From: an uncultured bacterium
Lineage (GTDB): Bacteria; Chloroflexota; UBA5177; JANWHV01
Reading direction: 5' to 3'
NCBI GenBank assembly: GCA_963827235.1
Contig: CAWHAE010000012.1
Span: forward strand, 96,001-160,000
DNA: 64,000 nucleotides
The translations under genes and the position numbers were made by a program. A model generated the notes under the pieces. The model worked only from the letters and a program-made list of their open reading frames with translations. It had not been told where the DNA came from and searched no databases. Positions 1-64,000 of this stretch are shown here, piece by piece. Every line of letters starts with the position of its first letter. Position 1 is the first letter of the stretch.

Positions 1-1
1 T

Positions 2-1180
2 TTTGCCGTCCGGGGCGAGGGAGCGCGGCTGCTGCCACGGCTGCTGGACGCGAAAGAGCGAGCACACAGGGCGGGCAGCCGCTACGCCACGCTCAAGGTC
101 ATGCAATGGCTGGCTCTGGCGGCTCTGCAGGCGGGTCAGCTGCGGCTGGCCTATCGCGAGAGCCTTGCGGCCCTGGACCTGATCGAGCAGGTAGCCGGAT
201 ACGCCCTGCTCACGGGGTACTTTGAGCTGGTCCTGGCACAGGTGCTCTACCAGTGGAACCGGCTGGAGGAGGCGCAAGCACGGCTGCACGCGGTGCTGCA
301 GGCCGCCACGGCCTGGCACGCCTGGCAGCAGGTCGACCTGCTTGGGGCCGGCTACATCGAGCTGCTTCACGTCGCACTCGCCAAGCGCGACGAGACCCTG
401 GCACGGCAGGCACTGGGAGAGGTAGAGCAGCTGGTCGAGCGCGAGCGCTTTGGTCATCATCCGGGCTGGTTGCCGGCGGTGCGCGCCGAATGGTGGCTGT
501 CACAGGGACGCGTCGAGGAGGCAGCCGCCTGGGCTGTCGACGCCGACTTTCCCGTGGTGACCTGGGTCGGCGCCGCGCACGCGGCGTTCCGCGTGGTTAT
601 CCGCGTGTATTTCGCGCAGCGGCGCTGGCGGGAAGCGGTGATCCGGCTGGAGCAATGGCGCGACCGCCTGGATCGCTCTCTCGCGAGCGAGGATACGATC
701 GCGTTCCTTGCTCAGTCGCTGGTCGCCCGCTACCATGCCGGCGACGAAGAGCAGGCGCGCGCGGTCGCAGCGCGCCTGCTGGCGCTGACGCGGGATGAAG
801 GCCACCGGCGGGTGTTCCTGGACGAGGGGGAGCCCATGCGCCAGGCGCTCCTGGCGCTGCACCCGTCGCGCGCAGCGTGCGAAAGTCAGGATCCTACAGC
901 CAGGACCCATGTTGCCGCGGTCCTGGCCGCCTTCCCACAGCAGGAGCCGGCCACGACCATCTCGCTGCCGAGGGCAGCCGCGTCGAGTGCCGCGCTCACC
1001 CGGCGAGAGCGGGAGGTGCTGCACCTGCTCGCCACCGGCGCCTCGAACCAGGAGATTGCGACGACCCTGGTCATCGAACTCTCCACGGTCAAGAAGCACG
1101 TGAGCAATCTGCTCGGCAAGCTGGGCGCCCGCAGTCGCACCCAGGTAGCCATCCGGGCGCGCGATCTCGCGCTGTTCTGA
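2..1180 (+). CDS. MalT-like LuxR-family transcriptional regulator, 5'-truncated by the window edge
   Basis: Frame is open from base 2. TPR-like helical region, then C-terminal LuxR HTH (LTRREREVLHLLATGASNQEIATTLVIELSTVKKHVSNLLGKLG). The RVFLDEGEPM motif is typical of MalT-like regulators. Confidence 0.9.
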   Translation, partial: FAVRGEGARLLPRLLDAKERAHRAGSRYATLKVMQWLALAALQAGQLRLAYRESLAALDLIEQVAGYALLTGYFELVLAQVLYQWNRLEEAQARLHAVLQAATAWHAWQQVDLLGAGYIELLHVALAKRDETLARQALGEVEQLVERERFGHHPGWLPAVRAEWWLSQGRVEEAAAWAVDADFPVVTWVGAAHAAFRVVIRVYFAQRRWREAVIRLEQWRDRLDRSLASEDTIAFLAQSLVARYHAGDEEQARAVAARLLALTRDEGHRRVFLDEGEPMRQALLALHPSRAACESQDPTARTHVAAVLAAFPQQEPATTISLPRAAASSAALTRREREVLHLLATGASNQEIATTLVIELSTVKKHVSNLLGKLGARSRTQVAIRARDLALF

Positions 1181-1529
1181 GATGGTTCCTCCCAACGACC
1201 AGGCGGGCCGGGCCGCGACGCTCCGTGCAGTAGACTTTTGGCGGCTGTCTGGTATCTGTCGGCTCTCTATGCTGATCGCAGGAGCGAATCAGCGGAGATG
1301 GGGGGACAGCAATGGACGATGCCGGCCGGATACCGGAACACCTTCGCCAGTTGTCGCGTCGCCAGGTTTGGCACTCTGAGCTTGCCAAGAGGGGGGTATG
1401 ATGGCGCTCTGGGCCTATCGGCAGATGCGGCGGACGCTGGCCGCGCGGGCCGTAGCAGCATCCGCGCCGCGCGGACTCGCCGCGGTGCGCGCCGTGCCAC
1501 GCGAGGCGCGCACCGCGGGAGGATCATCC

Positions 1530-2450
1530 GTGAATGCGGATGCCGCCATCAGCGTGCGCGGCTTGCACAAGGCGTATGGTGATCGCGACGCCGTGCGCGG
1601 CATCGACTTCGACGTGCAGCACGGCGAGATACTGGCCCTTCTGGGACCAAACGGCGCGGGGAAAACCACCACCGTCGAGATCCTCGAGGGATATCGCCAG
1701 CGCTCCGCCGGACTGGTGCAGGTACTTGGCGAAGACCCGGCCAGCGCACCGCTCCTGTGGCGCGATCGGATCGGCATCGTGCTGCAGGAGTCCGAGATAG
1801 AGCCGGACCTGAGGGCCGAGGAATGCGTCGAGCTGTACGCCGGCTACCACCTCCACCCCAAGCCCGTACGGGAAACGCTGGAACTGGTAGGCCTGACAGG
1901 GCAGGCTTCGACGCGCGGCTCGCACCTGAGCGGCGGGCAGCGGCGTCGCCTGGACGTAGCGCTCGCGCTCATCGGCGACCCCGAGCTGATCTTTCTCGAT
2001 GAGCCGACGACGGGCTTCGATCCGTCGGCTCGGCGCCAGGCCTGGGAGGTCGTGGCCGGGCTGAGACACCTGGGCAAAACGATCCTTCTCACCACCCACT
2101 ACATGGATGAAGCTGAGTATCTGGCCGACCGGATCATCGTCGTCGCGGGAGGGACCATCGTGGCAGAGGGCCCGCCCCAGACCCTGGCAGGCCGTGAGAT
2201 GCGGCCCGCTACTGTGACCTTCACACTTCCCGTCGGCGTCGATCCGGGCTCGCTGCCGGCCACGCTTCTGCCGCTCTCGCCCTCGGCACGAGACGGCCGG
2301 GTGCGCCTGGCCAGCGAGCAGCCTCTTTCCGACCTGGCGCTGCTGGCATCTTGGGCGCGCGAGCGCGGCATCGATCTGCCTGACGTCGAGGTCAAGCGTC
2401 CGACGCTCGAAGACATCTATATCGAGCTTACGGAGGAGAAGTCCGCATGA
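1530..2450 (+). CDS. ABC-2 exporter ATP-binding subunit
   Basis: Walker A GPNGAGKTT, signature LSGGQ, Walker B IFLDEPT, H-loop TTHY. GTG start at 1530 follows GGAGGA. Confidence 0.92.
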   Translation: MNADAAISVRGLHKAYGDRDAVRGIDFDVQHGEILALLGPNGAGKTTTVEILEGYRQRSAGLVQVLGEDPASAPLLWRDRIGIVLQESEIEPDLRAEECVELYAGYHLHPKPVRETLELVGLTGQASTRGSHLSGGQRRRLDVALALIGDPELIFLDEPTTGFDPSARRQAWEVVAGLRHLGKTILLTTHYMDEAEYLADRIIVVAGGTIVAEGPPQTLAGREMRPATVTFTLPVGVDPGSLPATLLPLSPSARDGRVRLASEQPLSDLALLASWARERGIDLPDVEVKRPTLEDIYIELTEEKSA

Positions 2451-3274
2451 GTCCGGCCATGAGCATCACCACCACCCGCGCCACGGGACGCACGCCGGCA
2501 GCGCTGCTGGCGCTGGTCGGGCATCAGTTTACCTTCGAGCTGCGCAGCTTCCGGCGCAACCGGCAGGCGCGCTTCTTCACCGTGATTCTTCCGGTGCTCT
2601 TCCTGGTGATCTTCATCACCGTCTTCGGCAACGGCACGGTGCATCTGTCAAGCGGCGTTAGGGTCAAGACATCGACCTACTATGTACCCGGGCTGACCGC
2701 GATGGGCATCATCTCGGCCTCATTTGCCAGCCTGGTCGTGTCGGTGGTAGCGCAGCGGGAGTCGGGCATCCTGAAGCGGCGGCGTGCAGCACCTGTCCCG
2801 GCCTGGGTGCTTATCCTTGGCCGGGCGCTGCTCGCCGTACTCACAGCGCTGTTCATGTGTGTGCTCCTGCTCGCCATCGGCAGCATCTTCTTCGGCGTGA
2901 GTCTGCCCACGCGCACGATACCGGCGGTGGTAGCGGCAGCAGTTCTTGGGGCGATTGCCTGCTGCAGCGTCGGCTTCGCCATGGCGAGCTTCATCGGCAA
3001 CCTGGACTCAGCGCAACCAGTTGTGCAAGCTATCTTGCTGCCGCTGTATTTCATCTCCGGCGTCTTCGTGCCGCAGAGCGAGATATCTTCGTGGCTCAGC
3101 ACTCTCGCCGGCGTGTTCCCGGTGCGTCACCTAAGCGGCGCCCTCGTGGCAGCGTACGATCCCGGCACTACGGGCTCGGGCATCAGCGGAGCCGACCTAG
3201 CCGTGCTGGCAGCCTGGGCGGCCGGCGGACTCGTGGTGGCGCTTCTACGCTTCTCCTGGGAGCCTCACGATTGA
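2447..3274 (+). CDS. ABC-2 type permease
   Basis: About 6 hydrophobic segments, RESGILKR motif, ISGVFVP. ATGA overlap with the ATPase gene. Confidence 0.9.
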   Translation: MSPAMSITTTRATGRTPAALLALVGHQFTFELRSFRRNRQARFFTVILPVLFLVIFITVFGNGTVHLSSGVRVKTSTYYVPGLTAMGIISASFASLVVSVVAQRESGILKRRRAAPVPAWVLILGRALLAVLTALFMCVLLLAIGSIFFGVSLPTRTIPAVVAAAVLGAIACCSVGFAMASFIGNLDSAQPVVQAILLPLYFISGVFVPQSEISSWLSTLAGVFPVRHLSGALVAAYDPGTTGSGISGADLAVLAAWAAGGLVVALLRFSWEPHD

Positions 3275-3945
3275 TGCATCTTCCGGTCGTTTGTGGACCG
3301 CGCCGGCGCACGCCAGCCTAATAAGTCCATATTTGTCGAAGCACCAGCTATCGACCATCGTCTATTGGCTTGACCAGGGTGCGAAGAACAACTGTCTACT
3401 ACAAGCTCATCCACGCTATCGCCCTATCAGGCAGACCAGTTCGACCTGCACGCTCGCCGTCGGCCCGAAGTCCGCGGTACTACCATGTGCTTGTCGGATG
3501 TGGGACCACTGCCGGCGCACAGGACGTCAGGCGGACACCCGCCGCGATGCCTTTTGCAGCCGGCTCCGGTAGCCGTTGAGGCCGGAGCAATAGGGGGTGG
3601 CGTACGTGCAGGTCCGGCCGGCGCGGCTGCAGCATGTGCAGCAGCCGCATGGTGGCCAGGGCGCTCGTGGGCATTGCGACGTCGGCCGCTGGTTGGTTGA
3701 GCGCTTCATAGAGGTCCAATGGGATCAGGGCGGTATCGCGGTAGGCGAGTGCATGGAAATGGAAGGCCGCTGTGCGCGCAACGACCCTCTGGCGAACCCG
3801 CCCGAGCGGCAGATCAGCCTCGTTCGGCGCGCACGCGAGGGGCGCATGTGTGCACCCTCCGCGACGAGTAATTGGCGCGAATGGCGTGAGCGGCAGCACC
3901 GTCGAGGACGACCCCGCCGACGCCCTGGTCTCCGCGGAGGCGATT

Positions 3946-4437
3946 CTACAGCTTGTACCCGATCATGCGCAGGAAGTCTTTGCGTTGCACCTTGGCCGCT
4001 TCGTCCTCGATGCCCAACGGCGACTGACCGTCTATCACGCCCACAATGCCCCGCCCTTGTTCGGTCTCTGCCACGATGACCTGGAGCGGGTTGGCCGTCG
4101 CGCAGAAGATACGGCACACCTCGGGCACGTTCTTGACGGCATTCAGCACGTTAATCGGGAAGGCATTCCCCAGGAAGATGATAAACGCGTGCCCCGCGCC
4201 GATCGCTTGAGCCGTCCTCTCAGCCAAGCCAGTCAGCTCTGCATCAGTGCCGGCTGACCGCACGAGCCGCGGGCCGGATGCCTCGCAGAAAGCCAGGCCG
4301 AACTTGATCCCAGGCACACTGTTGACCACTGCCTCAAAGACATCTTCGATGGTTTTGATGAAGTTGCTTTGCCCGAGGATGAGATTGAGGTCCGGGTCAG
4401 GTCTTTCGATAGGGACAAGAGAGAGCTGGACAGGCAT
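3946..4437 (-). CDS. Adenosine-specific kinase family protein (PAE2307/DUF355-like)
   Basis: Family motifs NLILGQSNFIKTIED, FGLAFCEASGPRLVR, IGAGH, ATANP and C-terminal IGYK. GGAGG RBS upstream. Confidence 0.85.
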   Translation of the reverse strand: MPVQLSLVPIERPDPDLNLILGQSNFIKTIEDVFEAVVNSVPGIKFGLAFCEASGPRLVRSAGTDAELTGLAERTAQAIGAGHAFIIFLGNAFPINVLNAVKNVPEVCRIFCATANPLQVIVAETEQGRGIVGVIDGQSPLGIEDEAAKVQRKDFLRMIGYKL

Positions 4438-4787
4438 ATGACCTCCGAAAGCTGTGGCAATTAGTGGTCATAGTCTACCGCCGAGTGCTCTCATCCGCAA
4501 CGAAGGGAGTCACCTGCTCCAGGCGGAAGGGACGCCGCGCAATAAACTTGCAGGCATACTGAAGTGTGGGATGGCTGTCGCTGCAACCGCCTGGTAGGGA
4601 GTGCCGGCTGGCGACGTCAACCCACACCTCCTCCACATATTCGCGCAGAGGGACCTGAGCGCCTCTCACGGGTGGGGAAATCGCCTCCGGCTGCGCCGGA
4701 CGGCAGGCATGCCCCGACCACGCCCGCTTGCCGGGGTCTTGTTCAGCGGAGATCGCCCCGGCAACAGCCGGAGGCCGGTCGGCCGCC

Positions 4788-6416
4788 TCAGCGCATGTAT
4801 GGATACCGGTAATCGCGCGCAGGATCGAAGGTTTCCTTGATCGATCGCGGGCTCGCCCAGCGGATCAGGTTCCACATCGAGCCGGCCTTGTCGTTGGTGC
4901 CCGACGCCCGCGCGCCGCCGAACGGTTGCTGCCCGACCACGGCGCCCGTAGGCTTGTCGTTCACGTAGAAGTTGCCTGCCGCGTGGCGAAGGGCGCCGCT
5001 TGCCTGGAGAATCGCCCGTCGATCCCGGGCAAACACGGCCCCGGTGAGCGCGTACGGGCCGGTGGCGTCGATAAGCTTCAGGGTCGCTTCATATTCGTGA
5101 TCGGGATACACGTACGCGGTGAGGATCGGTCCGAACAGCTCCTCGCGCAGCAGCCGGTACGCGGGGTCGCGAGTCACGATCAGGGTCGGCTGCACGAAGT
5201 AGCCGGTCGTGTCGTCGGTGCCGCCGCCGGCCATGATGTCCGCCGCGGCACTGCCGCGCGCCTCCTCGATGGCCTGCCGGTGCGTGGCGAAAGCGGCGTC
5301 ATCGATCACCGCGCACATGAAGTTGTGGAAGTCGGTCGGGGCGCCCATGGGAATGGAAGCGATGTCCTCGACCAGCCGTTCGCTCAGCCTGGGCCAAAGG
5401 CTGGACGGCACGTAGAGCCGGGAAGCCGCGGAGCACTTCTGTCCCTGGTACTCGAAGGCGCCGCGCACGATCGCGGTGGCCAGGGCATCGAGGTCCGCGG
5501 AGCGGTGCGCCACGATGAAGTCTTTGCCGCCGGTCTCTCCCACGAGGCGGGGATAGTTCCGGTAGGCGCCGATATTCGCGCCCACGGTTTGCCACATGCC
5601 CTGAAAGACCGCCGTCGAGCCGGTGAAGTGGATGCCGGCCAGGTCGGGGTGTCGCAATGCCGTCTCGCCGATCTCCGCACCCGGTCCGTGAACGAGGTTG
5701 ATCACCCCGTCCGGCAGGCCGGCCTCTCGTAGCAGGCACATGATCACATGGGCGGAGAAAGCGGCGGTCGAAGCCGGCTTCCACACCACGGTATTGCCCA
5801 ACAGCGCCGGCGCCGTGGGCAGGTTGCCGGCGATAGACGTGAAGTTGAACGGCGTGACCGCGAAGACGAAGCCCTCCAGCGGCCGGTAGTCGAAGCGATT
5901 CCAGGCGCCCGGTCCCGACAGCGGCTGCTCGGCGTAGATGCGTGCCGTGTAGGCGACGTTGAAGCGCCAGAAGTCGCACAGTTCGCAGGCGGCGTCGATC
6001 TCCGCCTGATGCACCGTCTTCGACTGTCCGAGCATGGTGGCGGCGTTCAGCCGGTCACGCCATGGGCCGGCCAGCAGGTTGGCGGCGCGCAGGAGGATGG
6101 CTGCTCGATCCGGCCAGGGCGTCGTCGCCCAGTCCGGCCAGGCGCGGGCGGCTGCCTCGATGGCCGACTGCATCTCCCGCCGACCGCCCTGATGCACGTC
6201 GGCCAGCACGTGGCTTTTCTCATGGGGCATGACGGCGGGACGGAGCCTTCCCGTGCGCACGTCCTCGCCCCCGATGACCAGGGGAATCTCGGCGCGCTCG
6301 GCGCTCATGCGGCCGAGGCACTCTTCCAGGGTGGCGCGCTCGGGTGAGCCGGGCGCGTAGGCGCGCACCGGCTCGTTCAGCGGAATGGGTGGGTTGGCAG
6401 CTCCCGCGATACTCAT
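4788..6416 (-). CDS. pruA: L-glutamate gamma-semialdehyde (P5C) dehydrogenase
   Basis: NEPVRAYAPGSPER, PFNF, FTGST, GETGGK, FEYQGQKCSA, EELFGP, QQPFGGARASGTNDKAG. ATG at 6416 follows GGAGGG. Confidence 0.95.
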   Translation of the reverse strand: MSIAGAANPPIPLNEPVRAYAPGSPERATLEECLGRMSAERAEIPLVIGGEDVRTGRLRPAVMPHEKSHVLADVHQGGRREMQSAIEAAARAWPDWATTPWPDRAAILLRAANLLAGPWRDRLNAATMLGQSKTVHQAEIDAACELCDFWRFNVAYTARIYAEQPLSGPGAWNRFDYRPLEGFVFAVTPFNFTSIAGNLPTAPALLGNTVVWKPASTAAFSAHVIMCLLREAGLPDGVINLVHGPGAEIGETALRHPDLAGIHFTGSTAVFQGMWQTVGANIGAYRNYPRLVGETGGKDFIVAHRSADLDALATAIVRGAFEYQGQKCSAASRLYVPSSLWPRLSERLVEDIASIPMGAPTDFHNFMCAVIDDAAFATHRQAIEEARGSAAADIMAGGGTDDTTGYFVQPTLIVTRDPAYRLLREELFGPILTAYVYPDHEYEATLKLIDATGPYALTGAVFARDRRAILQASGALRHAAGNFYVNDKPTGAVVGQQPFGGARASGTNDKAGSMWNLIRWASPRSIKETFDPARDYRYPYMR

Positions 6417-6700
6417 GGACGCCCTCCAGTTGCCTTGCTTTGCGGCATACGCAGGCGTAGCCCGAAGCGGACCCGGGATCTGGCGCGGCACGTCGTGCGT
6501 GGCGGCGAGCGCCGTCCGAGGGTGCTCAGGCAGGCGACGCAGTGAGTAATATACCAGGGCGTCACGTTGCGCAGGACGATGCTGCTTCGCATCACGGATG
6601 CCGACTGCGTGTACATTAATCTGCGTACGGAAGCCATGGATATGCCGAGCCTCGACGCCCGGCAGGCCAGTCTGTTCTGGAGCCACCCGGGGAGGATCAC

Positions 6701-7336
6701 ATGGAGAAGCTTACGATCGACGCTTACGGCCGGACTGTGACCGGCAAGAAGGTGAAGGCACTTCGGCGCAAAGGCCTCCTGCCCGCCAATCTCTATGGGC
6801 ACAACGTGCCGTCGCAGTCGCTGCAGGTCGATACCACCACGTTCATGCGCTTGCAGCCGCACCTCTCCGCGACCTCACTGCTCACGCTCAAGGTGGACGG
6901 TAAGGCGGAGAGCCTGGTCATGATTCACCGCGTCCAGCATGACTCGTTGACCAGACGGCCAAAGCACATAGAGTTCTTCCAGGTCAACGCGGCGGAGCGC
7001 CTTACCGCGAGCGTTCCTCTGGTCCTCACCGGGGTGCCCGAGGCAGCGCGCAACAACGACGGCTTTGTGCTCCTGCACGAGCTCGCCTCCCTCGAGGTCA
7101 CCTGCCTGCCGGGCGATCTGCCGTCGGCAATCGAGGTGCCTTGTGTAACGCTGGTCGAGGCCGGCGACGCGATCTTCGTGCGCGATCTCGCGATCGACAG
7201 GTCGAAGATCACGGTGCGAGCCGACGGCGCCACGATGATCGTGAGCCTCGCCACGAGCCAGATTGCGCCTGAGGATCAGGTGGCCCCGGCCGCCGAGTCC
7301 GCGCCGAGCGAAGCGGAGGCGGCAAGCGAGTCGTAG
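6701..7336 (+). CDS. rplY: 50S ribosomal protein bL25 / general stress protein Ctc (long form)
   Basis: GKKVKALRRKGLLPANLYG, HIEF, C-terminal beta domain (LPGDLPSAIEV...GDAIFVRDL). GGAGGA RBS. Confidence 0.93.
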   Translation: MEKLTIDAYGRTVTGKKVKALRRKGLLPANLYGHNVPSQSLQVDTTTFMRLQPHLSATSLLTLKVDGKAESLVMIHRVQHDSLTRRPKHIEFFQVNAAERLTASVPLVLTGVPEAARNNDGFVLLHELASLEVTCLPGDLPSAIEVPCVTLVEAGDAIFVRDLAIDRSKITVRADGATMIVSLATSQIAPEDQVAPAAESAPSEAEAASES

Positions 7337-7460
7337 CCGGAGGCAAATCCCCGCGGATCGCGCGGTCCGTCGTCAGGCGCCGAGTCACCCCTGCGGTCCG
7401 GCCGCCCGTCGTGACTCGTCCTCTGTGGAGCGGTCCCTGAGAGCGGTTCGGAGTTCCAGT

Positions 7461-7496
7461 AATCGGGCAATGCCGTGAAAGCGGCATCGCCCGATT
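7461..7496. other. Strong stem-loop with GAAA tetraloop downstream of rplY
   Basis: AATCGGGC-A-ATGCCG-T-GAAA-G-CGGCAT-C-GCCCGATT. No U-tract. Confidence 0.55.
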
Positions 7497-7807
7497 GTGC
7501 TGTGCCGGGGCAAGGCCGGTGCTCCGGCGATCTTGCCTACCTGGCCAGCGTTCACAGCGATCGCCTCGACCGCATTCGTTACCGCCGATGACCGGATCTG
7601 ACCCCAGGGCGTTGCGCGACCGCTGCTATTGCACTATGGTGAGCGCGCGGCGGCAGTAGCATGAACCGCGAGCCGGTATCGCGGTAACCACGCGCAGTTC
7701 TGCCGGTCGTGGACGGCCGCCCGGCACTTCGGTGCGCTTGGTCGCCGGTCGGATTCCGGGCACGTGCGGAGGACGGCAACGTGCCACTCCGAGCAGAGGA
7801 GGAGACG

Positions 7808-10210
7808 GTGGTGGAGCACGAGCATCCGGACACGGAGCCACCCTGCACGCGGGATGCGGCAGGCCGGGGGGACATCTACGAGCTGCTGGGCTTCGCCACC
7901 ATGAGCGGTGAGGACCCCCTCAAGCTGTGGGCACGGTTGCGCGACACGAGGGAGTGGCTCGTGGGACCCCTCGCCCCCGATGCGTGGGCCGGCCAGGTCT
8001 TCGTCGCCGACCATGCCGACATCTTCGCCTTTCGCTTTCTGGCCCTGCCCGCCGGGTGGTCGGCCGAATGCTCGGGCGACCACCCGGCGATGGCGGCGGC
8101 GGAGCGCTTTGCCGGCTGGTGGTCCGGCTCGGCAAGCTGGTGGGAGCAGATCGGCCCCAAGGCGCCCGACGACTCCTATGCTCACATGTCCTGGCGAATG
8201 CCGGACGGCGGTCCCGCGGTGACCTACGAATGGGCCCGGACCGCCGACAATGAGGTGGTATGCCGCGTCACCCTATCCGAGTCTGCCGACCTCGTCGTGC
8301 AGGCGTACGTTCCCTGGGACGACCAGGCGCCGCGCTTCTCGGTGCTCTACTCCGAGTCAGCGGACCGGCGCTTTCTGCGTGGGCGCTCCTGGGTGCCCGG
8401 CACGCGTGACGGCATGCGCTGGGTGCTCGGATTCAGCACCTGCCCTGCGGACACCTCCCGGCAGGCTCTGGCCGCTCACACCATGCCCCGGGACGTGCAC
8501 CGGGGGCGCAAATGGCACGGCTATTTCCGCGGCCAGCGGACGCTCTACCTGTGCGGGCGCCAGGGCCGGACGTACGAGGCCCTGGAACGGGCGGTGAGCG
8601 ATCGCCTCGACGCGCAGGCGATCGACGCGCTCCTGGCGGCGAACCGGGATCGCTATCTGCGGACCCGGCCCGACGGACAGGGTTGGCTCGCCGGCGTCCC
8701 GGCGGCGATCAACGATCAGGTCCAATGGAGCGAGGTGTACACGCCGTTGCGGCGGCGGCCCTACATCACCGTCAGCCGCTCCTGGGCCGAGGAAAACAAC
8801 TCATGCCCGGACTTTCTCTGGGACAGCTTCTTCAACGCCCTGCTGATCTGCCAGGAAGACGAAGCCCGCTGCTTCAACATGGTGAGAGACATCGTCTCCT
8901 GGCAGAACGACCAGGGAATGTTCGCCCAGTACGGCCAGTGGATCGGCCATCCCGAACAGTGGAAGTTCCCGATTGCCTGGGGACACACGCAGTACCCAAT
9001 CGGCGCCCTCGCCGTGGCGAAGATCTACCTCCGGCGGCCCAACAGGGCGTTCCTCGAAGAAGTCTACCCGCGGTTGCTCAGAGCGCACCGCTGGTTCTTT
9101 GCCGATCGTGGCGACGGCCAGCCCTGGCGCGACGGCAACCGGAACGGCCTCCTGGAGTTGGGAGCCAACTACCCCGCCGAGATCCCGTACGCGGATCGGC
9201 AGCAGGTCGCCTACTTCGAGTCGCACGACGACAGCCCGCAGTGGTGGAACGTCGCTCGTTACAACGAGCACACGCAGACGATCGAGCAGGACGTGGTGGA
9301 GCGAAACTGCCTGTACGCGCTGGACTGCTGGGTGCTCGCCTGGATGGCGGGAGTGCTCCGCCGGACGCAGGAAGCACGGGAGCTGGAGGCGGAGCACGGC
9401 GTGATGGCGGAGCGGATCAATCGCCTGCTCTGGGATCCGGCGCGAAGCTGCTACTTCAACCGGCGCTGGCAGCCCGTGCACGGGGATCCGTTCTTCCCCC
9501 AGGTGGCGCCCGACGTTTTCTTCTCCCTGCTCGGGAAGGTGGCGGATGCCGAGCGCCGGGAGCACCTGCGCGCGATCTTTCACGATCCCGCGAGATTCGC
9601 CGGCGAGTGGATCCTGCCGACGATCAGCCGGGACGATCCTGCATATACCGGGCAGCACTACTGGCGGGGCAAGGTGTGGGCGCCGATCAACTGGTTGGTC
9701 TACCAGGGCTTCAAGCTTCATCAGTGGGACACCGAGGCGCGGATGCTGGCGGAGTCCAGCGCCGCCATGTTCCTGCGGCAATGGCGAGAACTCGGTCATT
9801 GCTACGAGAACTTTCTGTCCACGACCGGGGAAGGCTCGAGCGACCCGCACTACACCTGGGGCGCACTGATGGCGTTGATCGCGGTGGAGGAGCTGATCGA
9901 TGCCAACCCCTGGCACGGTCTGCGTTTCGGCAATCTCGATCCGGTGGCGGACGCGGCGATCGAGCGTTACTACGTCGCGGGGTCGCACTACGATGTGGCG
10001 ATGTCGTCGCGGCACGTGGAGGTGAGGAAGGACGACCGCCCGCTCTTCTCGTCGGATGCTCCGGTGGAAATCCGCCACGTCCGCTTCGAGCAGGACGAGG
10101 TCCGTTTCGAGCTGCGGTCGGCGAGTCCGTGCACGCTCGCCGTGGGATCAGGCCGGCCGACGTCGTACTCGCCGGGAACTCATCGAGGCGCCGGCCGCCT
10201 TCACGCATAA
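7808..10210 (+). CDS. GH63/MGH1-like (trehalase-like) six-hairpin glycoside hydrolase
   Basis: FLWDSFF, ESHDDSP, YWRGKVWAPINWLVY, YENF...YTWG. GTG start after GAGGAGGAG. Confidence 0.8.
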   Translation: MVEHEHPDTEPPCTRDAAGRGDIYELLGFATMSGEDPLKLWARLRDTREWLVGPLAPDAWAGQVFVADHADIFAFRFLALPAGWSAECSGDHPAMAAAERFAGWWSGSASWWEQIGPKAPDDSYAHMSWRMPDGGPAVTYEWARTADNEVVCRVTLSESADLVVQAYVPWDDQAPRFSVLYSESADRRFLRGRSWVPGTRDGMRWVLGFSTCPADTSRQALAAHTMPRDVHRGRKWHGYFRGQRTLYLCGRQGRTYEALERAVSDRLDAQAIDALLAANRDRYLRTRPDGQGWLAGVPAAINDQVQWSEVYTPLRRRPYITVSRSWAEENNSCPDFLWDSFFNALLICQEDEARCFNMVRDIVSWQNDQGMFAQYGQWIGHPEQWKFPIAWGHTQYPIGALAVAKIYLRRPNRAFLEEVYPRLLRAHRWFFADRGDGQPWRDGNRNGLLELGANYPAEIPYADRQQVAYFESHDDSPQWWNVARYNEHTQTIEQDVVERNCLYALDCWVLAWMAGVLRRTQEARELEAEHGVMAERINRLLWDPARSCYFNRRWQPVHGDPFFPQVAPDVFFSLLGKVADAERREHLRAIFHDPARFAGEWILPTISRDDPAYTGQHYWRGKVWAPINWLVYQGFKLHQWDTEARMLAESSAAMFLRQWRELGHCYENFLSTTGEGSSDPHYTWGALMALIAVEELIDANPWHGLRFGNLDPVADAAIERYYVAGSHYDVAMSSRHVEVRKDDRPLFSSDAPVEIRHVRFEQDEVRFELRSASPCTLAVGSGRPTSYSPGTHRGAGRLHA

Positions 10211-10426
10211 CGCTCGTGCCGATCGATTGGCGTGATGTTGCGCGGCCTGCGGCCCGGTCTCGAGGCGCCGGTGCGCTGCCGGCGAGGTGAATACGGTGCA
10301 CTTGCGCGGCTCGGCTCGCCCGAGGTAGGTTTGCAGTTCGGGGCGGGAGATCGCCGCTGAGCCGTCTCCCCTCCGTGTAGGCCGCGCGCGACAGGCCGCG
10401 GAGAGCGGGGCGAAGCAGGTACGAAG

Positions 10427-12244
10427 GTGTCGAAGCAGCATTGGTGGGCTCGTATCGTCTGGCGGCTAACCCACCGTCTCCACTATCGTCTCCTCTCGGC
10501 GATAGTGCTGCTGGTGCTGTTGCAGACCGTGCTCTGGGCCGTTCTTTCCCTGTCGATCGCCACGCCGATCGCACGCGACCAGGCGGTGCAGGACCTCACC
10601 GATCTGGTGCAAAGCGCCGGCGGGCGCGTCGACCGGACCATGAGCACGGTCGATGGCCTTTCTCTGCAGATCGTCGTCGACACGTCGGTGCAGAGCACGT
10701 TGCAGCGGGAGGCGCAGGGCATCGCGATCAACTACTACAACCAATCCGACAATTCCCCCGTCGAGAATGTGATCGCCCGCGCGCTCTCCTGGACGGATCT
10801 CTCCTCCCTGAAGATCGGGGTGCTCGGACCACGTCGAGCCACATACGGCGAGCCGCCTGCCATGGGCTGGCACCTGAACGTCGACCCGCAGTTCGAGGCG
10901 GCTCTCGCGGAACATGATCAAGCCAGCCTTCTGCGCTGGACCGCACCCTATCTGAGCACACAGCCCTCGGATAACCATACTACCCTCTGGGTGGCGGCAG
11001 TACGGCCCGTGCTCGACTTCCAGACACTCAAGAACATCGGGATTGCCGTGACGGAGCTACCGGTCAGCCAGCTCGGCCTGGAGTTGCCTGCCACATCTCC
11101 CGCCGGGCACCGTCAACTCGCTCTCTTCAGCTCAAGCGGGCGCCTGATCTTCGCCACGACCGCCAACGTGCCGGTGGGGCCGATAGGGGCGCAGCTCGAG
11201 GCGCGGACGAGCGGCGACGTGATCTGGCAGGGCCAGCGGTACGTTATGGTCACGGAGCGACTGCAGCACGCTGGTTGGATCGCGGTCGGTTTCGTCCCCT
11301 GGGCCGACGCGAATCTGATCGTCACGCAGATAGAACGCACGATCGGCGCTGCCGCCGTCGTCGAGTTGTGCCTGGCAATCGCCATCGCCTGGCAGGTGTC
11401 GCTGCAGATCAACCGCCCTCTGCAGCGCCTTCTCACCGGTATCCGGCAGGTGCGCACGGGGCAATGGTCGGTCAGCGTGCCGGTAACGCCGCCGGACGAG
11501 ATTGCAGAGCTGAGCACGAGCTTCAACGCCATGGCCGAACAGATACGCCTCACCATGGCGTCGCTGGAAGAGACGAAACGGCGAGAGCTGAACGCGCGGC
11601 TCGAGATGTTGGGTGGGCAGATCAATTCGCACTTCCTGTTCAACGCGCTCGAGGTGATCACCTGCGTCGCCTACACCGAGGGGCCGGAGGCAGTGACCCG
11701 GGTGGCTGTAGCCCTGGGCAAGCTTCTTCACTACACGCTGGACACCCACGAAGGCCTGGCGAGCGTGGCGGAAGAGGTCAAGCAGGCCGAGAACTATCTC
11801 CTGATCCAGAGCGAACGATTCGAGGACGTGCTTTCCTACCGTGTGGACGTCGACCCGGCCGTGCAGACCGTCGTCATGCCGCGCTTCTCGCTCCAGCCGC
11901 TGGTGGAGAACGCGGTGAAGCACGGCGTGTACCCGGCGAACCGCGCCTGTACCATCACCGTGCGCGCGTACCGCGACGCCGATCACGTCGTGGTAGAGGT
12001 GGAGAACGACGGCGTCGACATTCCGGCGGCCCGGGCCGTGGAGCTGGCGGAGGGCCTGCGGGCGGAATCCGCCACGGCGCTGGGCATTGGGCTCATGAAT
12101 GTACATCGCCGCCTGAAGCTCCACTTTGGCTCCAGCGGCGGCGTGGAGATTGATGCGCGCACGGGGGCCACGATCGTGCGCATCCGTTTGCCGATCGCCG
12201 GGCCAAAGGAGATGCACGATGTATCACCTGCTCATGGTGGATGA
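10427..12244 (+). CDS. YesM-like sensor histidine kinase (Cache, HAMP, His_kinase)
   Basis: Two TM segments, HAMP (DEIAELSTSFNAM), QINSHFLFNAL, LQPLVENAVKHG, GIGLMNV. Confidence 0.9.
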   Translation: MSKQHWWARIVWRLTHRLHYRLLSAIVLLVLLQTVLWAVLSLSIATPIARDQAVQDLTDLVQSAGGRVDRTMSTVDGLSLQIVVDTSVQSTLQREAQGIAINYYNQSDNSPVENVIARALSWTDLSSLKIGVLGPRRATYGEPPAMGWHLNVDPQFEAALAEHDQASLLRWTAPYLSTQPSDNHTTLWVAAVRPVLDFQTLKNIGIAVTELPVSQLGLELPATSPAGHRQLALFSSSGRLIFATTANVPVGPIGAQLEARTSGDVIWQGQRYVMVTERLQHAGWIAVGFVPWADANLIVTQIERTIGAAAVVELCLAIAIAWQVSLQINRPLQRLLTGIRQVRTGQWSVSVPVTPPDEIAELSTSFNAMAEQIRLTMASLEETKRRELNARLEMLGGQINSHFLFNALEVITCVAYTEGPEAVTRVAVALGKLLHYTLDTHEGLASVAEEVKQAENYLLIQSERFEDVLSYRVDVDPAVQTVVMPRFSLQPLVENAVKHGVYPANRACTITVRAYRDADHVVVEVENDGVDIPAARAVELAEGLRAESATALGIGLMNVHRRLKLHFGSSGGVEIDARTGATIVRIRLPIAGPKEMHDVSPAHGG

Positions 12245-13502
12245 CGAGCCGAAGGTACGCTGGCGCGTACAGCACATGGTCGACGGTTTCGAGCTGGACT
12301 GGGACTGCACGAGCGCCGGACACGGCGGCGAAGCGCTGGACATTCTCGAAGACGGTGGCATCGACCTCGTCGTCACCGACATTCGCATGCCGACCATGGA
12401 CGGCCTGGCGTTCCTGGAGGAGCTGCGTGGACGCGGCAACCGAACGCTGGTGGCCATGCTGAGTGCGCACACGGATTTCGCCTACGCGCGGCAGGCCCTG
12501 CGGCTGGGGGCGCTCGACTACCTCGTCAAGCCGCTCGATGCGCCCGACCTTCGCAACGTGCTGCTTCGAGCGGCACAGATACTTGCCGTCGAGGTTCCCG
12601 GCAGCCAGGGTAGGGATCAGGAGGGTGCCAACGGCGATCTCCTGAGAGTTCGGCTGCTGATGGAGCTTCTCGAGGGGCATCTTCCAATCCACGATTGGCA
12701 CGCGCGGGCGGGAGCGCTGGGCATCGACGCGGTGGCCGGCCGCGTGGTATCCGTGGGGTACGAGCAGGAAGCGCACGACGCCGTGAATCAGTGGGTTGAA
12801 GGGCTGCAGAGACTGATCGCGCACGACCAGGCGGTGCTGAGCATCGTGTGGGATCGGACTCAACTCTCGCTCGTGCTCCTGGCCCGCTCCAACGCAGGGC
12901 CGCCGGGATCGAGCACGACCGGCTTGACGAGCTCGCCCGCCGCGCGGGCTATCTGCGCATGTCCGGTCGAGGGCGCGCAGGTGGGTGCCGGCAGCGTCTG
13001 TGCGATCGACCAGCTCCGGTCCTCGTATCTGGAGAGCTTGCGGGACCTGCACGAGCATGCGGGCCCCGGCTCCGGCCGGCCGCATGCATCCTGTTCGTCG
13101 CGCCCGGCCGGCGCCGTCTCCGCCAGCGCCCAGCACGCCGTAGAGCAGGCCTGCGCCTGGCTTGCCACGCACTACGCGCAGACCGTGACGCTGGCCGACA
13201 TCGCGCGCGCGGTGCACTTCCATCCGAAGTATCTCTGCGCGATATTCCCGGCCGTCACCGGCCGGAGCTTTGGCGAGTACCTTGCCGCCGTCCGCGTCGA
13301 GCGCGCGAAGAGCATGCTGGTTGAAAGCTACATGCCCTGCCACGCCATTGCCGAGGCCGTGGGCTACCAGAACGAGCGCTGCCTGGCGCAGGCCTTCCGG
13401 CGGCTGGCAGGGATCACGCCCACGGAGTATCGCCAGGCGCACGCCGCGCGGGCGGATCTGCTCGTAGCGAGCGGCGAGCCGATCGAAGACGCCCGATCAT
13501 AG
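12219..13502 (+). CDS. YesN-like response regulator (REC plus AraC HTH)
   Basis: MVDDE, TDIRMP phosphoacceptor, DYLVKP. C-terminal AraC double HTH (HFHPKYL...FRRLAGITPTEYR). AAGGAG RBS. Confidence 0.9.
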   Translation: MYHLLMVDDEPKVRWRVQHMVDGFELDWDCTSAGHGGEALDILEDGGIDLVVTDIRMPTMDGLAFLEELRGRGNRTLVAMLSAHTDFAYARQALRLGALDYLVKPLDAPDLRNVLLRAAQILAVEVPGSQGRDQEGANGDLLRVRLLMELLEGHLPIHDWHARAGALGIDAVAGRVVSVGYEQEAHDAVNQWVEGLQRLIAHDQAVLSIVWDRTQLSLVLLARSNAGPPGSSTTGLTSSPAARAICACPVEGAQVGAGSVCAIDQLRSSYLESLRDLHEHAGPGSGRPHASCSSRPAGAVSASAQHAVEQACAWLATHYAQTVTLADIARAVHFHPKYLCAIFPAVTGRSFGEYLAAVRVERAKSMLVESYMPCHAIAEAVGYQNERCLAQAFRRLAGITPTEYRQAHAARADLLVASGEPIEDARS

Positions 13503-13855
13503 GGCATGCTGTCGCTCGCCGGCACACCTGACCTCGAGTGCCTTACTCCCAATGACACAATCTGACTTCGCAACGTTGTGCTCGGTTCCGACCTGACCTA
13601 CAGTATCCTCACTGGAGCCCGCGCCTCGCCGACGCCGCGAATGGCGGCCGTGAGGGTCCGGCACTCGGTACCGAGAGAGCGAGCGGCGGTCGCTCCAGTC
13701 GCCGGCTCGCCGGGACAGCATGACGAAGAGGTTCCCTGGGAAGGAGGCGCTCGATCGAGGAAGATCAGCCTGACCCGATGGCACAGCCCGCCGTCTGGGG
13801 GGCTGTCATGGTGCCAATATCGGTCATTATGCGTTCATTTGCAAGGAGCACACCT

Positions 13856-15190
13856 GTGAAGAATCGATTGCGCGCTGCCCGCGTCGCCGGTGCGTTGACA
13901 TTGCTGTTGGCATCGCTTGCATATACCGCGACTCCGCCGGCCTCGGCTGCCGGCCAGGTCACCATAAAGCTGACCACATGGGACACCCCTGGGCCGATCG
14001 AGAAGGCGGTCAAGGTCTACGAAGCTGCCCATCAGAACGTCACGGTGCAGGTGACCCAGATCCCCTATACCCAGTACCTGACTCGCATCAACACGCTACA
14101 GGTGTCGGGATCGATCCCGGACATCTACGAGCTCCAGGAGTACAATCCCCCCGTCTACGGCGCCAAGGGCGTCTTGCAGCCGCTCGATTCCTACCTGAAG
14201 GCCGATCTCACCTCTGCGGACATGGAGCCGCAGGCGCTGCTGCGCTCCAACGGCAAGACCTGGGGTATCGCCGGCGGGCTCGCGACCATGGCGCTGTACT
14301 ACAACAAGGCGCTGTTCCAGAAGGCCGGCGTCACGCCGCCTCCCACTGATCCGGCTCACCCGTGGACATGGGCGCAGTTCGTGTCGGCGGCGAAGAAGCT
14401 GACTGTCGATGAGAATGGGAAGCATCCCGGAGACGCCGGGTTCGACGCCAACAAGATCAAGGTCTACGGCACGAACGAGCAGACTGGGTGGCTGTACCTC
14501 CTGCCCATGGTGCGCTCGGCGGGCGGCGGCTTCTTCAGCAGCGACGGCATGAAGATCACGCTGACCAGCGCGGCTTCGCAGAAAGCCCTGCAGGCCATCG
14601 CCGACCTCTCCCTGGTCGATCACGTGGCGCCGAGCGCCAGTCTCTCGGCATCTTTCCCGGCGGCGGCAACCATGCTGATCAACGGTCAGATGGCGATGGA
14701 CTATGACGGCACATGGAACCTGGCAACGTTCAGCGCGGCGAAGTTCAGCCCCGGCATCGCGGCGATTCCAGAGTTCGCCAAGCCGCAGAACAGCGTCTGG
14801 GGCGCGGGCTACGTGATCAGCAAGAACTCGAAGAACCCGGCGGTGGCCTGGGACGTGCTGCACAGCATCCTCGCCACTGCCACCTTCTACAAGGAAGGTG
14901 GCAATCTGCCTATCTTCAAGTCCTGGTACACGGACGCCGCCAAGATCGCCCTGTGGACGAATCCTGCCGTGCAGCCCGCCGGCTTCATGTCCGTGGTCCA
15001 GGGCACGGTCAACAATACGACGATCGGTATCCTCGGGGAAAACGTCTGGGTGAAGAACTTCGGCCAGATGATGGACAACTACGTGACGCCCGGACTCGAC
15101 GGCGTGTGGACCGGACATTCGACTGTCTCCGATGCCACGGCCACGGTCTCCAAGCAGGTCCAGTCTCTGCTTGCCGGTGCCTGGAAATAG
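13856..15190 (+). CDS. Carbohydrate ABC transporter substrate-binding protein
   Basis: Signal peptide, LYYNKALFQKAG, PWTW, GQMAMDYDGTW. GTG after AAGGAG. Confidence 0.9.
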   Translation: MKNRLRAARVAGALTLLLASLAYTATPPASAAGQVTIKLTTWDTPGPIEKAVKVYEAAHQNVTVQVTQIPYTQYLTRINTLQVSGSIPDIYELQEYNPPVYGAKGVLQPLDSYLKADLTSADMEPQALLRSNGKTWGIAGGLATMALYYNKALFQKAGVTPPPTDPAHPWTWAQFVSAAKKLTVDENGKHPGDAGFDANKIKVYGTNEQTGWLYLLPMVRSAGGGFFSSDGMKITLTSAASQKALQAIADLSLVDHVAPSASLSASFPAAATMLINGQMAMDYDGTWNLATFSAAKFSPGIAAIPEFAKPQNSVWGAGYVISKNSKNPAVAWDVLHSILATATFYKEGGNLPIFKSWYTDAAKIALWTNPAVQPAGFMSVVQGTVNNTTIGILGENVWVKNFGQMMDNYVTPGLDGVWTGHSTVSDATATVSKQVQSLLAGAWK

Positions 15191-15212
15191 CCTGCAGTCG
15201 GGCAGAGAGGTG

Positions 15213-15261
15213 GGGCCGGAACCGTTCTCCGGCGCCGCGAGACGGCGCGGGGTTCCGGCCC
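15213..15261 (+). other. Intercistronic stem-loop after the substrate-binding protein gene
   Basis: GGGCCGGAACC...GGTTCCGGCCC with inner GCGCCG/CGGCGC. This position is typical of mRNA-stabilising or attenuating hairpins in sugar ABC operons. Confidence 0.55.
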
Positions 15262-15373
15262 GCCCTCCGCAACGGTGGGCGGCGCCCTGCCGCCCTGGCG
15301 GCCGTCCCGGCGGACGCAGCTTGTGCCGCGTCGTCATTGCCACATACGGCCCGGATCGAGTGGGAAAGACAGC

Positions 15374-16342
15374 ATGAAGGTGACACCGTCGCCGGCCGGA
15401 GGCGATTCTGCCGCGGCTGTGCAGCGCTGGCTCTCGCGTGCGGCAGTGCGGCGCAATCTCTGGGGATACCTGTTCATCGCGCCGGCAATCTTGGGCTTCA
15501 TTCTGTGGACCGCCGGACCCATGATCGTTAGCCTGGTGCTGAGCTTCACGCAGTGGGACATGCTGTCGGATCCCCGCTGGATCGGCTTCGACAACTTCCG
15601 CACCATGCTCACCGGCACCGATCCGCTGTTCTGGCAGTCCGTCCAGGTTACCGCCGTCTACACGGCGCTCACCGTACCCCTGGTGGCGGTCGTTGCCAGC
15701 CTCGGGCTCGCCATGCTCTTGAATCGCCGGATGCACGGTGTAGGGCTGCTGAGGACGGTCTTCTATATGCCGAACGTCGTTCCTCTGGTAGCCAACGCCG
15801 TGCTCTGGGCCTTTCTCTACGGGCGCGACAACCCGCAGTGGGGACTGCTCAATCAGATCATCGGCTATCTCGGCATTCCGCCGCAGCCATGGCTGCTCGA
15901 TCAGGGCCAGGTCATACCGTGCATCGTGTTCATGACCATGTGGTCGAGCTCGGGCGCGGCCATGATCATCTACCTGGCAGGGTTGCAGGGTATCCCCGAG
16001 CAGTTGTACGAGGCAGTGGCGATCGACGGCGGTGGCGCCTGGGCACGGTTTCGCCACGTCACCTTCCCGATGATCACGCCGCTCGTGTTGTTCAACGTGG
16101 TCCTGACGTTTATCGGTTCGGTGCAGGTGTTCGTGCAGCCGTACATGATGACGAACGGCGGTCCCGGGAACAGCACGCTGTTCTACATGCTCTACCTGTA
16201 TCGCAGCGCCTTCCAAAACCAGGCAATGGGCTACGCCTGCGCGATGGCCTGGGTGCTGTTCATCGCCGTGGCGGTGATCAGCGGGCTCGTCTTCTGGTCG
16301 TCGCGGTGGTGGGTCTACTACGAGGGAGACATCAGAGGCTAG
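15374..16342 (+). CDS. Carbohydrate ABC permease 1
   Basis: EAA loop LYEAVAIDGG, IYLAGLQGIP, MGYACAMAW. Confidence 0.92.
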   Translation: MKVTPSPAGGDSAAAVQRWLSRAAVRRNLWGYLFIAPAILGFILWTAGPMIVSLVLSFTQWDMLSDPRWIGFDNFRTMLTGTDPLFWQSVQVTAVYTALTVPLVAVVASLGLAMLLNRRMHGVGLLRTVFYMPNVVPLVANAVLWAFLYGRDNPQWGLLNQIIGYLGIPPQPWLLDQGQVIPCIVFMTMWSSSGAAMIIYLAGLQGIPEQLYEAVAIDGGGAWARFRHVTFPMITPLVLFNVVLTFIGSVQVFVQPYMMTNGGPGNSTLFYMLYLYRSAFQNQAMGYACAMAWVLFIAVAVISGLVFWSSRWWVYYEGDIRG

Positions 16343-17208
16343 TGGCAGCGATCAGTAGTACTCGCCGGTTCGATCGGCACAGCGTGGGCCGCATCGCGGG
16401 GCGAATCGTGTTCTACGCACTCATGGCTCCACTCTGCCTCGCGTTCCTCTTCCCGTTTCTCTGGCTGGTGCGAAGCTCGTTCATGACTCAGGCCGAGATC
16501 TTCACCATGCCGGTACAGTGGCTCCCGCGTCAGTTGCTGTGGTCGAACTTCTCGGATGCGTTCAACTATGCGCCGTTTGGGCTCTACTTCCGAAACACCT
16601 TCATGATCGAAGCGTTGAATATCGCCGGCACGGTGTTCAGTGCGAGCTTCGTCGGTTTCGGCTTCGCGCGCATTCAGTTCTGGGGCAAGAACGTGCTCTT
16701 CACGATCCTGGTGGGCACCCTGATGCTGCCGAGCGTCGTGACACTCATTCCCACGTTCATCATCTGGCACCAGATAGGTGCCATCAACACGTACTATCCC
16801 ATGTGGGTGCCGGCCTTCTTCGGCAACGCCTTCTTCATCTTCATGGTGCGGCAATTCTACATGACGATTCCCCGCGACTATGACGAGGCGGCGCTGATCG
16901 ACGGAGCGAGCTACTTCACGATCTACTGGAAGATCGTGCTTCCACTATCCCGGCCCGCGCTCGTAGCCGTAGCCATGTTCACCTTCCTCCAGGTCTGGAA
17001 CGACTTCCTCACGCCGTTGATTTACCTCAACGACACGGATCTCTACACCGTCGCCTTGGGCCTTCAGGCGTTCGTGGGGCAGTACAACACACAATGGAAC
17101 CTGCTCATGGCAGCCTCTACGGTGACGGTCCTTCCCGTGGTGATACTCTTCTTCCTTGGCCAGCGTTTCTTCATCCAGGGCGCGACGCTGAGCGGACTCA
17201 AGGGCTAG
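16342..17208 (+). CDS. Carbohydrate ABC permease 2
   Basis: IPRDYDEAALIDGA, WNDFLTPLIYL, FIQG. GTG overlaps the upstream stop. Confidence 0.92.
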   Translation: MAAISSTRRFDRHSVGRIAGRIVFYALMAPLCLAFLFPFLWLVRSSFMTQAEIFTMPVQWLPRQLLWSNFSDAFNYAPFGLYFRNTFMIEALNIAGTVFSASFVGFGFARIQFWGKNVLFTILVGTLMLPSVVTLIPTFIIWHQIGAINTYYPMWVPAFFGNAFFIFMVRQFYMTIPRDYDEAALIDGASYFTIYWKIVLPLSRPALVAVAMFTFLQVWNDFLTPLIYLNDTDLYTVALGLQAFVGQYNTQWNLLMAASTVTVLPVVILFFLGQRFFIQGATLSGLKG

Positions 17209-17211
17209 CAC

Positions 17212-18528
17212 ATGGAAGAGATGATGTTGAGCGCGGATCGCGGTACCGCCCAGGCACGGAGCCTCATCCAGCCGGCCACGCTGTTGTCGCCGGATCTCGA
17301 TTTCGATGCTCGGGATCGGGCTATACTCCGGGAGCTCGCCGCCGAAGCGGCCGAGCTCGCCCGGCGGCCTATCGAGCTGGAGAAACGAGAGCTATGGCGC
17401 CGGCATAACGCGCTGGAGCGCACCCGCCCGATAGTCTACGTCTCGCCGGAAAACGCCTGGAACGAGATCTTTCCACCCGCATCCCTGCGCTGCAAAGAGA
17501 CCGTGGCGCGAGAGTGGGAGATGCGCCTGCGGCAGCAGGTGTTCTACGGCCGGCACATGGGCGACGATTACGCCATCTTCCCCTTCTTCGGCGTGGATTA
17601 CGTGCGCGAGGAGCCGGACTGGGGACTCTCCCCGCGGCGCGTGGGAGAAGCCGGCAACGCGGCCTACACCTGGATTTCGCCCATCGTCTGCGCCGAGGAT
17701 ATCGAAAGGCTGCATCCGCCGATCGTGCGCGTGGATTTCCAGGCGACCAGGCACCTGCTCGCTCTGGCAGGCGACATCTTTGCCGACGTGCTGCCCGTGC
17801 GCGTGGTGTCTCGCTGGCCCGGCTCGGTCGGGCTGACACGAGCTCTGGTAGACCTGCGCGGCATGGAGCAGGTGATGTTCGACATGGTCGACGCTCCTGA
17901 CATGCTGCATCGCCTGATGGTGCTGTTGCGGGACGGCACGGCGGCCCTGCTCGACGCCTTCGAGGCGGCGAAGCTGCTGGATCTCAATAACGACGGGAGC
18001 TACGTCGGGTCCGGCGGCCAGGGATGGACGGACGAGCTGCCGCGTCAGGACTACGCGGGTGTGCCGCGGTTGTGCGACCAGTGGGGCTTTGCCGACAATC
18101 AGGAGACGGTGGGCATCTCGCCGCGCATGTTCGAACGCTTCATCGCCCCGTACGTGGCAACGCTGATGGATCGCTTTGCACTCAACTGCTATGGCTGCTG
18201 CGAGCCCCTGGAAAAGCGCTGGCGTGTGGTCGAGCAGCTTCCCCGGTTGCGTCGAATCTCCGTCCCGCCGGCCTCCGATCGCCGGCAGATGGCGAACGCG
18301 CTCGAGGACCGGTATATCTACTCGATGAAGCCGAGCCCGACCGATCTGGCGATGGATACCTTCGATGAGGATCGCATTCGGATCGATATGAGGCACGATC
18401 TCGAGGTGACCAGGGACTGTTGCCTCGAGATCATCATGAAGGATACGCACACGATCCGCGGCGATCCCGGCAGACTGCTGCGCTGGGTGCACATCGTGCG
18501 CGAGGAGGTGGACGCGCTATGGCGATGA
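17212..18528 (+). CDS. UroD/MetE-like fold protein of unknown function
   Basis: LRGMEQVMFDMVDAP, QETVGISPRMFERF, YGCCEPL, IIMKD resemble uroporphyrinogen-decarboxylase-family proteins. Confidence 0.65.
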   Translation: MEEMMLSADRGTAQARSLIQPATLLSPDLDFDARDRAILRELAAEAAELARRPIELEKRELWRRHNALERTRPIVYVSPENAWNEIFPPASLRCKETVAREWEMRLRQQVFYGRHMGDDYAIFPFFGVDYVREEPDWGLSPRRVGEAGNAAYTWISPIVCAEDIERLHPPIVRVDFQATRHLLALAGDIFADVLPVRVVSRWPGSVGLTRALVDLRGMEQVMFDMVDAPDMLHRLMVLLRDGTAALLDAFEAAKLLDLNNDGSYVGSGGQGWTDELPRQDYAGVPRLCDQWGFADNQETVGISPRMFERFIAPYVATLMDRFALNCYGCCEPLEKRWRVVEQLPRLRRISVPPASDRRQMANALEDRYIYSMKPSPTDLAMDTFDEDRIRIDMRHDLEVTRDCCLEIIMKDTHTIRGDPGRLLRWVHIVREEVDALWR

Positions 18529-19280
18529 TGAGCTTCACGCTTCAAGACCACGTCGCGCTTGTCACGGGTGCCTCGAGAGGACTCGGCGCCGCCATCGCGC
18601 GGGCGCTGGCGGAGGCAGGCGCGCCCGTGGTCGTGAACTACGTGGCGAACGCTCAGGGCGCCGACGCCGTGGTCTCCGGCATCGTCCGGGCCGGCGGGCG
18701 CGCACTGGCTATCAAGGCAGACGTCTCCGATGAGAAGGCCGTCAAAGTCATGTTTGCTCGGGCCGAGCAAGCCTATGGCCCGGTCGACGTCGTGGTGAAC
18801 AACGTTGGCCGCGAGGAAGCGATGGCGGCGCCGTTCGACCTCACGCACGGCGACTATCAACGCATGCTGGACCTGAACCTCCACGCCGTGGTGAACACCT
18901 GCCGCGCCGCTTTCCCGGCCATGGCGGCCCGGCATTGGGGCCGCGTGATCAACATCTCATCGATGGAGCTGCATCGTCCGGGTCCCGGGTTCTCGGCGTA
19001 CGCGGCCGGCAAGGGCGCGATGGTGGCTCTGTCGCGCAACCTGGCGCTCGAGCTTGGTCCCTCCGGTGTGACCGTTAACGTCGTGTCTCCCGGCTGGATC
19101 GTGGTCGAGCGGCATGCCGAGGTGCTGCCGGAAGCGATTGCACGCCTGGTGGCGGAGACGCCGCTGGGCTTCAAGGGCCGACCGGAGCACGTTGCCGGTG
19201 CCGTGCTGTTCTTCGCTTCGCCCCTGGCGGATTTCGTGACCGGCGCCGACCTGCCGGTGGCGGGCGGCCACGGACTCTGA
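18519..19280 (+). CDS. SDR family oxidoreductase
   Basis: TGASRGLG, NNVG, YAAGK catalytic motif, VSPGW. Confidence 0.92.
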   Translation: MAMMSFTLQDHVALVTGASRGLGAAIARALAEAGAPVVVNYVANAQGADAVVSGIVRAGGRALAIKADVSDEKAVKVMFARAEQAYGPVDVVVNNVGREEAMAAPFDLTHGDYQRMLDLNLHAVVNTCRAAFPAMAARHWGRVINISSMELHRPGPGFSAYAAGKGAMVALSRNLALELGPSGVTVNVVSPGWIVVERHAEVLPEAIARLVAETPLGFKGRPEHVAGAVLFFASPLADFVTGADLPVAGGHGL

Positions 19281-19482
19281 CACGGCAGCAGCCTGACTCC
19301 GGCTTAGCCTGAGCAGCAGCACCACGATCACTTGGTTCTTCCCACGCGGCAGCTACACGCTGAGCATGAGCGTAACGGTCGGGAGTGGCGACAGCGCATG
19401 CGCAAGAGCGACGGTCACCGTCGTGTAGGTGCGGCGAGTCGGGGTCATTCCGGAGATCGATCCATCGGGACTGCCGGGTCGC

Positions 19483-19881
19483 TCAGCTCGCGAAGAGGCT
19501 GAGCACGGCCGAGTTGGCCTGGCTGGTCTGCTGAAGTGCGCCGAGACTGGCCTGAAGCTGTGTGGTCCGGTCGGCGGTCGACGTAACGCCCGAGGCGCTC
19601 GACGAAGCGTTCACCGCCGACATGAACTTGACCGCCGTGGAGAGTCCCTGCGCGGCGCTGCTTTGCTGGGCAGTCGAGGTAGCGGCATTCGCGGCGGATC
19701 CCGTCATGAGGCTTCTTGCCGCGCCGGAGATCGTGACGCGGGTTGCCGGACCGGTCGCCTGCTGCGTAGCGACGGACTGCTGGGACGCTGCTTGCGTCGT
19801 CTGCTGGGCGACGGAGGACGATTTCTCCAGGCTCTTGGATGTCCCGCCGGATAGGACGCTGTTGCTGTTCGATACGTTCAT
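19483..19881 (-). CDS. Small Ser/Ala/Thr/Gln-rich protein with flagellin-like C-terminal helix
   Basis: GAGG RBS, coding-like codon usage. Ends TQLQASLGALQQTSQANSAVLSLFAS. Confidence 0.6.
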   Translation of the reverse strand: MNVSNSNSVLSGGTSKSLEKSSSVAQQTTQAASQQSVATQQATGPATRVTISGAARSLMTGSAANAATSTAQQSSAAQGLSTAVKFMSAVNASSSASGVTSTADRTTQLQASLGALQQTSQANSAVLSLFAS

Positions 19882-20175
19882 GCCCAGGTCCTCGTCTCGT
19901 CATCGCCGCCAGCTCCTCAGGAGGGCGGCAGATCTTCGCTGTGGCCGATCGGACAAATCATAGGTGCAGCCGTGTACGATGGGCAATGGTACCTTCGGAT
20001 AGCCCAACAGGGCGTGCGCTCCGCTGGTCCGGGCGGCGTCACCTGCTGATCGCCGCCCTTGAGCTACCGCACCATCGCCGAACCGGTCCTGCGTCCGCTG
20101 GGATACCCCCGGACGGCGACGCAGCGCCTGCCGGTCGCCTCTGTTAATCCCGGCTAACAGGAATAATAACCGACG

Positions 20176-20205
20176 TTGACGTATATCCGAGTGCCAGGAT
20201 AAGAT
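20176..20205 (+). promoter_or_regulatory. Sigma70-type promoter for the FTR1 gene
   Basis: TTGACG-N18-TAAGAT in an AT-richer patch about 105 nt upstream of the start. Confidence 0.5.
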
Positions 20206-20310
20206 ATCACTGCTGCCCGTGCGGTCCTTCGCGCTGGGCAGGCGCGACGAGAGCAGGGAGCGCGCCGCGGGCCTCGAGCGACTGGACAAAGAGGGGAGCT
20301 GTCTCACCGC

Positions 20311-21372
20311 ATGGCATCGCAAAGAGGCGAAACCCGCCGCGGCCGGCACGGGCGTTTGCTCTGGAGAACTCTGCTGGGCACGAGTGCTTTGCTCGTCGTC
20401 GCGGTACTGGTCTGGCAAGGGATAACTGCGTCGGGCGCTCCCGACCCCACGGCGCCGCACACCGGCACATGGATGGCCGTTCTGGACACCGCCGTGCTCG
20501 TCTTCCGCGAGGGTTTGGAATGCGTACTGGTACTGTCCGCGATCACGGCCGGGCTCATGGGAGCCACGCAATCCTATCGCCGGCCAATCGGCGCCGGCGC
20601 CGCGGCCGGCTTTGTCGCCACACTTCTCACCTGGTTTGTTGCTGCCGGCATCGTCGCCGACCTGAGCCGCGACGTGCCGGCGCTGGCAATCCAGGCCTGG
20701 ACCGGCATGCTGGCGATCGTGGTGCTGCTCGTGGTGATGAACTGGTTCTTCCATAAGGTCTATTGGACCGGCTGGATCTCCTTCCACAATCGTCGCAAAC
20801 GCTCTCTGCTGCAGGACGCGAGCCGCGGCGACTCGTCGCGGGCGCGCGTGCTGTGGGGTCTGGCGCTGCTCGGCTTTGCCTCGCTCTACCGCGAAGGCTT
20901 CGAAGTGGTGCTGTTCCTGCAGAGCTACCGCCTGCAAATGGGCGACCGTGTCGTCCTCTTTGGCGCGCTCCTCGGCCTGCTTCTCTCCGGAATCGTGGCC
21001 GTGCTGACCTTCCTGGGTCACCATCACCTGCCGTACAAGAAGATGCTGATCTTGACCGGCGTGCTCCTGGCCATGGTGCTTGTCGTGATGGTGGGCGAGG
21101 AGATCGCCGAGATGCAGCAGGCGGGCTGGATCGGTGCCACGGCGATACCCTGGCTGGGTTGGCTGCCGGCGTGGTCCGGAACCTGGCTCTCGCTCTTTCC
21201 CAACTGGCAGACGGTAGGCGCGCAGGCGGCGGCTATGCTCCTGGTCCTGGGCAGCTACTTCCTGGCCCGTTACCAGGCGGTGCTGCTGCCGCTGAGACGC
21301 GGCCTGCGGCCATTCCACCTTCGCGAGGCACCTCCGGTCGAGGACGCCGGCGGTACCGTCGCCAGCACCTAA
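20311..21372 (+). CDS. FTR1/EfeU-family iron permease
   Basis: Two RExxE motifs (REGLE, REGFE), about 7-8 TM segments. Confidence 0.9.
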   Translation: MASQRGETRRGRHGRLLWRTLLGTSALLVVAVLVWQGITASGAPDPTAPHTGTWMAVLDTAVLVFREGLECVLVLSAITAGLMGATQSYRRPIGAGAAAGFVATLLTWFVAAGIVADLSRDVPALAIQAWTGMLAIVVLLVVMNWFFHKVYWTGWISFHNRRKRSLLQDASRGDSSRARVLWGLALLGFASLYREGFEVVLFLQSYRLQMGDRVVLFGALLGLLLSGIVAVLTFLGHHHLPYKKMLILTGVLLAMVLVVMVGEEIAEMQQAGWIGATAIPWLGWLPAWSGTWLSLFPNWQTVGAQAAAMLLVLGSYFLARYQAVLLPLRRGLRPFHLREAPPVEDAGGTVAST

Positions 21373-21592
21373 GCGGCGTGCCTGATATCCGATATCCCCA
21401 CCATCCTCGCAGCTGGAGGCTCATCGAGCTCGCCGTGCCGCGCAGTCAAGCGGGAAGCATCTCGAGCATTCGCCGACAGAGCCAGTATCCAGGTGTGCTC
21501 GCGCCTTGGTCGCCGGTGGCGCCCTCGCCGTGCAGGCGTCTATGCTGAGAGTAGCGCCGCCCTGAAAGCGCGCGGCGCGTACCGGGAGGCCG

Positions 21593-23425
21593 ATGCTCTT
21601 CCGGATCGGGCGCTCTGCCGGCATTGCCCATGCGGTCAGCGTGTGCGTGGAGGACTACCGGGGATATGATGCGAGGCACGCGGCTGCGCGCGCCGGCCCT
21701 GAGCCGAGCCTTGCCAGGCGTCGCGCCGGCGTCGCGCCGGCTGGGCCCGCCCTGTACGTGCTGCCCGCCGCCGTGGTCTACGCCCTGTTCGTGCTGTGGC
21801 CGCTGGCTCGCCTGGCATGGCTCTCGTTCGAGCGCTGGGATGGCTACGGAGCGGCGACGCCGGTGGGCCTCGCCAACTACCGGGGCCTGTTCGACGATCC
21901 GGGCTTCGGCCCCGAGCTGCAGCACAGCATCCTCTGGCTGGCGGTTACCCTCGTTTTTCCCGTCCTTGCCGGCCTCGGCCTGGCCCTTCTGACCGCCACC
22001 GCGCCCGCTCGCCTCGCCGCCGGCTGCCGCGCCCTGCTGCTCGTGCCGCTCCTGCTTCCCAGCGTGGTCATTGCCGTGATCTGGAAGCTGATCTACACGC
22101 CGCTGGACGGCTTCCTGAACGACCTTCTCCAGGCTACCGGACTGGGCATGCTGGCGCAGGACTGGCTCGGCGATCCCGGCCTGGCGCTCGACTCCTTGCT
22201 GGCGGCGTCGTGCTGGGCCTCCTTCGGCCTGAGCCTGCTGGTGTTCGGCGCCGCCATCGCCTCGCTGTCGCGCGAGACCCGGGAGGCGGCCGCGCTCGAC
22301 GGCGCCGGCGTCTGGTCGCGCTTTCGTCACCTCACGCTGCCCGAGCTGCGGCACGCGCTGCCTCTTGCCACCGTCGCCACAGCGCTCTGCGCGGTGCCGT
22401 CGTTCGACCTGGTTTCGCTGTTGACCAACGGCGGGCCCGGCTATGCCACGACGACACTCGATCTGGACATGGAGGGGCGGGCGTTCGGCCAGGGTCAGGT
22501 GGGAAGTGGCGCCGCACTGGCCTGCATCTCCGCCCTCTTCGGCCTGGCTCTCAGCCTGGCTGCTCTGGCGGTCGCTCGCGGCTACGAACAGTCCGGCCAG
22601 GACGGGGCCGCCACCTGGCTCGTCGAGCGGCGGGCGGGCGGTCGCGGCGCGTGGTTGGCGATCGCGGCCCTGGCGTTGGCCACCGTGCTGGTGCTCGTGC
22701 CCGTGTTATGGCTCGTGATCCGCGCCGGTCGCATGGATTGGGGCGAAACCGGCCCCTGGGCCAACGTGGTCACGGTGTGGTCCGGCGGATTCGGCACCGC
22801 TTTCCTGACCAGCACGCTGATCGGCTCCGCCACGGCCGTGGCTACCGTGGCCCTGGCCCTGCCCGCTGCTTTCGCGCTGCACCAGGCGCGCAGCCGTGCC
22901 GTGCAGGTCGCGGGCATTTCCCTGCTGGCGATCGGTCTCTTCCAGCCCGTACAGGTCCTGATCATCCCGCTGTTCTTCCTGTTGCAGGCCATGGGTCTGC
23001 TGAACTCGACCGTGGGCGTAGTCCTGCCCGAGATCGGGCGCGCCCTGCCGCTGGCCGCCTTGCTGCTGTGGGCGGCGCTCCGCGCCGTACCCAGATCCGT
23101 GCTGGAGGCCGCGACGGTGGATGGTGCCGCGCCGTGGCAGGTACTGTGGCGCGTAGCGGCGCCGCTGGCGGCGCCCATGCTCGCGGTCACGGCGGTGTGG
23201 GCGTTTCTGTCGAGCTGGAACGAGTACCTGCTGCCTACGGTCGTGCTGCAGGACGAGAGCCTGCAGACGGTGCCCATCGCGTTGGGGCACTTCATTGGGC
23301 GCATCGATACGCAGTACGCCCTGATCGCCACCGGCGCCCTGCTGGCGGCGGCACCGCTCCTGCTCATCTACGCCGTGGGTTACGGCGTGCTCAGCGCCGG
23401 GATACGTCGCCTGCGCGTTACATAG
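21593..23425 (+). CDS. Fused double carbohydrate-type ABC permease; start uncertain, possible 5' frameshift
   Basis: Two EAA loops (EAAALDGA, EAATVDGA), TNGGPG and SSWNEY motifs in one frame. Confidence 0.85.
   Translation: MLFRIGRSAGIAHAVSVCVEDYRGYDARHAAARAGPEPSLARRRAGVAPAGPALYVLPAAVVYALFVLWPLARLAWLSFERWDGYGAATPVGLANYRGLFDDPGFGPELQHSILWLAVTLVFPVLAGLGLALLTATAPARLAAGCRALLLVPLLLPSVVIAVIWKLIYTPLDGFLNDLLQATGLGMLAQDWLGDPGLALDSLLAASCWASFGLSLLVFGAAIASLSRETREAAALDGAGVWSRFRHLTLPELRHALPLATVATALCAVPSFDLVSLLTNGGPGYATTTLDLDMEGRAFGQGQVGSGAALACISALFGLALSLAALAVARGYEQSGQDGAATWLVERRAGGRGAWLAIAALALATVLVLVPVLWLVIRAGRMDWGETGPWANVVTVWSGGFGTAFLTSTLIGSATAVATVALALPAAFALHQARSRAVQVAGISLLAIGLFQPVQVLIIPLFFLLQAMGLLNSTVGVVLPEIGRALPLAALLLWAALRAVPRSVLEAATVDGAAPWQVLWRVAAPLAAPMLAVTAVWAFLSSWNEYLLPTVVLQDESLQTVPIALGHFIGRIDTQYALIATGALLAAAPLLLIYAVGYGVLSAGIRRLRVT
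21717..21741 (+). repeat. 11-bp tandem duplication GGCGTCGCGCC x2 (+GGC)
   Basis: Directly visible in the sequence. Confidence 0.8.
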
Positions 23426-23432
23426 CAGCTCG

Positions 23433-24281
23433 TCAGCCGACGTTCGAAGGCTGCACGGGATTCATGCTGCCGCTGCGAAATCCGTCCAGATCGAGGGTGA
23501 CAAACCGGTAGCCCAGACCGTGGAGCTGTTCGGCCAGCCGCGCGCGCACGGCGGGAGCGATCAGGCGCGGCAGATCATCGGGCATCACCTCGAGCCGAGC
23601 AATCTCGCCGTGCGTTCGCACGCGTACCTGCTCGAAGCCCTGGAGCCGCAGGATGCGCTCTGCCGCCTCGATGCGCCTGAGCGTGTCGACGTCGATGGCG
23701 GTGCCGTGCGGAATGCGCGACGAGAGACAGGCCATGGCGGGCTTGTTCCACGTTCGCAGGTGCAGACGTCGCGACAGGGCGCGGACCTCCTGCTTGGTGA
23801 GCTTTGCTTCCTGCAGCGGCGCGCGCGCGTGCCACTCACGGGCCGCCTGCTGGCCGGGGCGATAGTCGCCCAGGTCGTCCTCGTTGGCTCCGTAGGCCAC
23901 CCACGCCAGGCCGAGCCCGGTCGCCAGGGGGGCGAGCGTGGTGAACAGCTCCTGCTTGCAGTGGTAACAGCGATCGGGCCCGTTGGCGCGGAAGCCCTCG
24001 CGCTGCATCTCATTCGTGTGCACCATGCGCAGGTCGATGCCGATCTCCTGAGCCAGCGCCAGCGCGTCCGCGACCTCTGCCTCTGGAATGGTCTCGGACA
24101 CGGCAATGGCACCGATCGCGCGGTCGCCCAGCACGTCGTGGGCCGCGCGCAGCAGCAGGGCGCTATCCGCTCCACCGCTGAAAGCCACCAGAACCGACCG
24201 CATGTCCTGCAGGATCGCCTGCAGGGTCTCGTACTTGCCATCCAGGACGCTCGTGTCGACGCTAAGTGAAATCAGACTCAT
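23433..24281 (-). CDS. larE: NPN cofactor sulfur transferase LarE
   Basis: PP-loop AFSGGADS, RCYHCK, DYRPG, ACLSSRIP, GFRSGSMN. Confidence 0.93.
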   Translation of the reverse strand: MSLISLSVDTSVLDGKYETLQAILQDMRSVLVAFSGGADSALLLRAAHDVLGDRAIGAIAVSETIPEAEVADALALAQEIGIDLRMVHTNEMQREGFRANGPDRCYHCKQELFTTLAPLATGLGLAWVAYGANEDDLGDYRPGQQAAREWHARAPLQEAKLTKQEVRALSRRLHLRTWNKPAMACLSSRIPHGTAIDVDTLRRIEAAERILRLQGFEQVRVRTHGEIARLEVMPDDLPRLIAPAVRARLAEQLHGLGYRFVTLDLDGFRSGSMNPVQPSNVG

Positions 24282-25489
24282 GTCTCCGTATCCTCGCACT
24301 CGCATTCTGTGCCCAGCAGCGGAAAGGCTGCCGCCTGCGCGGCATTGGCTACCGCGCCGAGGCTGACCCCGGCCTGTCGCGCCAGTGCACGGCAGTCCTC
24401 GTATTCGGGCGCGGCCTGAGTGATCCGCCCGCCGGAGATGCGCAGCTTGACCGGCAAGCTGCCGTACGGCGTCTCGACCGTGGCGAAAGAGCGCCGGGCC
24501 GCCCGCCTGAACACCATGTGTTGCCGCACGCCCAGCGTCGTCGTTTCCAGCAGCAGAAGGTCGGTGAGCGGTACCGCGTCTGCTTCCCGGCACAATACGT
24601 TCAGCACGTGCCCCGGGCGTCCCTTCTTCATCAAAGCCGGCGCGCAGGTAACGTCGAGCGCGCCGCGGGCCAGCAGCAGCTCGAAGAGGTTGCCGTACCA
24701 CTGCGGATTCATGTCGTCGATGTTGCAGCCCAGCATGACCAGCCGCTCGTCCCGTCCGTCCCGGCTTCCAGCTGCCGGCGTGCCCACGGTCAGCCGCAGC
24801 ACGTTGGGCTCCGGCCGGGAGCGGCTGCCGGCGCCGTAGCCCACCACATGCGGGCGCATTGCCGGCCTCTCGAAGCGCGCCAGCGTCGTGAGGATCGCGG
24901 CACCCGTGGGGGTCAGCAGCTCGAGGGTGGACGGGTGCGGATAGGTCGGCGCCTGGGCACTTGCCAGGAGCTCGAGCGAGGCCGGCGCCGGCAGCGGCAA
25001 CACACCGTGCGCGCTGATCACGCTGCCGCCGCTGTTGAGCGGAAGAGGAGCGCTGTACAGAGTGTCCACACCCAGAAGGGCAAGGCCCGTTGCCACGCCG
25101 CATATGTCTACGATGGCATCCAGCGCTCCCACCTCGTGGAAATGCACCTCCTCGATCGGGATGCGATGCACCCGCGCCTCCGCTTGGGCCAGCCTGGTGA
25201 AAATCGCGCGTGCCTGGCAGGCTGCCGGGGGCGGCAGGCTGCCCGCGTCGATGCAACGCAGGATGCCGGCCAGCTGCCTGTGCGCCGGGTCGGGCTCTTC
25301 CGCGATCACCCGGACAAGGGCGGCGCCGATGGCACCGCGTTGCACGGGCTCCACCTCCAGGCGCCAGGCTGGCAAAGGCAGCGTATGCAGCGCCTCGGCA
25401 AGAGCCGGCAGGGACAGCCCGGCGTCGAGGAGGGCGCCCAGCAGCATGTCGCCGCTGGCGCCGCTGAATGGCTCGATGAAGGCGATCAC
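24278..25489 (-). CDS. larC: Nickel insertase LarC
   Basis: SGASGDMLLGAL, VHFHEVGALDAIVD, TPTGAA, NIDD, MKKGRPG, ETTTLGVR, PEYED. Confidence 0.93.
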   Translation of the reverse strand: MIAFIEPFSGASGDMLLGALLDAGLSLPALAEALHTLPLPAWRLEVEPVQRGAIGAALVRVIAEEPDPAHRQLAGILRCIDAGSLPPPAACQARAIFTRLAQAEARVHRIPIEEVHFHEVGALDAIVDICGVATGLALLGVDTLYSAPLPLNSGGSVISAHGVLPLPAPASLELLASAQAPTYPHPSTLELLTPTGAAILTTLARFERPAMRPHVVGYGAGSRSRPEPNVLRLTVGTPAAGSRDGRDERLVMLGCNIDDMNPQWYGNLFELLLARGALDVTCAPALMKKGRPGHVLNVLCREADAVPLTDLLLLETTTLGVRQHMVFRRAARRSFATVETPYGSLPVKLRISGGRITQAAPEYEDCRALARQAGVSLGAVANAAQAAAFPLLGTECECEDTET

Positions 25490-26247
25490 CAGGCCGGCGC
25501 TCCCATCGCGTTGATCAATGCCGCCATGCGGCCGGCGCCGAAGCCGTTGTCGATGTTCACCACTGCGACACCCGGCGCGCACGAGTTCAGCATGGCCAGC
25601 AGCGCCGCCACGCCGCCGAAGCTGGCGCCGTAGCCGGCGGAGGTCGGCACGGCGATCACGGGCGCGCGCACCAGGCCTGCCACCACGCTGGGCAGCGCAC
25701 CCTCCATGCCCGCCACGACGACGAGCACTCTGGCTTTCTGCAGCCCGGGCAGCACGTCCAGCAGGCGATGAAGGCCGGCCACGCCCACGTCGAACAGGCG
25801 CTCGACCGATTGCCCGAGCATCTCTGCCGTCACGGCCGCCTCCTCCGCCACCGGCACGTCCACCGTGCCCGCCGTGAGCAGCATGATACCGGGCTTGCCC
25901 GGCGGCTCGTCCGGCGGGCGCACGGTAATCGTGCGGGCCACGGGGTGAAACACGGCCGCCGGCAGGGCCAGACAGGCGGCCTCCGCCTGTTCCGCGGTAG
26001 CGCGGGTAGCAAGCACGTGGCTGTGACTCTCGGCCAGCCGGCCCATGATCGTGGCCACCTGCTTCGGCGTCTTGCCCGGGCAGTAGACGACTTCCGGCAT
26101 GCCGGTACGCACCTGGCGATGGATATCAAGTCGTACGTCGCCGTGATCTTCGAACGGTAGCAGCCGCAGCAGCTCCACCGCCTCGTCTTCGCTGAGCGCG
26201 CCGGCCCTCACCTCGCCCAGCAGGGCGCGCAGGCGTTCCTCATCCAT
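25486..26247 (-). CDS. larB: NaAD carboxylase/hydrolase LarB
   Basis: PEVVYCPGKT, DVGVAGLHRL, AGMEGALPSVV, VPTSAGYG, VVNIDNGFGA. Confidence 0.95.
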   Translation of the reverse strand: MDEERLRALLGEVRAGALSEDEAVELLRLLPFEDHGDVRLDIHRQVRTGMPEVVYCPGKTPKQVATIMGRLAESHSHVLATRATAEQAEAACLALPAAVFHPVARTITVRPPDEPPGKPGIMLLTAGTVDVPVAEEAAVTAEMLGQSVERLFDVGVAGLHRLLDVLPGLQKARVLVVVAGMEGALPSVVAGLVRAPVIAVPTSAGYGASFGGVAALLAMLNSCAPGVAVVNIDNGFGAGRMAALINAMGAPAW

Positions 26248-26380
26248 GCTGCCCCGGGCCGTTCTCCGCAGTGGTCGTCATGGTCTCTAGGGTAGCACAT
26301 GGGCCGGTGCGTGCCCGCAGCCCCTCCGGACCGGCGGCGTACCTGAGCTCCGGTCCTGTTGGCGAATGGGCGAGCCGGCG

Positions 26381-27397
26381 TCACCCCGCCTGCCTTAGTC
26401 CGGCATCAGTCTTGCGACCTGGGCGGAGCCGGAGCGCGATGGCTATGAGGAGGATGCAGAGCCCGCCGCCGGCGCCGGCCAGCAGACCGCTCACGGGGAG
26501 TGCGGAAGAGGGCGACGAGCTCGAGCGGGCGACCGGCGCGCTGGCGGAGCGCGCGCTGCGCTGAGACGAGGACAATCCGGCCTGCCGCGCTACGGCCGGT
26601 GCTCGGGCACCGCTGCCGAGCTGCGACGAGCGCGCAAACGACGACGAGAGGTCCGCCGGGGTGCTCGACGCGCCCGGCGTCGCGGCGCCTCCGGTGCCCA
26701 TCATCCTCGGCACCGAGACGGCCAGGTTCTGGATTACCGACTGCCAGGAGACGGTCGCCAGCGTGGCTCCTCCTGCCTCGAGGACCGTCGCGGCGGCAGG
26801 CGTCACGCCGTCCGTGGCGCGGAGGTCGCCGGTCACGCTGAGGGAGTTGCCGACGGCGAAACTGCCGAGCATGGTGAGCGCGGGCTCCCCGGCCGGCGCA
26901 CCCGTACGCGCCAGCGAGAGGGCGAGATGGACCGTGTTGTCGAAGAACGCTTCGGCGAGCACGCTACCCCAGAAGGCAATCCGGCCGTCGCCGCCCACCA
27001 GTGCCGCCTTTCCCTGGAAGAAGCCCGCCAGCGAGGTAGCCACCTGATCGGGGTGCAAGAGGTCGGGTAGCTCCGGGGCCGTGCGCGGCAGGAAGTTCTC
27101 GAGGTACATGGAGAGCACGAGCTTGAGATCCCGGTAGCCGGCCGGTCCGGCGACGCGAACCGTGGCCGAGATCACCGCGCGGTCCAGCGGATCGCCGTCC
27201 GGCTCGAAACCGACCTGGTCGAAGACGACGAATTTGCCCTGCAGGTGCGCCTGGAGCGCCGGAGCTGCCTTGCCGGCGAAGGCACTTCCCGATTGCAGCA
27301 GCATGACAAGGCAGACGCACGCCCACGTGGCGAGCCGCTGGGCTCGCCCCTGGGCGCGCATCCGCTCGAGCGTGGTGAGCATAGGGGGTTTAGCCAC
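26381..27397 (-). CDS. Hypothetical exported protein with LPxSG sorting signal-like C-terminus
   Basis: N-terminal signal peptide, Ser/Ala linker, LPVSG followed by a hydrophobic helix and basic tail (RLRPGRK). Confidence 0.7.
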   Translation of the reverse strand: MAKPPMLTTLERMRAQGRAQRLATWACVCLVMLLQSGSAFAGKAAPALQAHLQGKFVVFDQVGFEPDGDPLDRAVISATVRVAGPAGYRDLKLVLSMYLENFLPRTAPELPDLLHPDQVATSLAGFFQGKAALVGGDGRIAFWGSVLAEAFFDNTVHLALSLARTGAPAGEPALTMLGSFAVGNSLSVTGDLRATDGVTPAAATVLEAGGATLATVSWQSVIQNLAVSVPRMMGTGGAATPGASSTPADLSSSFARSSQLGSGARAPAVARQAGLSSSQRSARSASAPVARSSSSPSSALPVSGLLAGAGGGLCILLIAIALRLRPGRKTDAGLRQAG

Positions 27398-27437
27398 GTC
27401 TTCTCGCTAGACAGGCGGCCTGCCGCCATCCACGTGC

Positions 27438-27481
27438 ATCGTACCAGCCGCGCATTAAGCCCACGTTAAGCACATCGTTAG
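27438..27481 (-). promoter_or_regulatory. Phased TTAA direct repeats plus extended -10 (PhoP/PhoB-family-like promoter)
   Basis: Minus strand reads CTTAAC-N5-CTTAAT-N10-TACGAT with TGn before the -10. Confidence 0.6.
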
Positions 27482-27531
27482 CGCAGCCCCGAATGTCCAA
27501 TACGAAGCTCTGCCTTGTGTGGACGTGCTGA

Positions 27532-27586
27532 TTTAACGCGCCCTTCAACTCTTCTTAAAGCACGCTTAACACTATCGTGCTACCGT
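27532..27586 (+). promoter_or_regulatory. Four 11-bp-phased half-sites plus extended -10 upstream of the phosphoesterase gene
   Basis: TTAAC (27533), TTCAA (27544), TTAAA (27555), TTAAC (27566), then 10 nt, then TACCGT preceded by TGn. Confidence 0.65.
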
Positions 27587-27962
27587 CAGAACTGGCCGCG
27601 CACGGGAAGTGCCGGCACGCGTCGCACGGGCGATGCCGCCCGGCAGGCGTGACAGGTGGGTTGATCGGCTGGTTGGCAGCCTTCTATTTGGGTTGCCGGC
27701 AGGATACCACAGGCAACCGTGGCCGCAGCGCCGGCAGTCGCCACGCGGCGCTGGCGCTTACCACGCTTGGTGTGGGAGGCACGATCCGTGGTACCGGCTC
27801 CGCGGATGAGGCCGGTGCCCCATGCCCTGGCCGCGTCCTTCGCGGGCATGGCAGCCGGTTGCTGCTTCCGCGAGCAATCACGGGGGGGTTCTCGCCGCCC
27901 GTGGGGAGACATTCGTGCCTCGAGACCTGAAGGTCGATGAGTTCCTAGGAGAGGGGATCACC

Positions 27963-29906
27963 TTGTATAGGTTCAGGCTTCTCGCCCTGCTCGGCGCGGC
28001 CGCGCTGGTGGCCAATGCTTCGGGCCTTTCGGCGCGGGCAAGCGCGCGCAGTGGAGCCACCGCCGCGGTGCAGCCGTCCGCGCTGTCTGGTGCCGCGCTC
28101 AGCGACGAAATCAGCCAGTTGCGCTCCAAGGTCAAATACGTGTTCGTGCTGTATCAGGAGAATCGGTCCTTCGATTCCTACTTTGGCACCTTCCCGGGCG
28201 CCAACGGCATCTACTCGCAGCCGGCCTCGCAGACACCCGGGTACACGCAGCCGATCACGGACACCAACGGCACCGTCACCACCATCAAGCCGTTCCGCAT
28301 CGGTCCGGACCAGTACGCCGCCGATACCGACGATATCGATCACAGCCACCCGCGCATCGTCGCCAAAATGGACTTGGTGCAGAGCCAGCCGAAGATGGAC
28401 AGGTTTGCCCAGGTCGAGGAGGCGAAGTATGTCGCGGCAGGCAAGCCGATCCTCACTGCCAAGCAGATGGGCGAGCTTGCCATGGCCTATGAGGACTGCG
28501 ACACCGTGCCGTTGCTCTGGAACTATGCCAGCCGCTTCACGCTGTTCGACAACGTCTTCCAGGACATGACCGGTCCTTCAACTCCCGGCAACCTCACGAT
28601 CATTGCCGCGCAGTCCGGTCTCACGCAGTTCGTCTTGCACCCCAGTGAGGCCTACACGGGAAACGGCAGCAGCGGCTCCGGCGTGCCTGTGCTCAACGAC
28701 GCCGATCCCTTCTGGGGCTCGCAGCTCGACAAGAGCGCCAATCCCTTGCCGGTCAATCCCAGCGATTTCTCTGGCACCCCCAAGGCCGAGTATTCCACGC
28801 AGATCAACCTGACATTCGCCTCGCTGCCCCTCACCCTCGCCGGCTCCAGTCTGCCCGGTCTGGTGAAGACCGACCGCAGCCCGTCGACAGATCTGGCCGA
28901 CGTTCATCAGGACGTGACGGCGATTGGCGCCGGCAAGCTGGCCTCGGTTCCCTGGGGTTGGTACGAGGAAGGCTACGATCGGGAGCCCACCGATCCCAAC
29001 ACCGGCCCGACCGACGCCAACGGCACGCACGCCTCGTACATCACGCATCACAACGGGCCGCAATACTTCGGCTACATTGCCAACAACCCCAACATGTCGA
29101 GCAACCTGCATGGCCTGGAGGACATGTTCAACGCGCTCGACAATCACACGTTGCCTTCTCAGGGCGGCGTCTTCTACGTCAAGGGCGGCTACCAGAACAT
29201 CCTGGGCCTCAAGCCTGCCGACCCTGACCCGGCCGTGCAGAAGAACTTCCTGGGCGACGACGATCACCCCGCGTATTCCGACGCCCAGATCAGCGAGGCG
29301 CTGGTGGCCAGCACGATCAACAAGATCGCGGCCAGCCCCTACTGGAGCCAGAGCGCCATCATCCTCACCTGGGACGACTCCGAAGGCGACTACGACCACG
29401 TGCCTCCTCCGTCCGTCGCCGCCGGCCCCAACAGCCAGGATGTCAGTCTCGGGCCCCGTGTGCCGCTCCTGGTCATCTCGCCGTATGCCCGTACCCACTA
29501 CATCTCCCACCAGCAGGGCAGCCAGTCATCCGTGGTGAAGTTCGTGGATGAGCTGTTCAACCTGACGCCGCTGGCCAAGCTGCCGGACGAGCTCGGCGCC
29601 CGCGTGACCGGCAAGCAGAAATATGGGCTGGACAACATGGGCCCCATGGACGCCCTCACGCCCGGCATCGGCGACCTGCTTTCCGCCTTCGATCCGGCCC
29701 GCCTGGCCGGACGCGCGGCGCCCCTGCCGGCGTCATACGTTGAGGTGCCGCAGAGCCTGATCACGACTCTGCCGCAGCAGAGCGGCTACGGCTGCAAGGA
29801 CCTGGGCATCGTGCCTACCGACCAGGAGCTGGGCATCAGCAACCCGATCCCGCCGGACTTCAACGCGCGGCCGCTCACCGATCCCAGTGTGAAGGCTAAG
29901 AGCTGA
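27963..29906 (+). CDS. Secreted phosphoesterase / phospholipase C / AcpA-type acid phosphatase
   Basis: QENRSFDSYFGTFPG, GPSTPG, DDHP, TWDDSEGDYDHVPPP, GPRVPLLVISPYA. Signal peptide. TTG start after GAGAGGGG. Confidence 0.9.
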   Translation: MYRFRLLALLGAAALVANASGLSARASARSGATAAVQPSALSGAALSDEISQLRSKVKYVFVLYQENRSFDSYFGTFPGANGIYSQPASQTPGYTQPITDTNGTVTTIKPFRIGPDQYAADTDDIDHSHPRIVAKMDLVQSQPKMDRFAQVEEAKYVAAGKPILTAKQMGELAMAYEDCDTVPLLWNYASRFTLFDNVFQDMTGPSTPGNLTIIAAQSGLTQFVLHPSEAYTGNGSSGSGVPVLNDADPFWGSQLDKSANPLPVNPSDFSGTPKAEYSTQINLTFASLPLTLAGSSLPGLVKTDRSPSTDLADVHQDVTAIGAGKLASVPWGWYEEGYDREPTDPNTGPTDANGTHASYITHHNGPQYFGYIANNPNMSSNLHGLEDMFNALDNHTLPSQGGVFYVKGGYQNILGLKPADPDPAVQKNFLGDDDHPAYSDAQISEALVASTINKIAASPYWSQSAIILTWDDSEGDYDHVPPPSVAAGPNSQDVSLGPRVPLLVISPYARTHYISHQQGSQSSVVKFVDELFNLTPLAKLPDELGARVTGKQKYGLDNMGPMDALTPGIGDLLSAFDPARLAGRAAPLPASYVEVPQSLITTLPQQSGYGCKDLGIVPTDQELGISNPIPPDFNARPLTDPSVKAKS

Positions 29907-30084
29907 GCCCCGACTTCGATCCCAGGGCGAGGCAAATGGGCGCCGGATATACGTGCATCCGGCGCCCATGCGCTTGTCCGCCGGCCCGGCTCCGTCATTG
30001 CCGGGTGGAGAAGCGGAAGTAGGCGCCTACCCAAGGCAGAATCGATGGATAATTGAGTAGAGGCATTGCGGGAAAGGATTTGGT

Positions 30085-31455
30085 ATGACGTTTTCATCGT
30101 GCGCGCGGCGCCTCCGCCGCGCGGGCCTGGGCGCGCTCGTGCTGGCCGGCATGCTGCAGGGAGCCGCGTCGCTCCACGCGGCGCCTGCCGGCCGGCAGGC
30201 GGAGGCGCCGACCACACTGCGCATCTGGTACGCCTCCGACGATCCCACCGAGGGACCCGTGATCCAGGCACTGGCCGCCGCCTTCCAGGCCTCGCACTCG
30301 GGAGTCACGGTGAGCCTGTCCACGTACTCCCTCGACGACATGAACGACAAGATGCAGCTTGCGCTCAGCTCCGGAAACACGCCCGACCTGGTCTACACGA
30401 CGCCGCGCGGGCCGGGACTGCCGACCTACGTGCGCGCCGACAAGCTTCTCGACCTTACCTCCGCCGCCCGGCGCGACAACTGGGCAGGCATGCTGCGGCC
30501 GGGGCTACTGAGCTCGTACAATGATCTGCTCAGCCCATCCGGCAGCGCGGGCGGCCACGTCTACGGAGCGCCGTACATGATGGCGGTGGTCGGCGTGCTC
30601 TACAACCAGGCAATCTTCTCGCGCCTGCACCTGTCCATCCCGACCAGCCTGGCCGCCTTCGAGGCTGCCTGTGCCAAGGCAAAAGCCGCCGGCCTCGTCC
30701 CCCTTGGCCTCGGCAACGCCGACGGCTGGGTGGGTGACGACTGGTACCTGACGTTGGTCAACGCGATCACGGGACCGGCGCCGCTCGTACCGGAGCTGCA
30801 CCTCGACCGGCATTTCAGCTTTGGCGGCCCGGCCTTCTTGCAGGCCGCTACCACACTGCAGAGCTGGGCCGACCAGCAGTACTTCACGCCGCAGTTCGGC
30901 GGCCTGGATGCCCAGGACGGCATGAACGCGTTCTTCCAGGGCAAGACGGCGATGGCGCTGATCTCCAGCACACAGAACGGACAGATCGTTTCCCTGGCCA
31001 AACAGACCGGGATCTCCGCCGGCGTCTTTGCCTTTCCCAGCGCGGACGTGAGCAGGGCCCCTGTGATGCCGCAGGCCGGATATTCCGGCTGGGCCGTCCC
31101 CAAGGCAGGCCGCCAGCTCGCCCTGGCGGAGGACTTCATCACCGCCATGCTGACCGATGCCACGGCGCAGAAGCTGCTCGGACATGGACTGCTCCCGGCG
31201 CGGCGACTGAGCGCGCACGATGTCGCCATGACGTCGGCATTTCAGCAGTCCTATCTGCATGCCCTGGCCACGGCCACGCCCGGTGTCTACATCGACGGGG
31301 CGCCGGTGCCCAACCTGAATGCCACCATGGAGGCCAACGTGCAGCTTCTGTTGCAGAAATTCGAGAAGCCCTCGTTCCTGGTGCGCAGCCTGCAGATGGT
31401 CTATTCCTCGAACGGATCCAAGGCCTCGAGCACGCGGACCGACGGGGAGTTCTAG
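30085..31455 (+). CDS. ABC transporter substrate-binding protein (sugar-binding family 1)
   Basis: Signal peptide, PDLVY, GVLYNQAIFSRLHLSIPTS, FFQGKTAM. Confidence 0.85.
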   Translation: MTFSSCARRLRRAGLGALVLAGMLQGAASLHAAPAGRQAEAPTTLRIWYASDDPTEGPVIQALAAAFQASHSGVTVSLSTYSLDDMNDKMQLALSSGNTPDLVYTTPRGPGLPTYVRADKLLDLTSAARRDNWAGMLRPGLLSSYNDLLSPSGSAGGHVYGAPYMMAVVGVLYNQAIFSRLHLSIPTSLAAFEAACAKAKAAGLVPLGLGNADGWVGDDWYLTLVNAITGPAPLVPELHLDRHFSFGGPAFLQAATTLQSWADQQYFTPQFGGLDAQDGMNAFFQGKTAMALISSTQNGQIVSLAKQTGISAGVFAFPSADVSRAPVMPQAGYSGWAVPKAGRQLALAEDFITAMLTDATAQKLLGHGLLPARRLSAHDVAMTSAFQQSYLHALATATPGVYIDGAPVPNLNATMEANVQLLLQKFEKPSFLVRSLQMVYSSNGSKASSTRTDGEF

Positions 31456-31490
31456 CCGGTTCGGCCGGCGGTTCGCCCGCTCCACGCACT

Positions 31491-31533
31491 GACACCCCCG
31501 GTCGCCCAGCCTTGCCGGCCGACCGGGGGTGTC
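31491..31533 (+). terminator. 14-bp perfect inverted repeat after the substrate-binding protein gene (terminator-like)
   Basis: GACACCCCCGGTCG...CGACCGGGGGTGTC. No clear U-tract. Confidence 0.55.
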
Positions 31534-31848
31534 GCCCGTCTCATCCGCTGCGTCGAGGTCGGTGGCGAGGTGTTGCTCGATCACCTGCCGCGGCGGCGCG
31601 GGCAGACGCTACCCTGCCTGCACGCGTGAGCCGGACTCCCTACCCGCAAGCCGGGATGCGGCTTCTGCCTGCCTTGCCAAGCAGCTGCGCACGCTCCTAC
31701 CACTCATGAGGCGGTCCGTGGCTAGCCCTGGGAGCCGGCAGCGCGCGGGCTCGCGCGTGGCCGTCGGCATTGACAGGCGCTGGAAAACGGAGTCAACTAA
31801 TCTGCAGCAGGCTCGACGCCGCATTCAGGCACCCTGAAACCGGCTAAG

Positions 31849-34194
31849 GTGGCAATCATGACAGTTGGCGCGAAGGCGTGCGCGGCCGAGCTGCTTCAGC
31901 GGGGCACTCGCCTCCTGGTGGGCACCGGCCTCGTCACCACCATGGTTCTGCGCATCGGCGGTGCCGTCCTGATGCTCTTTGCCTTCGTCTCCTGGCTCAA
32001 CTACGTCGACGCCGCGCAGACACTGCGCCAGCAAGCGGAGGACACGGGTCAGGCGCAGGCCCAGACGGCGGCCCGGCAGATAGATGCTGCACTTCGCACC
32101 GCCTCGACGGTGGTCGGGGAGACGAAGGCCACTCTGGAAGTGCTCGGCGACGCTCCCTACGCGCAGCAGGTGGCTTACGTGCGCCACATCTTGGCGATCA
32201 CGCCGCGCACCGACGCATATGACCTCTGGGCCTACTATGAGGCGCGGTCCTACAAGGACAAGGCAAGCCAGATCTGGATCACCCGAGCCAGCTGGCCAAA
32301 CCTGATTTATGTCGACTACGACTTTCATACCTCGCCCCTGGGGGCGTGGTATGTGGCGCCCAAGCGGGCCGGTCGTCTGGTGTTTACGCCGCCGTATTAC
32401 GGCCCGGTCGCCAAGGAAACACTGGTGTCCATCTCGGCACCGATGCGCGCCGGATCGAAGTATCTGGGTACCGTGGGCAGCGACATAGAGGTGAGCACGC
32501 TATCTCGTATCGCCGCCGGGCTGCATTTCGGCGACGGCAACAACGGCAGCTATGCCTTTATCTTCGCGGCGCAGGGCTCGCTGGTAGCCTTTCCAGACGC
32601 CGGTGCGCTGGTCGGTCCCTCCCACGGCGGCCAGTCGGTGGCAGCGGTCCAGGCTGGGCGCTTCCGCTTGCTGCTGCAGGCGAAAGGTCAGGCGCCGGTC
32701 GGCGTGACGCTGCCGGGCGGCGCGGCGGCGCTGGTCTACCACGAGCCCATACCCACTGCCGGGTGGACCCTGGCCTTCGTGGTGCCCGAATCGGCCATCT
32801 ATGCACCGCTGGACCGCTTGCACCAGCAGACGATTGCCCTGACCGCTGCCAGCCTGGTCGTGGTCCTGCTGGTGGTCGTCGTGCTCGCGCGCGGCATCGT
32901 GCGACCGGTGCGCCGCGTCGAGCAGGCGGCACGCCTGCTGGCCAAGGGCGACTCGCGGGTCGACGACCTGCTCCCGCGCGGGCGGCGCGATGAGATCGGC
33001 CAGCTTGGCGAGGCCTTCCAGCGCATGGTGAGCTACCAGCGCGAGTATGTGCGGGTCTCCGAGGTGCTCAGGATCAGCGAGCAGCGCCTGCACGCCGTAA
33101 TTGCCCATGCCCCGATTCTGCTCTTTGCCGTCGATCGGCGGGGTATCTTCACCCTGGTGGAGACCGGCCTGCAGGTGCCGGAGGAATTCCCCTTGCCGCG
33201 GCCCGGCGAGGTCGTCGCCGGCTCATGGCTGGCCGGCGAGCCCGAAATCCTCGCCCTGCTCGAGCGCGCGAGGACGAGCGCCGCCTTTGCCACGTATCTG
33301 GAGCTGAACGGGCGGGTGTTCGAGATCTGGTGGTTCCCCGAGCTCGATCAGGCCGGTTGTGTCGACGGAGGCACGGGCGTGGCGGTCGACGTGACGGCTT
33401 CGTTCAAGGCGCAGGAGCAGGCCGAGGCGGCGCGCAAGGCGGCAGAAGAGCTGGCACAGCTACGTAGTGACTTCGTGGCCACGGTTAGTCACGAGCTGCG
33501 TACTCCGCTCACCTCTATCGTCGGCTACGGCGAGATGCTGCAGTCACAGTGGAACGTGCTGAGCGACGAGAAGCGGCAGGACTGGCTGGCGCGCATCGTG
33601 CTCTCGGCCAATCGCCAGCACAAATTGGTCAATGATCTGCTTCTGCTCTCGCGCTTGGAAAACGAGTTCATTGAGGTCAGTCCGATGGCTGCCAACGTCG
33701 CGATTGCGGTCTCGCGTGCCGTCGACGAGATTCGCGGCGCCTACGCGGGCCAGAACATAGACGCCGACGGTCCGGCCGACCTGCTCGCGCAGGTGGACCT
33801 GGCCCGCACGATCCAGATCCTGGCCAACCTGCTGGACAACGCGGCCAAGTATTCGCCGGTTGGCAGCACGATCCACGTGTCCTGGCAGCAGGAGGGCGAC
33901 CGGGTGTGCGTGCGCGTGCGCGACGCCGGGCCGGGCGTGCCAGCAGAAGGGCGGGGCCAGCTCTTCACGCGCTTCGGGCGGCTCCCCGGCAGCAGCATGC
34001 GGGGCGGCCACGTCGGCACCGGTCTGGGCCTCTATCTCGGCAGGCTGTGGGCGCAGGCGATGGGCGGCGACCTCGACCTCGAGGAAACCGGCCCGGCAGG
34101 CAGCGTCTTCCTGCTCCGCCTCTTGCCCGTGCCGGATTCACAGGCGCGGCCGGCCGTCGCACCGCCCGAGCAGGACGAACGCGCGGCATCGTAA
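31849..34194 (+). CDS. Orphan sensor histidine kinase (dCache, HAMP, PAS, HisKA, HATPase); start uncertain
   Basis: WYVAPK...FTPPY Cache motif, HAMP DEIGQLGEAF, SHELRTPL, NLLDNAAKYS, DAGPG, GTGLGL. Confidence 0.9.
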   Translation: MAIMTVGAKACAAELLQRGTRLLVGTGLVTTMVLRIGGAVLMLFAFVSWLNYVDAAQTLRQQAEDTGQAQAQTAARQIDAALRTASTVVGETKATLEVLGDAPYAQQVAYVRHILAITPRTDAYDLWAYYEARSYKDKASQIWITRASWPNLIYVDYDFHTSPLGAWYVAPKRAGRLVFTPPYYGPVAKETLVSISAPMRAGSKYLGTVGSDIEVSTLSRIAAGLHFGDGNNGSYAFIFAAQGSLVAFPDAGALVGPSHGGQSVAAVQAGRFRLLLQAKGQAPVGVTLPGGAAALVYHEPIPTAGWTLAFVVPESAIYAPLDRLHQQTIALTAASLVVVLLVVVVLARGIVRPVRRVEQAARLLAKGDSRVDDLLPRGRRDEIGQLGEAFQRMVSYQREYVRVSEVLRISEQRLHAVIAHAPILLFAVDRRGIFTLVETGLQVPEEFPLPRPGEVVAGSWLAGEPEILALLERARTSAAFATYLELNGRVFEIWWFPELDQAGCVDGGTGVAVDVTASFKAQEQAEAARKAAEELAQLRSDFVATVSHELRTPLTSIVGYGEMLQSQWNVLSDEKRQDWLARIVLSANRQHKLVNDLLLLSRLENEFIEVSPMAANVAIAVSRAVDEIRGAYAGQNIDADGPADLLAQVDLARTIQILANLLDNAAKYSPVGSTIHVSWQQEGDRVCVRVRDAGPGVPAEGRGQLFTRFGRLPGSSMRGGHVGTGLGLYLGRLWAQAMGGDLDLEETGPAGSVFLLRLLPVPDSQARPAVAPPEQDERAAS

Positions 34195-34252
34195 GCGCCG
34201 GCGACATGTGCCATACCCGGCCTCTTGCGCCGCCGAGCACTGTCGCATCATG

Positions 34253-36433
34253 TCAGGCGACGTGGTTGCCGGCGGCAGCCGGCGCCGTGTTCTCATGCTC
34301 GGCGGCCCGGGCCGCGCTCCCCGGCCAGGTGAGATACCGGCCGAGCACGATGGTCGCACCTGGTACCAGCATGGCCCGCACCACGAGGGTGTCGAGCAGC
34401 ACGCCCAGCGCCACGCCGAGGCCGACCTCGAGCGTCTCTCGCAACGGCTCCACGGCCAGCACGCCGAACGTACCTGCCAGAATGATCCCGGCGCTCGTGA
34501 TCACCCCGCCGGTTGCGGTTACGGCGCGGCCGACGGCCTCCGGCAGAGGCGCGGATCGCGCTTCCTCCTTGACACGGCTCAGCAAGAAGATGTTGTAGTC
34601 GGCTCCCAGGGCGCTGAGGAACACGAACAGATCGAGCGGGAACTGGAAGCTCACGCTGGGGCTGCCCAGTAGCGTGCGATTGATCAGTATGAGCAGGCCG
34701 AAGGCCGCGAAGAAGCCGAGCGCGTTGATGAGAAGCAGGTAGATCGGCGCCACCGCCGACCATAGCAGTAGACCCAGAACGAGGGCGATGAGCACCAGTA
34801 CGATGGGGACTATCACCACGGTGTCGCGCTCTGCCGCGGCCTTGAGATCGTAGGACGTGGCCGTCTCACCGCCCACCAGGGCCGTGCCGCCGAAGGGAGC
34901 AAGCGCCTGTCGCGCCAGCACGCGGATAGCCGGGATGCGCTCGATGGTGTGGAGATCGTAGGGGTCGGCGGCGAACGTCAGGTCGAGGAGCACCGTGCGC
35001 CCATCGCTCGAGCGCGTTGCCGGGTGCACGGAGGCGACCCCGGGCGCGCTCGCCAGGGACGTTGTGGCGGCGACGATGTCCTGTGCGGAGAGCGGCTGCG
35101 CACCCGAGTGCAGCACGACCTGGGCCGGTGCCAGCGACCCGGCTCCGAATGCGCCGCGCAGCATGTCGAAGCCCTGAGCCGACGGGGTAGGACGCAAGTA
35201 GCTCTGCAGGAAGTCGAAACGCTCCTGGTAGCCGAGCACGCCGGCAGCCAGCGCGCCGAGCACCATGGTCGAGGCAGCTACGGCCACCACGGGCCGGGTC
35301 ACCACGAAGCGCGCGATGCCGCCCCAGAAGGTGGAGGGCGCCGGCTCGGCCTGCCCGACCCGCGGCACGGCCGGCCAGAACGCGGGCCGCCCCATCACGA
35401 GGAGGAGGGCGGGGATCAGGGTCAAGCCCGCCAGGAGGACGGTCGCGATGCTGGTGGCCAGCGCCACGCCCAAGTCATGGTAGGTTCCGTAGCGGGCCAG
35501 CAGCAGCGTGAGCATGGCCAGGAAGACGACACCGCCGCTCGCCAACACCGATTCTGCCACGGAGCCCAGGGCAGTGCGCATGGCGTCGGCCGGCTCGTGC
35601 TGCCTGCGCAGCGCGGACCGGTAGCGGGAGACGATGAACAGCGTGTAGTCCGTTCCGGCACCGAACATCAGCACCGTGACCAGTGCCGTCGCCTCGCCGT
35701 TGAGAGCAACGCCTGCCACGTGCTCACCGACCGTCAGCAACGCGCTGGCGATGCCGAAGGCCCAGCCGACCGCGACGATCGGAGTCAGCGCCAGCAGCGG
35801 GGCTCGATAGACGATGCCGAGCAGGAGCAGGACGAGGGCGATCGTGGTCAGCAGGAGCGGCGCGTTGCCTTGGCTGAATACCTTCGCCGCATCGGCCACG
35901 ATCCCCGCCGGCCCGGTCACCCGGATGGCAAGGGTGCCGGACCCGTTCCCAGCCTTGCGGGTTATGGCGTTGACCGCGGAGGTAGGATCCTGCGCGTCGA
36001 TCGTGGCCTGCACGATCAGCGTCGAGCCGTCGCGCGAGATCAGGCCCGCCCCGGCCGCGCCGCCCGTGAAGGGGTCGCGCACGGACGTCACCACTCGCGG
36101 CGCCGCCGGCGAGCGGAGCCAGGCGGCGAGGTTCCGCGCCTGCGCGCGATCCCCGGCGATGAGGCCGCCAGGCCGCTGATAGACCACGAGCGCTGCCGAG
36201 CCGTGCAGTCCGGGAAACGCTTGCTGGATGAGCACGTCGGCATGGTGGGCTTCTGAGGACGCGGGAAGATCGCTGCCGGTCCTGGATGGCGCCGGAAAGC
36301 TGATGGCAGCCACGTTGGCGCCGATCGCCACCACGAGCCACAAGAGGATAATCAGCCACGCGCCGCGCTTGCTGGCCACGCGGTCGGTGAGAGAGTGTAA
36401 GAACGGGACGTTCGAGCCGGGGGTCGCTGCCAT
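34253..36433 (-). CDS. MMPL family (RND) transporter
   Basis: GAGTDYTLFIVSRY and LGADYNIFLLSRVKEE, TGGVITSAG, LLDT. Confidence 0.92.
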   Translation of the reverse strand: MAATPGSNVPFLHSLTDRVASKRGAWLIILLWLVVAIGANVAAISFPAPSRTGSDLPASSEAHHADVLIQQAFPGLHGSAALVVYQRPGGLIAGDRAQARNLAAWLRSPAAPRVVTSVRDPFTGGAAGAGLISRDGSTLIVQATIDAQDPTSAVNAITRKAGNGSGTLAIRVTGPAGIVADAAKVFSQGNAPLLLTTIALVLLLLGIVYRAPLLALTPIVAVGWAFGIASALLTVGEHVAGVALNGEATALVTVLMFGAGTDYTLFIVSRYRSALRRQHEPADAMRTALGSVAESVLASGGVVFLAMLTLLLARYGTYHDLGVALATSIATVLLAGLTLIPALLLVMGRPAFWPAVPRVGQAEPAPSTFWGGIARFVVTRPVVAVAASTMVLGALAAGVLGYQERFDFLQSYLRPTPSAQGFDMLRGAFGAGSLAPAQVVLHSGAQPLSAQDIVAATTSLASAPGVASVHPATRSSDGRTVLLDLTFAADPYDLHTIERIPAIRVLARQALAPFGGTALVGGETATSYDLKAAAERDTVVIVPIVLVLIALVLGLLLWSAVAPIYLLLINALGFFAAFGLLILINRTLLGSPSVSFQFPLDLFVFLSALGADYNIFLLSRVKEEARSAPLPEAVGRAVTATGGVITSAGIILAGTFGVLAVEPLRETLEVGLGVALGVLLDTLVVRAMLVPGATIVLGRYLTWPGSAARAAEHENTAPAAAGNHVA

Positions 36434-36526
36434 TGCTTCACGAATCCTTACGTCGCTGTCGTTCTGGCCGGCTTGCCGCCGGCTTCCGTCGATCGCCGTG
36501 TCACCGGGCCAGGGCCCGGCATGATG

Positions 36527-36548
36527 TAACTTTACGGTTGGTTAGTTA
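36527..36548. promoter_or_regulatory. Putative TetR operator upstream of the MMPL gene
   Basis: Imperfect palindrome TAACTTTACGGTTGGTTAGTTA, similar to 37274-37295. Confidence 0.55.
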
Positions 36549-36592
36549 ACGAGACATGCTGCGGTGCCTGGGCAATGCTGATCGCTTGAGTG

Positions 36593-37273
36593 CTATTCCT
36601 CCGTCTGGCGCGATGCGGGTCCCCGGTCGGCCGGGATCGGCAGCGCTGCCGCGCCGTGCAGAAAGAGGTCCAGAATGAGGCCGGCTATATCGGGGCGGTC
36701 CCGGAATCCTGACTCCCTACCAACTCGGCCGCTGAATGCCACCAGCATGTGCGTAAAAGCGTGCGCCAGCAGGCGCGGCTCGCCGCGCAACAGGCCCGAC
36801 TCGACCCCTTCGCGCATCAGCGCCTCCGGCGGCTCCTCCAGAGCCCGATGCGCCTGCAGAATCTGCCCGCGCTGATCCGGGGTCAGATGCTGGTAGACGT
36901 CGCGCATCATGGCGTCCATGTCCGCGTCGGCCGGTATGCCGGTGGTAGCGCGGGCCAGCTGCAGCAGGCGGTCTGGCAGTGCGTGCGGCGAGGCGGCGAT
37001 GCCCCGCATGGCGGCCGCGATCCGTTCGAGCAGATCGCAGAGCATGGCGGTGTAGAGCGCGTCCTTGGTAGGGAAGTGATGGTAGATTGCCGCCTTGGAG
37101 ACGCCGACGGCATCGGCGATGTCGCCTACGGATACGGCGGCGTAGCCGCGCTTGGCGAACAGCGCGCCCGCGTGCCGCAGGATCTCGGCTCGCCGCTCGC
37201 CCTCCGGTACCTCCTCGAGCGGCGGCCGCCCCATCCGTCGCCCGCTGCTCAATCTCGCCGACCCCTTCATCAA
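36593..37273 (-). CDS. TetR/AcrR family regulator
   Basis: ILRHAGALFAKRGYAAVSVGDIADAVGVSKAAIYHHFPTK. Confidence 0.93.
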   Translation of the reverse strand: MMKGSARLSSGRRMGRPPLEEVPEGERRAEILRHAGALFAKRGYAAVSVGDIADAVGVSKAAIYHHFPTKDALYTAMLCDLLERIAAAMRGIAASPHALPDRLLQLARATTGIPADADMDAMMRDVYQHLTPDQRGQILQAHRALEEPPEALMREGVESGLLRGEPRLLAHAFTHMLVAFSGRVGRESGFRDRPDIAGLILDLFLHGAAALPIPADRGPASRQTEE

Positions 37274-37295
37274 TAACTTACCGTACGATTAGATA
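37274..37295. promoter_or_regulatory. Putative TetR autoregulatory operator
   Basis: TAACTTACCGTACGATTAGATA directly abuts the tetR start and matches the MMPL-upstream site. Confidence 0.5.
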
Positions 37296-37591
37296 ATAGC
37301 TGGCCGAATAGAGCTCGTCAATACAGGCCGGGTGGGGGCACGACGGTGTCCAGTTACGGCAACATGGCAGGATGGCGCGAGCGGGGGACGGCAACCTCCA
37401 TCCGTGTCCGGCGAGAATGGGAGACCATCGCTCGACGCGCCGTGGTCCCTCAGGCGGGAGGCTTCGGGACGGCGCGCGCCCCGTACCGTTCATGTGTGTG
37501 TAGCATGGACATCCCATCGCCGAGCAGGAGAGTATGACGCGGTACGCCGGACGGCCCGGCGAGCGCAACCCCCGTTCCGGACTCCTGCTTC

Positions 37592-37927
37592 TCAGTTGCC
37601 GGGAGGAGTCTTCGCCGCTTCGAACTGCTCCCGCGAGATGAGCGTGCACCCTTCGGCGCGCGAGCTGGCGGCCCGATTCGCAGAGTCGAGAACGACATGC
37701 AGGTACATCAGGTTCTGGCACGCCGATCCCAGTATCTCCTTGTGCAGGGTGCGTACCCCGTGCTCCGATCCGTCGGGATACTCCAGAGAGGCATCGGTTT
37801 GCGGGGCGGCTCGCACGTGAAGCCTCTCGCCGCATTTCGCGCACTGCACGTAGAAATGCAGGGCGCTCCGATCGCCCCTGCTATCGGCTGGCCGCTTGCC
37901 ACCGAACCACCGCGAGAAGAAACCCAT
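37592..37927 (-). CDS. Small hypothetical protein with CxxC motif
   Basis: GGAGGGG RBS. MGFFSRWFGG amphipathic N-terminus, YVQCAKCGE, KEILGSAC. Confidence 0.7.
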   Translation of the reverse strand: MGFFSRWFGGKRPADSRGDRSALHFYVQCAKCGERLHVRAAPQTDASLEYPDGSEHGVRTLHKEILGSACQNLMYLHVVLDSANRAASSRAEGCTLISREQFEAAKTPPGN

Positions 37928-38283
37928 GAGACACCCCCTCCGCCGCTACGAGTGCGGACATCTACGAGTGTAGCGCTTTGTCGTGACGGACAGGCTCGAG
38001 GCGGCGTGCCCGGCTCCGGCATCGCCCCGGGCCTTGCCCACGATCGGCGATTCGGGTTGCGCCTCGCGGGCTATCGATCCGGCGCGCTGTGCAGCAAGGC
38101 ACGCACCCGCGGTGCCGCGGCGCTTGACATCGCCTGCCGCGATGCTAAATGCTTGCTACGTGGTCTATCCGGCATTCTCCCTGCGAGTGGAGGGCTGACC
38201 CCGGCGGCCCGTTGGCGGTCGCGGCGAGGACTGTCGGCAACGCGTGTGCCTCCCTGAGAGGACGTGAAAGGCGGCCATTGACG

Positions 38284-39384
38284 ATGCACACTGACACGGT
38301 TTGGGCGTATGTCGGCACCTATACCACCACGATGCCATTCGTTCAGGGCAAGGCAACCGGGATCACGGTATGCCGCCTGGATAGTGCAAAGGGCACCCTG
38401 ACCCCGGTGCATACGGTGACCGGGGTCACCAATCCGTCGTACCTCACAGTCGATCCGACGCGCCGGTACCTCTACTGCGTTGAGGAATACGCCGTCGCCG
38501 TGCGGGAGGTCGGCGACGTGTCCGCGTTCCGTATCGATCTGGCTACCGGTAATCTGACGCATCTCAATCGGCAGCCTTCGTGTGGCGCCGAGCCGGCGCA
38601 TATCAGCACCGACCGCCAAGGCCGCTGGGTCCTGGTAGCCAATTATCGCAGCGGCAGGATCGCCGTGCTGCCGGCACAGGCCGGCGGCAAGCTCGGTCCG
38701 GCCGCTGACGTCGTGCAGCACGAGGGTCATAGCGTCAATGCCGAGCGCCAGAGCGGACCGCACGCGCACTGGATCTGCCCGGATCCGGCAAACCGCTTCA
38801 TCCTGGTGTCGGATCTGGGTCTCGACAACCTCCTGACCTACCGGCTGGACCACGAAACGGGAAAGCTCCGGCGCGTAGCCGGCAACGGCGGCGCGGTGCC
38901 GCCGGGATCGGGTCCCCGCCATGCCGTGTTTCGTCCGGATGGGCGCTTCGTCTATCTGGTGAACGAGCTCGACTCCACCATCATCACCTTTGAGTACGAT
39001 TCCTCCGAAGGCAAGCTGGACCTGCTTCAGCACCTCTCCACGCTGCCCGACTGGCACTCCGGGGAGAGCTCCATCGCGGCAGTGCGCGTGGCGCCCAGCG
39101 GGCGATTCGTGTACGCGTCCAACCGCGGCCACGACACGATCGGCATCTTTGCCAGCGACCCCGCCTCCGGCCGGCTCGAGTGCGTCGGCTTCCAGTCGAC
39201 CCAGGGATCGACGCCGCGCGACTTCAATATCGACCCCACGGGAACCTTTCTCTTCGCGGCGAATCAGAACAGCAATACGATCGTGGCGTTCCACATCGAC
39301 CAGCAGACGGGTAAGCTGGCGCCTACAGGTCGGGTAACGGCGGTCGACACGCCGGTCTGCATCGAGTTCTGCCCGGCCGGTTGA
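38284..39384 (+). CDS. pgl: 6-phosphogluconolactonase-like beta-propeller lactonase
   Basis: YVGTYT, NPSYL, VANY, RQSGPHAH, DLGLD, GSGPRH, NEL, SNRGHD, PRDF, ANQNS. Confidence 0.88.
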   Translation: MHTDTVWAYVGTYTTTMPFVQGKATGITVCRLDSAKGTLTPVHTVTGVTNPSYLTVDPTRRYLYCVEEYAVAVREVGDVSAFRIDLATGNLTHLNRQPSCGAEPAHISTDRQGRWVLVANYRSGRIAVLPAQAGGKLGPAADVVQHEGHSVNAERQSGPHAHWICPDPANRFILVSDLGLDNLLTYRLDHETGKLRRVAGNGGAVPPGSGPRHAVFRPDGRFVYLVNELDSTIITFEYDSSEGKLDLLQHLSTLPDWHSGESSIAAVRVAPSGRFVYASNRGHDTIGIFASDPASGRLECVGFQSTQGSTPRDFNIDPTGTFLFAANQNSNTIVAFHIDQQTGKLAPTGRVTAVDTPVCIEFCPAG

Positions 39385-39466
39385 TCGCGCGGCACGCGAG
39401 CCCTATGCCCGATCCACACCCTCGTCATGGCTCGGCCAGGACTCAAGGCAAGCACACAACCCCGCC

Positions 39467-40726
39467 CTAGCTGAGCGGCCCGCTGTTCTGCTCCCAGGCG
39501 CGGAAGGCGATCACGGCGTTCTGCCCGCCGAAGCCGAAAGCATTGGCCAGGGCAGCCCTCACCGGCCGGTGCCGTGCGACGAGCGGGACATAGTCGAGAT
39601 CGCACGCCGGATCGGCGGTCTCCAGGTTAATCGTGGGCGGGATCACGCCGGTAGCGATGGCGAGCACGGCGCATATGGCGGAGAGGGCCCCGGCAGCGCC
39701 GAAGGTGTGGCCCAGCATGGACTTGTTGGCGCTGATCGCCACCCGGTCGGCCGCGTCGCCCAGTGCCGCCCGAATCGCGTGCGTCTCCGCCACGTCGCCT
39801 GCCGCGGTTGCCGTGGCGTGCGCGGCGATGTAGGCTACCTCATCCGGCGCCAGGCGCGCCTCGCGCAGCGCCTTCCGCATGGCGATCGCCACCTGCTCGC
39901 CGCCCGGCAGGGGATCGGTGATGTGGTGGGCGTCGCAGGTCACCCCGGCCCCGGCCACCTCGCACAGGATGCGAGCCCCCCTGCGCACGGCGTGGACGGC
40001 ATCTTCCAGCACCAATACAGCCGCGCCCTCGCTCAATACGAAGCCGTCGCGATTCAGGTCGAACGGGCGTGAGGCTCGCGCGGGCTCGTCGTTCCGCCTG
40101 GAGAGACCATGCATGTTGGCCAGGCTGGCGACCGATAGGGGATTCACGCACGAGTCGGTGCCGCCTGCCAGCACCGCGTGCACGTCACCGCGCTGCAGCA
40201 TGCGAAACGCGTCGTGTACGGCAAGGGCGCCCGCGGCGCAGGCTCCCGTGGCGCTGAACACGGGCCCGTGAATGCCCAGGCAAATGGCCGGCTGCGTGGC
40301 AGCCATGTTCGGCGCCAGCGCCGGGACCAGAAGCGGGCTGACGCGCTCGGGTCCCTTCTCCAGGCGCACGTGTTCCTCGGCCAGCAGCCGGCTGATGCCG
40401 CCCACGGCGGTGTTGATCGCGATGCCGATCTCGCCGTCGGTCTCCGGTGTGATCGGCAGACCCGCCTCGTCCACGGCCATGCGCGACGCGGCAACGGCGA
40501 ACTGAGCGAAGCGCTCCATCCGGCGGGCCTGCTTTGTCTCCATGTAGCTCGCCGGCTCGAAATCGAGCACCTCGCCGGCGATCTGGACGGGCAGGCCGGT
40601 ACAGTCGAAGCGGGAAATCGGCCGTACGCCGGACACGCCATCAGTCAGGTGCTCCCAGAATTGACGCACTGTCGAGCCGATCGGCGTGACGACTCCCAGT
40701 CCGGTGACCACGATACGTGCAGGCAA
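39467..40726 (-). CDS. fabF: Beta-ketoacyl-ACP synthase II
   Basis: IVVTGLG, catalytic ACAAG, SRPFD..RDGFV, H(AT)AT, KSMLGH, NAFGFGG. TTG start after AAAGGA. Confidence 0.88.
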   Translation of the reverse strand: MPARIVVTGLGVVTPIGSTVRQFWEHLTDGVSGVRPISRFDCTGLPVQIAGEVLDFEPASYMETKQARRMERFAQFAVAASRMAVDEAGLPITPETDGEIGIAINTAVGGISRLLAEEHVRLEKGPERVSPLLVPALAPNMAATQPAICLGIHGPVFSATGACAAGALAVHDAFRMLQRGDVHAVLAGGTDSCVNPLSVASLANMHGLSRRNDEPARASRPFDLNRDGFVLSEGAAVLVLEDAVHAVRRGARILCEVAGAGVTCDAHHITDPLPGGEQVAIAMRKALREARLAPDEVAYIAAHATATAAGDVAETHAIRAALGDAADRVAISANKSMLGHTFGAAGALSAICAVLAIATGVIPPTINLETADPACDLDYVPLVARHRPVRAALANAFGFGGQNAVIAFRAWEQNSGPLS

Positions 40727-40787
40727 TGGTGCGTCCTTTCGCGATGCCCGCGCAGCTCGAGCGGCACGGCACGCTATCGTACCCGCC

Positions 40788-41594
40788 TCAGCACGGAGCC
40801 CGCAAGCTATAGTCCCAAACTTCCGGCTTTGCTGCCAGCAGTGTTGCCAGGAACTGCTCGTCGTCATGGTAGCGTTTGTCGGCAAGCTTCGTGACCACTA
40901 CCGGCACATGCACATGGCCGCGATCGAACGGCCACGGATCCGCAGTGGCCTCGTGCTCGTCGATCTGCCGCACGGCGATCGTCGTCTCGCCATCGATAGT
41001 GGGGATATGGTCGATCTCTCGGCTGACCATGTTGTGCAGCACGAAGAACAATGAGAGCCGATCCCAGGCCCTGAGCCGCAGGTATGCAGGCCAGAGCCGG
41101 TCAGGCTCGACGGCGCCGGCGAATCGAGTGCTCTGTGCTAGCCGGTCGCGCAGCGAGCGCTGCAGAGCCGACTGACCGGCCAGGAATCGCCGTCCTAGGC
41201 CCTGCGACTCCGGCAGCGCTGGCGGTGCCAGAGTACGCGGGTTCCAGCCTTCGACGCCCGCATAGAGCACCGAAGCATGCAGACTCACCAGCAGCCCGCT
41301 GTACGGATCGACCGCTATCGCTGCTTCCACGCCGGCACTATAGAACGCCGCGTGGACTTCCGGCTCCACCTCACCGAGATTCCGCGGCCGGCCAGTTTCC
41401 GGCAGCAGCGTGGGACGCTCCTCCCAGATACGCCAGCCGGCATCGTGCAGGCCTGCCGCGCGGAGAGTCTCTTCCCGGTGCTCGGGTGCCGGGAATCGCC
41501 GGTTGCCCCAACGCTCGGCTATGCGGGCGACCTGTGCCATGTGGTCTGTCTGTCGCACGATCACGAGCTGGTCTTCGATGTGCCGTATGAGCAT
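40788..41594 (-). CDS. DUF3891-family protein
   Basis: MLIR...QTDH, WGN, HDAGW, DPYSGLLVSLH, WDRLSL, PWPF. Confidence 0.75.
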   Translation of the reverse strand: MLIRHIEDQLVIVRQTDHMAQVARIAERWGNRRFPAPEHREETLRAAGLHDAGWRIWEERPTLLPETGRPRNLGEVEPEVHAAFYSAGVEAAIAVDPYSGLLVSLHASVLYAGVEGWNPRTLAPPALPESQGLGRRFLAGQSALQRSLRDRLAQSTRFAGAVEPDRLWPAYLRLRAWDRLSLFFVLHNMVSREIDHIPTIDGETTIAVRQIDEHEATADPWPFDRGHVHVPVVVTKLADKRYHDDEQFLATLLAAKPEVWDYSLRAPC

Positions 41595-41639
41595 CTGTAC
41601 CCTGATAAGAATGTGCTCTTCGTGATAGGAATCTGCCTT

Positions 41640-41830
41640 CCATGATAACAACGTGCTTTCTGAGCGGTGGTTTGTTGGTCTGGCCCGCCCGGGTGCGGAA
41701 CAGTAGTGTCAGGAGAGCAAGCCATGCGACCGCTATCGCGGCCCACGCGATAGGTCGCGGCCCACGCGATAGGTCGCGGCTCGGCGTGCAGGACGGCACT
41801 GACGAGCATGACCACCAGGAAGAGGGCCAA
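41640..41830 (-). pseudogene. Small two-TM protein gene disrupted by a 19-bp tandem duplication
   Basis: TCGCGGCCCACGCGATAGG x2 at 41736-41773. Removing one copy joins LALFLVVMLVSAVLH to PIAWAAIAVAWLALLTLLF. Confidence 0.45.
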
Positions 41831-42005
41831 TCCCTGTAGCCTGGCGGGAGCATCGACTCACGATCAAGGTGTGCTTGTTCCGATATGGTCCGGACTCCGG
41901 TAGCATTCCATATCGATAGGCGAGGACTGCGTCGCAGTCCTTGCGTGCTGGTCATCCCCAAAATCCGGGATGACTCATGACTCACTTCACGTGCGCGGGG
42001 CGTTG

Positions 42006-42359
42006 CTATCCTGCCGTGCGCGGGTTGTCGGGTGAAGGAACTCCAACCGATCGAAACACTTCGCGGGCGCCAACGGTCTCGTTCTCGTCGTACGGTCGGC
42101 CGGCTAGGACGACGAAGGTGGCACTGACGGGCACTATTCCCTCCGCGATTGCATAGTGCGCGAGCTGAGCGTAGTTCGTAGCGCCGGTCTTTCTGAATAA
42201 CCTCTCGCGGCAACTCGCTATCAGCTTCTCGGAAACATTCACCTCGGCGGCAATCTCAAGCTCAGACCTGCCCGCGGCAATCATGCGCAATACGCCGATC
42301 TCCCCACGTGTGAGGAGGGAATCGCATACGAGCATCCATCGTTCGTTGCACCGGTCCAT
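42006..42359 (-). CDS. Solo LuxR/NarL C-terminal HTH regulator (no REC domain)
   Basis: LTRGEIGVLRMIAAGRSELEIAAEVNVSEKLIASCRERLFRKTG...QLAHYAIAEGI. Confidence 0.8.
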   Translation of the reverse strand: MDRCNERWMLVCDSLLTRGEIGVLRMIAAGRSELEIAAEVNVSEKLIASCRERLFRKTGATNYAQLAHYAIAEGIVPVSATFVVLAGRPYDENETVGAREVFRSVGVPSPDNPRTAG

Positions 42360-42435
42360 GTTCCTGCATCACCGATCTCACTGGTCCTCGGTGACCCGAC
42401 ACTTCCCAGGCGTTAGTTGTCGGGCCTGTCTGCCA

Positions 42436-42491
42436 AGCCTACCAGCTGCCTCTTAACGGCGGATTAAGAGCACATCAAAGTTCCGTTAAGG
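42436..42491 (-). promoter_or_regulatory. Four 11-bp-phased TTAA half-sites plus extended -10 upstream of the solo LuxR gene
   Basis: Plus-strand cores at 42453, 42464, 42475 (TCAA) and 42486. Minus strand GTTAAG-N10-TAGGCT with TGn. Confidence 0.65.
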
Positions 42492-42745
42492 GGAAACGAC
42501 CACACGGTCGTCTCTGCGTCGGCTGGGCAAAGGCAGCGACTGGGGCCACCTGCAAGCCTGAACCCGGCTCGGCTGCCCGTCGAAGCACGGCGCTGGTGGT
42601 GGCGTCTCCAGTCTGCACTATATACAGTAGGCGCTGCAGCATGTGCGGTTGGTTCCCGGCACCGAGCCTGAGACTGGAAAAGCTGTCAACGCACAATGTT
42701 CACACACCGACAGCCGCGTGGCCGGCGCCATTCACGCGGCCCGTA

Positions 42746-44935
42746 CTAGCCGACATGCACGGCCTGCAGCGTGCGATAGGAGGTGGCGCGCACACTCTCC
42801 GGGAGCGGCACGTAGTTCTGCCCGCTCGCATAGCTCTGCCCGGCTGTGATCAGCCACTTGAAAAGGTCGATCAGCGCCTGACCTTTCACGACCTGCGCGT
42901 GGTGGGCGCGGACGAGGGCCCAGGAGTAGCCTGCAATCGGGTAGGCACCTGTTCCCTGGGCGTTGACGATGGAGAAGTGCATGGCCGTCACGCCCGGATG
43001 CTGATTCGCGGCCGCCAGGATACTGGCGGCGGACGGCGTGACGAACCGATGCGCCGCATTCTCCACCGCGGCCACAGGCAGCTTCGTGTCCTCGGCGAAC
43101 TTGAGCTCGGTGTAGCCAATGCCGCCGTTGACTGCAAGCACCTCGTTCGCCACCGCTGGATTCCCGGTTTCGCCGATCCCTACCGGCCAGTGCACCACCT
43201 TGCCGGCCCCGGCGTTCAAGGCAAAGTCGCTGCTGACGGCTGAGAGGTAGTCCGAGAAGATGTACGTCGTGCCGCTGCTGTCCGACCGGTGCACGGGCGC
43301 GATCGCAAGCGAGGGAAGGCTCACGCCGGGGTTGAGCGCGGCGATGGCCGGGTCGTTCCAACGCGTGATCTTCCCCAGAAAGATCGCGGCGAGGGTCGGC
43401 CCGTCAAAGCGCAGCACGGACTTCGTGGAGAAGTCGAGGTTGTAGGTGACGGCGACGCCGCCAAGCAAGATGGGCAGTTGCATGACGCCACTGCCGTTGC
43501 TGTTGGCCACGGCCTGCTCGGTGCTGTTCATGGGCACGTCGGTCATGCCGAAGTCGGTCTGATTATTCGTGAACTGCGTGATGCCGCCGCCCGAGCCGAC
43601 AGGGTCATAGGTGACGGCAACCGGGTTCGCCTGCGCGTATGCGGCCAGCGTGGTGGCGAGAAACGGCTGAGCGAATGTGGAGCCCGAGCCGATTAGCCGC
43701 ACGGACGCGGCTGTGGATCCGGCGTTGACGACGCCCACCGGTGTCACGACGATGGTCCGCGTCGCCGGGTGGGTGGTCCTGGCGCCGAACTCTACGGCGG
43801 ACACTCCCACCGCCAGTACCACGATGAGCGCGACAAGCGCAGCGACGATTTTGCCTCGAGTCGAGGAGAGCACGGTGCGCGGCTGCAAGATGCCGTCGAT
43901 CGCGGCCTTCATATCGGCCGCGCGCTGCCAGCGCTTCGCCGTGTCGTTCTGCAGGGCCTTGCCGACGATCTGCTCCGTTGCCTCGGAGACGGCCGGGTTG
44001 ATCGTGCGGACCGGCGGATACACAAACAGCGGCTCGACGCCCTGCGGATTCCGGCCGGTCAAGAGGTGGTGCATCGTGGCGCCCAGCGCGTAGACATCCG
44101 ACTGCGGCGTCTCGTGCCCGGTGAATTGCTCCCTCGGTGCGTAGCCGGGTGTGCCCATCGCCGTCGATGCTGCTCCCGTGCCTCCCTGCGTGCTTCCTAC
44201 CCGGAAGCGGTGAGATGCCACCCCGAAGTCGACGACCTGAACGCGGCCGGCGCTGTCGACCAGTATATTGGCGGGCTTGATGTCGCGGTGGATGACCTGC
44301 GGGTCGCGCGTCTCCAGGTAGTCGAGGACGGACAGGGCCTGACTGGCCCATTGCAGGACGTTGCGCTCGGGCAGCCGCTTGTCGGGCGCGGCGTCCGCCT
44401 TCTTCTGCAGGTCTTCACCGTCCACATAGTCCTGCACGATGAAGTAGCGGCCGGATTCGGTGGGAAAGTCGGTAATCTGTGGGACATTGGGATGTCGCAG
44501 GGCGGAGAGCGTCTTTCGCTCGCCGATGAACGCGTCCTCCGCTTCCTTGCGTTCATCATCGTTCGCGAAGTTGCGCAGCATCTCCTTGATCACGACCGGC
44601 TTGTCGTCGAGCCGCATATCGTGCGCGAGGAAGATGCTGCCCATGCCACCCTTACCCAGAGCCTTGTCGATCACATACCGGCCTGCCGAGAGGGTGACAC
44701 CAGGAGCGAGGGGCGTGGTGCCGATCTCGCGCGCCGACGGCGCGGCCGTCGTGGCGGGTACGGGCGGCGACGCGGAGGTAGTCTGCTCACCGCCGGTTTG
44801 GCGCGTCCGGGGAGGGTTCAGCTTGGAGCTGGTAGCTGGGTTCAGTCGCTGCGTGAGACTGATGCCGCAGGCGTCGCAATATCTGCTACCCGCCGGATTG
44901 GCAGCGCCACACTGCGGGCACATCACATCAGACAC
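42746..44935 (-). CDS. Zinc-ribbon / Hanks Ser/Thr kinase / TM / PstS phosphate-binding fusion protein
   Basis: CPQC..CDAC; GKGGMG, VIK, HRDIKPAN, DFG, GTPGYAPRE; single TM (IVAALVALIVVLAVGV); PstS motifs GSGSTF, YDPVGSGGG, DFGMTD, HRSDSSGTT, IGYTE, YPI. GAGAGGA RBS. Confidence 0.92.
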   Translation of the reverse strand: MSDVMCPQCGAANPAGSRYCDACGISLTQRLNPATSSKLNPPRTRQTGGEQTTSASPPVPATTAAPSAREIGTTPLAPGVTLSAGRYVIDKALGKGGMGSIFLAHDMRLDDKPVVIKEMLRNFANDDERKEAEDAFIGERKTLSALRHPNVPQITDFPTESGRYFIVQDYVDGEDLQKKADAAPDKRLPERNVLQWASQALSVLDYLETRDPQVIHRDIKPANILVDSAGRVQVVDFGVASHRFRVGSTQGGTGAASTAMGTPGYAPREQFTGHETPQSDVYALGATMHHLLTGRNPQGVEPLFVYPPVRTINPAVSEATEQIVGKALQNDTAKRWQRAADMKAAIDGILQPRTVLSSTRGKIVAALVALIVVLAVGVSAVEFGARTTHPATRTIVVTPVGVVNAGSTAASVRLIGSGSTFAQPFLATTLAAYAQANPVAVTYDPVGSGGGITQFTNNQTDFGMTDVPMNSTEQAVANSNGSGVMQLPILLGGVAVTYNLDFSTKSVLRFDGPTLAAIFLGKITRWNDPAIAALNPGVSLPSLAIAPVHRSDSSGTTYIFSDYLSAVSSDFALNAGAGKVVHWPVGIGETGNPAVANEVLAVNGGIGYTELKFAEDTKLPVAAVENAAHRFVTPSAASILAAANQHPGVTAMHFSIVNAQGTGAYPIAGYSWALVRAHHAQVVKGQALIDLFKWLITAGQSYASGQNYVPLPESVRATSYRTLQAVHVG

Positions 44936-45120
44936 GGCGCCGCACGTCCTCTCGACGGCTCACCCGCGTCGCGACGTACCGCGTGACCGCATGGTTCTCT
45001 CGATACTTCGTCAAATCGGCTGTACCTTGTTGCGACGTCGTCTGTTCTCGGCGCTCCCCACTACACTGATTATCTGGCCTGCCATTGCATGCCTGCGCGT
45101 GCAGGGCAGTCCCACGGTGA

Positions 45121-45140
45121 AGATTTAACGGAGATTTAAC
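45121..45140. promoter_or_regulatory. Perfect direct repeat AGATTTAAC at 11-bp period upstream of the kinase-PstS gene
   Basis: AGATTTAACGGAGATTTAAC has the same TTAA core and period as the other boxes. Confidence 0.5.
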
Positions 45141-45525
45141 AGGCGACCCGGGAAGTCCCACTCCCTCAAAGCCCCCCGCCCGGCCGGCCGAGATGGTGGT
45201 GAGAAGGGCTTGGTAGGCTGGAGGGCCACAGCGCCACATCAAGGTCGCCGGTTCTTGGTGCCAACAGCCCGCTCTTTAAGCTGACCGAGGGGTGGCTTCG
45301 GCAACGATGAGTGTGACCAGGCCGGCTGGGCGAACAGCGCGACGTGAGTACAGGAGTGAAACGTGTCCGCCGTCGAGCTTGCCTTCTGCACCACGCAGGC
45401 TACCGAGGGACCGATCTGCTAGACACCGTGACCACCGCGGACGAGCCCGCGAGCGGCGACGCGAGGTAGCGCAGTTGTCGCGCTGATCGACAGCGATCGG
45501 TCGCCGGAATCCGGCAGTGTGCCGT

Positions 45526-48054
45526 CTACCGCACGGCGTAGAGGCGCACCAGGAAGCGCTTGAACGTGAGATGACTGAAAGCGATCGCGTCGGCTTCGAG
45601 CTCGCCGATCAGAATCGCCTTCTCTGCCTGCATCGCCCGGTGCCGCGCCAGGCGGTCGTCGAGCTCCTGCTGCTGCTGCGTGAAGCGCGCCTGCAGGGCC
45701 GTGCAGTGCCCGTCGAGCCTGTTCACGTCGTGCTCGTCGAGCAGCGCGGCGAGCCGCCGGTTCGCGGAGGCGTTGTCTTCCTGGCGCTCCTGCTGCAGGC
45801 GCTGCATCTCGATGGCGAATTGCGCCTTGATGCCGTCCATCTCCGCGACCCTGCGCTGCATCGCTGCCACGCGCTCACCTTCCAGTCGGGATCGCTTGTC
45901 CGCGACCTCGGCGCGAACCGCGGCTACCTCGGGCATGGAGAGCGCCGCCGGGGCCTGGGCGGTCGCGGCATTGAGCGTCACGCGCTTCCATTGCATCAGC
46001 GCCTGCAGATACTTGTCGCCGATGCCCGGGACTGCTTCGAGCCGGTTATAGGTCAGGTCGCGCGCCGTGCGCATGCCCAGAGAGGCCAGACGCCGGCAGA
46101 TGATGCCCGGCACGCCGGGCACATCCGCCTGCGCGAGGTCGTTCTTGAGCACGAAGTCCTGTTTGGACTGGTATTGCAGCACGAGCAAGCGCTTCTGCAA
46201 TTGCTCGGGCTCGCACTCCTCGATGCGGGCGATTTGCGCGTTCAGCCACTCCAGGTTGACGTCGACCTGGCTGATCTCGCGCTCGGCCATCTCTCTCACC
46301 TTCTCGAGACTCTCGTCGATACCCTGCAGCTGCTCGGCCAGGTTCCTGTTGATCTCCTCCATCGCCGGTGGCAACTTCTGCAGGTACTCCGTCCGCATTG
46401 CGGCCAGCCCGCCCAGCTCCGCCGCGCTCTCGGCAACGAGGGAGGTAAGCGCGGTCTCGGTGGCCGCAATCTCGCCGGTGAGCAGCCGTAGCGCGCGCTG
46501 TTCCTGCGCCAGCCGTTGCCGTGTCTCCCGTCCCCTGGTCAGCGCGTCGTCCGCAAGATAGGCATGGAGAGCTACGGCCACGTTCACCAGGACGGCGAGC
46601 GGCAGCAGAGCCAGCCACCTGACCGGTGCGCTGATCGCCGGGACGGGCAGCACGAAAGCCAGCACGCTGGCCACCAGCACGCTGAGCAGGGCCAGCAGCT
46701 GGAACGGCGCGAACCGGGCCCCGAAGCGGGCCGAGCGCTTCGGCAGGGCCGGCGCGCTCACGAGCGGCGCCGCTTCCGCGCCCACACCCGGCGTCGACCC
46801 GGTTGCATCGGAGCGGGCCGCGGCCCGCTCCGGCTGCGTCATGACAGACACGGCCTGGCCCCCGGTGGTTTGCAGCCAGGAGCTGCCGAGCAGTGGCGGC
46901 GACGGCTCCTCGCGGCCCGGCACGACCGGTGTGACCGCGTCCTCCGATTCCGCGGCGGCTTCGGCGGTGCGCGGAATGACGGCCGGTCCCGTATCCGCCA
47001 GGTAAGCAGCGCTTTCCAGCCAGGAGCTGTCGCCCACCTGTGCCGGCGTTCGCTCCTCCACCGGCGGCACCTCGTCCGGTTTGGGCGCGGCCGGCTGGGC
47101 TGCCGGCTGAGCGGCCGGGGCCCTCACCTCGACGTGATCCTTGAGCCAATCCGAACCGATCGGCTTGCCGTGTTTCTCGGCGAGCGACGGCAGCTCCAGC
47201 GGTGGCCGCGCGAGCAGCCCGATAACCTCGCGCGCCAGGTCCGCCGTCTCGCCGGAGCCGTGATCGAGGAGCAGGCGCATCGTGTCCGAGGCGTCCGGCT
47301 GCTTCAGGTCGTCGCTGCGCAGGAGGAGACTCTCCTCCCCGGCTCGCACCGCCGTCCACAGCCGCGGATCTTCGCTGAAGGCGACCAGCGAGAGATAGAT
47401 TACCCAGGTCGAGAAACGGTCGAGGCGCCCGTCGAAGTGCGCGTTGGTCCGTGCCGGGTGCTGATAGTTGGGATCGCCCAGCTCGTTGCTGGCGGCGAAG
47501 CGGCCCTTGAAGGGCGGCACGTACATGCCGTCGTAGTCGATTAGCTTGAAATCCTCGCCCACGACCAGCACGTTGCCGTGCTGCAGGTCGCCATGGGCGA
47601 CGCCGACGCCTTCCAGGTCGCCGACCAGGCGGATCCATCGTGCCGCCAGGAGCTTGAGCAGGTGAGGATTCGCGCGATGCTCCTTGACGAACTTGTCCAG
47701 CGAATCGCCGTCCACCCACTCCATCTTGAGAATGGGAAACGGCTTTCCCTGCACGCGGATCCCATTCTCCTGGTATTCGAAGCCCACGGTGTAGCGGAGG
47801 TGAGCGTGCTCCAGGTAGGTGCTGATGCCCGCGTAGCGGTCCTTCTGGTCCTGCGTGTTGCGTGTGAAGCACTTGACCGCCCAGTACTGCGATCCGCACT
47901 TGACCCGGTAGACGCTGGCGAAATTGCCCGAGACGGCCTGCGGCAGCCCGAGCCGGTTCAGGGTAGGCTGGCCCTCGGCTAGCTCCGCGTCCAGGAGATT
48001 GCTCCGCGGGTGCTGTATCGCCTCGTTGTAGTCTTGTGGCTCTGGCCAGCGCAT
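45526..48054 (-). CDS. YegI-like atypical Ser/Thr kinase with TM hairpin, coiled coil and HhH motifs
   Basis: SGNFASVY, AVKCF, HGDLQHGNVLV, LIDYDGM, YQHPAR; two TMs; VPGIGDK HhH-like motif. Confidence 0.85.
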   Translation of the reverse strand: MRWPEPQDYNEAIQHPRSNLLDAELAEGQPTLNRLGLPQAVSGNFASVYRVKCGSQYWAVKCFTRNTQDQKDRYAGISTYLEHAHLRYTVGFEYQENGIRVQGKPFPILKMEWVDGDSLDKFVKEHRANPHLLKLLAARWIRLVGDLEGVGVAHGDLQHGNVLVVGEDFKLIDYDGMYVPPFKGRFAASNELGDPNYQHPARTNAHFDGRLDRFSTWVIYLSLVAFSEDPRLWTAVRAGEESLLLRSDDLKQPDASDTMRLLLDHGSGETADLAREVIGLLARPPLELPSLAEKHGKPIGSDWLKDHVEVRAPAAQPAAQPAAPKPDEVPPVEERTPAQVGDSSWLESAAYLADTGPAVIPRTAEAAAESEDAVTPVVPGREEPSPPLLGSSWLQTTGGQAVSVMTQPERAAARSDATGSTPGVGAEAAPLVSAPALPKRSARFGARFAPFQLLALLSVLVASVLAFVLPVPAISAPVRWLALLPLAVLVNVAVALHAYLADDALTRGRETRQRLAQEQRALRLLTGEIAATETALTSLVAESAAELGGLAAMRTEYLQKLPPAMEEINRNLAEQLQGIDESLEKVREMAEREISQVDVNLEWLNAQIARIEECEPEQLQKRLLVLQYQSKQDFVLKNDLAQADVPGVPGIICRRLASLGMRTARDLTYNRLEAVPGIGDKYLQALMQWKRVTLNAATAQAPAALSMPEVAAVRAEVADKRSRLEGERVAAMQRRVAEMDGIKAQFAIEMQRLQQERQEDNASANRRLAALLDEHDVNRLDGHCTALQARFTQQQQELDDRLARHRAMQAEKAILIGELEADAIAFSHLTFKRFLVRLYAVR

Positions 48055-48226
48055 TTCAGGGACGCTCTCTCAACTGGCTTCCCTCGCAGGATCCAGCCGG
48101 CTGTTTCCGGTCACCGCGGATCGCCGGCCCGCCGGCTGGTGTTCAGCCCGCGGAGCACTGCCGCGCGACCGTCCCGCGTGGCGGCAAGCCCGGCGCATGC
48201 GGCAAACACGGCGGCGTGCCACTGCC

Positions 48227-48967
48227 TTACAGCCTTGCCCGGATGCGCAGCAGTGTGACGTCGTCGTTCTTCAGGTTTCCTGTCGAGCGCAGCTCCTGCA
48301 CAAGCTGTGCGAAAGACTGCCCGCCGGTGCCGTCGAGGTGCAGGTCGAGCAATGCTTCCCACGGGCGCGTCTTTGCTTCCGTGGCGCGCAGGAACCAGCA
48401 GCCCAGGGCGTCGGTCATCAGGAAGAAGGTGTCGCGCTCCTTCCACCGGCCCGAGCTGCGCACCAGGGCGCTGTCCCCGCCGTTACTCGAGAGAAGCGCC
48501 GGCCGGCTGGTGAAGTCGGAGGATCGCTTGAGCGGAAACGCGTTGAGCAACCGGCCGGCACGCAGCTGGAAGAGGCAGCTGTCTCCCGCTGCTACGGCAA
48601 ACCACTTCAGCAGGGCGCCGTCCCTGAACAGTCTCAGTCCGAGAAGCGTTGAAAAGGCGCCGAGTCGTGCTTTCTCCTCCGCGTACCAGGGCAGCGGCCT
48701 ACCGCCGACCTGCGTTCTCCACTCTTGTCTCAGCGGCTCCAGGTCCTTGTCCTCGAGCCGGTCGTCGATCTTGCCTTCGCCATAGGCGTTGACCAGCATC
48801 TCTGCCCAGAGTCCGGCATAGGAGGTCTCAGTGGCGCCGTCCGCAATGGCGAAGCGATAGGCACGGTGCTTTGCGGACGCCGGGTCCGGCTTATAGAAGG
48901 CGTCTTCGTAGTCGGCATCCGAGTTGCCCGCTTTTGGCAGGCAGAAGGCCTGTTGCTCTACGTGCAC
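48227..48967 (-). CDS. PP2C-like protein phosphatase (YegK/PphC-type)
   Basis: YEDA, FAIADGA, GDSCLF, LMTDAL, NDDVTL metal-binding Asp motifs. Confidence 0.85.
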   Translation of the reverse strand: MHVEQQAFCLPKAGNSDADYEDAFYKPDPASAKHRAYRFAIADGATETSYAGLWAEMLVNAYGEGKIDDRLEDKDLEPLRQEWRTQVGGRPLPWYAEEKARLGAFSTLLGLRLFRDGALLKWFAVAAGDSCLFQLRAGRLLNAFPLKRSSDFTSRPALLSSNGGDSALVRSSGRWKERDTFFLMTDALGCWFLRATEAKTRPWEALLDLHLDGTGGQSFAQLVQELRSTGNLKNDDVTLLRIRARL

Positions 48968-49021
48968 GAGATATGGCTCACGATCTGAATCATCCTCCAG
49001 CCGCTGGTACGTGCTCTGGGC

Positions 49022-49888
49022 TTAACGCAGATTGCTCGGTCTGGTACCGATGTCGAGGAAGCGGATCACGGAAACCATGTCGGCGTTGAAGACGAAGCCG
49101 CGGGCCTCGGCGGCCACCACGTATTCTTCCTGCCGGGCAACATCCAGCATGTATTCCGGCAGCGGGCTGGAGATGCGATACAGCAGGTGTGCGTACTGAT
49201 CCGGCAGGGTCTGCTCGTCGCTGGGAAACTCGATCGGAGTGGCTCGATTGGTCGAGATGTGTGCGTTGAACAGCAGGGCATTGCCGTCGCCAGTAGCGAG
49301 ATCCTTCAGGGCCTGCGCGGAGGCAGTGGGATCGCCGTCGGTCGACTCGCCGTCCGTGATGTTGATCACTATAGGCGGGAAGCTGGACTGGTGCTCGGTC
49401 ACCCAGGGTTCCAGCAGAGCTGTCGCCTGCTGGAACGCGCGGCGCATCGGCGTGCCGCCGCTGGCCACGGGCTCAAACCAGATGGGGAACTTGACCGTCT
49501 GCTCCATGATGCCGCCGGCGCCGTCGTCCATCTTCTTCGTGCGCTCTTCGATGCGCACGGGCGCGTTCGCCACGTCGCCGATCGGCACCAGATCGCTGCC
49601 GGAAAGCGGCCCGCCGAAAGCCGGACCCACCTGGGCGCCGTAGCCGATCACGCCGACCGAGTAGTAGTCGCGCACGCCGTCGGACTTGGCGCACTTGATG
49701 ACTAGGTTCTGCAACAGGCGGTTGATCGCGTCGGCCACTCCCTGGGCCTTGGTCCGCCGGTTCGCGAAGGGCACGCGCGGCGCGTCCGGCTGGCCGGCAT
49801 CCAGTGATTCGGCCATGGAGCCCGACTGATCGATGAGAAACAGGAAGCACGATGGATTGAGACGGTTGATCTCGGCGGTGTACGTCAC
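49022..49888 (-). CDS. vWA (TerY-like) domain protein
   Basis: MIDAS DQSGS, GGTPM, ITDGE. GGAGGA RBS before GTG. Confidence 0.88.
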   Translation of the reverse strand: MTYTAEINRLNPSCFLFLIDQSGSMAESLDAGQPDAPRVPFANRRTKAQGVADAINRLLQNLVIKCAKSDGVRDYYSVGVIGYGAQVGPAFGGPLSGSDLVPIGDVANAPVRIEERTKKMDDGAGGIMEQTVKFPIWFEPVASGGTPMRRAFQQATALLEPWVTEHQSSFPPIVINITDGESTDGDPTASAQALKDLATGDGNALLFNAHISTNRATPIEFPSDEQTLPDQYAHLLYRISSPLPEYMLDVARQEEYVVAAEARGFVFNADMVSVIRFLDIGTRPSNLR

Positions 49889-50054
49889 AGGGTCCTCCGG
49901 TTCCGCTGGTCGCCCTGGGCGGCGGATGTGCAGTAGTGGCCGTGCGCCGTGCGCAATGGCAGCGCCGTCGTCGGGCGAGCGAACTGTCCCTGACTAGAAT
50001 GGGGCCATTCTCCGCGCGCGTCAATCGCCTTCGCGGGGGTATATTGCCGCGCAA

Positions 50055-50131
50055 TGTCATAGAAGTGTTCTGCCCGTGTCATACAGTTGTCACTCGTCGA
50101 TCACTTGAGCGTCATGGCGTTCCCATAGCCT
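50055..50131 (+). promoter_or_regulatory. PhoB-type box array (TGTCA repeats, 11-bp period) plus -10
   Basis: TGTCAT (50055), TGTTCT (50066), TGTCAT (50077), TGTCAC (50088), GATCAC (50099), CGTCAT (50110), then 10 nt, then TAGCCT. Confidence 0.6.
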
Positions 50132-50293
50132 GGAAGATGAACCACGTGACGGCGCTTACCAATAGCGGGCAAGCGTCCTTGTCCGCACGGCAGACATCTC
50201 ACACGGCGCGACGCCTCACTGTCGCCTCGCAGCCTGCCGTGCCGGCCGGCAAGACGAGCTCTCGCACCACTTTGAACGGCAGGTAAAACGAGC

Positions 50294-52582
50294 ATGGCGA
50301 GTCTAGACTCCAACGAATATCCGGCGGACGGAGCCCTGGTCGGCGACGACGGGCGTTCCCGCGGACGCCTGATCGCGGTGCCCTGGCACCGTCTGTTGCT
50401 GGCGGCGATCCTGGCGTTCTCGGGCTGGCTCGACTTCGCGCAGCTCGACCGCTACGGCTACGGCAACTCATACTACGCGGCGGCAGTGCGCAGCATGATG
50501 CAAAGCTGGCACAACTTCTTCTTCGCCTCGTTCGATCCGGGCGGTTTCGTGACCATCGACAAGCCGCCGGTCGGCTTCTGGTTCCAGGTGCTCAGCGCCA
50601 AGATATTCGGCTATAGCGGTGTCAGCCTGCTGCTGCCCTCGGCGCTGGCAGGCGTCCTATCCGTCTGGCTCCTCTACTACCTGGTGAATCGACGCTTCGG
50701 ACACGGTGCCGGCCTGCTGGCGGCGCTGGCGCTCGCCGTGACTCCGGTCGCCGTGGCCAGCAATCGCAGCAACATCATCGACAGCATTCTGGTGCTCTTC
50801 CTGCTTCTCGGCGCCTGGGCGGCGATCACGGCCGCGGAGCGCGGCAGCCTGGGACGGCTGTTGCTCTGCGCGCTCTTCGTCGGTATCGGTTTCAACGTCA
50901 AGATGCTCGAGGCCTACCTTGTGGTGCCTGCCTTTGGCGTGACCTATCTCCTGGGCGCGCACCGCTCCTGGTGGACGCGTATCCGGCATCTGCTGCTTGC
51001 CACGGTCGTGCTGCTTGCCGTGTCGCTGTCCTGGGCCGTGGCCGTAGACCTTACACCTGCCGGCCAGCGGCCGTGGGTGGATTCCACCAGCACCAATTCC
51101 GAGCTGGATCTCGCCCTTGGCTATAACGGGCTCGACCGTCTCCTGGGCATGCACGGCATGGGTGGCCGCGGCGGCCCCAGTGGGAGCTTCGACTTCCAGC
51201 GCCCGGCGCTTTCGGACAGCGGAGTTCGCCTTTCCCGTATCAATCCTGCGCTCGGCCTGGGTGTTCAGTCCGGCGGCGCATCGCCGTCCCAACCGGGCGC
51301 CGGCTCGTTCGACGGCCAGCTTGTTCCGCGGGGCTCGGACTCGTCCCGGTTCGGCGGCGAATTCTCCCGCAGCTTCAATCGAGCTTTCACAGGCGGTCAG
51401 CGCCCCGGCAACGGCGGCGGCATGTTCGACAACGGTACGGCAGGCCCGTTCCGCCTGCTCGGTCAGGCGCTGGGCGGCCAGGCCGGCTGGCTGCTTCCCC
51501 TGGCGGTGCTTGGTCTCCTGGCGGCCGCCAGCAGGCGCCGGATCCGTCTGCCCCTGGATGACCGGCAGCAGGGCATCCTGCTCTGGGGAATCTGGCTGCT
51601 CACCGCGGGCGCTTTCTTCAGCGTGGCCGGCTTCTTCCACAGCTACTACCTGGTGACCCTTGCCCCGGCGGTTGCCGCCCTGGCCGGTATCGGCGGCGCG
51701 GTGCTCTGGCGAGACTACGTGCGCCGCGGGTGGCGAGGCTGGCTGCTGCCGCTCGTGCTGCTGGCCACGGCCGCGGTGCAGGTATCGCTCCTGCAGCCGT
51801 ATGGTGACTGGAGCCGGTGGCTGGACCCGCTCATCCTTTGCGCGGTGGTCGGCGCCTCCGCGGTGCTGGTCGCCGGCCGCATGCGCCGTCCGGCGCGCCT
51901 GCGCCGAGCCGTGCGCCTCTGGACTCCGCTGGCCACGGTCGTGGGCCTGCTGGTACTGCTTGTCGCTCCGGCTGCCTGGTCCTACTACACGACGACGCAG
52001 GGCGGCGGCGGCATGACGCCGGTTGCCGGGCCCTCCGTGGGCGGTTTCGGCTCCGCCGGTGGCCGTGGCGGATTCGGCGGCGGCCTCGGCGGCGATCGGG
52101 GAGGCAGCGACAGTGAGCTGCTCACCTACCTGGAGCAGCACCAGGGAAGCACCAAATACCTGGTAGCCGTGCAGAACTCCAACAGCGCAGCGTCGTATGT
52201 GATCCAGACCGGCAAGCCGGTCATGTCGCTGGGCGGCTTCAGCGGCAGCGATCCTGTCTTGACCTTGAGTGAGCTTCAGCAGCTAGTGAAAGAGAACGTC
52301 GTGCGCTACTTCCTTGGCGTCGGAGGCTTTAGCGGCAACAACGACATCGGGCAGTGGGTGCAGAGCGCCTGCACGGCCGTGACGCTGAGCGGTAGCAGCA
52401 GCTCGTCCCAGCCGTCGGGCACGTCCGCCGGCGGCAGCTCCGGTGCCTCGCTGGGCAACGCGGGCGGAGCCACCCAGCCCGGACCCGGCGGTCCTGGAGG
52501 CGGTGCCGGCGGGCTCAGCTCCGGTGGCGGATTCGGCGGCTCCGGCGGCCAGCTCTATGACTGCGCGCACGCGGTGTCCTGA
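50294..52582 (+). CDS. GT39/ArnT-like (YkcB-type) membrane glycosyltransferase
   Basis: NSYYAAAV.SM..SWHNFFFASFD, DKPP, GFNVKMLEA, GYNG, YYLV, MSLGGFSG. Gly-rich inserts. Confidence 0.88.
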   Translation: MASLDSNEYPADGALVGDDGRSRGRLIAVPWHRLLLAAILAFSGWLDFAQLDRYGYGNSYYAAAVRSMMQSWHNFFFASFDPGGFVTIDKPPVGFWFQVLSAKIFGYSGVSLLLPSALAGVLSVWLLYYLVNRRFGHGAGLLAALALAVTPVAVASNRSNIIDSILVLFLLLGAWAAITAAERGSLGRLLLCALFVGIGFNVKMLEAYLVVPAFGVTYLLGAHRSWWTRIRHLLLATVVLLAVSLSWAVAVDLTPAGQRPWVDSTSTNSELDLALGYNGLDRLLGMHGMGGRGGPSGSFDFQRPALSDSGVRLSRINPALGLGVQSGGASPSQPGAGSFDGQLVPRGSDSSRFGGEFSRSFNRAFTGGQRPGNGGGMFDNGTAGPFRLLGQALGGQAGWLLPLAVLGLLAAASRRRIRLPLDDRQQGILLWGIWLLTAGAFFSVAGFFHSYYLVTLAPAVAALAGIGGAVLWRDYVRRGWRGWLLPLVLLATAAVQVSLLQPYGDWSRWLDPLILCAVVGASAVLVAGRMRRPARLRRAVRLWTPLATVVGLLVLLVAPAAWSYYTTTQGGGGMTPVAGPSVGGFGSAGGRGGFGGGLGGDRGGSDSELLTYLEQHQGSTKYLVAVQNSNSAASYVIQTGKPVMSLGGFSGSDPVLTLSELQQLVKENVVRYFLGVGGFSGNNDIGQWVQSACTAVTLSGSSSSSQPSGTSAGGSSGASLGNAGGATQPGPGGPGGGAGGLSSGGGFGGSGGQLYDCAHAVS

Positions 52583-55104
52583 TGGCAAGCATTATCGTCG
52601 ATGAGGTCCCTGCCGCGGCAGGACAAGCAGAGCGCCTGGAGGCAGTGTCGCAACGGCGCGTCCTGCCTCTCTGGTGGCCCCGCGTGGCGCTGGCGCCGAT
52701 TCTGGTACTGGCAGGCGTACTGGAGTTCGCGGGTCTGACCGATGAGGGCTACGCGAACTCCTACTACGCGGCCGCCGTCAAGAGCATGCTGACCAGCTGG
52801 CACAACTTCTTCTTTGCCTCGTTCGACTCGGGCGGCTTTGTCAGCGTGGACAAGCCGCCCCTCGGCCTGTGGGTCGAGGTCGCGAGCGCCAAGCTCTTCG
52901 GTTTCAGCAGTTTCAGCATCCTGGCACCCGAGGCGCTGGCCGGCGTGCTCTCGGTGGGCCTGCTGTACCTGCTCGTGGCCCGTCCGTTTGGGCCGGTCGC
53001 CGGGCTCGCCGCCGCGCTGGCCCTGGCCATCACACCGATCACCGTGATCACGGACCGGAACAACACCATCGACAGCCTGCTGATCCTCACCATGTTGCTG
53101 GCATGCCGTGCCGGGATCGCGGCGGCGAACAGCGGGCGGTTGCGGTACCTCGCCCTGGCGGCGGCGCTGGTGGGACTCGGCTTCAACATCAAGATGATGC
53201 AGGCCTATCTCGTGGTGCCCGGCTTGGCGCTCATGTATTTGCTGGGAGCGCCGCGCTCCTGGAAGGCTCGCCTCGGTCACCTGGCCTGCGCGCTGCTCGT
53301 CCTGATCGTCGTCTCGCTGGCCTGGCTGGTGGCAGTAGACATGACGCCGGCATCGGCGCGCCCGTTCGTGAGCGATAGCGGTACCAACTCGGAGCTCAGC
53401 CTCGCCCTCGGCTACAACGGATTGGGACGCGTCACGCAGGCTCTGTTCTCGGGCCTCTCCGGCGTACACGTCTTCGGCATCACCATCGACCTCAACGTCG
53501 TGCCGGCCTTCGCGCCGGAGATCGGCAACCCGGGTCTCAACCGATTGGTGACGCCGGTCATCGCCGAGCAGGCAAGCTGGTTCTTGCCGCTGGCCCTTGG
53601 CGGCCTGCTCGCCGCCTTGATCGGGCTGCGCTGGCGTCTGCCGCTCGACGAGCGCGGCCAATCCGTCGTGCTGTGGGCCGGCTGGCTGGCTGCGGCCTGC
53701 ATCTTCTTCAGCACCGGTCGCTTCTTTCACCTGTACTACCTGGTGATGCTGGCGCCGCCCGTGGCGGCGATGGCAGGGATCGGCGTGGCATCGCTGTGGC
53801 GCTTGTTCGCCCGCGGAGCCTTCGGCGGACGAGGGATCAGCCGCCTGCTCGGTTGGCTGCTGCCGGCCGCGCTGCTGGGTACCGCGTACTTCCAGCTCAC
53901 CCTCGCGCGGGCCTACCCAGATTGGGGAAGCTGGCTGCAGCCGTTGCTCATCGGGGGCTCGATTCTTGCCGCGTTGGCGTTGGCATTGGCGCTGTTGCGC
54001 GTGTACGTGGAGGTCGCGCCGGGCGTCGTGCTGGGAGCCACGCGGGCCTGGGCCGGCACCGCGGTTGCCGTCGGCCTGCTGGCCCTGGTAGTGGCGCCTG
54101 CGTCCTGGTCGTCGCAGGCGGTGGCGGCCGGGCAGGGCAGCGCGTGGCTGCCCCAGGTCGGTCCCGGCGGTGGAAGCCCGGGCGGTGGCTTCGGTGGCGG
54201 CGGATTTCAGGGTGGGCGAAACGGTTTCGGCCAGGGCGCCGGCAGCCAGAACGGCGGCTTCGGCGGCCCCGGCCAGAGCGGGAACGGCTCAACCGGCGGC
54301 GGAGCCGGGGTGCCGGGCCAGGCCGCCAGCAGCCCAGGCAGCGCATCTGGCGGACCCGGGCAGCTTACGGGCGGTTCGAGCAGCGGATCCGGCGGTAATG
54401 GTCAGCCAACGGGAGGCGCCGGGGCTGCCGGCGGCAGCTCGGTCCGGCAGCCGGCGGGCAGTGCTACCGGCAGTTCCGGGTGGTCTAGCCGGGGCGGCAG
54501 CAGCTCCTCGAGCGGGCAGCAAGGCGGATCGCGGCAGCAGTCCGCCGCCGGCGGTGGTTTCGGTGGCGGCTTTGGCGGTGGACGCGGCGGAGGCGGCAGT
54601 GCATTCGCCGGCGGCACCATGACGTTTGCCGGAAACCAGATACCAACGCTGGACTCGAAGCTGGTGGACTATCTGTTGGCAAACCAGCACGGCGCCAAGT
54701 TCCTCGTGGCCACTGCCACCTCGTCCTATGCCAGCCTGTTCATTCTGCAGACGAACCAGCCGGCAATGGCGCTCGGCGGTTATCAGGGCTGGGATCGCAT
54801 TCTCACGCCTGCCACGCTCGCCCGGGCGGTAGCCAGCAATACCGTGCGCTTCTTCTACATCTCAGCCGAGCGCGGCGCCGGACAGTCCTCCGGGACCGGC
54901 GGCGCACAGAGCACTGCGAGCAGCCGCCAGCTTCCCGGCGACAGCGATGCGACCGCCGATCTCACGCAATGGGTGGTAGCGCATTGCAAAGCCGTATCGT
55001 CCAGCACCTACCAGGGCACGTCGAGCACTGCCGCTGGAGGAGGCAGGGACTTCGGCGGAGGCGGACTGCAGCTCTACAGTTGTGCGAGCCTCGTGAAGCA
55101 GTAG
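52582..55104 (+). CDS. GT39/ArnT-like (YkcB-type) membrane glycosyltransferase, tandem paralog
   Basis: Same motif set as the upstream gene. TGATG coupling. Long Gly/Ser low-complexity insert. Confidence 0.88.
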   Translation: MASIIVDEVPAAAGQAERLEAVSQRRVLPLWWPRVALAPILVLAGVLEFAGLTDEGYANSYYAAAVKSMLTSWHNFFFASFDSGGFVSVDKPPLGLWVEVASAKLFGFSSFSILAPEALAGVLSVGLLYLLVARPFGPVAGLAAALALAITPITVITDRNNTIDSLLILTMLLACRAGIAAANSGRLRYLALAAALVGLGFNIKMMQAYLVVPGLALMYLLGAPRSWKARLGHLACALLVLIVVSLAWLVAVDMTPASARPFVSDSGTNSELSLALGYNGLGRVTQALFSGLSGVHVFGITIDLNVVPAFAPEIGNPGLNRLVTPVIAEQASWFLPLALGGLLAALIGLRWRLPLDERGQSVVLWAGWLAAACIFFSTGRFFHLYYLVMLAPPVAAMAGIGVASLWRLFARGAFGGRGISRLLGWLLPAALLGTAYFQLTLARAYPDWGSWLQPLLIGGSILAALALALALLRVYVEVAPGVVLGATRAWAGTAVAVGLLALVVAPASWSSQAVAAGQGSAWLPQVGPGGGSPGGGFGGGGFQGGRNGFGQGAGSQNGGFGGPGQSGNGSTGGGAGVPGQAASSPGSASGGPGQLTGGSSSGSGGNGQPTGGAGAAGGSSVRQPAGSATGSSGWSSRGGSSSSSGQQGGSRQQSAAGGGFGGGFGGGRGGGGSAFAGGTMTFAGNQIPTLDSKLVDYLLANQHGAKFLVATATSSYASLFILQTNQPAMALGGYQGWDRILTPATLARAVASNTVRFFYISAERGAGQSSGTGGAQSTASSRQLPGDSDATADLTQWVVAHCKAVSSSTYQGTSSTAAGGGRDFGGGGLQLYSCASLVKQ

Positions 55105-55120
55105 GGCCGGATGCCGGCAC

Positions 55121-55864
55121 TCATCGAGGATAGATGCCGCCGTCGAGCCCAATGACCTGGTTGGTCAGGTAGCCGTTGCGCAGCACCGCCATTGCCAGAT
55201 CGGCCACCTCGTGCGGCTGACCGTACCGGCCGACCGGAATGGGAATGGCCGGGCCGCCGTCCGGAGCGGCGGGCAACATGCGCGTATGCTCGACCAGCGC
55301 CGGCGCGATAGCGTTGACGGTGACCCCGCGGCCGGCGACTCGCGCGGCGAGGTAGTGGAGCAGGCCGTGAAGTCCGGCCTTGGATGCCGCGTAATGCGCT
55401 CCTACCACACCGCCGGTGAACGCGGCGACGGACGACGTGAAGAGTACCCGTCCGTATCCGCGTGCCGCCATACCGGGCAGGACTGCCTGGGCGAGCAAGA
55501 ACGGTGCCCGGAGATTCACCGCCATGGTCGTATCCCAGATCTGCAGATCGATTTCGGCGTAGTCCCGCCGGGCGGAATAACCGGCGTTTGGGATCAGCAC
55601 GTCTATCGGTCCCAGGGCCGCGGTAGCCTGCTCGACCAGCAGGGCGGGCACCAGCGGGTCGGCGAGGTCTCCTGCCAGCGCCAGCGCCTCCAGGCCGGCG
55701 TCCCTTGCCTGCGCCAGCAGCGCATCGATCTCGTCGCGGTGGGCGCCGTAGGCAAAGGCCACGCGCACCCCTGCCTCGATCAGCCGCCGCCCCAGCGCCG
55801 CGCCTATCCCTCCCGAGGCGCCGGTCAGCAGCGCTGCGCGTCCCGCCAGATCGCCGTTCTCCAT
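55121..55864 (-). CDS. SDR family oxidoreductase
   Basis: TGASGGIG, NAG, YAASK. GGGAGG RBS before ATG 55864. Confidence 0.9.
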   Translation of the reverse strand: MENGDLAGRAALLTGASGGIGAALGRRLIEAGVRVAFAYGAHRDEIDALLAQARDAGLEALALAGDLADPLVPALLVEQATAALGPIDVLIPNAGYSARRDYAEIDLQIWDTTMAVNLRAPFLLAQAVLPGMAARGYGRVLFTSSVAAFTGGVVGAHYAASKAGLHGLLHYLAARVAGRGVTVNAIAPALVEHTRMLPAAPDGGPAIPIPVGRYGQPHEVADLAMAVLRNGYLTNQVIGLDGGIYPR

Positions 55865-56288
55865 CTTCGCCTCCCGGTTCATGGTCCAGCCGTGTACATA
55901 CCCACTATACGCTCGTACCGGGAGTCTCCGCCTCCTGTGCGGAGTAGCCGCTGCCGGGCGATCCGGGCCCAACAATTGGGTTGTGCGTACCCCCGCACGA
56001 AGCCCGTGGTCTGCCGGCCCTTCATGCTCACAGTGCTCGGACTTCGCGGTGCCTGCGTGTCGCCCAAACGGTATAGTCGCCGACGGCGCCGCAACAGCGC
56101 CGTCGGCGACTGAAACCTCTGTCGCGCATCGACCACGACCCACTGCGGTGGGTACGGCCGGTACGTTCGTGCCCTACGCTCGAGGCTCTTGCCTACCCCG
56201 GACAACAGTCCCCCCAAGCGCCGCCATGGCGATCGCAATCGCAGGCCGCCATCCCCCGTCCAGCCGGCCACAGCCGCGGAGCCTGCCG

Positions 56289-58397
56289 CTACGGTGCCTG
56301 GGCAGCCTGTACCGGTACAGACTGCACGACCGGCGCGGCGGTATCGTACTGTGAGTTTCCGGCTTCGTTCGCCACCACGGTGCACGTGCCCACGTCGGTC
56401 GGCGTCAGGGTGACGCCGTCCGCCCCCAGCTTGCACGCGCCGCTCGTCGTCAGCATTACGGGCTGGCCCGAGGCTCCCGGATGCGTGACCACTAGCACTG
56501 GCAGTCCGACCGTCAGGTTGGGAAGCTGGTAGATGGTCAGCGTCTGCACGCCCGCGGTTACCGTGATCGTGGTAGTCTCCGTTACCGGCACGTAGCTTGT
56601 CAGATCGCCCGGCGTGAAGGTCGCCGTCAGCACCTGGCTTACCCCAACCGGCAGAACCGTGCCCGCGGCGGGCGCGTAGCTGAAGATGCCCGACACGGGC
56701 GCCGTGGCGTCGAGCTGGTTCGCTCCCAGCGCCGTGCCATGCTTGATGTCGGCGGGACTCGGCCAGGTGATGGCCGGCGCCTCCGGCAAGATCCTGAACG
56801 TTACCGGCTCGGAGTTGAAGCTCATGTAGCCGTTCCCGCCGGGCATGAAGACGCTCACTGTGCAGGTGCCGACGGCGGTCAGGATCACGTGCATGCCGTC
56901 TGTGGTCGTGCATTGTCCCGTTACCCAGAGCGAGGTCGGCGTGCCTCCGGGAATGCTCGTGCCGGTGATCAGGACGGCGGGGTCGCCCAGGTGGTGGTCG
57001 GGTATGGCGTCGATCACATAGTACTCGGGCAGGAGCCTGGTGGCTGCAGCTGCGCCCGAGGGCTCATAGGCGCCGATGGCGCAGGCACCGGCCGACCGGC
57101 TATGGCCGCGCTGGTCGACGCCGCCGACTGGCTCGGCCAGGCAGATCGACGTCAATCCGGCACCCGTGGCGGCGCTGCCTGTTTCCAGCGCCATCGTCTC
57201 GGTCGGGCCTCCGTTGTCGGCCAGTGCACCCAGCAGCGGATCGCCGAATACATCGTGGCTTGCGGACGAGAAGCCGCAGCTATTCGAGGGATGCTCGAGA
57301 TTGCCGCCGAGGTCGGTGAGAGTTCCATCGGCGATGCTGCAAGCGTCGAGTGCGCCGCCATCCGCGCTGTTGGACACGATCGTGTTGCCGATCGAGGTCG
57401 TCCCTCCCCTGATCGCGAATACAGATCCCGCAGGGGCACTGTTGGCGTCGAACGTGCTATTGAGTATCGTGGCGTTGACCCAGGTCCGGATGGCGCCGCC
57501 GGCAGAATCCCCGCCGGCGGGAGTGAACACTGCGTTGCCGATCACGGCCTGCGGAGTACCGTATGACTCCGTCTCGATGGAGTTGCCGGTGAACGTGCTG
57601 TTGGCCACGCTCAATGTCGCGTCACTGGGACCGTCCATCTCGATTGCGCCGCCCAATCTAGCGCTGTTGTCGACGAACGTGCTCTCGAGCACTTCGACGC
57701 TTCCGGCGTGGGCTTCCATGTCGATGGCGCCGCCGATCTCTTCGCCTGCTGCGTTGTTGGCGAAGGTCACGTTGCGCGCGATCACGGTGGCTTCACCATC
57801 CTCAGCCCGTACGGCGCTCAGGCCGTAGGCCAGCGTGATGTTCTGCAGGGTGAGCGACGCGTCCTGCATGTCGAAGATGTCGATGGCATGATTGTCTCCG
57901 CTGATCGTGACGTCATACTTGCCGCCATCGGAGCCGTCGATGCTCACGTCGTCATCGCTCACAGAGATTGCTCGGTCGACCGCGCCCCCGATGACGGAAG
58001 TGGGGCTGAAGGACTGCGAGTCCGGCGTTTCGGCACTGTCGTTTCCGCCAGTCCCGGCGTGCGAGACATTCATGCGCACAGAGCTGAACTCTGACGTGCC
58101 TTGGGGCACGATGGTGTACGGGCCGCTCCCGCCGCTCAGCGTGGCATCGCAGTCAAAGGTGATGGTGTTGCCGTTGTCGAGCGCTCCACCCAGTCCGATG
58201 TCCGGAGTCGTCGCGTTCGGTAGGTATTGGCTATAGCCGCTGGTCGTACAATCGGTCACCACAACCGAGCTCGCGGCTGAGCGGACAACCGACACGCTCA
58301 GCATGCTCGCCGCCAGCAGCATCGCTACCAACAGCCGTATCGCCCGTCCAGCCCCGGCACCCTGTGCTGCGGTCGTTTTCATCCCGATTCGGGTCAT
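56289..58397 (-). CDS. Secreted beta-helix protein with choice-of-anchor Q domain and Ig-like repeats
   Basis: Signal peptide; GGAI / F..N repeats; GDPLLGALADNGGPT...DQRG...GAYE; two GTCTV-type repeats flanking PAITWPSPADI. Confidence 0.8.
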   Translation of the reverse strand: MTRIGMKTTAAQGAGAGRAIRLLVAMLLAASMLSVSVVRSAASSVVVTDCTTSGYSQYLPNATTPDIGLGGALDNGNTITFDCDATLSGGSGPYTIVPQGTSEFSSVRMNVSHAGTGGNDSAETPDSQSFSPTSVIGGAVDRAISVSDDDVSIDGSDGGKYDVTISGDNHAIDIFDMQDASLTLQNITLAYGLSAVRAEDGEATVIARNVTFANNAAGEEIGGAIDMEAHAGSVEVLESTFVDNSARLGGAIEMDGPSDATLSVANSTFTGNSIETESYGTPQAVIGNAVFTPAGGDSAGGAIRTWVNATILNSTFDANSAPAGSVFAIRGGTTSIGNTIVSNSADGGALDACSIADGTLTDLGGNLEHPSNSCGFSSASHDVFGDPLLGALADNGGPTETMALETGSAATGAGLTSICLAEPVGGVDQRGHSRSAGACAIGAYEPSGAAAATRLLPEYYVIDAIPDHHLGDPAVLITGTSIPGGTPTSLWVTGQCTTTDGMHVILTAVGTCTVSVFMPGGNGYMSFNSEPVTFRILPEAPAITWPSPADIKHGTALGANQLDATAPVSGIFSYAPAAGTVLPVGVSQVLTATFTPGDLTSYVPVTETTTITVTAGVQTLTIYQLPNLTVGLPVLVVTHPGASGQPVMLTTSGACKLGADGVTLTPTDVGTCTVVANEAGNSQYDTAAPVVQSVPVQAAQAP

Positions 58398-59053
58398 TCT
58401 CGTCAGTCCTCTGCAATCTCGCTTATTGTCGCTGCCATCAATCCCCGCCCCCGAGCGATCGGTCGCATGCGCAGACTCGAGATTCCCCACCTCGTGGACT
58501 GCCCTCGTTGCCGCTCAGGCCCGGTTTTCCCTGATCGTCGCCGCGTCGCTCCGACTATGCCGAAGCCTTGAAGACATGCCGGCGCGCAGACAACGGCCTG
58601 CAACCGCGCGCCCTGGTGCCGGCACCGCCGCTCTGACCCTCGCGCGGCGCAACACTCCTTTCCAATCACGGCCCGGTGCGTTCCTGCAGGACTCTGCGCC
58701 GACCGCGGTATGCCAACCGTCGCGTGGACAGCGCGCCGCGAGTATGCCGGACCGGGCGTGTCCGCATTTCGCGCCCACGGCGTCGCAGACCGACCATTTG
58801 TACACTGCAGGATACAGTATTGCTCAGCCTGTCTAGGCCAGGCAATGGGACATGTCCACGTCGTGATGTCGTGCAGGTGTGGCGGTTTCACCACGTTGGC
58901 AATGCTTGCCGGTATTTTGCGTCCCAGCCTATGGTGAAGTCACGCCGGTTTCCCCATGCGCGACGACGCTGATACCCCGGACTCCACTCCGCTCCTGCGG
59001 CTCGCACCTTGGCCTGAGTATAGTGGTAGCCCCGGTGTGGTCCATGCCTCGGG

Positions 59054-60943
59054 TCAGTCGAGCATGCCCGTCTCGCTCAAGCTCCGCTGCACCGCGGCAA
59101 TGTTTATTCCGCTTTCCCAGGGCCGGCAGCGCGTGCCGCGCGGCGTCTTCTCCTCGTAGTACTCGCTCCAGGCCTCGGCTTCGTCTGCGAGCTCCAGCAC
59201 GTGGTCGCGCACTGCCCCGGCCAGCGGATCGCGCAGGGCGCTCAGGGCGTAGAGGAGCAGTGCCGCGTCATAACCCACGGAGCCTCGGCCGTCTTCGCGC
59301 GATGGCAGGTAGCCTCGTTCCTGGAACAGCGCGCTCGCGCTGCGCACGGCCGGCCACATCTCGCCGTTGCTCAGCTCCGTGGCGCGAATGAAGGCCGGTA
59401 GCAGCCCGGCCGAGTACAGCACTATCGCCCGCGGATCCTCAGGCGGCAGGCTGCCTTTCGCCGCGCAGCCGGGGCACACGTAGCGCCCGCTGCTTGTCCT
59501 GCTCGTCCAGCCGAACCAGCCCGCCGGTCCGCACGCCTCGCACACGCCGTGACGGTGCAGTGGCGGCTCGGCAAGGATCGCTCGCTCGGGAGAGTTGGCC
59601 ACCCAGACTCCTCCTCGCAGGAAATTGCTCCGCAAGGACGCCGCCGCCCGGCTACTGGCCACGCCGAAGTACTCGAGACGCTCGCGGCTCAACAAGCCAT
59701 GCCGGCGGGCGACTGCCAGCAATCGCCGGGCTGACTCGATGAAGAGCAAGGTCGCCTCGAACGAGCCATGGTTGAGGGCAGATCGGGGCAGGAAACCGCC
59801 GGCGACGTACGTCTCGTCGCCGTTGAAAGGCAGCATTCCTCCCCGCAGGTGCCCCACCTGCGCGGCCAGGCACCAGTCCAGCATGGGGAACAGGCGGACG
59901 ACAGAGTCCTCGCCGCCGCCGGCCTTTGCGTAGTCCAGGGCTTCCAGGATGGTGTAGGCGGTGAGCTCGACGTGGTCGTTCTCGTGGACGTGGCGAATGC
60001 GGTCATGGCCCATGCTTTCGGCGTTTGCCAGGTCGCCGAAGCGTTGCCACTTGCGGTAGCGGAATTCCAGATTGCGCCGTACCTCGTCGTGCAATCCAAG
60101 TGCCAGCAGGCCGCAGCACGTACCGTACTGGTCGCGCACGTAGGCCAGGGGAAAAGGGTAGCCGGCACTGATGCCCCCATCCGCCGACTGCTGCGCCGTG
60201 ATCAGCAAGGCAACGCTCTCCGCCAACCTCTCTATCCGGATGCGCCGCCCCCCGTCCAGCGCGGGATGAGCGTTCCGGATCGGCGAGCCGGCCAGCCGCG
60301 CGATCAGCGACCGGTCCACGGCGCGGCGCCGTTCCAGATGCTCCTCATACGGCGTGCGCAGGAGTCGCTCCACCGCGCGATCGGCTTCGGGATATGAAGT
60401 GCTGCCGGCAAAGGCAAGGTACGTCTCGCCGGGCCCCAGGTCGATGGCGCCGCCGTCACTGCACGCTCGAAGGCCGTCGAAGCCGGTGCCCCAACAGCGC
60501 AGCAGCAGGAAGCCGCGCTCTCCCGCGGGATAGAACAGTATTCTTGCCGTATCCGGCGCTACTACGGTTAGCCGCGCGGACCGGCTTCCCGCGTCGCTCT
60601 CCGCCCAATGGCAGGCATACTGCTCCGGCAGCCTGATGGTGAACGTTGCGCGCTCCGCGAGGCGCAGCCGGCACACACAGGCGGGCTCATCGGGCACGAC
60701 GAGCTGCTGCATCGTGCCCCGGACCATGCCGCGATCCTCGAACTGATGCTGCCACACCGACGTCCCGGCCTCTCTCGAGGACACGTAGGCCGGCGGGCGC
60801 CCGTCGCCGAGCGTCCAGGCACCGGCCAGCAGCGACTGCGACGTGTAGGGCTCGCCGAAGACGTCGATCACGTCGGCACCTCGTCCGTAGACGAGCAGTC
60901 GCCCGTTTCCCAGGGCGTGAATAGCAGTGCCTTGCGCCATCAT
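59054..60943 (-). CDS. Six-hairpin glycosidase-like protein with CxxC/CxxC insertion
   Basis: GGISAG...AYVRDQY (GH15-like RD motif), NGDETY, WSEYY, RPWESG. Fold assignment is inferred. Confidence 0.6.
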   Translation of the reverse strand: MMAQGTAIHALGNGRLLVYGRGADVIDVFGEPYTSQSLLAGAWTLGDGRPPAYVSSREAGTSVWQHQFEDRGMVRGTMQQLVVPDEPACVCRLRLAERATFTIRLPEQYACHWAESDAGSRSARLTVVAPDTARILFYPAGERGFLLLRCWGTGFDGLRACSDGGAIDLGPGETYLAFAGSTSYPEADRAVERLLRTPYEEHLERRRAVDRSLIARLAGSPIRNAHPALDGGRRIRIERLAESVALLITAQQSADGGISAGYPFPLAYVRDQYGTCCGLLALGLHDEVRRNLEFRYRKWQRFGDLANAESMGHDRIRHVHENDHVELTAYTILEALDYAKAGGGEDSVVRLFPMLDWCLAAQVGHLRGGMLPFNGDETYVAGGFLPRSALNHGSFEATLLFIESARRLLAVARRHGLLSRERLEYFGVASSRAAASLRSNFLRGGVWVANSPERAILAEPPLHRHGVCEACGPAGWFGWTSRTSSGRYVCPGCAAKGSLPPEDPRAIVLYSAGLLPAFIRATELSNGEMWPAVRSASALFQERGYLPSREDGRGSVGYDAALLLYALSALRDPLAGAVRDHVLELADEAEAWSEYYEEKTPRGTRCRPWESGINIAAVQRSLSETGMLD

Positions 60944-61521
60944 GCCGTCCCTTCTTGCGAATGCTGCTCGCGCCGCCGGCAGCGCGGCCGGACAAGCCGG
61001 ACTCAACCCGAAGGCCGCGGTATTCTCTCCACGGCCGAGCGTGAGCGGCGGGACAACCTGCTCAGGTGAACCGTTCTGGGATGAAAGCCGGCCGTTCGGT
61101 ATGCCGATTGCCGGGACCCGTTGCCTGTTTGCCGGCAGGGTCGCCTGCCCGCCGTCCTTTCAGCATATCGTGTCCGATAAGTCCGGCACCCGAGGGATCA
61201 ATGCCGCTCGTCCGGCTGCCGGCTGCCGGCAGTCCGCGCGTCGCGCCCACGGCCAACCCGGCAGAACGCCGTCGGTCGCCGGTCTCCGGCGACGCAAGGC
61301 CAACGCCGCCGAGCTTCGAAGCTACGCGCTTCGTGCCGGGCGATACACCATCCGGCACCGGCCGCGACCGAAAAACGTACAAGCAGGCCGAGCTTGCCCC
61401 CTGGAGGCCTGGCAGTGCCTGCTCAGCTTGGAGACAATGATGCTATGAGGAGGAATTGTTCTACGATGCACAGCCTGTACTTGGCCGATGGTGTCTGCCT
61501 GCCCGAAGGGAAGCGGTGACG

Positions 61522-64000
61522 ATGGTAAATGGTATCGATCCGGGTCAGAGCCTGGCGCTGTATGCGCGCTCCGCCGACCCTTCGCTTGACGAGGAGCTTT
61601 TCCGGAACCCGCCGAGCATCTATCGCGGGGCGCCGTTCTGGGCCTGGAATACGCGGCTGGACCGCGACCAATTGCTGCGCCAGCTACGGATCCTTCGCCA
61701 GATGGGCTTTGGCGGCGCGCACGTTCACGTGCGTACCGGCATGGCCACGCCCTATCTTGGCGATGAGTTCATGGATCTTGTGCGGAGCTGCACCGATCAG
61801 GCCCGGGCCGACGGCATGCTGATCTGGCTGTACGACGAGGATCGCTGGCCCTCCGGATTCGCCGGCGGCCTGGTGACGAAGCACAAGGAGTACCGCGCCA
61901 AGCACCTGCTGTTCACCACCACGGCGTACGGCGGCAAGGTCGAAGCGCCGAGCTTCGACAGCAATTCGCTGGCCAGCCGCCACGAAAACGGCACGCTGCT
62001 CGCTCGCTACCAGGTGGTGCTGGAAGGGGACCGGCTCACGTCGTACCGGCGGTTGCTCCCGGGCGAGCCGCTGCCCGGCGAGGCTGTCGGGGGGCGAATC
62101 TGGTACGCCTACCTGGAGACGGCCGAGACCTCTCCCTGGTGGAACAACCAAACCTACGTCGACACGCTAGACCCGGCCTCGATCGCGTGCTTCCTCGCCG
62201 TGACCCACGAGCGCTACGCCGAGGCAACCGGCGCCGAGTTCGGCAAGACCATTCCCGCCATCTTCACCGACGAGCCGCAGTTCATTCACAAAGTGGTGCC
62301 GCAGTGGGCCGGCGACACCCGGGATCTGTTTCTGCCCTGGACCACCGGCTTCGTCGATGGTTTTCGTGCTGCGTACGGTGACGATCCGCTCGACACGCTG
62401 CCCGAGGTGTTCTGGGAGCTTCCGGACAGCAGGCCGTCTCGCCCCCGCTACCGCTACCACGAATATCTCGCCGAGCGTTTTGCCTCCACCTTCGCCGGAC
62501 AGGTCGGCGCCTGGTGCGACGCGCACGGGCTGCGATTGACCGGCCACCTCATGGAAGAGCCGACGCTGCGCTCGCAGACGAGCGCCTTGGGCGAGGCCAT
62601 GCGCCCTCTCCGTTCCTTTCACATTCCCGGCATCGACATGCTGTGCGACTGGCACGAGTACACGACGGCGAAGCAGGCGCAGAGCGTGGCTCACCAGTAT
62701 GGCCGCCCGGGCGTGCTGAGCGAGCTCTACGGGGTGACGAATTGGGACTTCGACTTCGTCGGCCACAAGGCCCAGGGCGACTGGCAAGCCGCTCTGGGCG
62801 TCACGGTGCGCGTGCCTCATCTGTCTTGGGTCTCCATGGCTGGCGAGGCGAAACGCGACTATCCGGCCAGCATCTCCTACCAGTCACCCTGGTACGGTGA
62901 ATACCCGCTGGTGGAGAATCACTTCGCGCGGCTCAACACGGTCTTGACGCGCGGGCGGCCGCGCGTGCGGGTCGGAGTCATCCATCCCATCGAGTCCTAC
63001 TGGCTGGCCTTTGGCCCGCTGGAGCAGACCGGCGTCGAGCGGTCGGAGCGCGAGTCGCAGTTCGCGAATCTGACCGAGTGGCTGCTCTTCGGTCTGATCG
63101 ACTTCGACTTCATCGCCGAATCGCTGCTCTCGGAGCTCTCGCCGCTCGACGGCGCACCGGACCCGCGCCTCGCAGTGGGTACCATGGCCTACGACGTGGT
63201 GGTCGTGCCGGGGCTCCGCACCATCCGGGCCGGCACCCTGGACCGGCTCGAGCGGTTCGCCGACGCCGGCGGCGCCGTGCTCTTCGTGGGCGACGTGCCG
63301 TCGCTGGTCGACGCCGTGCCGTCCGATCGCCCGCGGATGCTCGCGGCGCGCTGCCGCCGCGCCCCCTTCAGCCGTGCCGGGATGCTCGAGGCGCTGGCGC
63401 CGGTCAAAGAGATCGACGCGCGCTTGTCCGACGGCACCACGGCAGCCACGCTGCTGCATCAGCTACGCGAGGATGGCGACCGGCGCTCGCTCTTCCTCTG
63501 CAACACCGACAAGCGCCACGGCTACGACGTCGTGCTGACCATCCAGGGCCGTTGGCGCCCCGTGCGGTTGGAGACCCTCGACGGCAGCATCCACGCGATG
63601 CCATCCCGCCTGGTGAACGGCGCCACGCGGCTCTCCTGGCACGCGACCGCGCACGGCAGCCTGCTTCTTCAGCTTCTGCCGGTCGCCGAGCCTGCCGCCA
63701 TGCATGCCGAGGAGCAGGAGGAGCACGTGACCTGGACGGTCCTCCGCCGTTTGGACGATCCGGTGCCCATCGTGTGCTCGGAGCCCAACGTGTTGCTGCT
63801 CGACAGTGCATCCTATCGCCTCGACGACGGCGCCTGGCGCGGCGAAGAGGAAGTGCTGCGTATCGACAACATTCTGCGCGCCGAGCTGGGCTACCCGCTG
63901 AAAATGGACGCCGTCGCGCAGCCGTGGACGCAGCCGCCCGCTGTCACGCCGCACACGGTCGGCCTGCGTTTCCGCATCCAGACCGGCGTGGCGGTCTCGG
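61522..64000 (+). CDS. Large glycoside hydrolase (GH106 alpha-L-rhamnosidase-like), 3'-truncated; absent from the ORF track
   Basis: Frame is open to the window end: FRNPPSIYRGAPFWAWN, MGFGG, WLYDEDRWPSGFAGG, IFTDEP, TGHLMEE, LSELYG, KRDYPASI. Confidence 0.85.
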   Translation, partial: MVNGIDPGQSLALYARSADPSLDEELFRNPPSIYRGAPFWAWNTRLDRDQLLRQLRILRQMGFGGAHVHVRTGMATPYLGDEFMDLVRSCTDQARADGMLIWLYDEDRWPSGFAGGLVTKHKEYRAKHLLFTTTAYGGKVEAPSFDSNSLASRHENGTLLARYQVVLEGDRLTSYRRLLPGEPLPGEAVGGRIWYAYLETAETSPWWNNQTYVDTLDPASIACFLAVTHERYAEATGAEFGKTIPAIFTDEPQFIHKVVPQWAGDTRDLFLPWTTGFVDGFRAAYGDDPLDTLPEVFWELPDSRPSRPRYRYHEYLAERFASTFAGQVGAWCDAHGLRLTGHLMEEPTLRSQTSALGEAMRPLRSFHIPGIDMLCDWHEYTTAKQAQSVAHQYGRPGVLSELYGVTNWDFDFVGHKAQGDWQAALGVTVRVPHLSWVSMAGEAKRDYPASISYQSPWYGEYPLVENHFARLNTVLTRGRPRVRVGVIHPIESYWLAFGPLEQTGVERSERESQFANLTEWLLFGLIDFDFIAESLLSELSPLDGAPDPRLAVGTMAYDVVVVPGLRTIRAGTLDRLERFADAGGAVLFVGDVPSLVDAVPSDRPRMLAARCRRAPFSRAGMLEALAPVKEIDARLSDGTTAATLLHQLREDGDRRSLFLCNTDKRHGYDVVLTIQGRWRPVRLETLDGSIHAMPSRLVNGATRLSWHATAHGSLLLQLLPVAEPAAMHAEEQEEHVTWTVLRRLDDPVPIVCSEPNVLLLDSASYRLDDGAWRGEEEVLRIDNILRAELGYPLKMDAVAQPWTQPPAVTPHTVGLRFRIQTGVAVS

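Follow-up and report, generated by a model that had tools for sequence, protein, structure and literature searches.

A Ser/Thr kinase joined to a PstS ectodomain, a plausible phosphate receptor of a soil-type bacterium

The kinase-PstS gene and its integrity

The window, that is, the whole 64,000-nt stretch of DNA analyzed here, carries a gene, P0001, which encodes from the N- to the C-terminus a zinc ribbon, a Hanks kinase, one membrane helix and a full PstS domain. On the minus strand it extends without interruption over 729 codons, beginning with a GTG at 44935 and ending with the stop codon at 42746, and the plus-strand reading of 42746-44935 contains stops. The preliminary description had reported an uninterrupted 729-aa ORF without its strand; the ORF list and the translation confirm the ORF and place it on the minus strand. 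The domain order proposed there was recovered by Pfam, NCBIfam and hydropathy, and all quoted motifs of both the kinase and PstS were found in the translation. The gene and its parts are:

42746..44935, minus strand: whole gene P0001 (ORF list, translation, Pfam and NCBIfam domains; GC3 0.84)
44861..44920, minus strand: zinc ribbon, residues 6-25, CPQC...CDAC (Pfam Zn_Ribbon_1, 26.4 bits, cut-off 25)
43886..44677, minus strand: cytoplasmic Hanks-type (RD) kinase domain, residues ~87-350 (Pfam Pkinase, motifs, model)
43784..43855, minus strand: single membrane helix, residues ~361-384 (hydropathy, model helix 359-386, paralogue alignment)
42773..43717, minus strand: extracytoplasmic PstS domain, residues ~407-721 (TIGR00975, PDB matches, fold, contacts)

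Nine close relatives found in ENA, JGI and Logan share this layout at 63-72% identity, and the zinc ribbon is kept in the five that have a complete N-terminus as well as in a LivJ-type paralogue. The GTG start agrees with the N-termini of the homologues in the family alignment. The database copy of the protein, P0002, is 725 aa long and starts four codons later.

The Pfam Pkinase profile matches residues 87-298 (E 3.9e-33), and the motifs GKGGMG, VVIK (K117), HRDIKPAN (216-223), DFG (236-238) and APRE (266-269) are all present, the catalytic motifs being invariant or at least 90% conserved across the family. In the AlphaFold2 model of P0001 (mean pLDDT 86.7), the kinase resembles PknB, PknA and PknI with target-normalized TM-scores of 0.75-0.85, and the activation loop (residues 240-257) is of low confidence. 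By profile, motifs and modeled fold, this half of P0001 is a predicted Hanks-type Ser/Thr kinase. The sole hydrophobic stretch lies at ~361-384 (peak Kyte-Doolittle 3.03), where the model has a helix at 359-386. The predicted topology, one membrane helix between a kinase inside and PstS outside, agrees with that suggested earlier.

A fusion of this kind could be produced by an assembly chimera, or the gene could be decaying. The source genome assembly consists of 21 contigs with 9.06% estimated contamination, and in the public reads of one run, X1 (share of words 0.10), nothing bridges the junction at 43700-43900. Two short contig pieces of X1, 43100-43250 and 43419-43569, are >=99% identical to the window; the remaining X1 pieces on P0001 are conserved-motif matches from other organisms. 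The sequencing-run search listed no RNA runs containing the P0001 region. As for decay, the best locus in a metagenome scan, L096, shares 71% identity with P0001 over residues 6-343 and ends at 368 aa without the ectodomain. However, the nine relatives, which come from differing sources, are collinear with P0001 across the junction and conserve the helix and the linker. GC3 is level over the junction (0.82 for residues 1-360, 0.83 for 361-400 and 0.85 for 401-729), the contig spans 1.63 Mb and is syntenic with a same-genus genome, and the reading frame has no stops and retains all catalytic and ligand residues. We therefore regard a chimeric or decaying gene as extremely improbable.

The PstS-type ectodomain and its origin

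The NCBIfam PstS equivalog TIGR00975 matches residues 415-721 over profile positions 2-309 of 315 with 318.7 bits (cut-off 205), and Pfam PBP_like_2 matches residues 407-688 (E 5.1e-37). PstS sequences in the PDB match the ectodomain with E as low as 8.9e-67, among them E. coli PstS 1ixh, to which the ectodomain aligns along its entire length (E 5.8e-54). The phosphate-contact motifs GSTF, GSG, D466 and RSDSSGT are present. In the HMMER alignment, T420, F421, S448, D466, R550, S554, G555 and T556 face identical residues of E. coli PstS, whose Pi contacts in mature numbering we take to be T10, F11, S38, D56, R135, S139, G140 and T141. The binding signature, nine sites in all (T/S, F/Y, S, D, R, D, S, G, T), remains intact in 11 of 11 close-clade members and is lost in three of four neighboring orphan PstS proteins (P0143, P0254 and P0232), and that of P0001 is identical to canonical PstS, including the transporter PstS of the same genome. 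The modeled ectodomain has the two-lobe type II fold, with target TM-scores of 0.86-0.92 against 8ods, 5i84, 2abh and 1pc3, the Pi-bound 8ods giving 0.92 (rmsd 2.2 Å over 316 columns), and 0.86 against 9k3x_E, the PstS chain of the E. coli PstSCAB cryo-EM structure. By equivalog score, contact residues and predicted fold, the ectodomain is classified as PstS; a further mark of PstS, being encoded with pstC-pstA-pstB, is absent from P0001. We infer that Pi would be its ligand.

To what kind of receptor this domain became attached can be read from its relatives. In the kinase tree, a quick search with SH-aLRT support only, the P0001 clade (support 99) branches from among the receptor kinases of LivJ type. 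A LivJ-type paralogue in the same genome is 57% identical over residues 17-377, a stretch that ends with the membrane helix, and beyond it the two proteins are unrelated: the paralogue ectodomain is Peripla_BP_6 and that of P0001 is PBP_like_2/PstS. Since the similarity stops at the outer end of the helix, the breakpoint of the swap is placed there. The tree and the alignment indicate that the P0001 clade arose by a domain swap directly beyond the helix, in which a pre-existing receptor kinase exchanged its LivJ-type outer domain for PstS. The fusions of planctomycetes have kinases 25-35% identical to that of P0001 across a long, fully supported branch, and in the PstS tree their ectodomains fall in the half opposite to the P0001 clade. 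As judged from these trees, the kinase-PstS fusion arose twice independently, i.e., it has at least two origins.

In the PstS tree, the P0001 fusion clade lies within a clade of 16 rows (support 96). This clade includes the orphan PstS of the same-genus genome G001, the nearest standalone relative of the ectodomain in the genus, which is surrounded by genes for an ArsR-LMWPc fusion, a second LMWPc, ArsR, an ArsP permease and a Pyr_redox_2 enzyme and has no pstC within 20 kb. The sister group to the 16-row clade holds Pyr_redox_2-PstS fusions (P0053, P0055 and P0059). Such relatives might suggest that arsenate or some other tetrahedral oxyanion is what the ectodomain detects and that the kinase reports exposure to a toxic anion. 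This reading appears quite improbable, as the binding signature of P0001 does not depart from that of canonical PstS, the same upstream motif (described below) occurs at P0001, pstS and phosphorus-scavenging genes, and the arsenic link comes from one genome, with no arsenic genes seen among the scanned ORFs of the window between 34 and 58 kb.

Upstream TTAA units, the phosphate system and the accessory block

The following features surround P0001:

45122..45140, minus strand: candidate Pho box, two 8-bp GTTAAATC units with a 3-bp linker (11-bp period; from the sequence)
42450..42490, minus strand: four-unit TTAA array CTTAACGG / TTTGATGT / CTTAATCC / GTTAAGAG (from the sequence)
42006..42359, minus strand: downstream neighbor, a 117-aa solo GerE/LuxR-type HTH protein (Pfam GerE E 1e-10)
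45526..49888, minus strand: upstream TerY-P-type triad (PADLOC; GC3 0.80-0.87)
49022-49888, minus strand: TerY/vWA of the triad (PADLOC TerY 1.6e-107)
48227-48967, minus strand: PP2C of the triad (PADLOC PP2C 2e-30)
45526-48054, minus strand: P0268 of the triad, an atypical kinase with a membrane segment and a coiled coil (STK_OB 2.5e-77, residues 1-266 only)
40890..50070, no strand assigned: approximate accessory block of DUF3891, LuxR, kinase-PstS and TerY-P triad (DNA comparison with G001)

Two perfect TTAA-type units are located ~187 nt upstream of the P0001 start codon, and the four-unit array, which forms one of 13 such clusters in the genome, precedes the solo LuxR ORF by ~91 nt. A passage of PMC1906773 gives the consensus of the cyanobacterial SphR box as CTTAACCT with an 11-bp period and describes the box as needing at least three units; the P0001 site resembles it but has two units only. 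TTAA is rare in this genome (1223 copies in 7.98 Mb). TTAA-N7-TTAA nevertheless occurs as 25 pairs and 10 triples, whereas each other spacer of 0-20 gives 0-4 pairs, the exception being N18, corresponding to two periods, with 18. None of the 13 clusters formed by the N7 pairs is inside a high-GC3 ORF. They flank pstSCAB-phoU with a response regulator, four genes for ABC binding proteins, P0001 and the LuxR gene; also flanked are a gene of the acid-phosphatase/phospholipase C family and a gene for a binding protein of the PhnD family (TIGR01098, 117.3 bits, cut-off 112.05) that is accompanied by a phosphodiesterase-like gene. The motif is found at pstS in three of three examined genomes of the genus, as four-unit arrays upstream of pstS in both same-genus genomes examined. 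One strict pair was present at the one same-phylum pstS locus, and strict pairs were found at none of six same-class pstS loci (1.5-kb flanks only), none of five LivJ-paralogue loci and not at the arsenic-linked locus of G001. Scans of 42300-45600 found no promoter-like site and one terminator-like site, which is inside the gene and within chance expectation.

The array upstream of P0001 is thus shared with pstSCAB-phoU and phosphorus-scavenging genes, suggesting that P0001 expression is probably governed by the classical phosphate regulator. The response regulator adjoining pstS scores 114 bits against the PhoB cut-off of 296. No PhoR gene adjoins the pst operon; next to the response regulator are DeoC-like and Hsp90-like ORFs, and the best match to the PhoR model (263.5 bits, cut-off 334) is ~30 kb away. 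The independence from PhoR that had been proposed for this receptor is doubtful, given the candidate Pho box at P0001 and the same rare motif at pstSCAB-phoU; the predicted box rather suggests a layering in which the classical system controls a second sensor than a separate pathway.

The genome keeps one pstSCAB-phoU operon. When its own PstC, PstA, PstB and PhoU were used in tblastn, pstC, pstA and phoU were detected on contig C10 only, with their own pstS beside them, and the sole match in the window was a generic ABC ATPase at ~1497-2186, 30% identical to PstB; the statement that the window lacks pstCAB was correct. A single pstC/pstA/phoU set invites a different reading of P0001, in which the tethered domain is a transport-type PstS that docks, loaded with Pi, on the only PstCAB of the genome, and the kinase reports on transport flux or regulates it; when docked, it might act on PstB, PhoU or the Pho regulator, for example, rather than signal alone. 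That the ectodomain passes the cut-off of a transporter-PstS equivalog and folds like PstS, including 9k3x_E, is in line with docking, and a PstS with a second, signaling use is known from CtpL (a passage of PMC8050422). However, pstCAB has its own adjacent PstS, and the ectodomain is only 43% identical to this transporter PstS and belongs to the other half of the PstS tree. In addition, the same helix bears an unrelated LivJ-type domain in the parent family, a point that favors a generic sensor module over transporter docking. We consider docking unlikely.

The neighborhood raises a further alternative. The flanks at 40590-40747 and 50077-50153 are separated by 845 bp in G001 and by 9.33 kb in the present genome, so a six-gene block of ~9 kb is absent from G001 between conserved flanks, and the triad kinase P0268 is found in none of four same-genus genomes. 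TerY, PP2C and this kinase lie directly upstream of P0001 on the same strand. The name 'TerY-P' reportedly goes back to Anantharaman et al. 2012, and a defense role of TerY-P is said to come from Gao et al. 2020. P0001 might be an accessory of this stress or defense module, traveling with it or signaling to it, or might itself be a defense kinase, as it matches the single-gene PD-T4-6 defense kinase models with a best E of 1.2e-56. Yet the top PD-T4-6 matches are confined to the generic kinase domain (residues ~83-351); a few longer models reach residues 448-472, past the helix, and none covers the whole PstS domain. P0001 matches none of the PADLOC TerY, PP2C and STK_OB models, 590 nt containing a separate TTAA site lie between the gene and the triad, and the ancestry of the kinase clade lies in receptor kinases of the nutrient (LivJ) type. 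A role as TerY-P accessory or defense kinase is therefore highly improbable. The LuxR gene has a GC3 of 0.69, below that of the neighboring genes, and its product is a possible co-regulated partner of P0001. One could go further and view the ~9-kb block as a mobile phosphate-controlled circuit, in which a Pho regulator acts on the receptor kinase and LuxR and the kinase passes nutrient status to TerY-P. We hold this circuit to be decidedly unlikely; if it were true, phage or stress responses would be tied to phosphate supply.

The reading that we favor, and regard as probable, takes P0001 for a receptor Ser/Thr kinase that crosses the membrane once and senses on the outside through a functional phosphate clamp of the PstS type. 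Under phosphate scarcity, a PhoB/SphR-like regulator would bind the two upstream TTAA units and switch P0001 on together with pstSCAB-phoU and the scavenging genes. The protein would be inserted in the membrane with the zinc ribbon and the kinase inside and PstS outside, and binding of orthophosphate would close the two PstS lobes. Through the single helix, lobe closure may change the self-association or the activation-loop autophosphorylation of the RD-type kinase, a step modeled on how PknB and similar receptor kinases are activated; whether Pi would raise or lower kinase activity is conjectural. The kinase would then phosphorylate cytoplasmic targets, for which the co-regulated solo LuxR protein is one candidate. 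We count against this phosphate-receptor reading, among other points, the relative in an arsenic cluster, the defense-type neighbors, the accessory block, the two-unit site, the lack of strict pairs in the 1.5-kb flanks of the six same-class pstS loci, and a response regulator that stays below the PhoB cut-off and has no PhoR gene next to it.

Known systems and the spread of the fusion

In the textbook account, phosphate perception is indirect, in that the kinase PhoR somehow takes its cue from the transporter PstSCAB and from PhoU. A phosphate clamp and a kinase in one polypeptide would be a simple and directly testable phosphate receptor, and that P0001 is such a direct sensor of its soil-type bacterium is plausible from its domains and ligand residues. 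Compared with PstS of the E. coli PstSCAB-PhoU-PhoR/PhoB system (1ixh, 2abh and 9k3x), the ectodomain passes the same equivalog model and is alike in its Pi contacts and fold (target TM-score 0.86-0.89). In contrast, P0001 is neither free nor lipid-anchored, and its gene lies apart from pstCAB; as PstS is covalently joined via one helix to a Ser/Thr kinase, the output would be phosphorylation, not transport.

The LivJ/ANF-receptor-type receptor kinases (Pkinase with Peripla_BP_6) have the zinc ribbon, kinase, juxtamembrane region and helix in common with P0001 but carry a branched-chain amino-acid-type outer domain instead of PstS, a type II phosphate clamp. Such a clean swap of binding domains on one helix would help to understand and engineer signal passage in single-pass bacterial receptor kinases. 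A part of PMC1262709 notes the Pkinase-Peripla_BP_6 architecture for Nostoc and lists kinases with fused solute-binding domains as an architecture class as early as 2005. In the literature searched, no biochemical characterization of LivJ-type or PstS-type receptor kinases was found.

As in the GlnH-GlnX-PknG system of mycobacteria and corynebacteria, called the only characterized system of its kind in a passage of a review (PMC8050422), a solute-binding protein serves as the outside signal for a Ser/Thr kinase. That system, however, comprises three proteins with a soluble kinase and an amino-acid ligand, and P0001 is one polypeptide with a phosphate-type binder. PknD of Mycobacterium tuberculosis is likewise a single-pass receptor Hanks kinase and is genetically linked to phosphate transport genes (a passage of PMC1262709 on 'Mbk'). 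The sensor of PknD is an NHL/beta-propeller without known ligand and PstS is a separate neighboring gene, whereas in P0001 PstS itself is the sensor and pst transporter genes are not nearby. PstS is a signaling input besides transport in Pseudomonas aeruginosa, where Pi-loaded PstS activates the CtpL chemoreceptor (a passage of PMC8050422). Unlike P0001, with its covalent link and an output by Ser/Thr phosphorylation, the CtpL-PstS pair is non-covalent and acts on chemotaxis.

In the literature searched, a kinase-PstS fusion was not described, the phrase 'PstS domain' was absent, and 'PBP_like_2' with 'Pkinase' gave nothing judged related. The main text of PMC11032199, on Planctomycetota kinases, mentions neither PstS nor PBP; its supplementary domain tables might list the architecture. 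The earlier remark that no characterized example was known stands for the literature searched. The architecture is not singular: besides the nine close relatives, at least 24 distant 50%-identity clusters share the kinase-PstS layout, and a helix between kinase and PstS is predicted in 23 of these 24.

The phylum is predicted to be Chloroflexota from the source names of related kinases and from the taxa of ESM Atlas clusters. Within the phylum, a search of 401 genomes at E <= 1e-120, several of them incomplete, found no full-length match outside G000, the only one with such a match among the 41 genomes searched (several incomplete). The metagenome scan with the family alignment returned 80 loci, none of them with a full-length fusion, the loci other than L096 being LivJ-type paralogues or distant kinases. 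A scan of genome contigs yielded mostly plain pstS genes and a sole fusion, L059 of Zavarzinella, whose neighbors show no phosphate or signaling link; the long matches L077, L015 and L022 are tandem pstS genes and not fusions.

Among the distant fusions are RefSeq proteins from Zavarzinella formosa and Fimbriiglobus ruber. The planctomycete fusions (the Zavarzinella NZ_JH636443.1 locus, Fimbriiglobus WP_088254098.1 and the MAG proteins MCI0700635.1 and MBA4188642.1) have the same domain order as P0001 and mostly intact Pi signatures but are of independent origin with a longer linker, and the Zavarzinella protein has no reported zinc ribbon. In the ESM Atlas, clusters of 70, 109 and 64 members are 100% Pkinase+PBP_like_2. 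The kinase-PstS fusion type exists in several bacterial phyla and is unstudied and mislabeled. The copies of cultured Planctomycetes are named only "PstS" in the source databases, so that annotation hides a class of candidate nutrient receptors.

Architecture and ligand site of the kinase-PstS protein

On the minus strand, the kinase-PstS gene reads through 729 codons without interruption, with a GTG start codon at 44935 and its stop at 42746; the plus-strand reading of 42746-44935 is broken by stops. Its GC3 of 0.84 resembles that of real genes nearby and is level across the supposed junction, at 0.82 for residues 1-360, 0.83 for 361-400 and 0.85 for 401-729.

Segments of the kinase-PstS protein (P0001)
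Residues 6-25: zinc ribbon (Pfam)
Residues 87-298: Pkinase (Pfam)
Residues ~361-384: single membrane helix (hydropathy)
Residues 407-688: PBP_like_2 (Pfam)
Residues 415-721: PstS equivalog TIGR00975 (NCBIfam, 318.7 bits; cut-off 205)

The open 729-codon frame, the Pfam and NCBIfam domains and the hydropathy profile bear out the preliminary description of one intact ORF with a kinase, a helix and PstS. An AlphaFold2 model built from a 54-row alignment has a mean pLDDT of 86.7, most of both globular domains scoring above 90. In this model, residues 359-386 form a helix and 30-66 a disordered linker, and confidence is low in the activation loop (240-257). The top PDB matches of the model found by Foldseek are Pi-bound PstS structures (8ods, target TM-score 0.92, rmsd 2.2 Å, 316 columns), followed by the kinase domains of PknA, PknB and PknI (target TM-score 0.75-0.85).

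The Gly loop, K117 in VVIK, HRDIKPAN, DFG and APRE are all present, and in a ten-member family alignment each of them is either invariant or conserved at 90% or more. Phosphorylation of the activation loop is expected because the kinase is of the RD type. In the ectodomain, T420, F421, S448, D466, R550, S554, G555 and T556 align by HMMER with eight residues of E. coli PstS (9k3s_E) that we take to be its Pi ligands. We checked a signature of nine sites, consisting of these eight and D552, in 96 PstS domains. The signature is kept in all 11 members of the close clade, i.e. P0001 and its nearest relatives (T/S and F/Y allowed), and that of the transporter PstS from the same genome (G000) is identical to that of the kinase-PstS protein. 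Its retention throughout the close clade and its loss in three of four orphan PstS proteins of the neighbouring clade (P0143, P0254 and P0232) argue for constraint on the ligand site of the fusion clade. In sequence, residues and predicted fold, the protein agrees with both the PstS and the PknB-like receptor kinase families.

Spread and origin of the architecture

In a collection of 5.8 billion proteins, nine besides the window's copy join a kinase to PBP_like_2 at 63-72% identity (five complete, four cut at the N-terminus; sources ENA, JGI and Logan). When 50%-identity representatives were searched exhaustively, a further 24 distant clusters with a kinase followed by PstS were recovered, i.e. 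35 of the 267 collected proteins minus the 11 close ones. Their kinase and PstS identities are 25-35% and 33-42%, respectively, and a helix is predicted between the two domains in 23 of the 24. The named distant members are Planctomycetes, namely Planctomycetia MCI0700635.1, Planctomycetaceae MBA4188642.1 and Fimbriiglobus ruber WP_088254098.1, all three of which bear the source name 'PstS', and a Pkinase+PBP_like_2 gene of 817 aa is present in the cultured Zavarzinella formosa DSM 19928. As leads only, ESM Atlas clusters of 70, 109 and 64 members, 100% of which carry Pkinase and PBP_like_2, are most commonly from Chloroflexota, Actinomycetota and Myxococcota. The full-length form was not found beyond G000 among the GTDB species genomes of 41 relatives, four of them of the same genus, or, with a threshold of E <= 1e-120, in 401 genomes from the phylum. 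Thus, the kind is widespread but patchy and the close clade is rare. The kinase-PstS protein represents a recurrent, uncharacterised architecture hidden under 'PstS' annotations.

Related arrangements were also encountered. Tandem PBP_like_2 (PstS) pairs occur on one chain in P0123, P0125, P0126 and P0127 (711-931 aa), and two consecutive pstS genes in several genomes (loci L077, L015 and L022). A zinc-ribbon and kinase relative at locus L096 (9986-11092, plus strand; 71% identical) ends at 368 aa at the membrane helix without an ectodomain, which may reflect truncation or a frameshift. Planctomycetota clusters of 67 and 51 members in the ESM Atlas combine Pkinase with NMT1_3, another binding-protein family, which suggests that many nutrient-type receptor kinases remain undescribed.

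The nearest kinases to P0001 bear amino-acid-binding-type ectodomains (Peripla_BP_6/ANF_receptor; hereafter LivJ-type), share 51-62% identity over the N-terminal half and, where named, come from Chloroflexi or Ktedonobacteraceae. We built trees of the kinase (74 rows) and the PstS domain (96 rows), both by quick search with SH-aLRT support and without bootstraps. In the kinase tree, the clade of PstS-bearing kinases (support 99) is placed within the LivJ-type kinases, and the distant, Planctomycete-type PstS kinases lie beyond a long branch (support 100). In the PstS-domain tree, the close clade (support 99) occupies one half, its neighbours including same-class PstS linked to pstC (pstC adjoins at five of the six loci), while the Planctomycete-type ectodomains lie on one side of a branch with support 90 in the other half; this half also contains the G000 transporter PstS. 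A LivJ-type paralogue in G000 (885 aa) is 57% identical to P0001 over residues 17-377, the similarity ending at the outer end of the membrane helix. Both quick-search trees and the paralogue comparison point to two independent kinase-PstS fusions, and indicate that the close-clade fusion is an ectodomain swap onto a pre-existing receptor kinase.

Within the genus, the standalone PstS closest to the ectodomain (51% identity) is an orphan in genome G001 (locus L177, G001:C10:757000-776999; ORF 9742-10791, minus strand). No pstC was found within 20 kb; its neighbours are an ArsR-LMWPc fusion, a second LMWPc, ArsR, ArsP and Pyr_redox_2, and its Pi-binding signature is canonical and intact. On a minority reading, the kinase-PstS ectodomain would read arsenate: this arsenic-cluster PstS and the fusion ectodomains group in one clade (support 96), and the sister group of that clade contains Pyr_redox_2-PstS fusions (metagenome proteins P0053, P0055 and P0059). 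We retain Pi as the more probable ligand.

Accessory block and predicted phosphate regulon

The kinase-PstS gene lies in a minus-strand series.

Neighbours of the kinase-PstS gene
49022-49888, minus: TerY/vWA (PADLOC TerY, 1.6e-107)
48227-48967, minus: PP2C (PADLOC PP2C, 2e-30)
45526-48054, minus: atypical kinase P0268, 842 aa, with a membrane segment and coiled coil (PADLOC STK_OB, 2.5e-77)
42006-42359, minus: GerE/LuxR ORF, 117 aa, 386-nt gap from the kinase-PstS gene
40788-41651, minus: DUF3891, last in the series

A 590-nt gap separates P0268 from the kinase-PstS gene. By PADLOC, the first three genes correspond to the components of a TerY-P triad. The STK_OB match, against a 562-position profile, is limited to P0268 residues 1-266, and no Pfam domain was found in this protein; beyond residue 266, a Pro/Ala-rich linker, a hydrophobic segment and a long coiled coil replace the C-terminal part of the model. 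The GerE/LuxR ORF is a solo helix-turn-helix without receiver or ligand domain, and its GC3 of 0.69 is below that of its neighbours. The distance from the ketoacyl-synthase gene to the glycosyltransferase promoter is 845 bp in G001 versus 9.33 kb in G000, and the triad kinase P0268 was found in none of four same-genus genomes (83-92% complete). Therefore, the DUF3891, solo LuxR and kinase-PstS genes and the triad of TerY/vWA, PP2C and P0268 constitute a six-gene accessory block (~40890-50070), which is either an insertion or a replacement of the ~0.85 kb present in G001. The segment 50077-50153, adjoining the glycosyltransferase genes, is conserved at 82% in G001.

The G000 assembly (7.98 Mb, 21 contigs, completeness 95.9%, contamination 9.06%) contains exactly two matches to the PstS model, the kinase-PstS gene and a 370-aa PstS on contig C10. 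The latter is the first gene of pstS-pstC-pstA-pstB-phoU, each above its own NCBIfam cut-off, and an OmpR-family response regulator is encoded divergently from this operon. No second pstC, pstA or phoU was found by tblastn in the whole assembly, and, unlike a transporter PstS, the kinase-PstS protein is not encoded with a pstCAB set that it would serve. No PhoR gene was found beside the response regulator; the best match to the proteobacterial PhoR model (263.5 bits, cut-off 334.2) is a 459-aa frame ~30 kb away, and G000 has about 110 histidine-kinase-model matches. At 8.0 Mb with ~9% estimated contamination, versus 4.4-5.4 Mb in four same-genus genomes, G000 either has a very rich signalling complement or is a bin that is partly mixed.

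Only 1223 copies of TTAA were counted across the 7.98 Mb of G000. TTAA-N7-TTAA accounts for 25 pairs and 10 triples, and other spacers of 0-20 for 0-4 pairs each, with the exception of N18 (two periods; 18 pairs). The 25 pairs form 13 clusters, none of which lies inside a high-GC3 ORF.

TTAA clusters and their neighbours in G000
45122-45140: two perfect units (GTTAAATC, 3-bp linker, GTTAAATC), ~187 nt before the kinase-PstS start codon
42450-42490: four-unit array, ~91 nt before the downstream solo LuxR ORF
27455-27570 (C12:123455-123569): cluster preceding an acid-phosphatase/phospholipase C family gene (27822-29906)
C10: two arrays, beside pstS and the response-regulator gene
Other neighbours: PhnD-family phosphonate-binding protein (TIGR01098, 117.3 bits, cut-off 112.05); CehA/McbA-type PHP hydrolase; four ABC binding proteins (best names, sub-threshold, include UgpB and 2-aminoethylphosphonate binders); GT4 glycosyltransferase; MurJ-like flippase; one unknown gene

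At its cluster, the PhnD-family gene is divergent from a phosphodiesterase-like Metallophos gene. In the two genomes of the genus that were inspected for this (G003 and G004), pstS is preceded by four-unit arrays, which are nearly identical to each other though the flanks differ; the strict motif was not found in the short flanks searched at six same-class pstS loci. The cyanobacterial SphR Pho box, in the passage describing it, comprises at least three direct 8-bp repeats of the consensus CTTAACCT with 3-bp linkers (PMC1906773), whereas the kinase-PstS site has two units only. The 13 intergenic clusters, with their 11-bp period, represent a candidate Pho box of the lineage, and there is good evidence in these repeats for a predicted phosphate-starvation regulon that includes the kinase-PstS and LuxR genes. 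Since Pho-box-like units are common to kinase-PstS, LuxR and pstS, the proposal that the receptor acts independently of PhoR is weakened; the architecture given in the preliminary description is confirmed, and its interpretation is partly supported.

A putative phosphate-reading receptor kinase

We lean towards viewing the kinase-PstS protein as a Pho-induced, membrane-anchored receptor kinase. The gene would be induced under Pho control, outside Pi would close the PstS clamp, and the attached kinase would answer by Ser/Thr phosphorylation. We infer that signalling probably proceeds through a generic change in how receptors pair or are oriented, dependent on clamp closure, because in the parent family this helix and juxtamembrane region work with a LivJ-type clamp. 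Architectures combining a kinase with a solute-binding domain have been listed since 2005, the PstS type not being among those in the relevant passage (PMC1262709). The protein can be likened to a fusion of PstS with a receptor kinase of the PknB type, and the closest described system is GlnH-GlnX-PknG, which a review, where it treats this system, presents as the only characterised Ser/Thr kinase stimulated by a solute-binding protein (PMC8050422).
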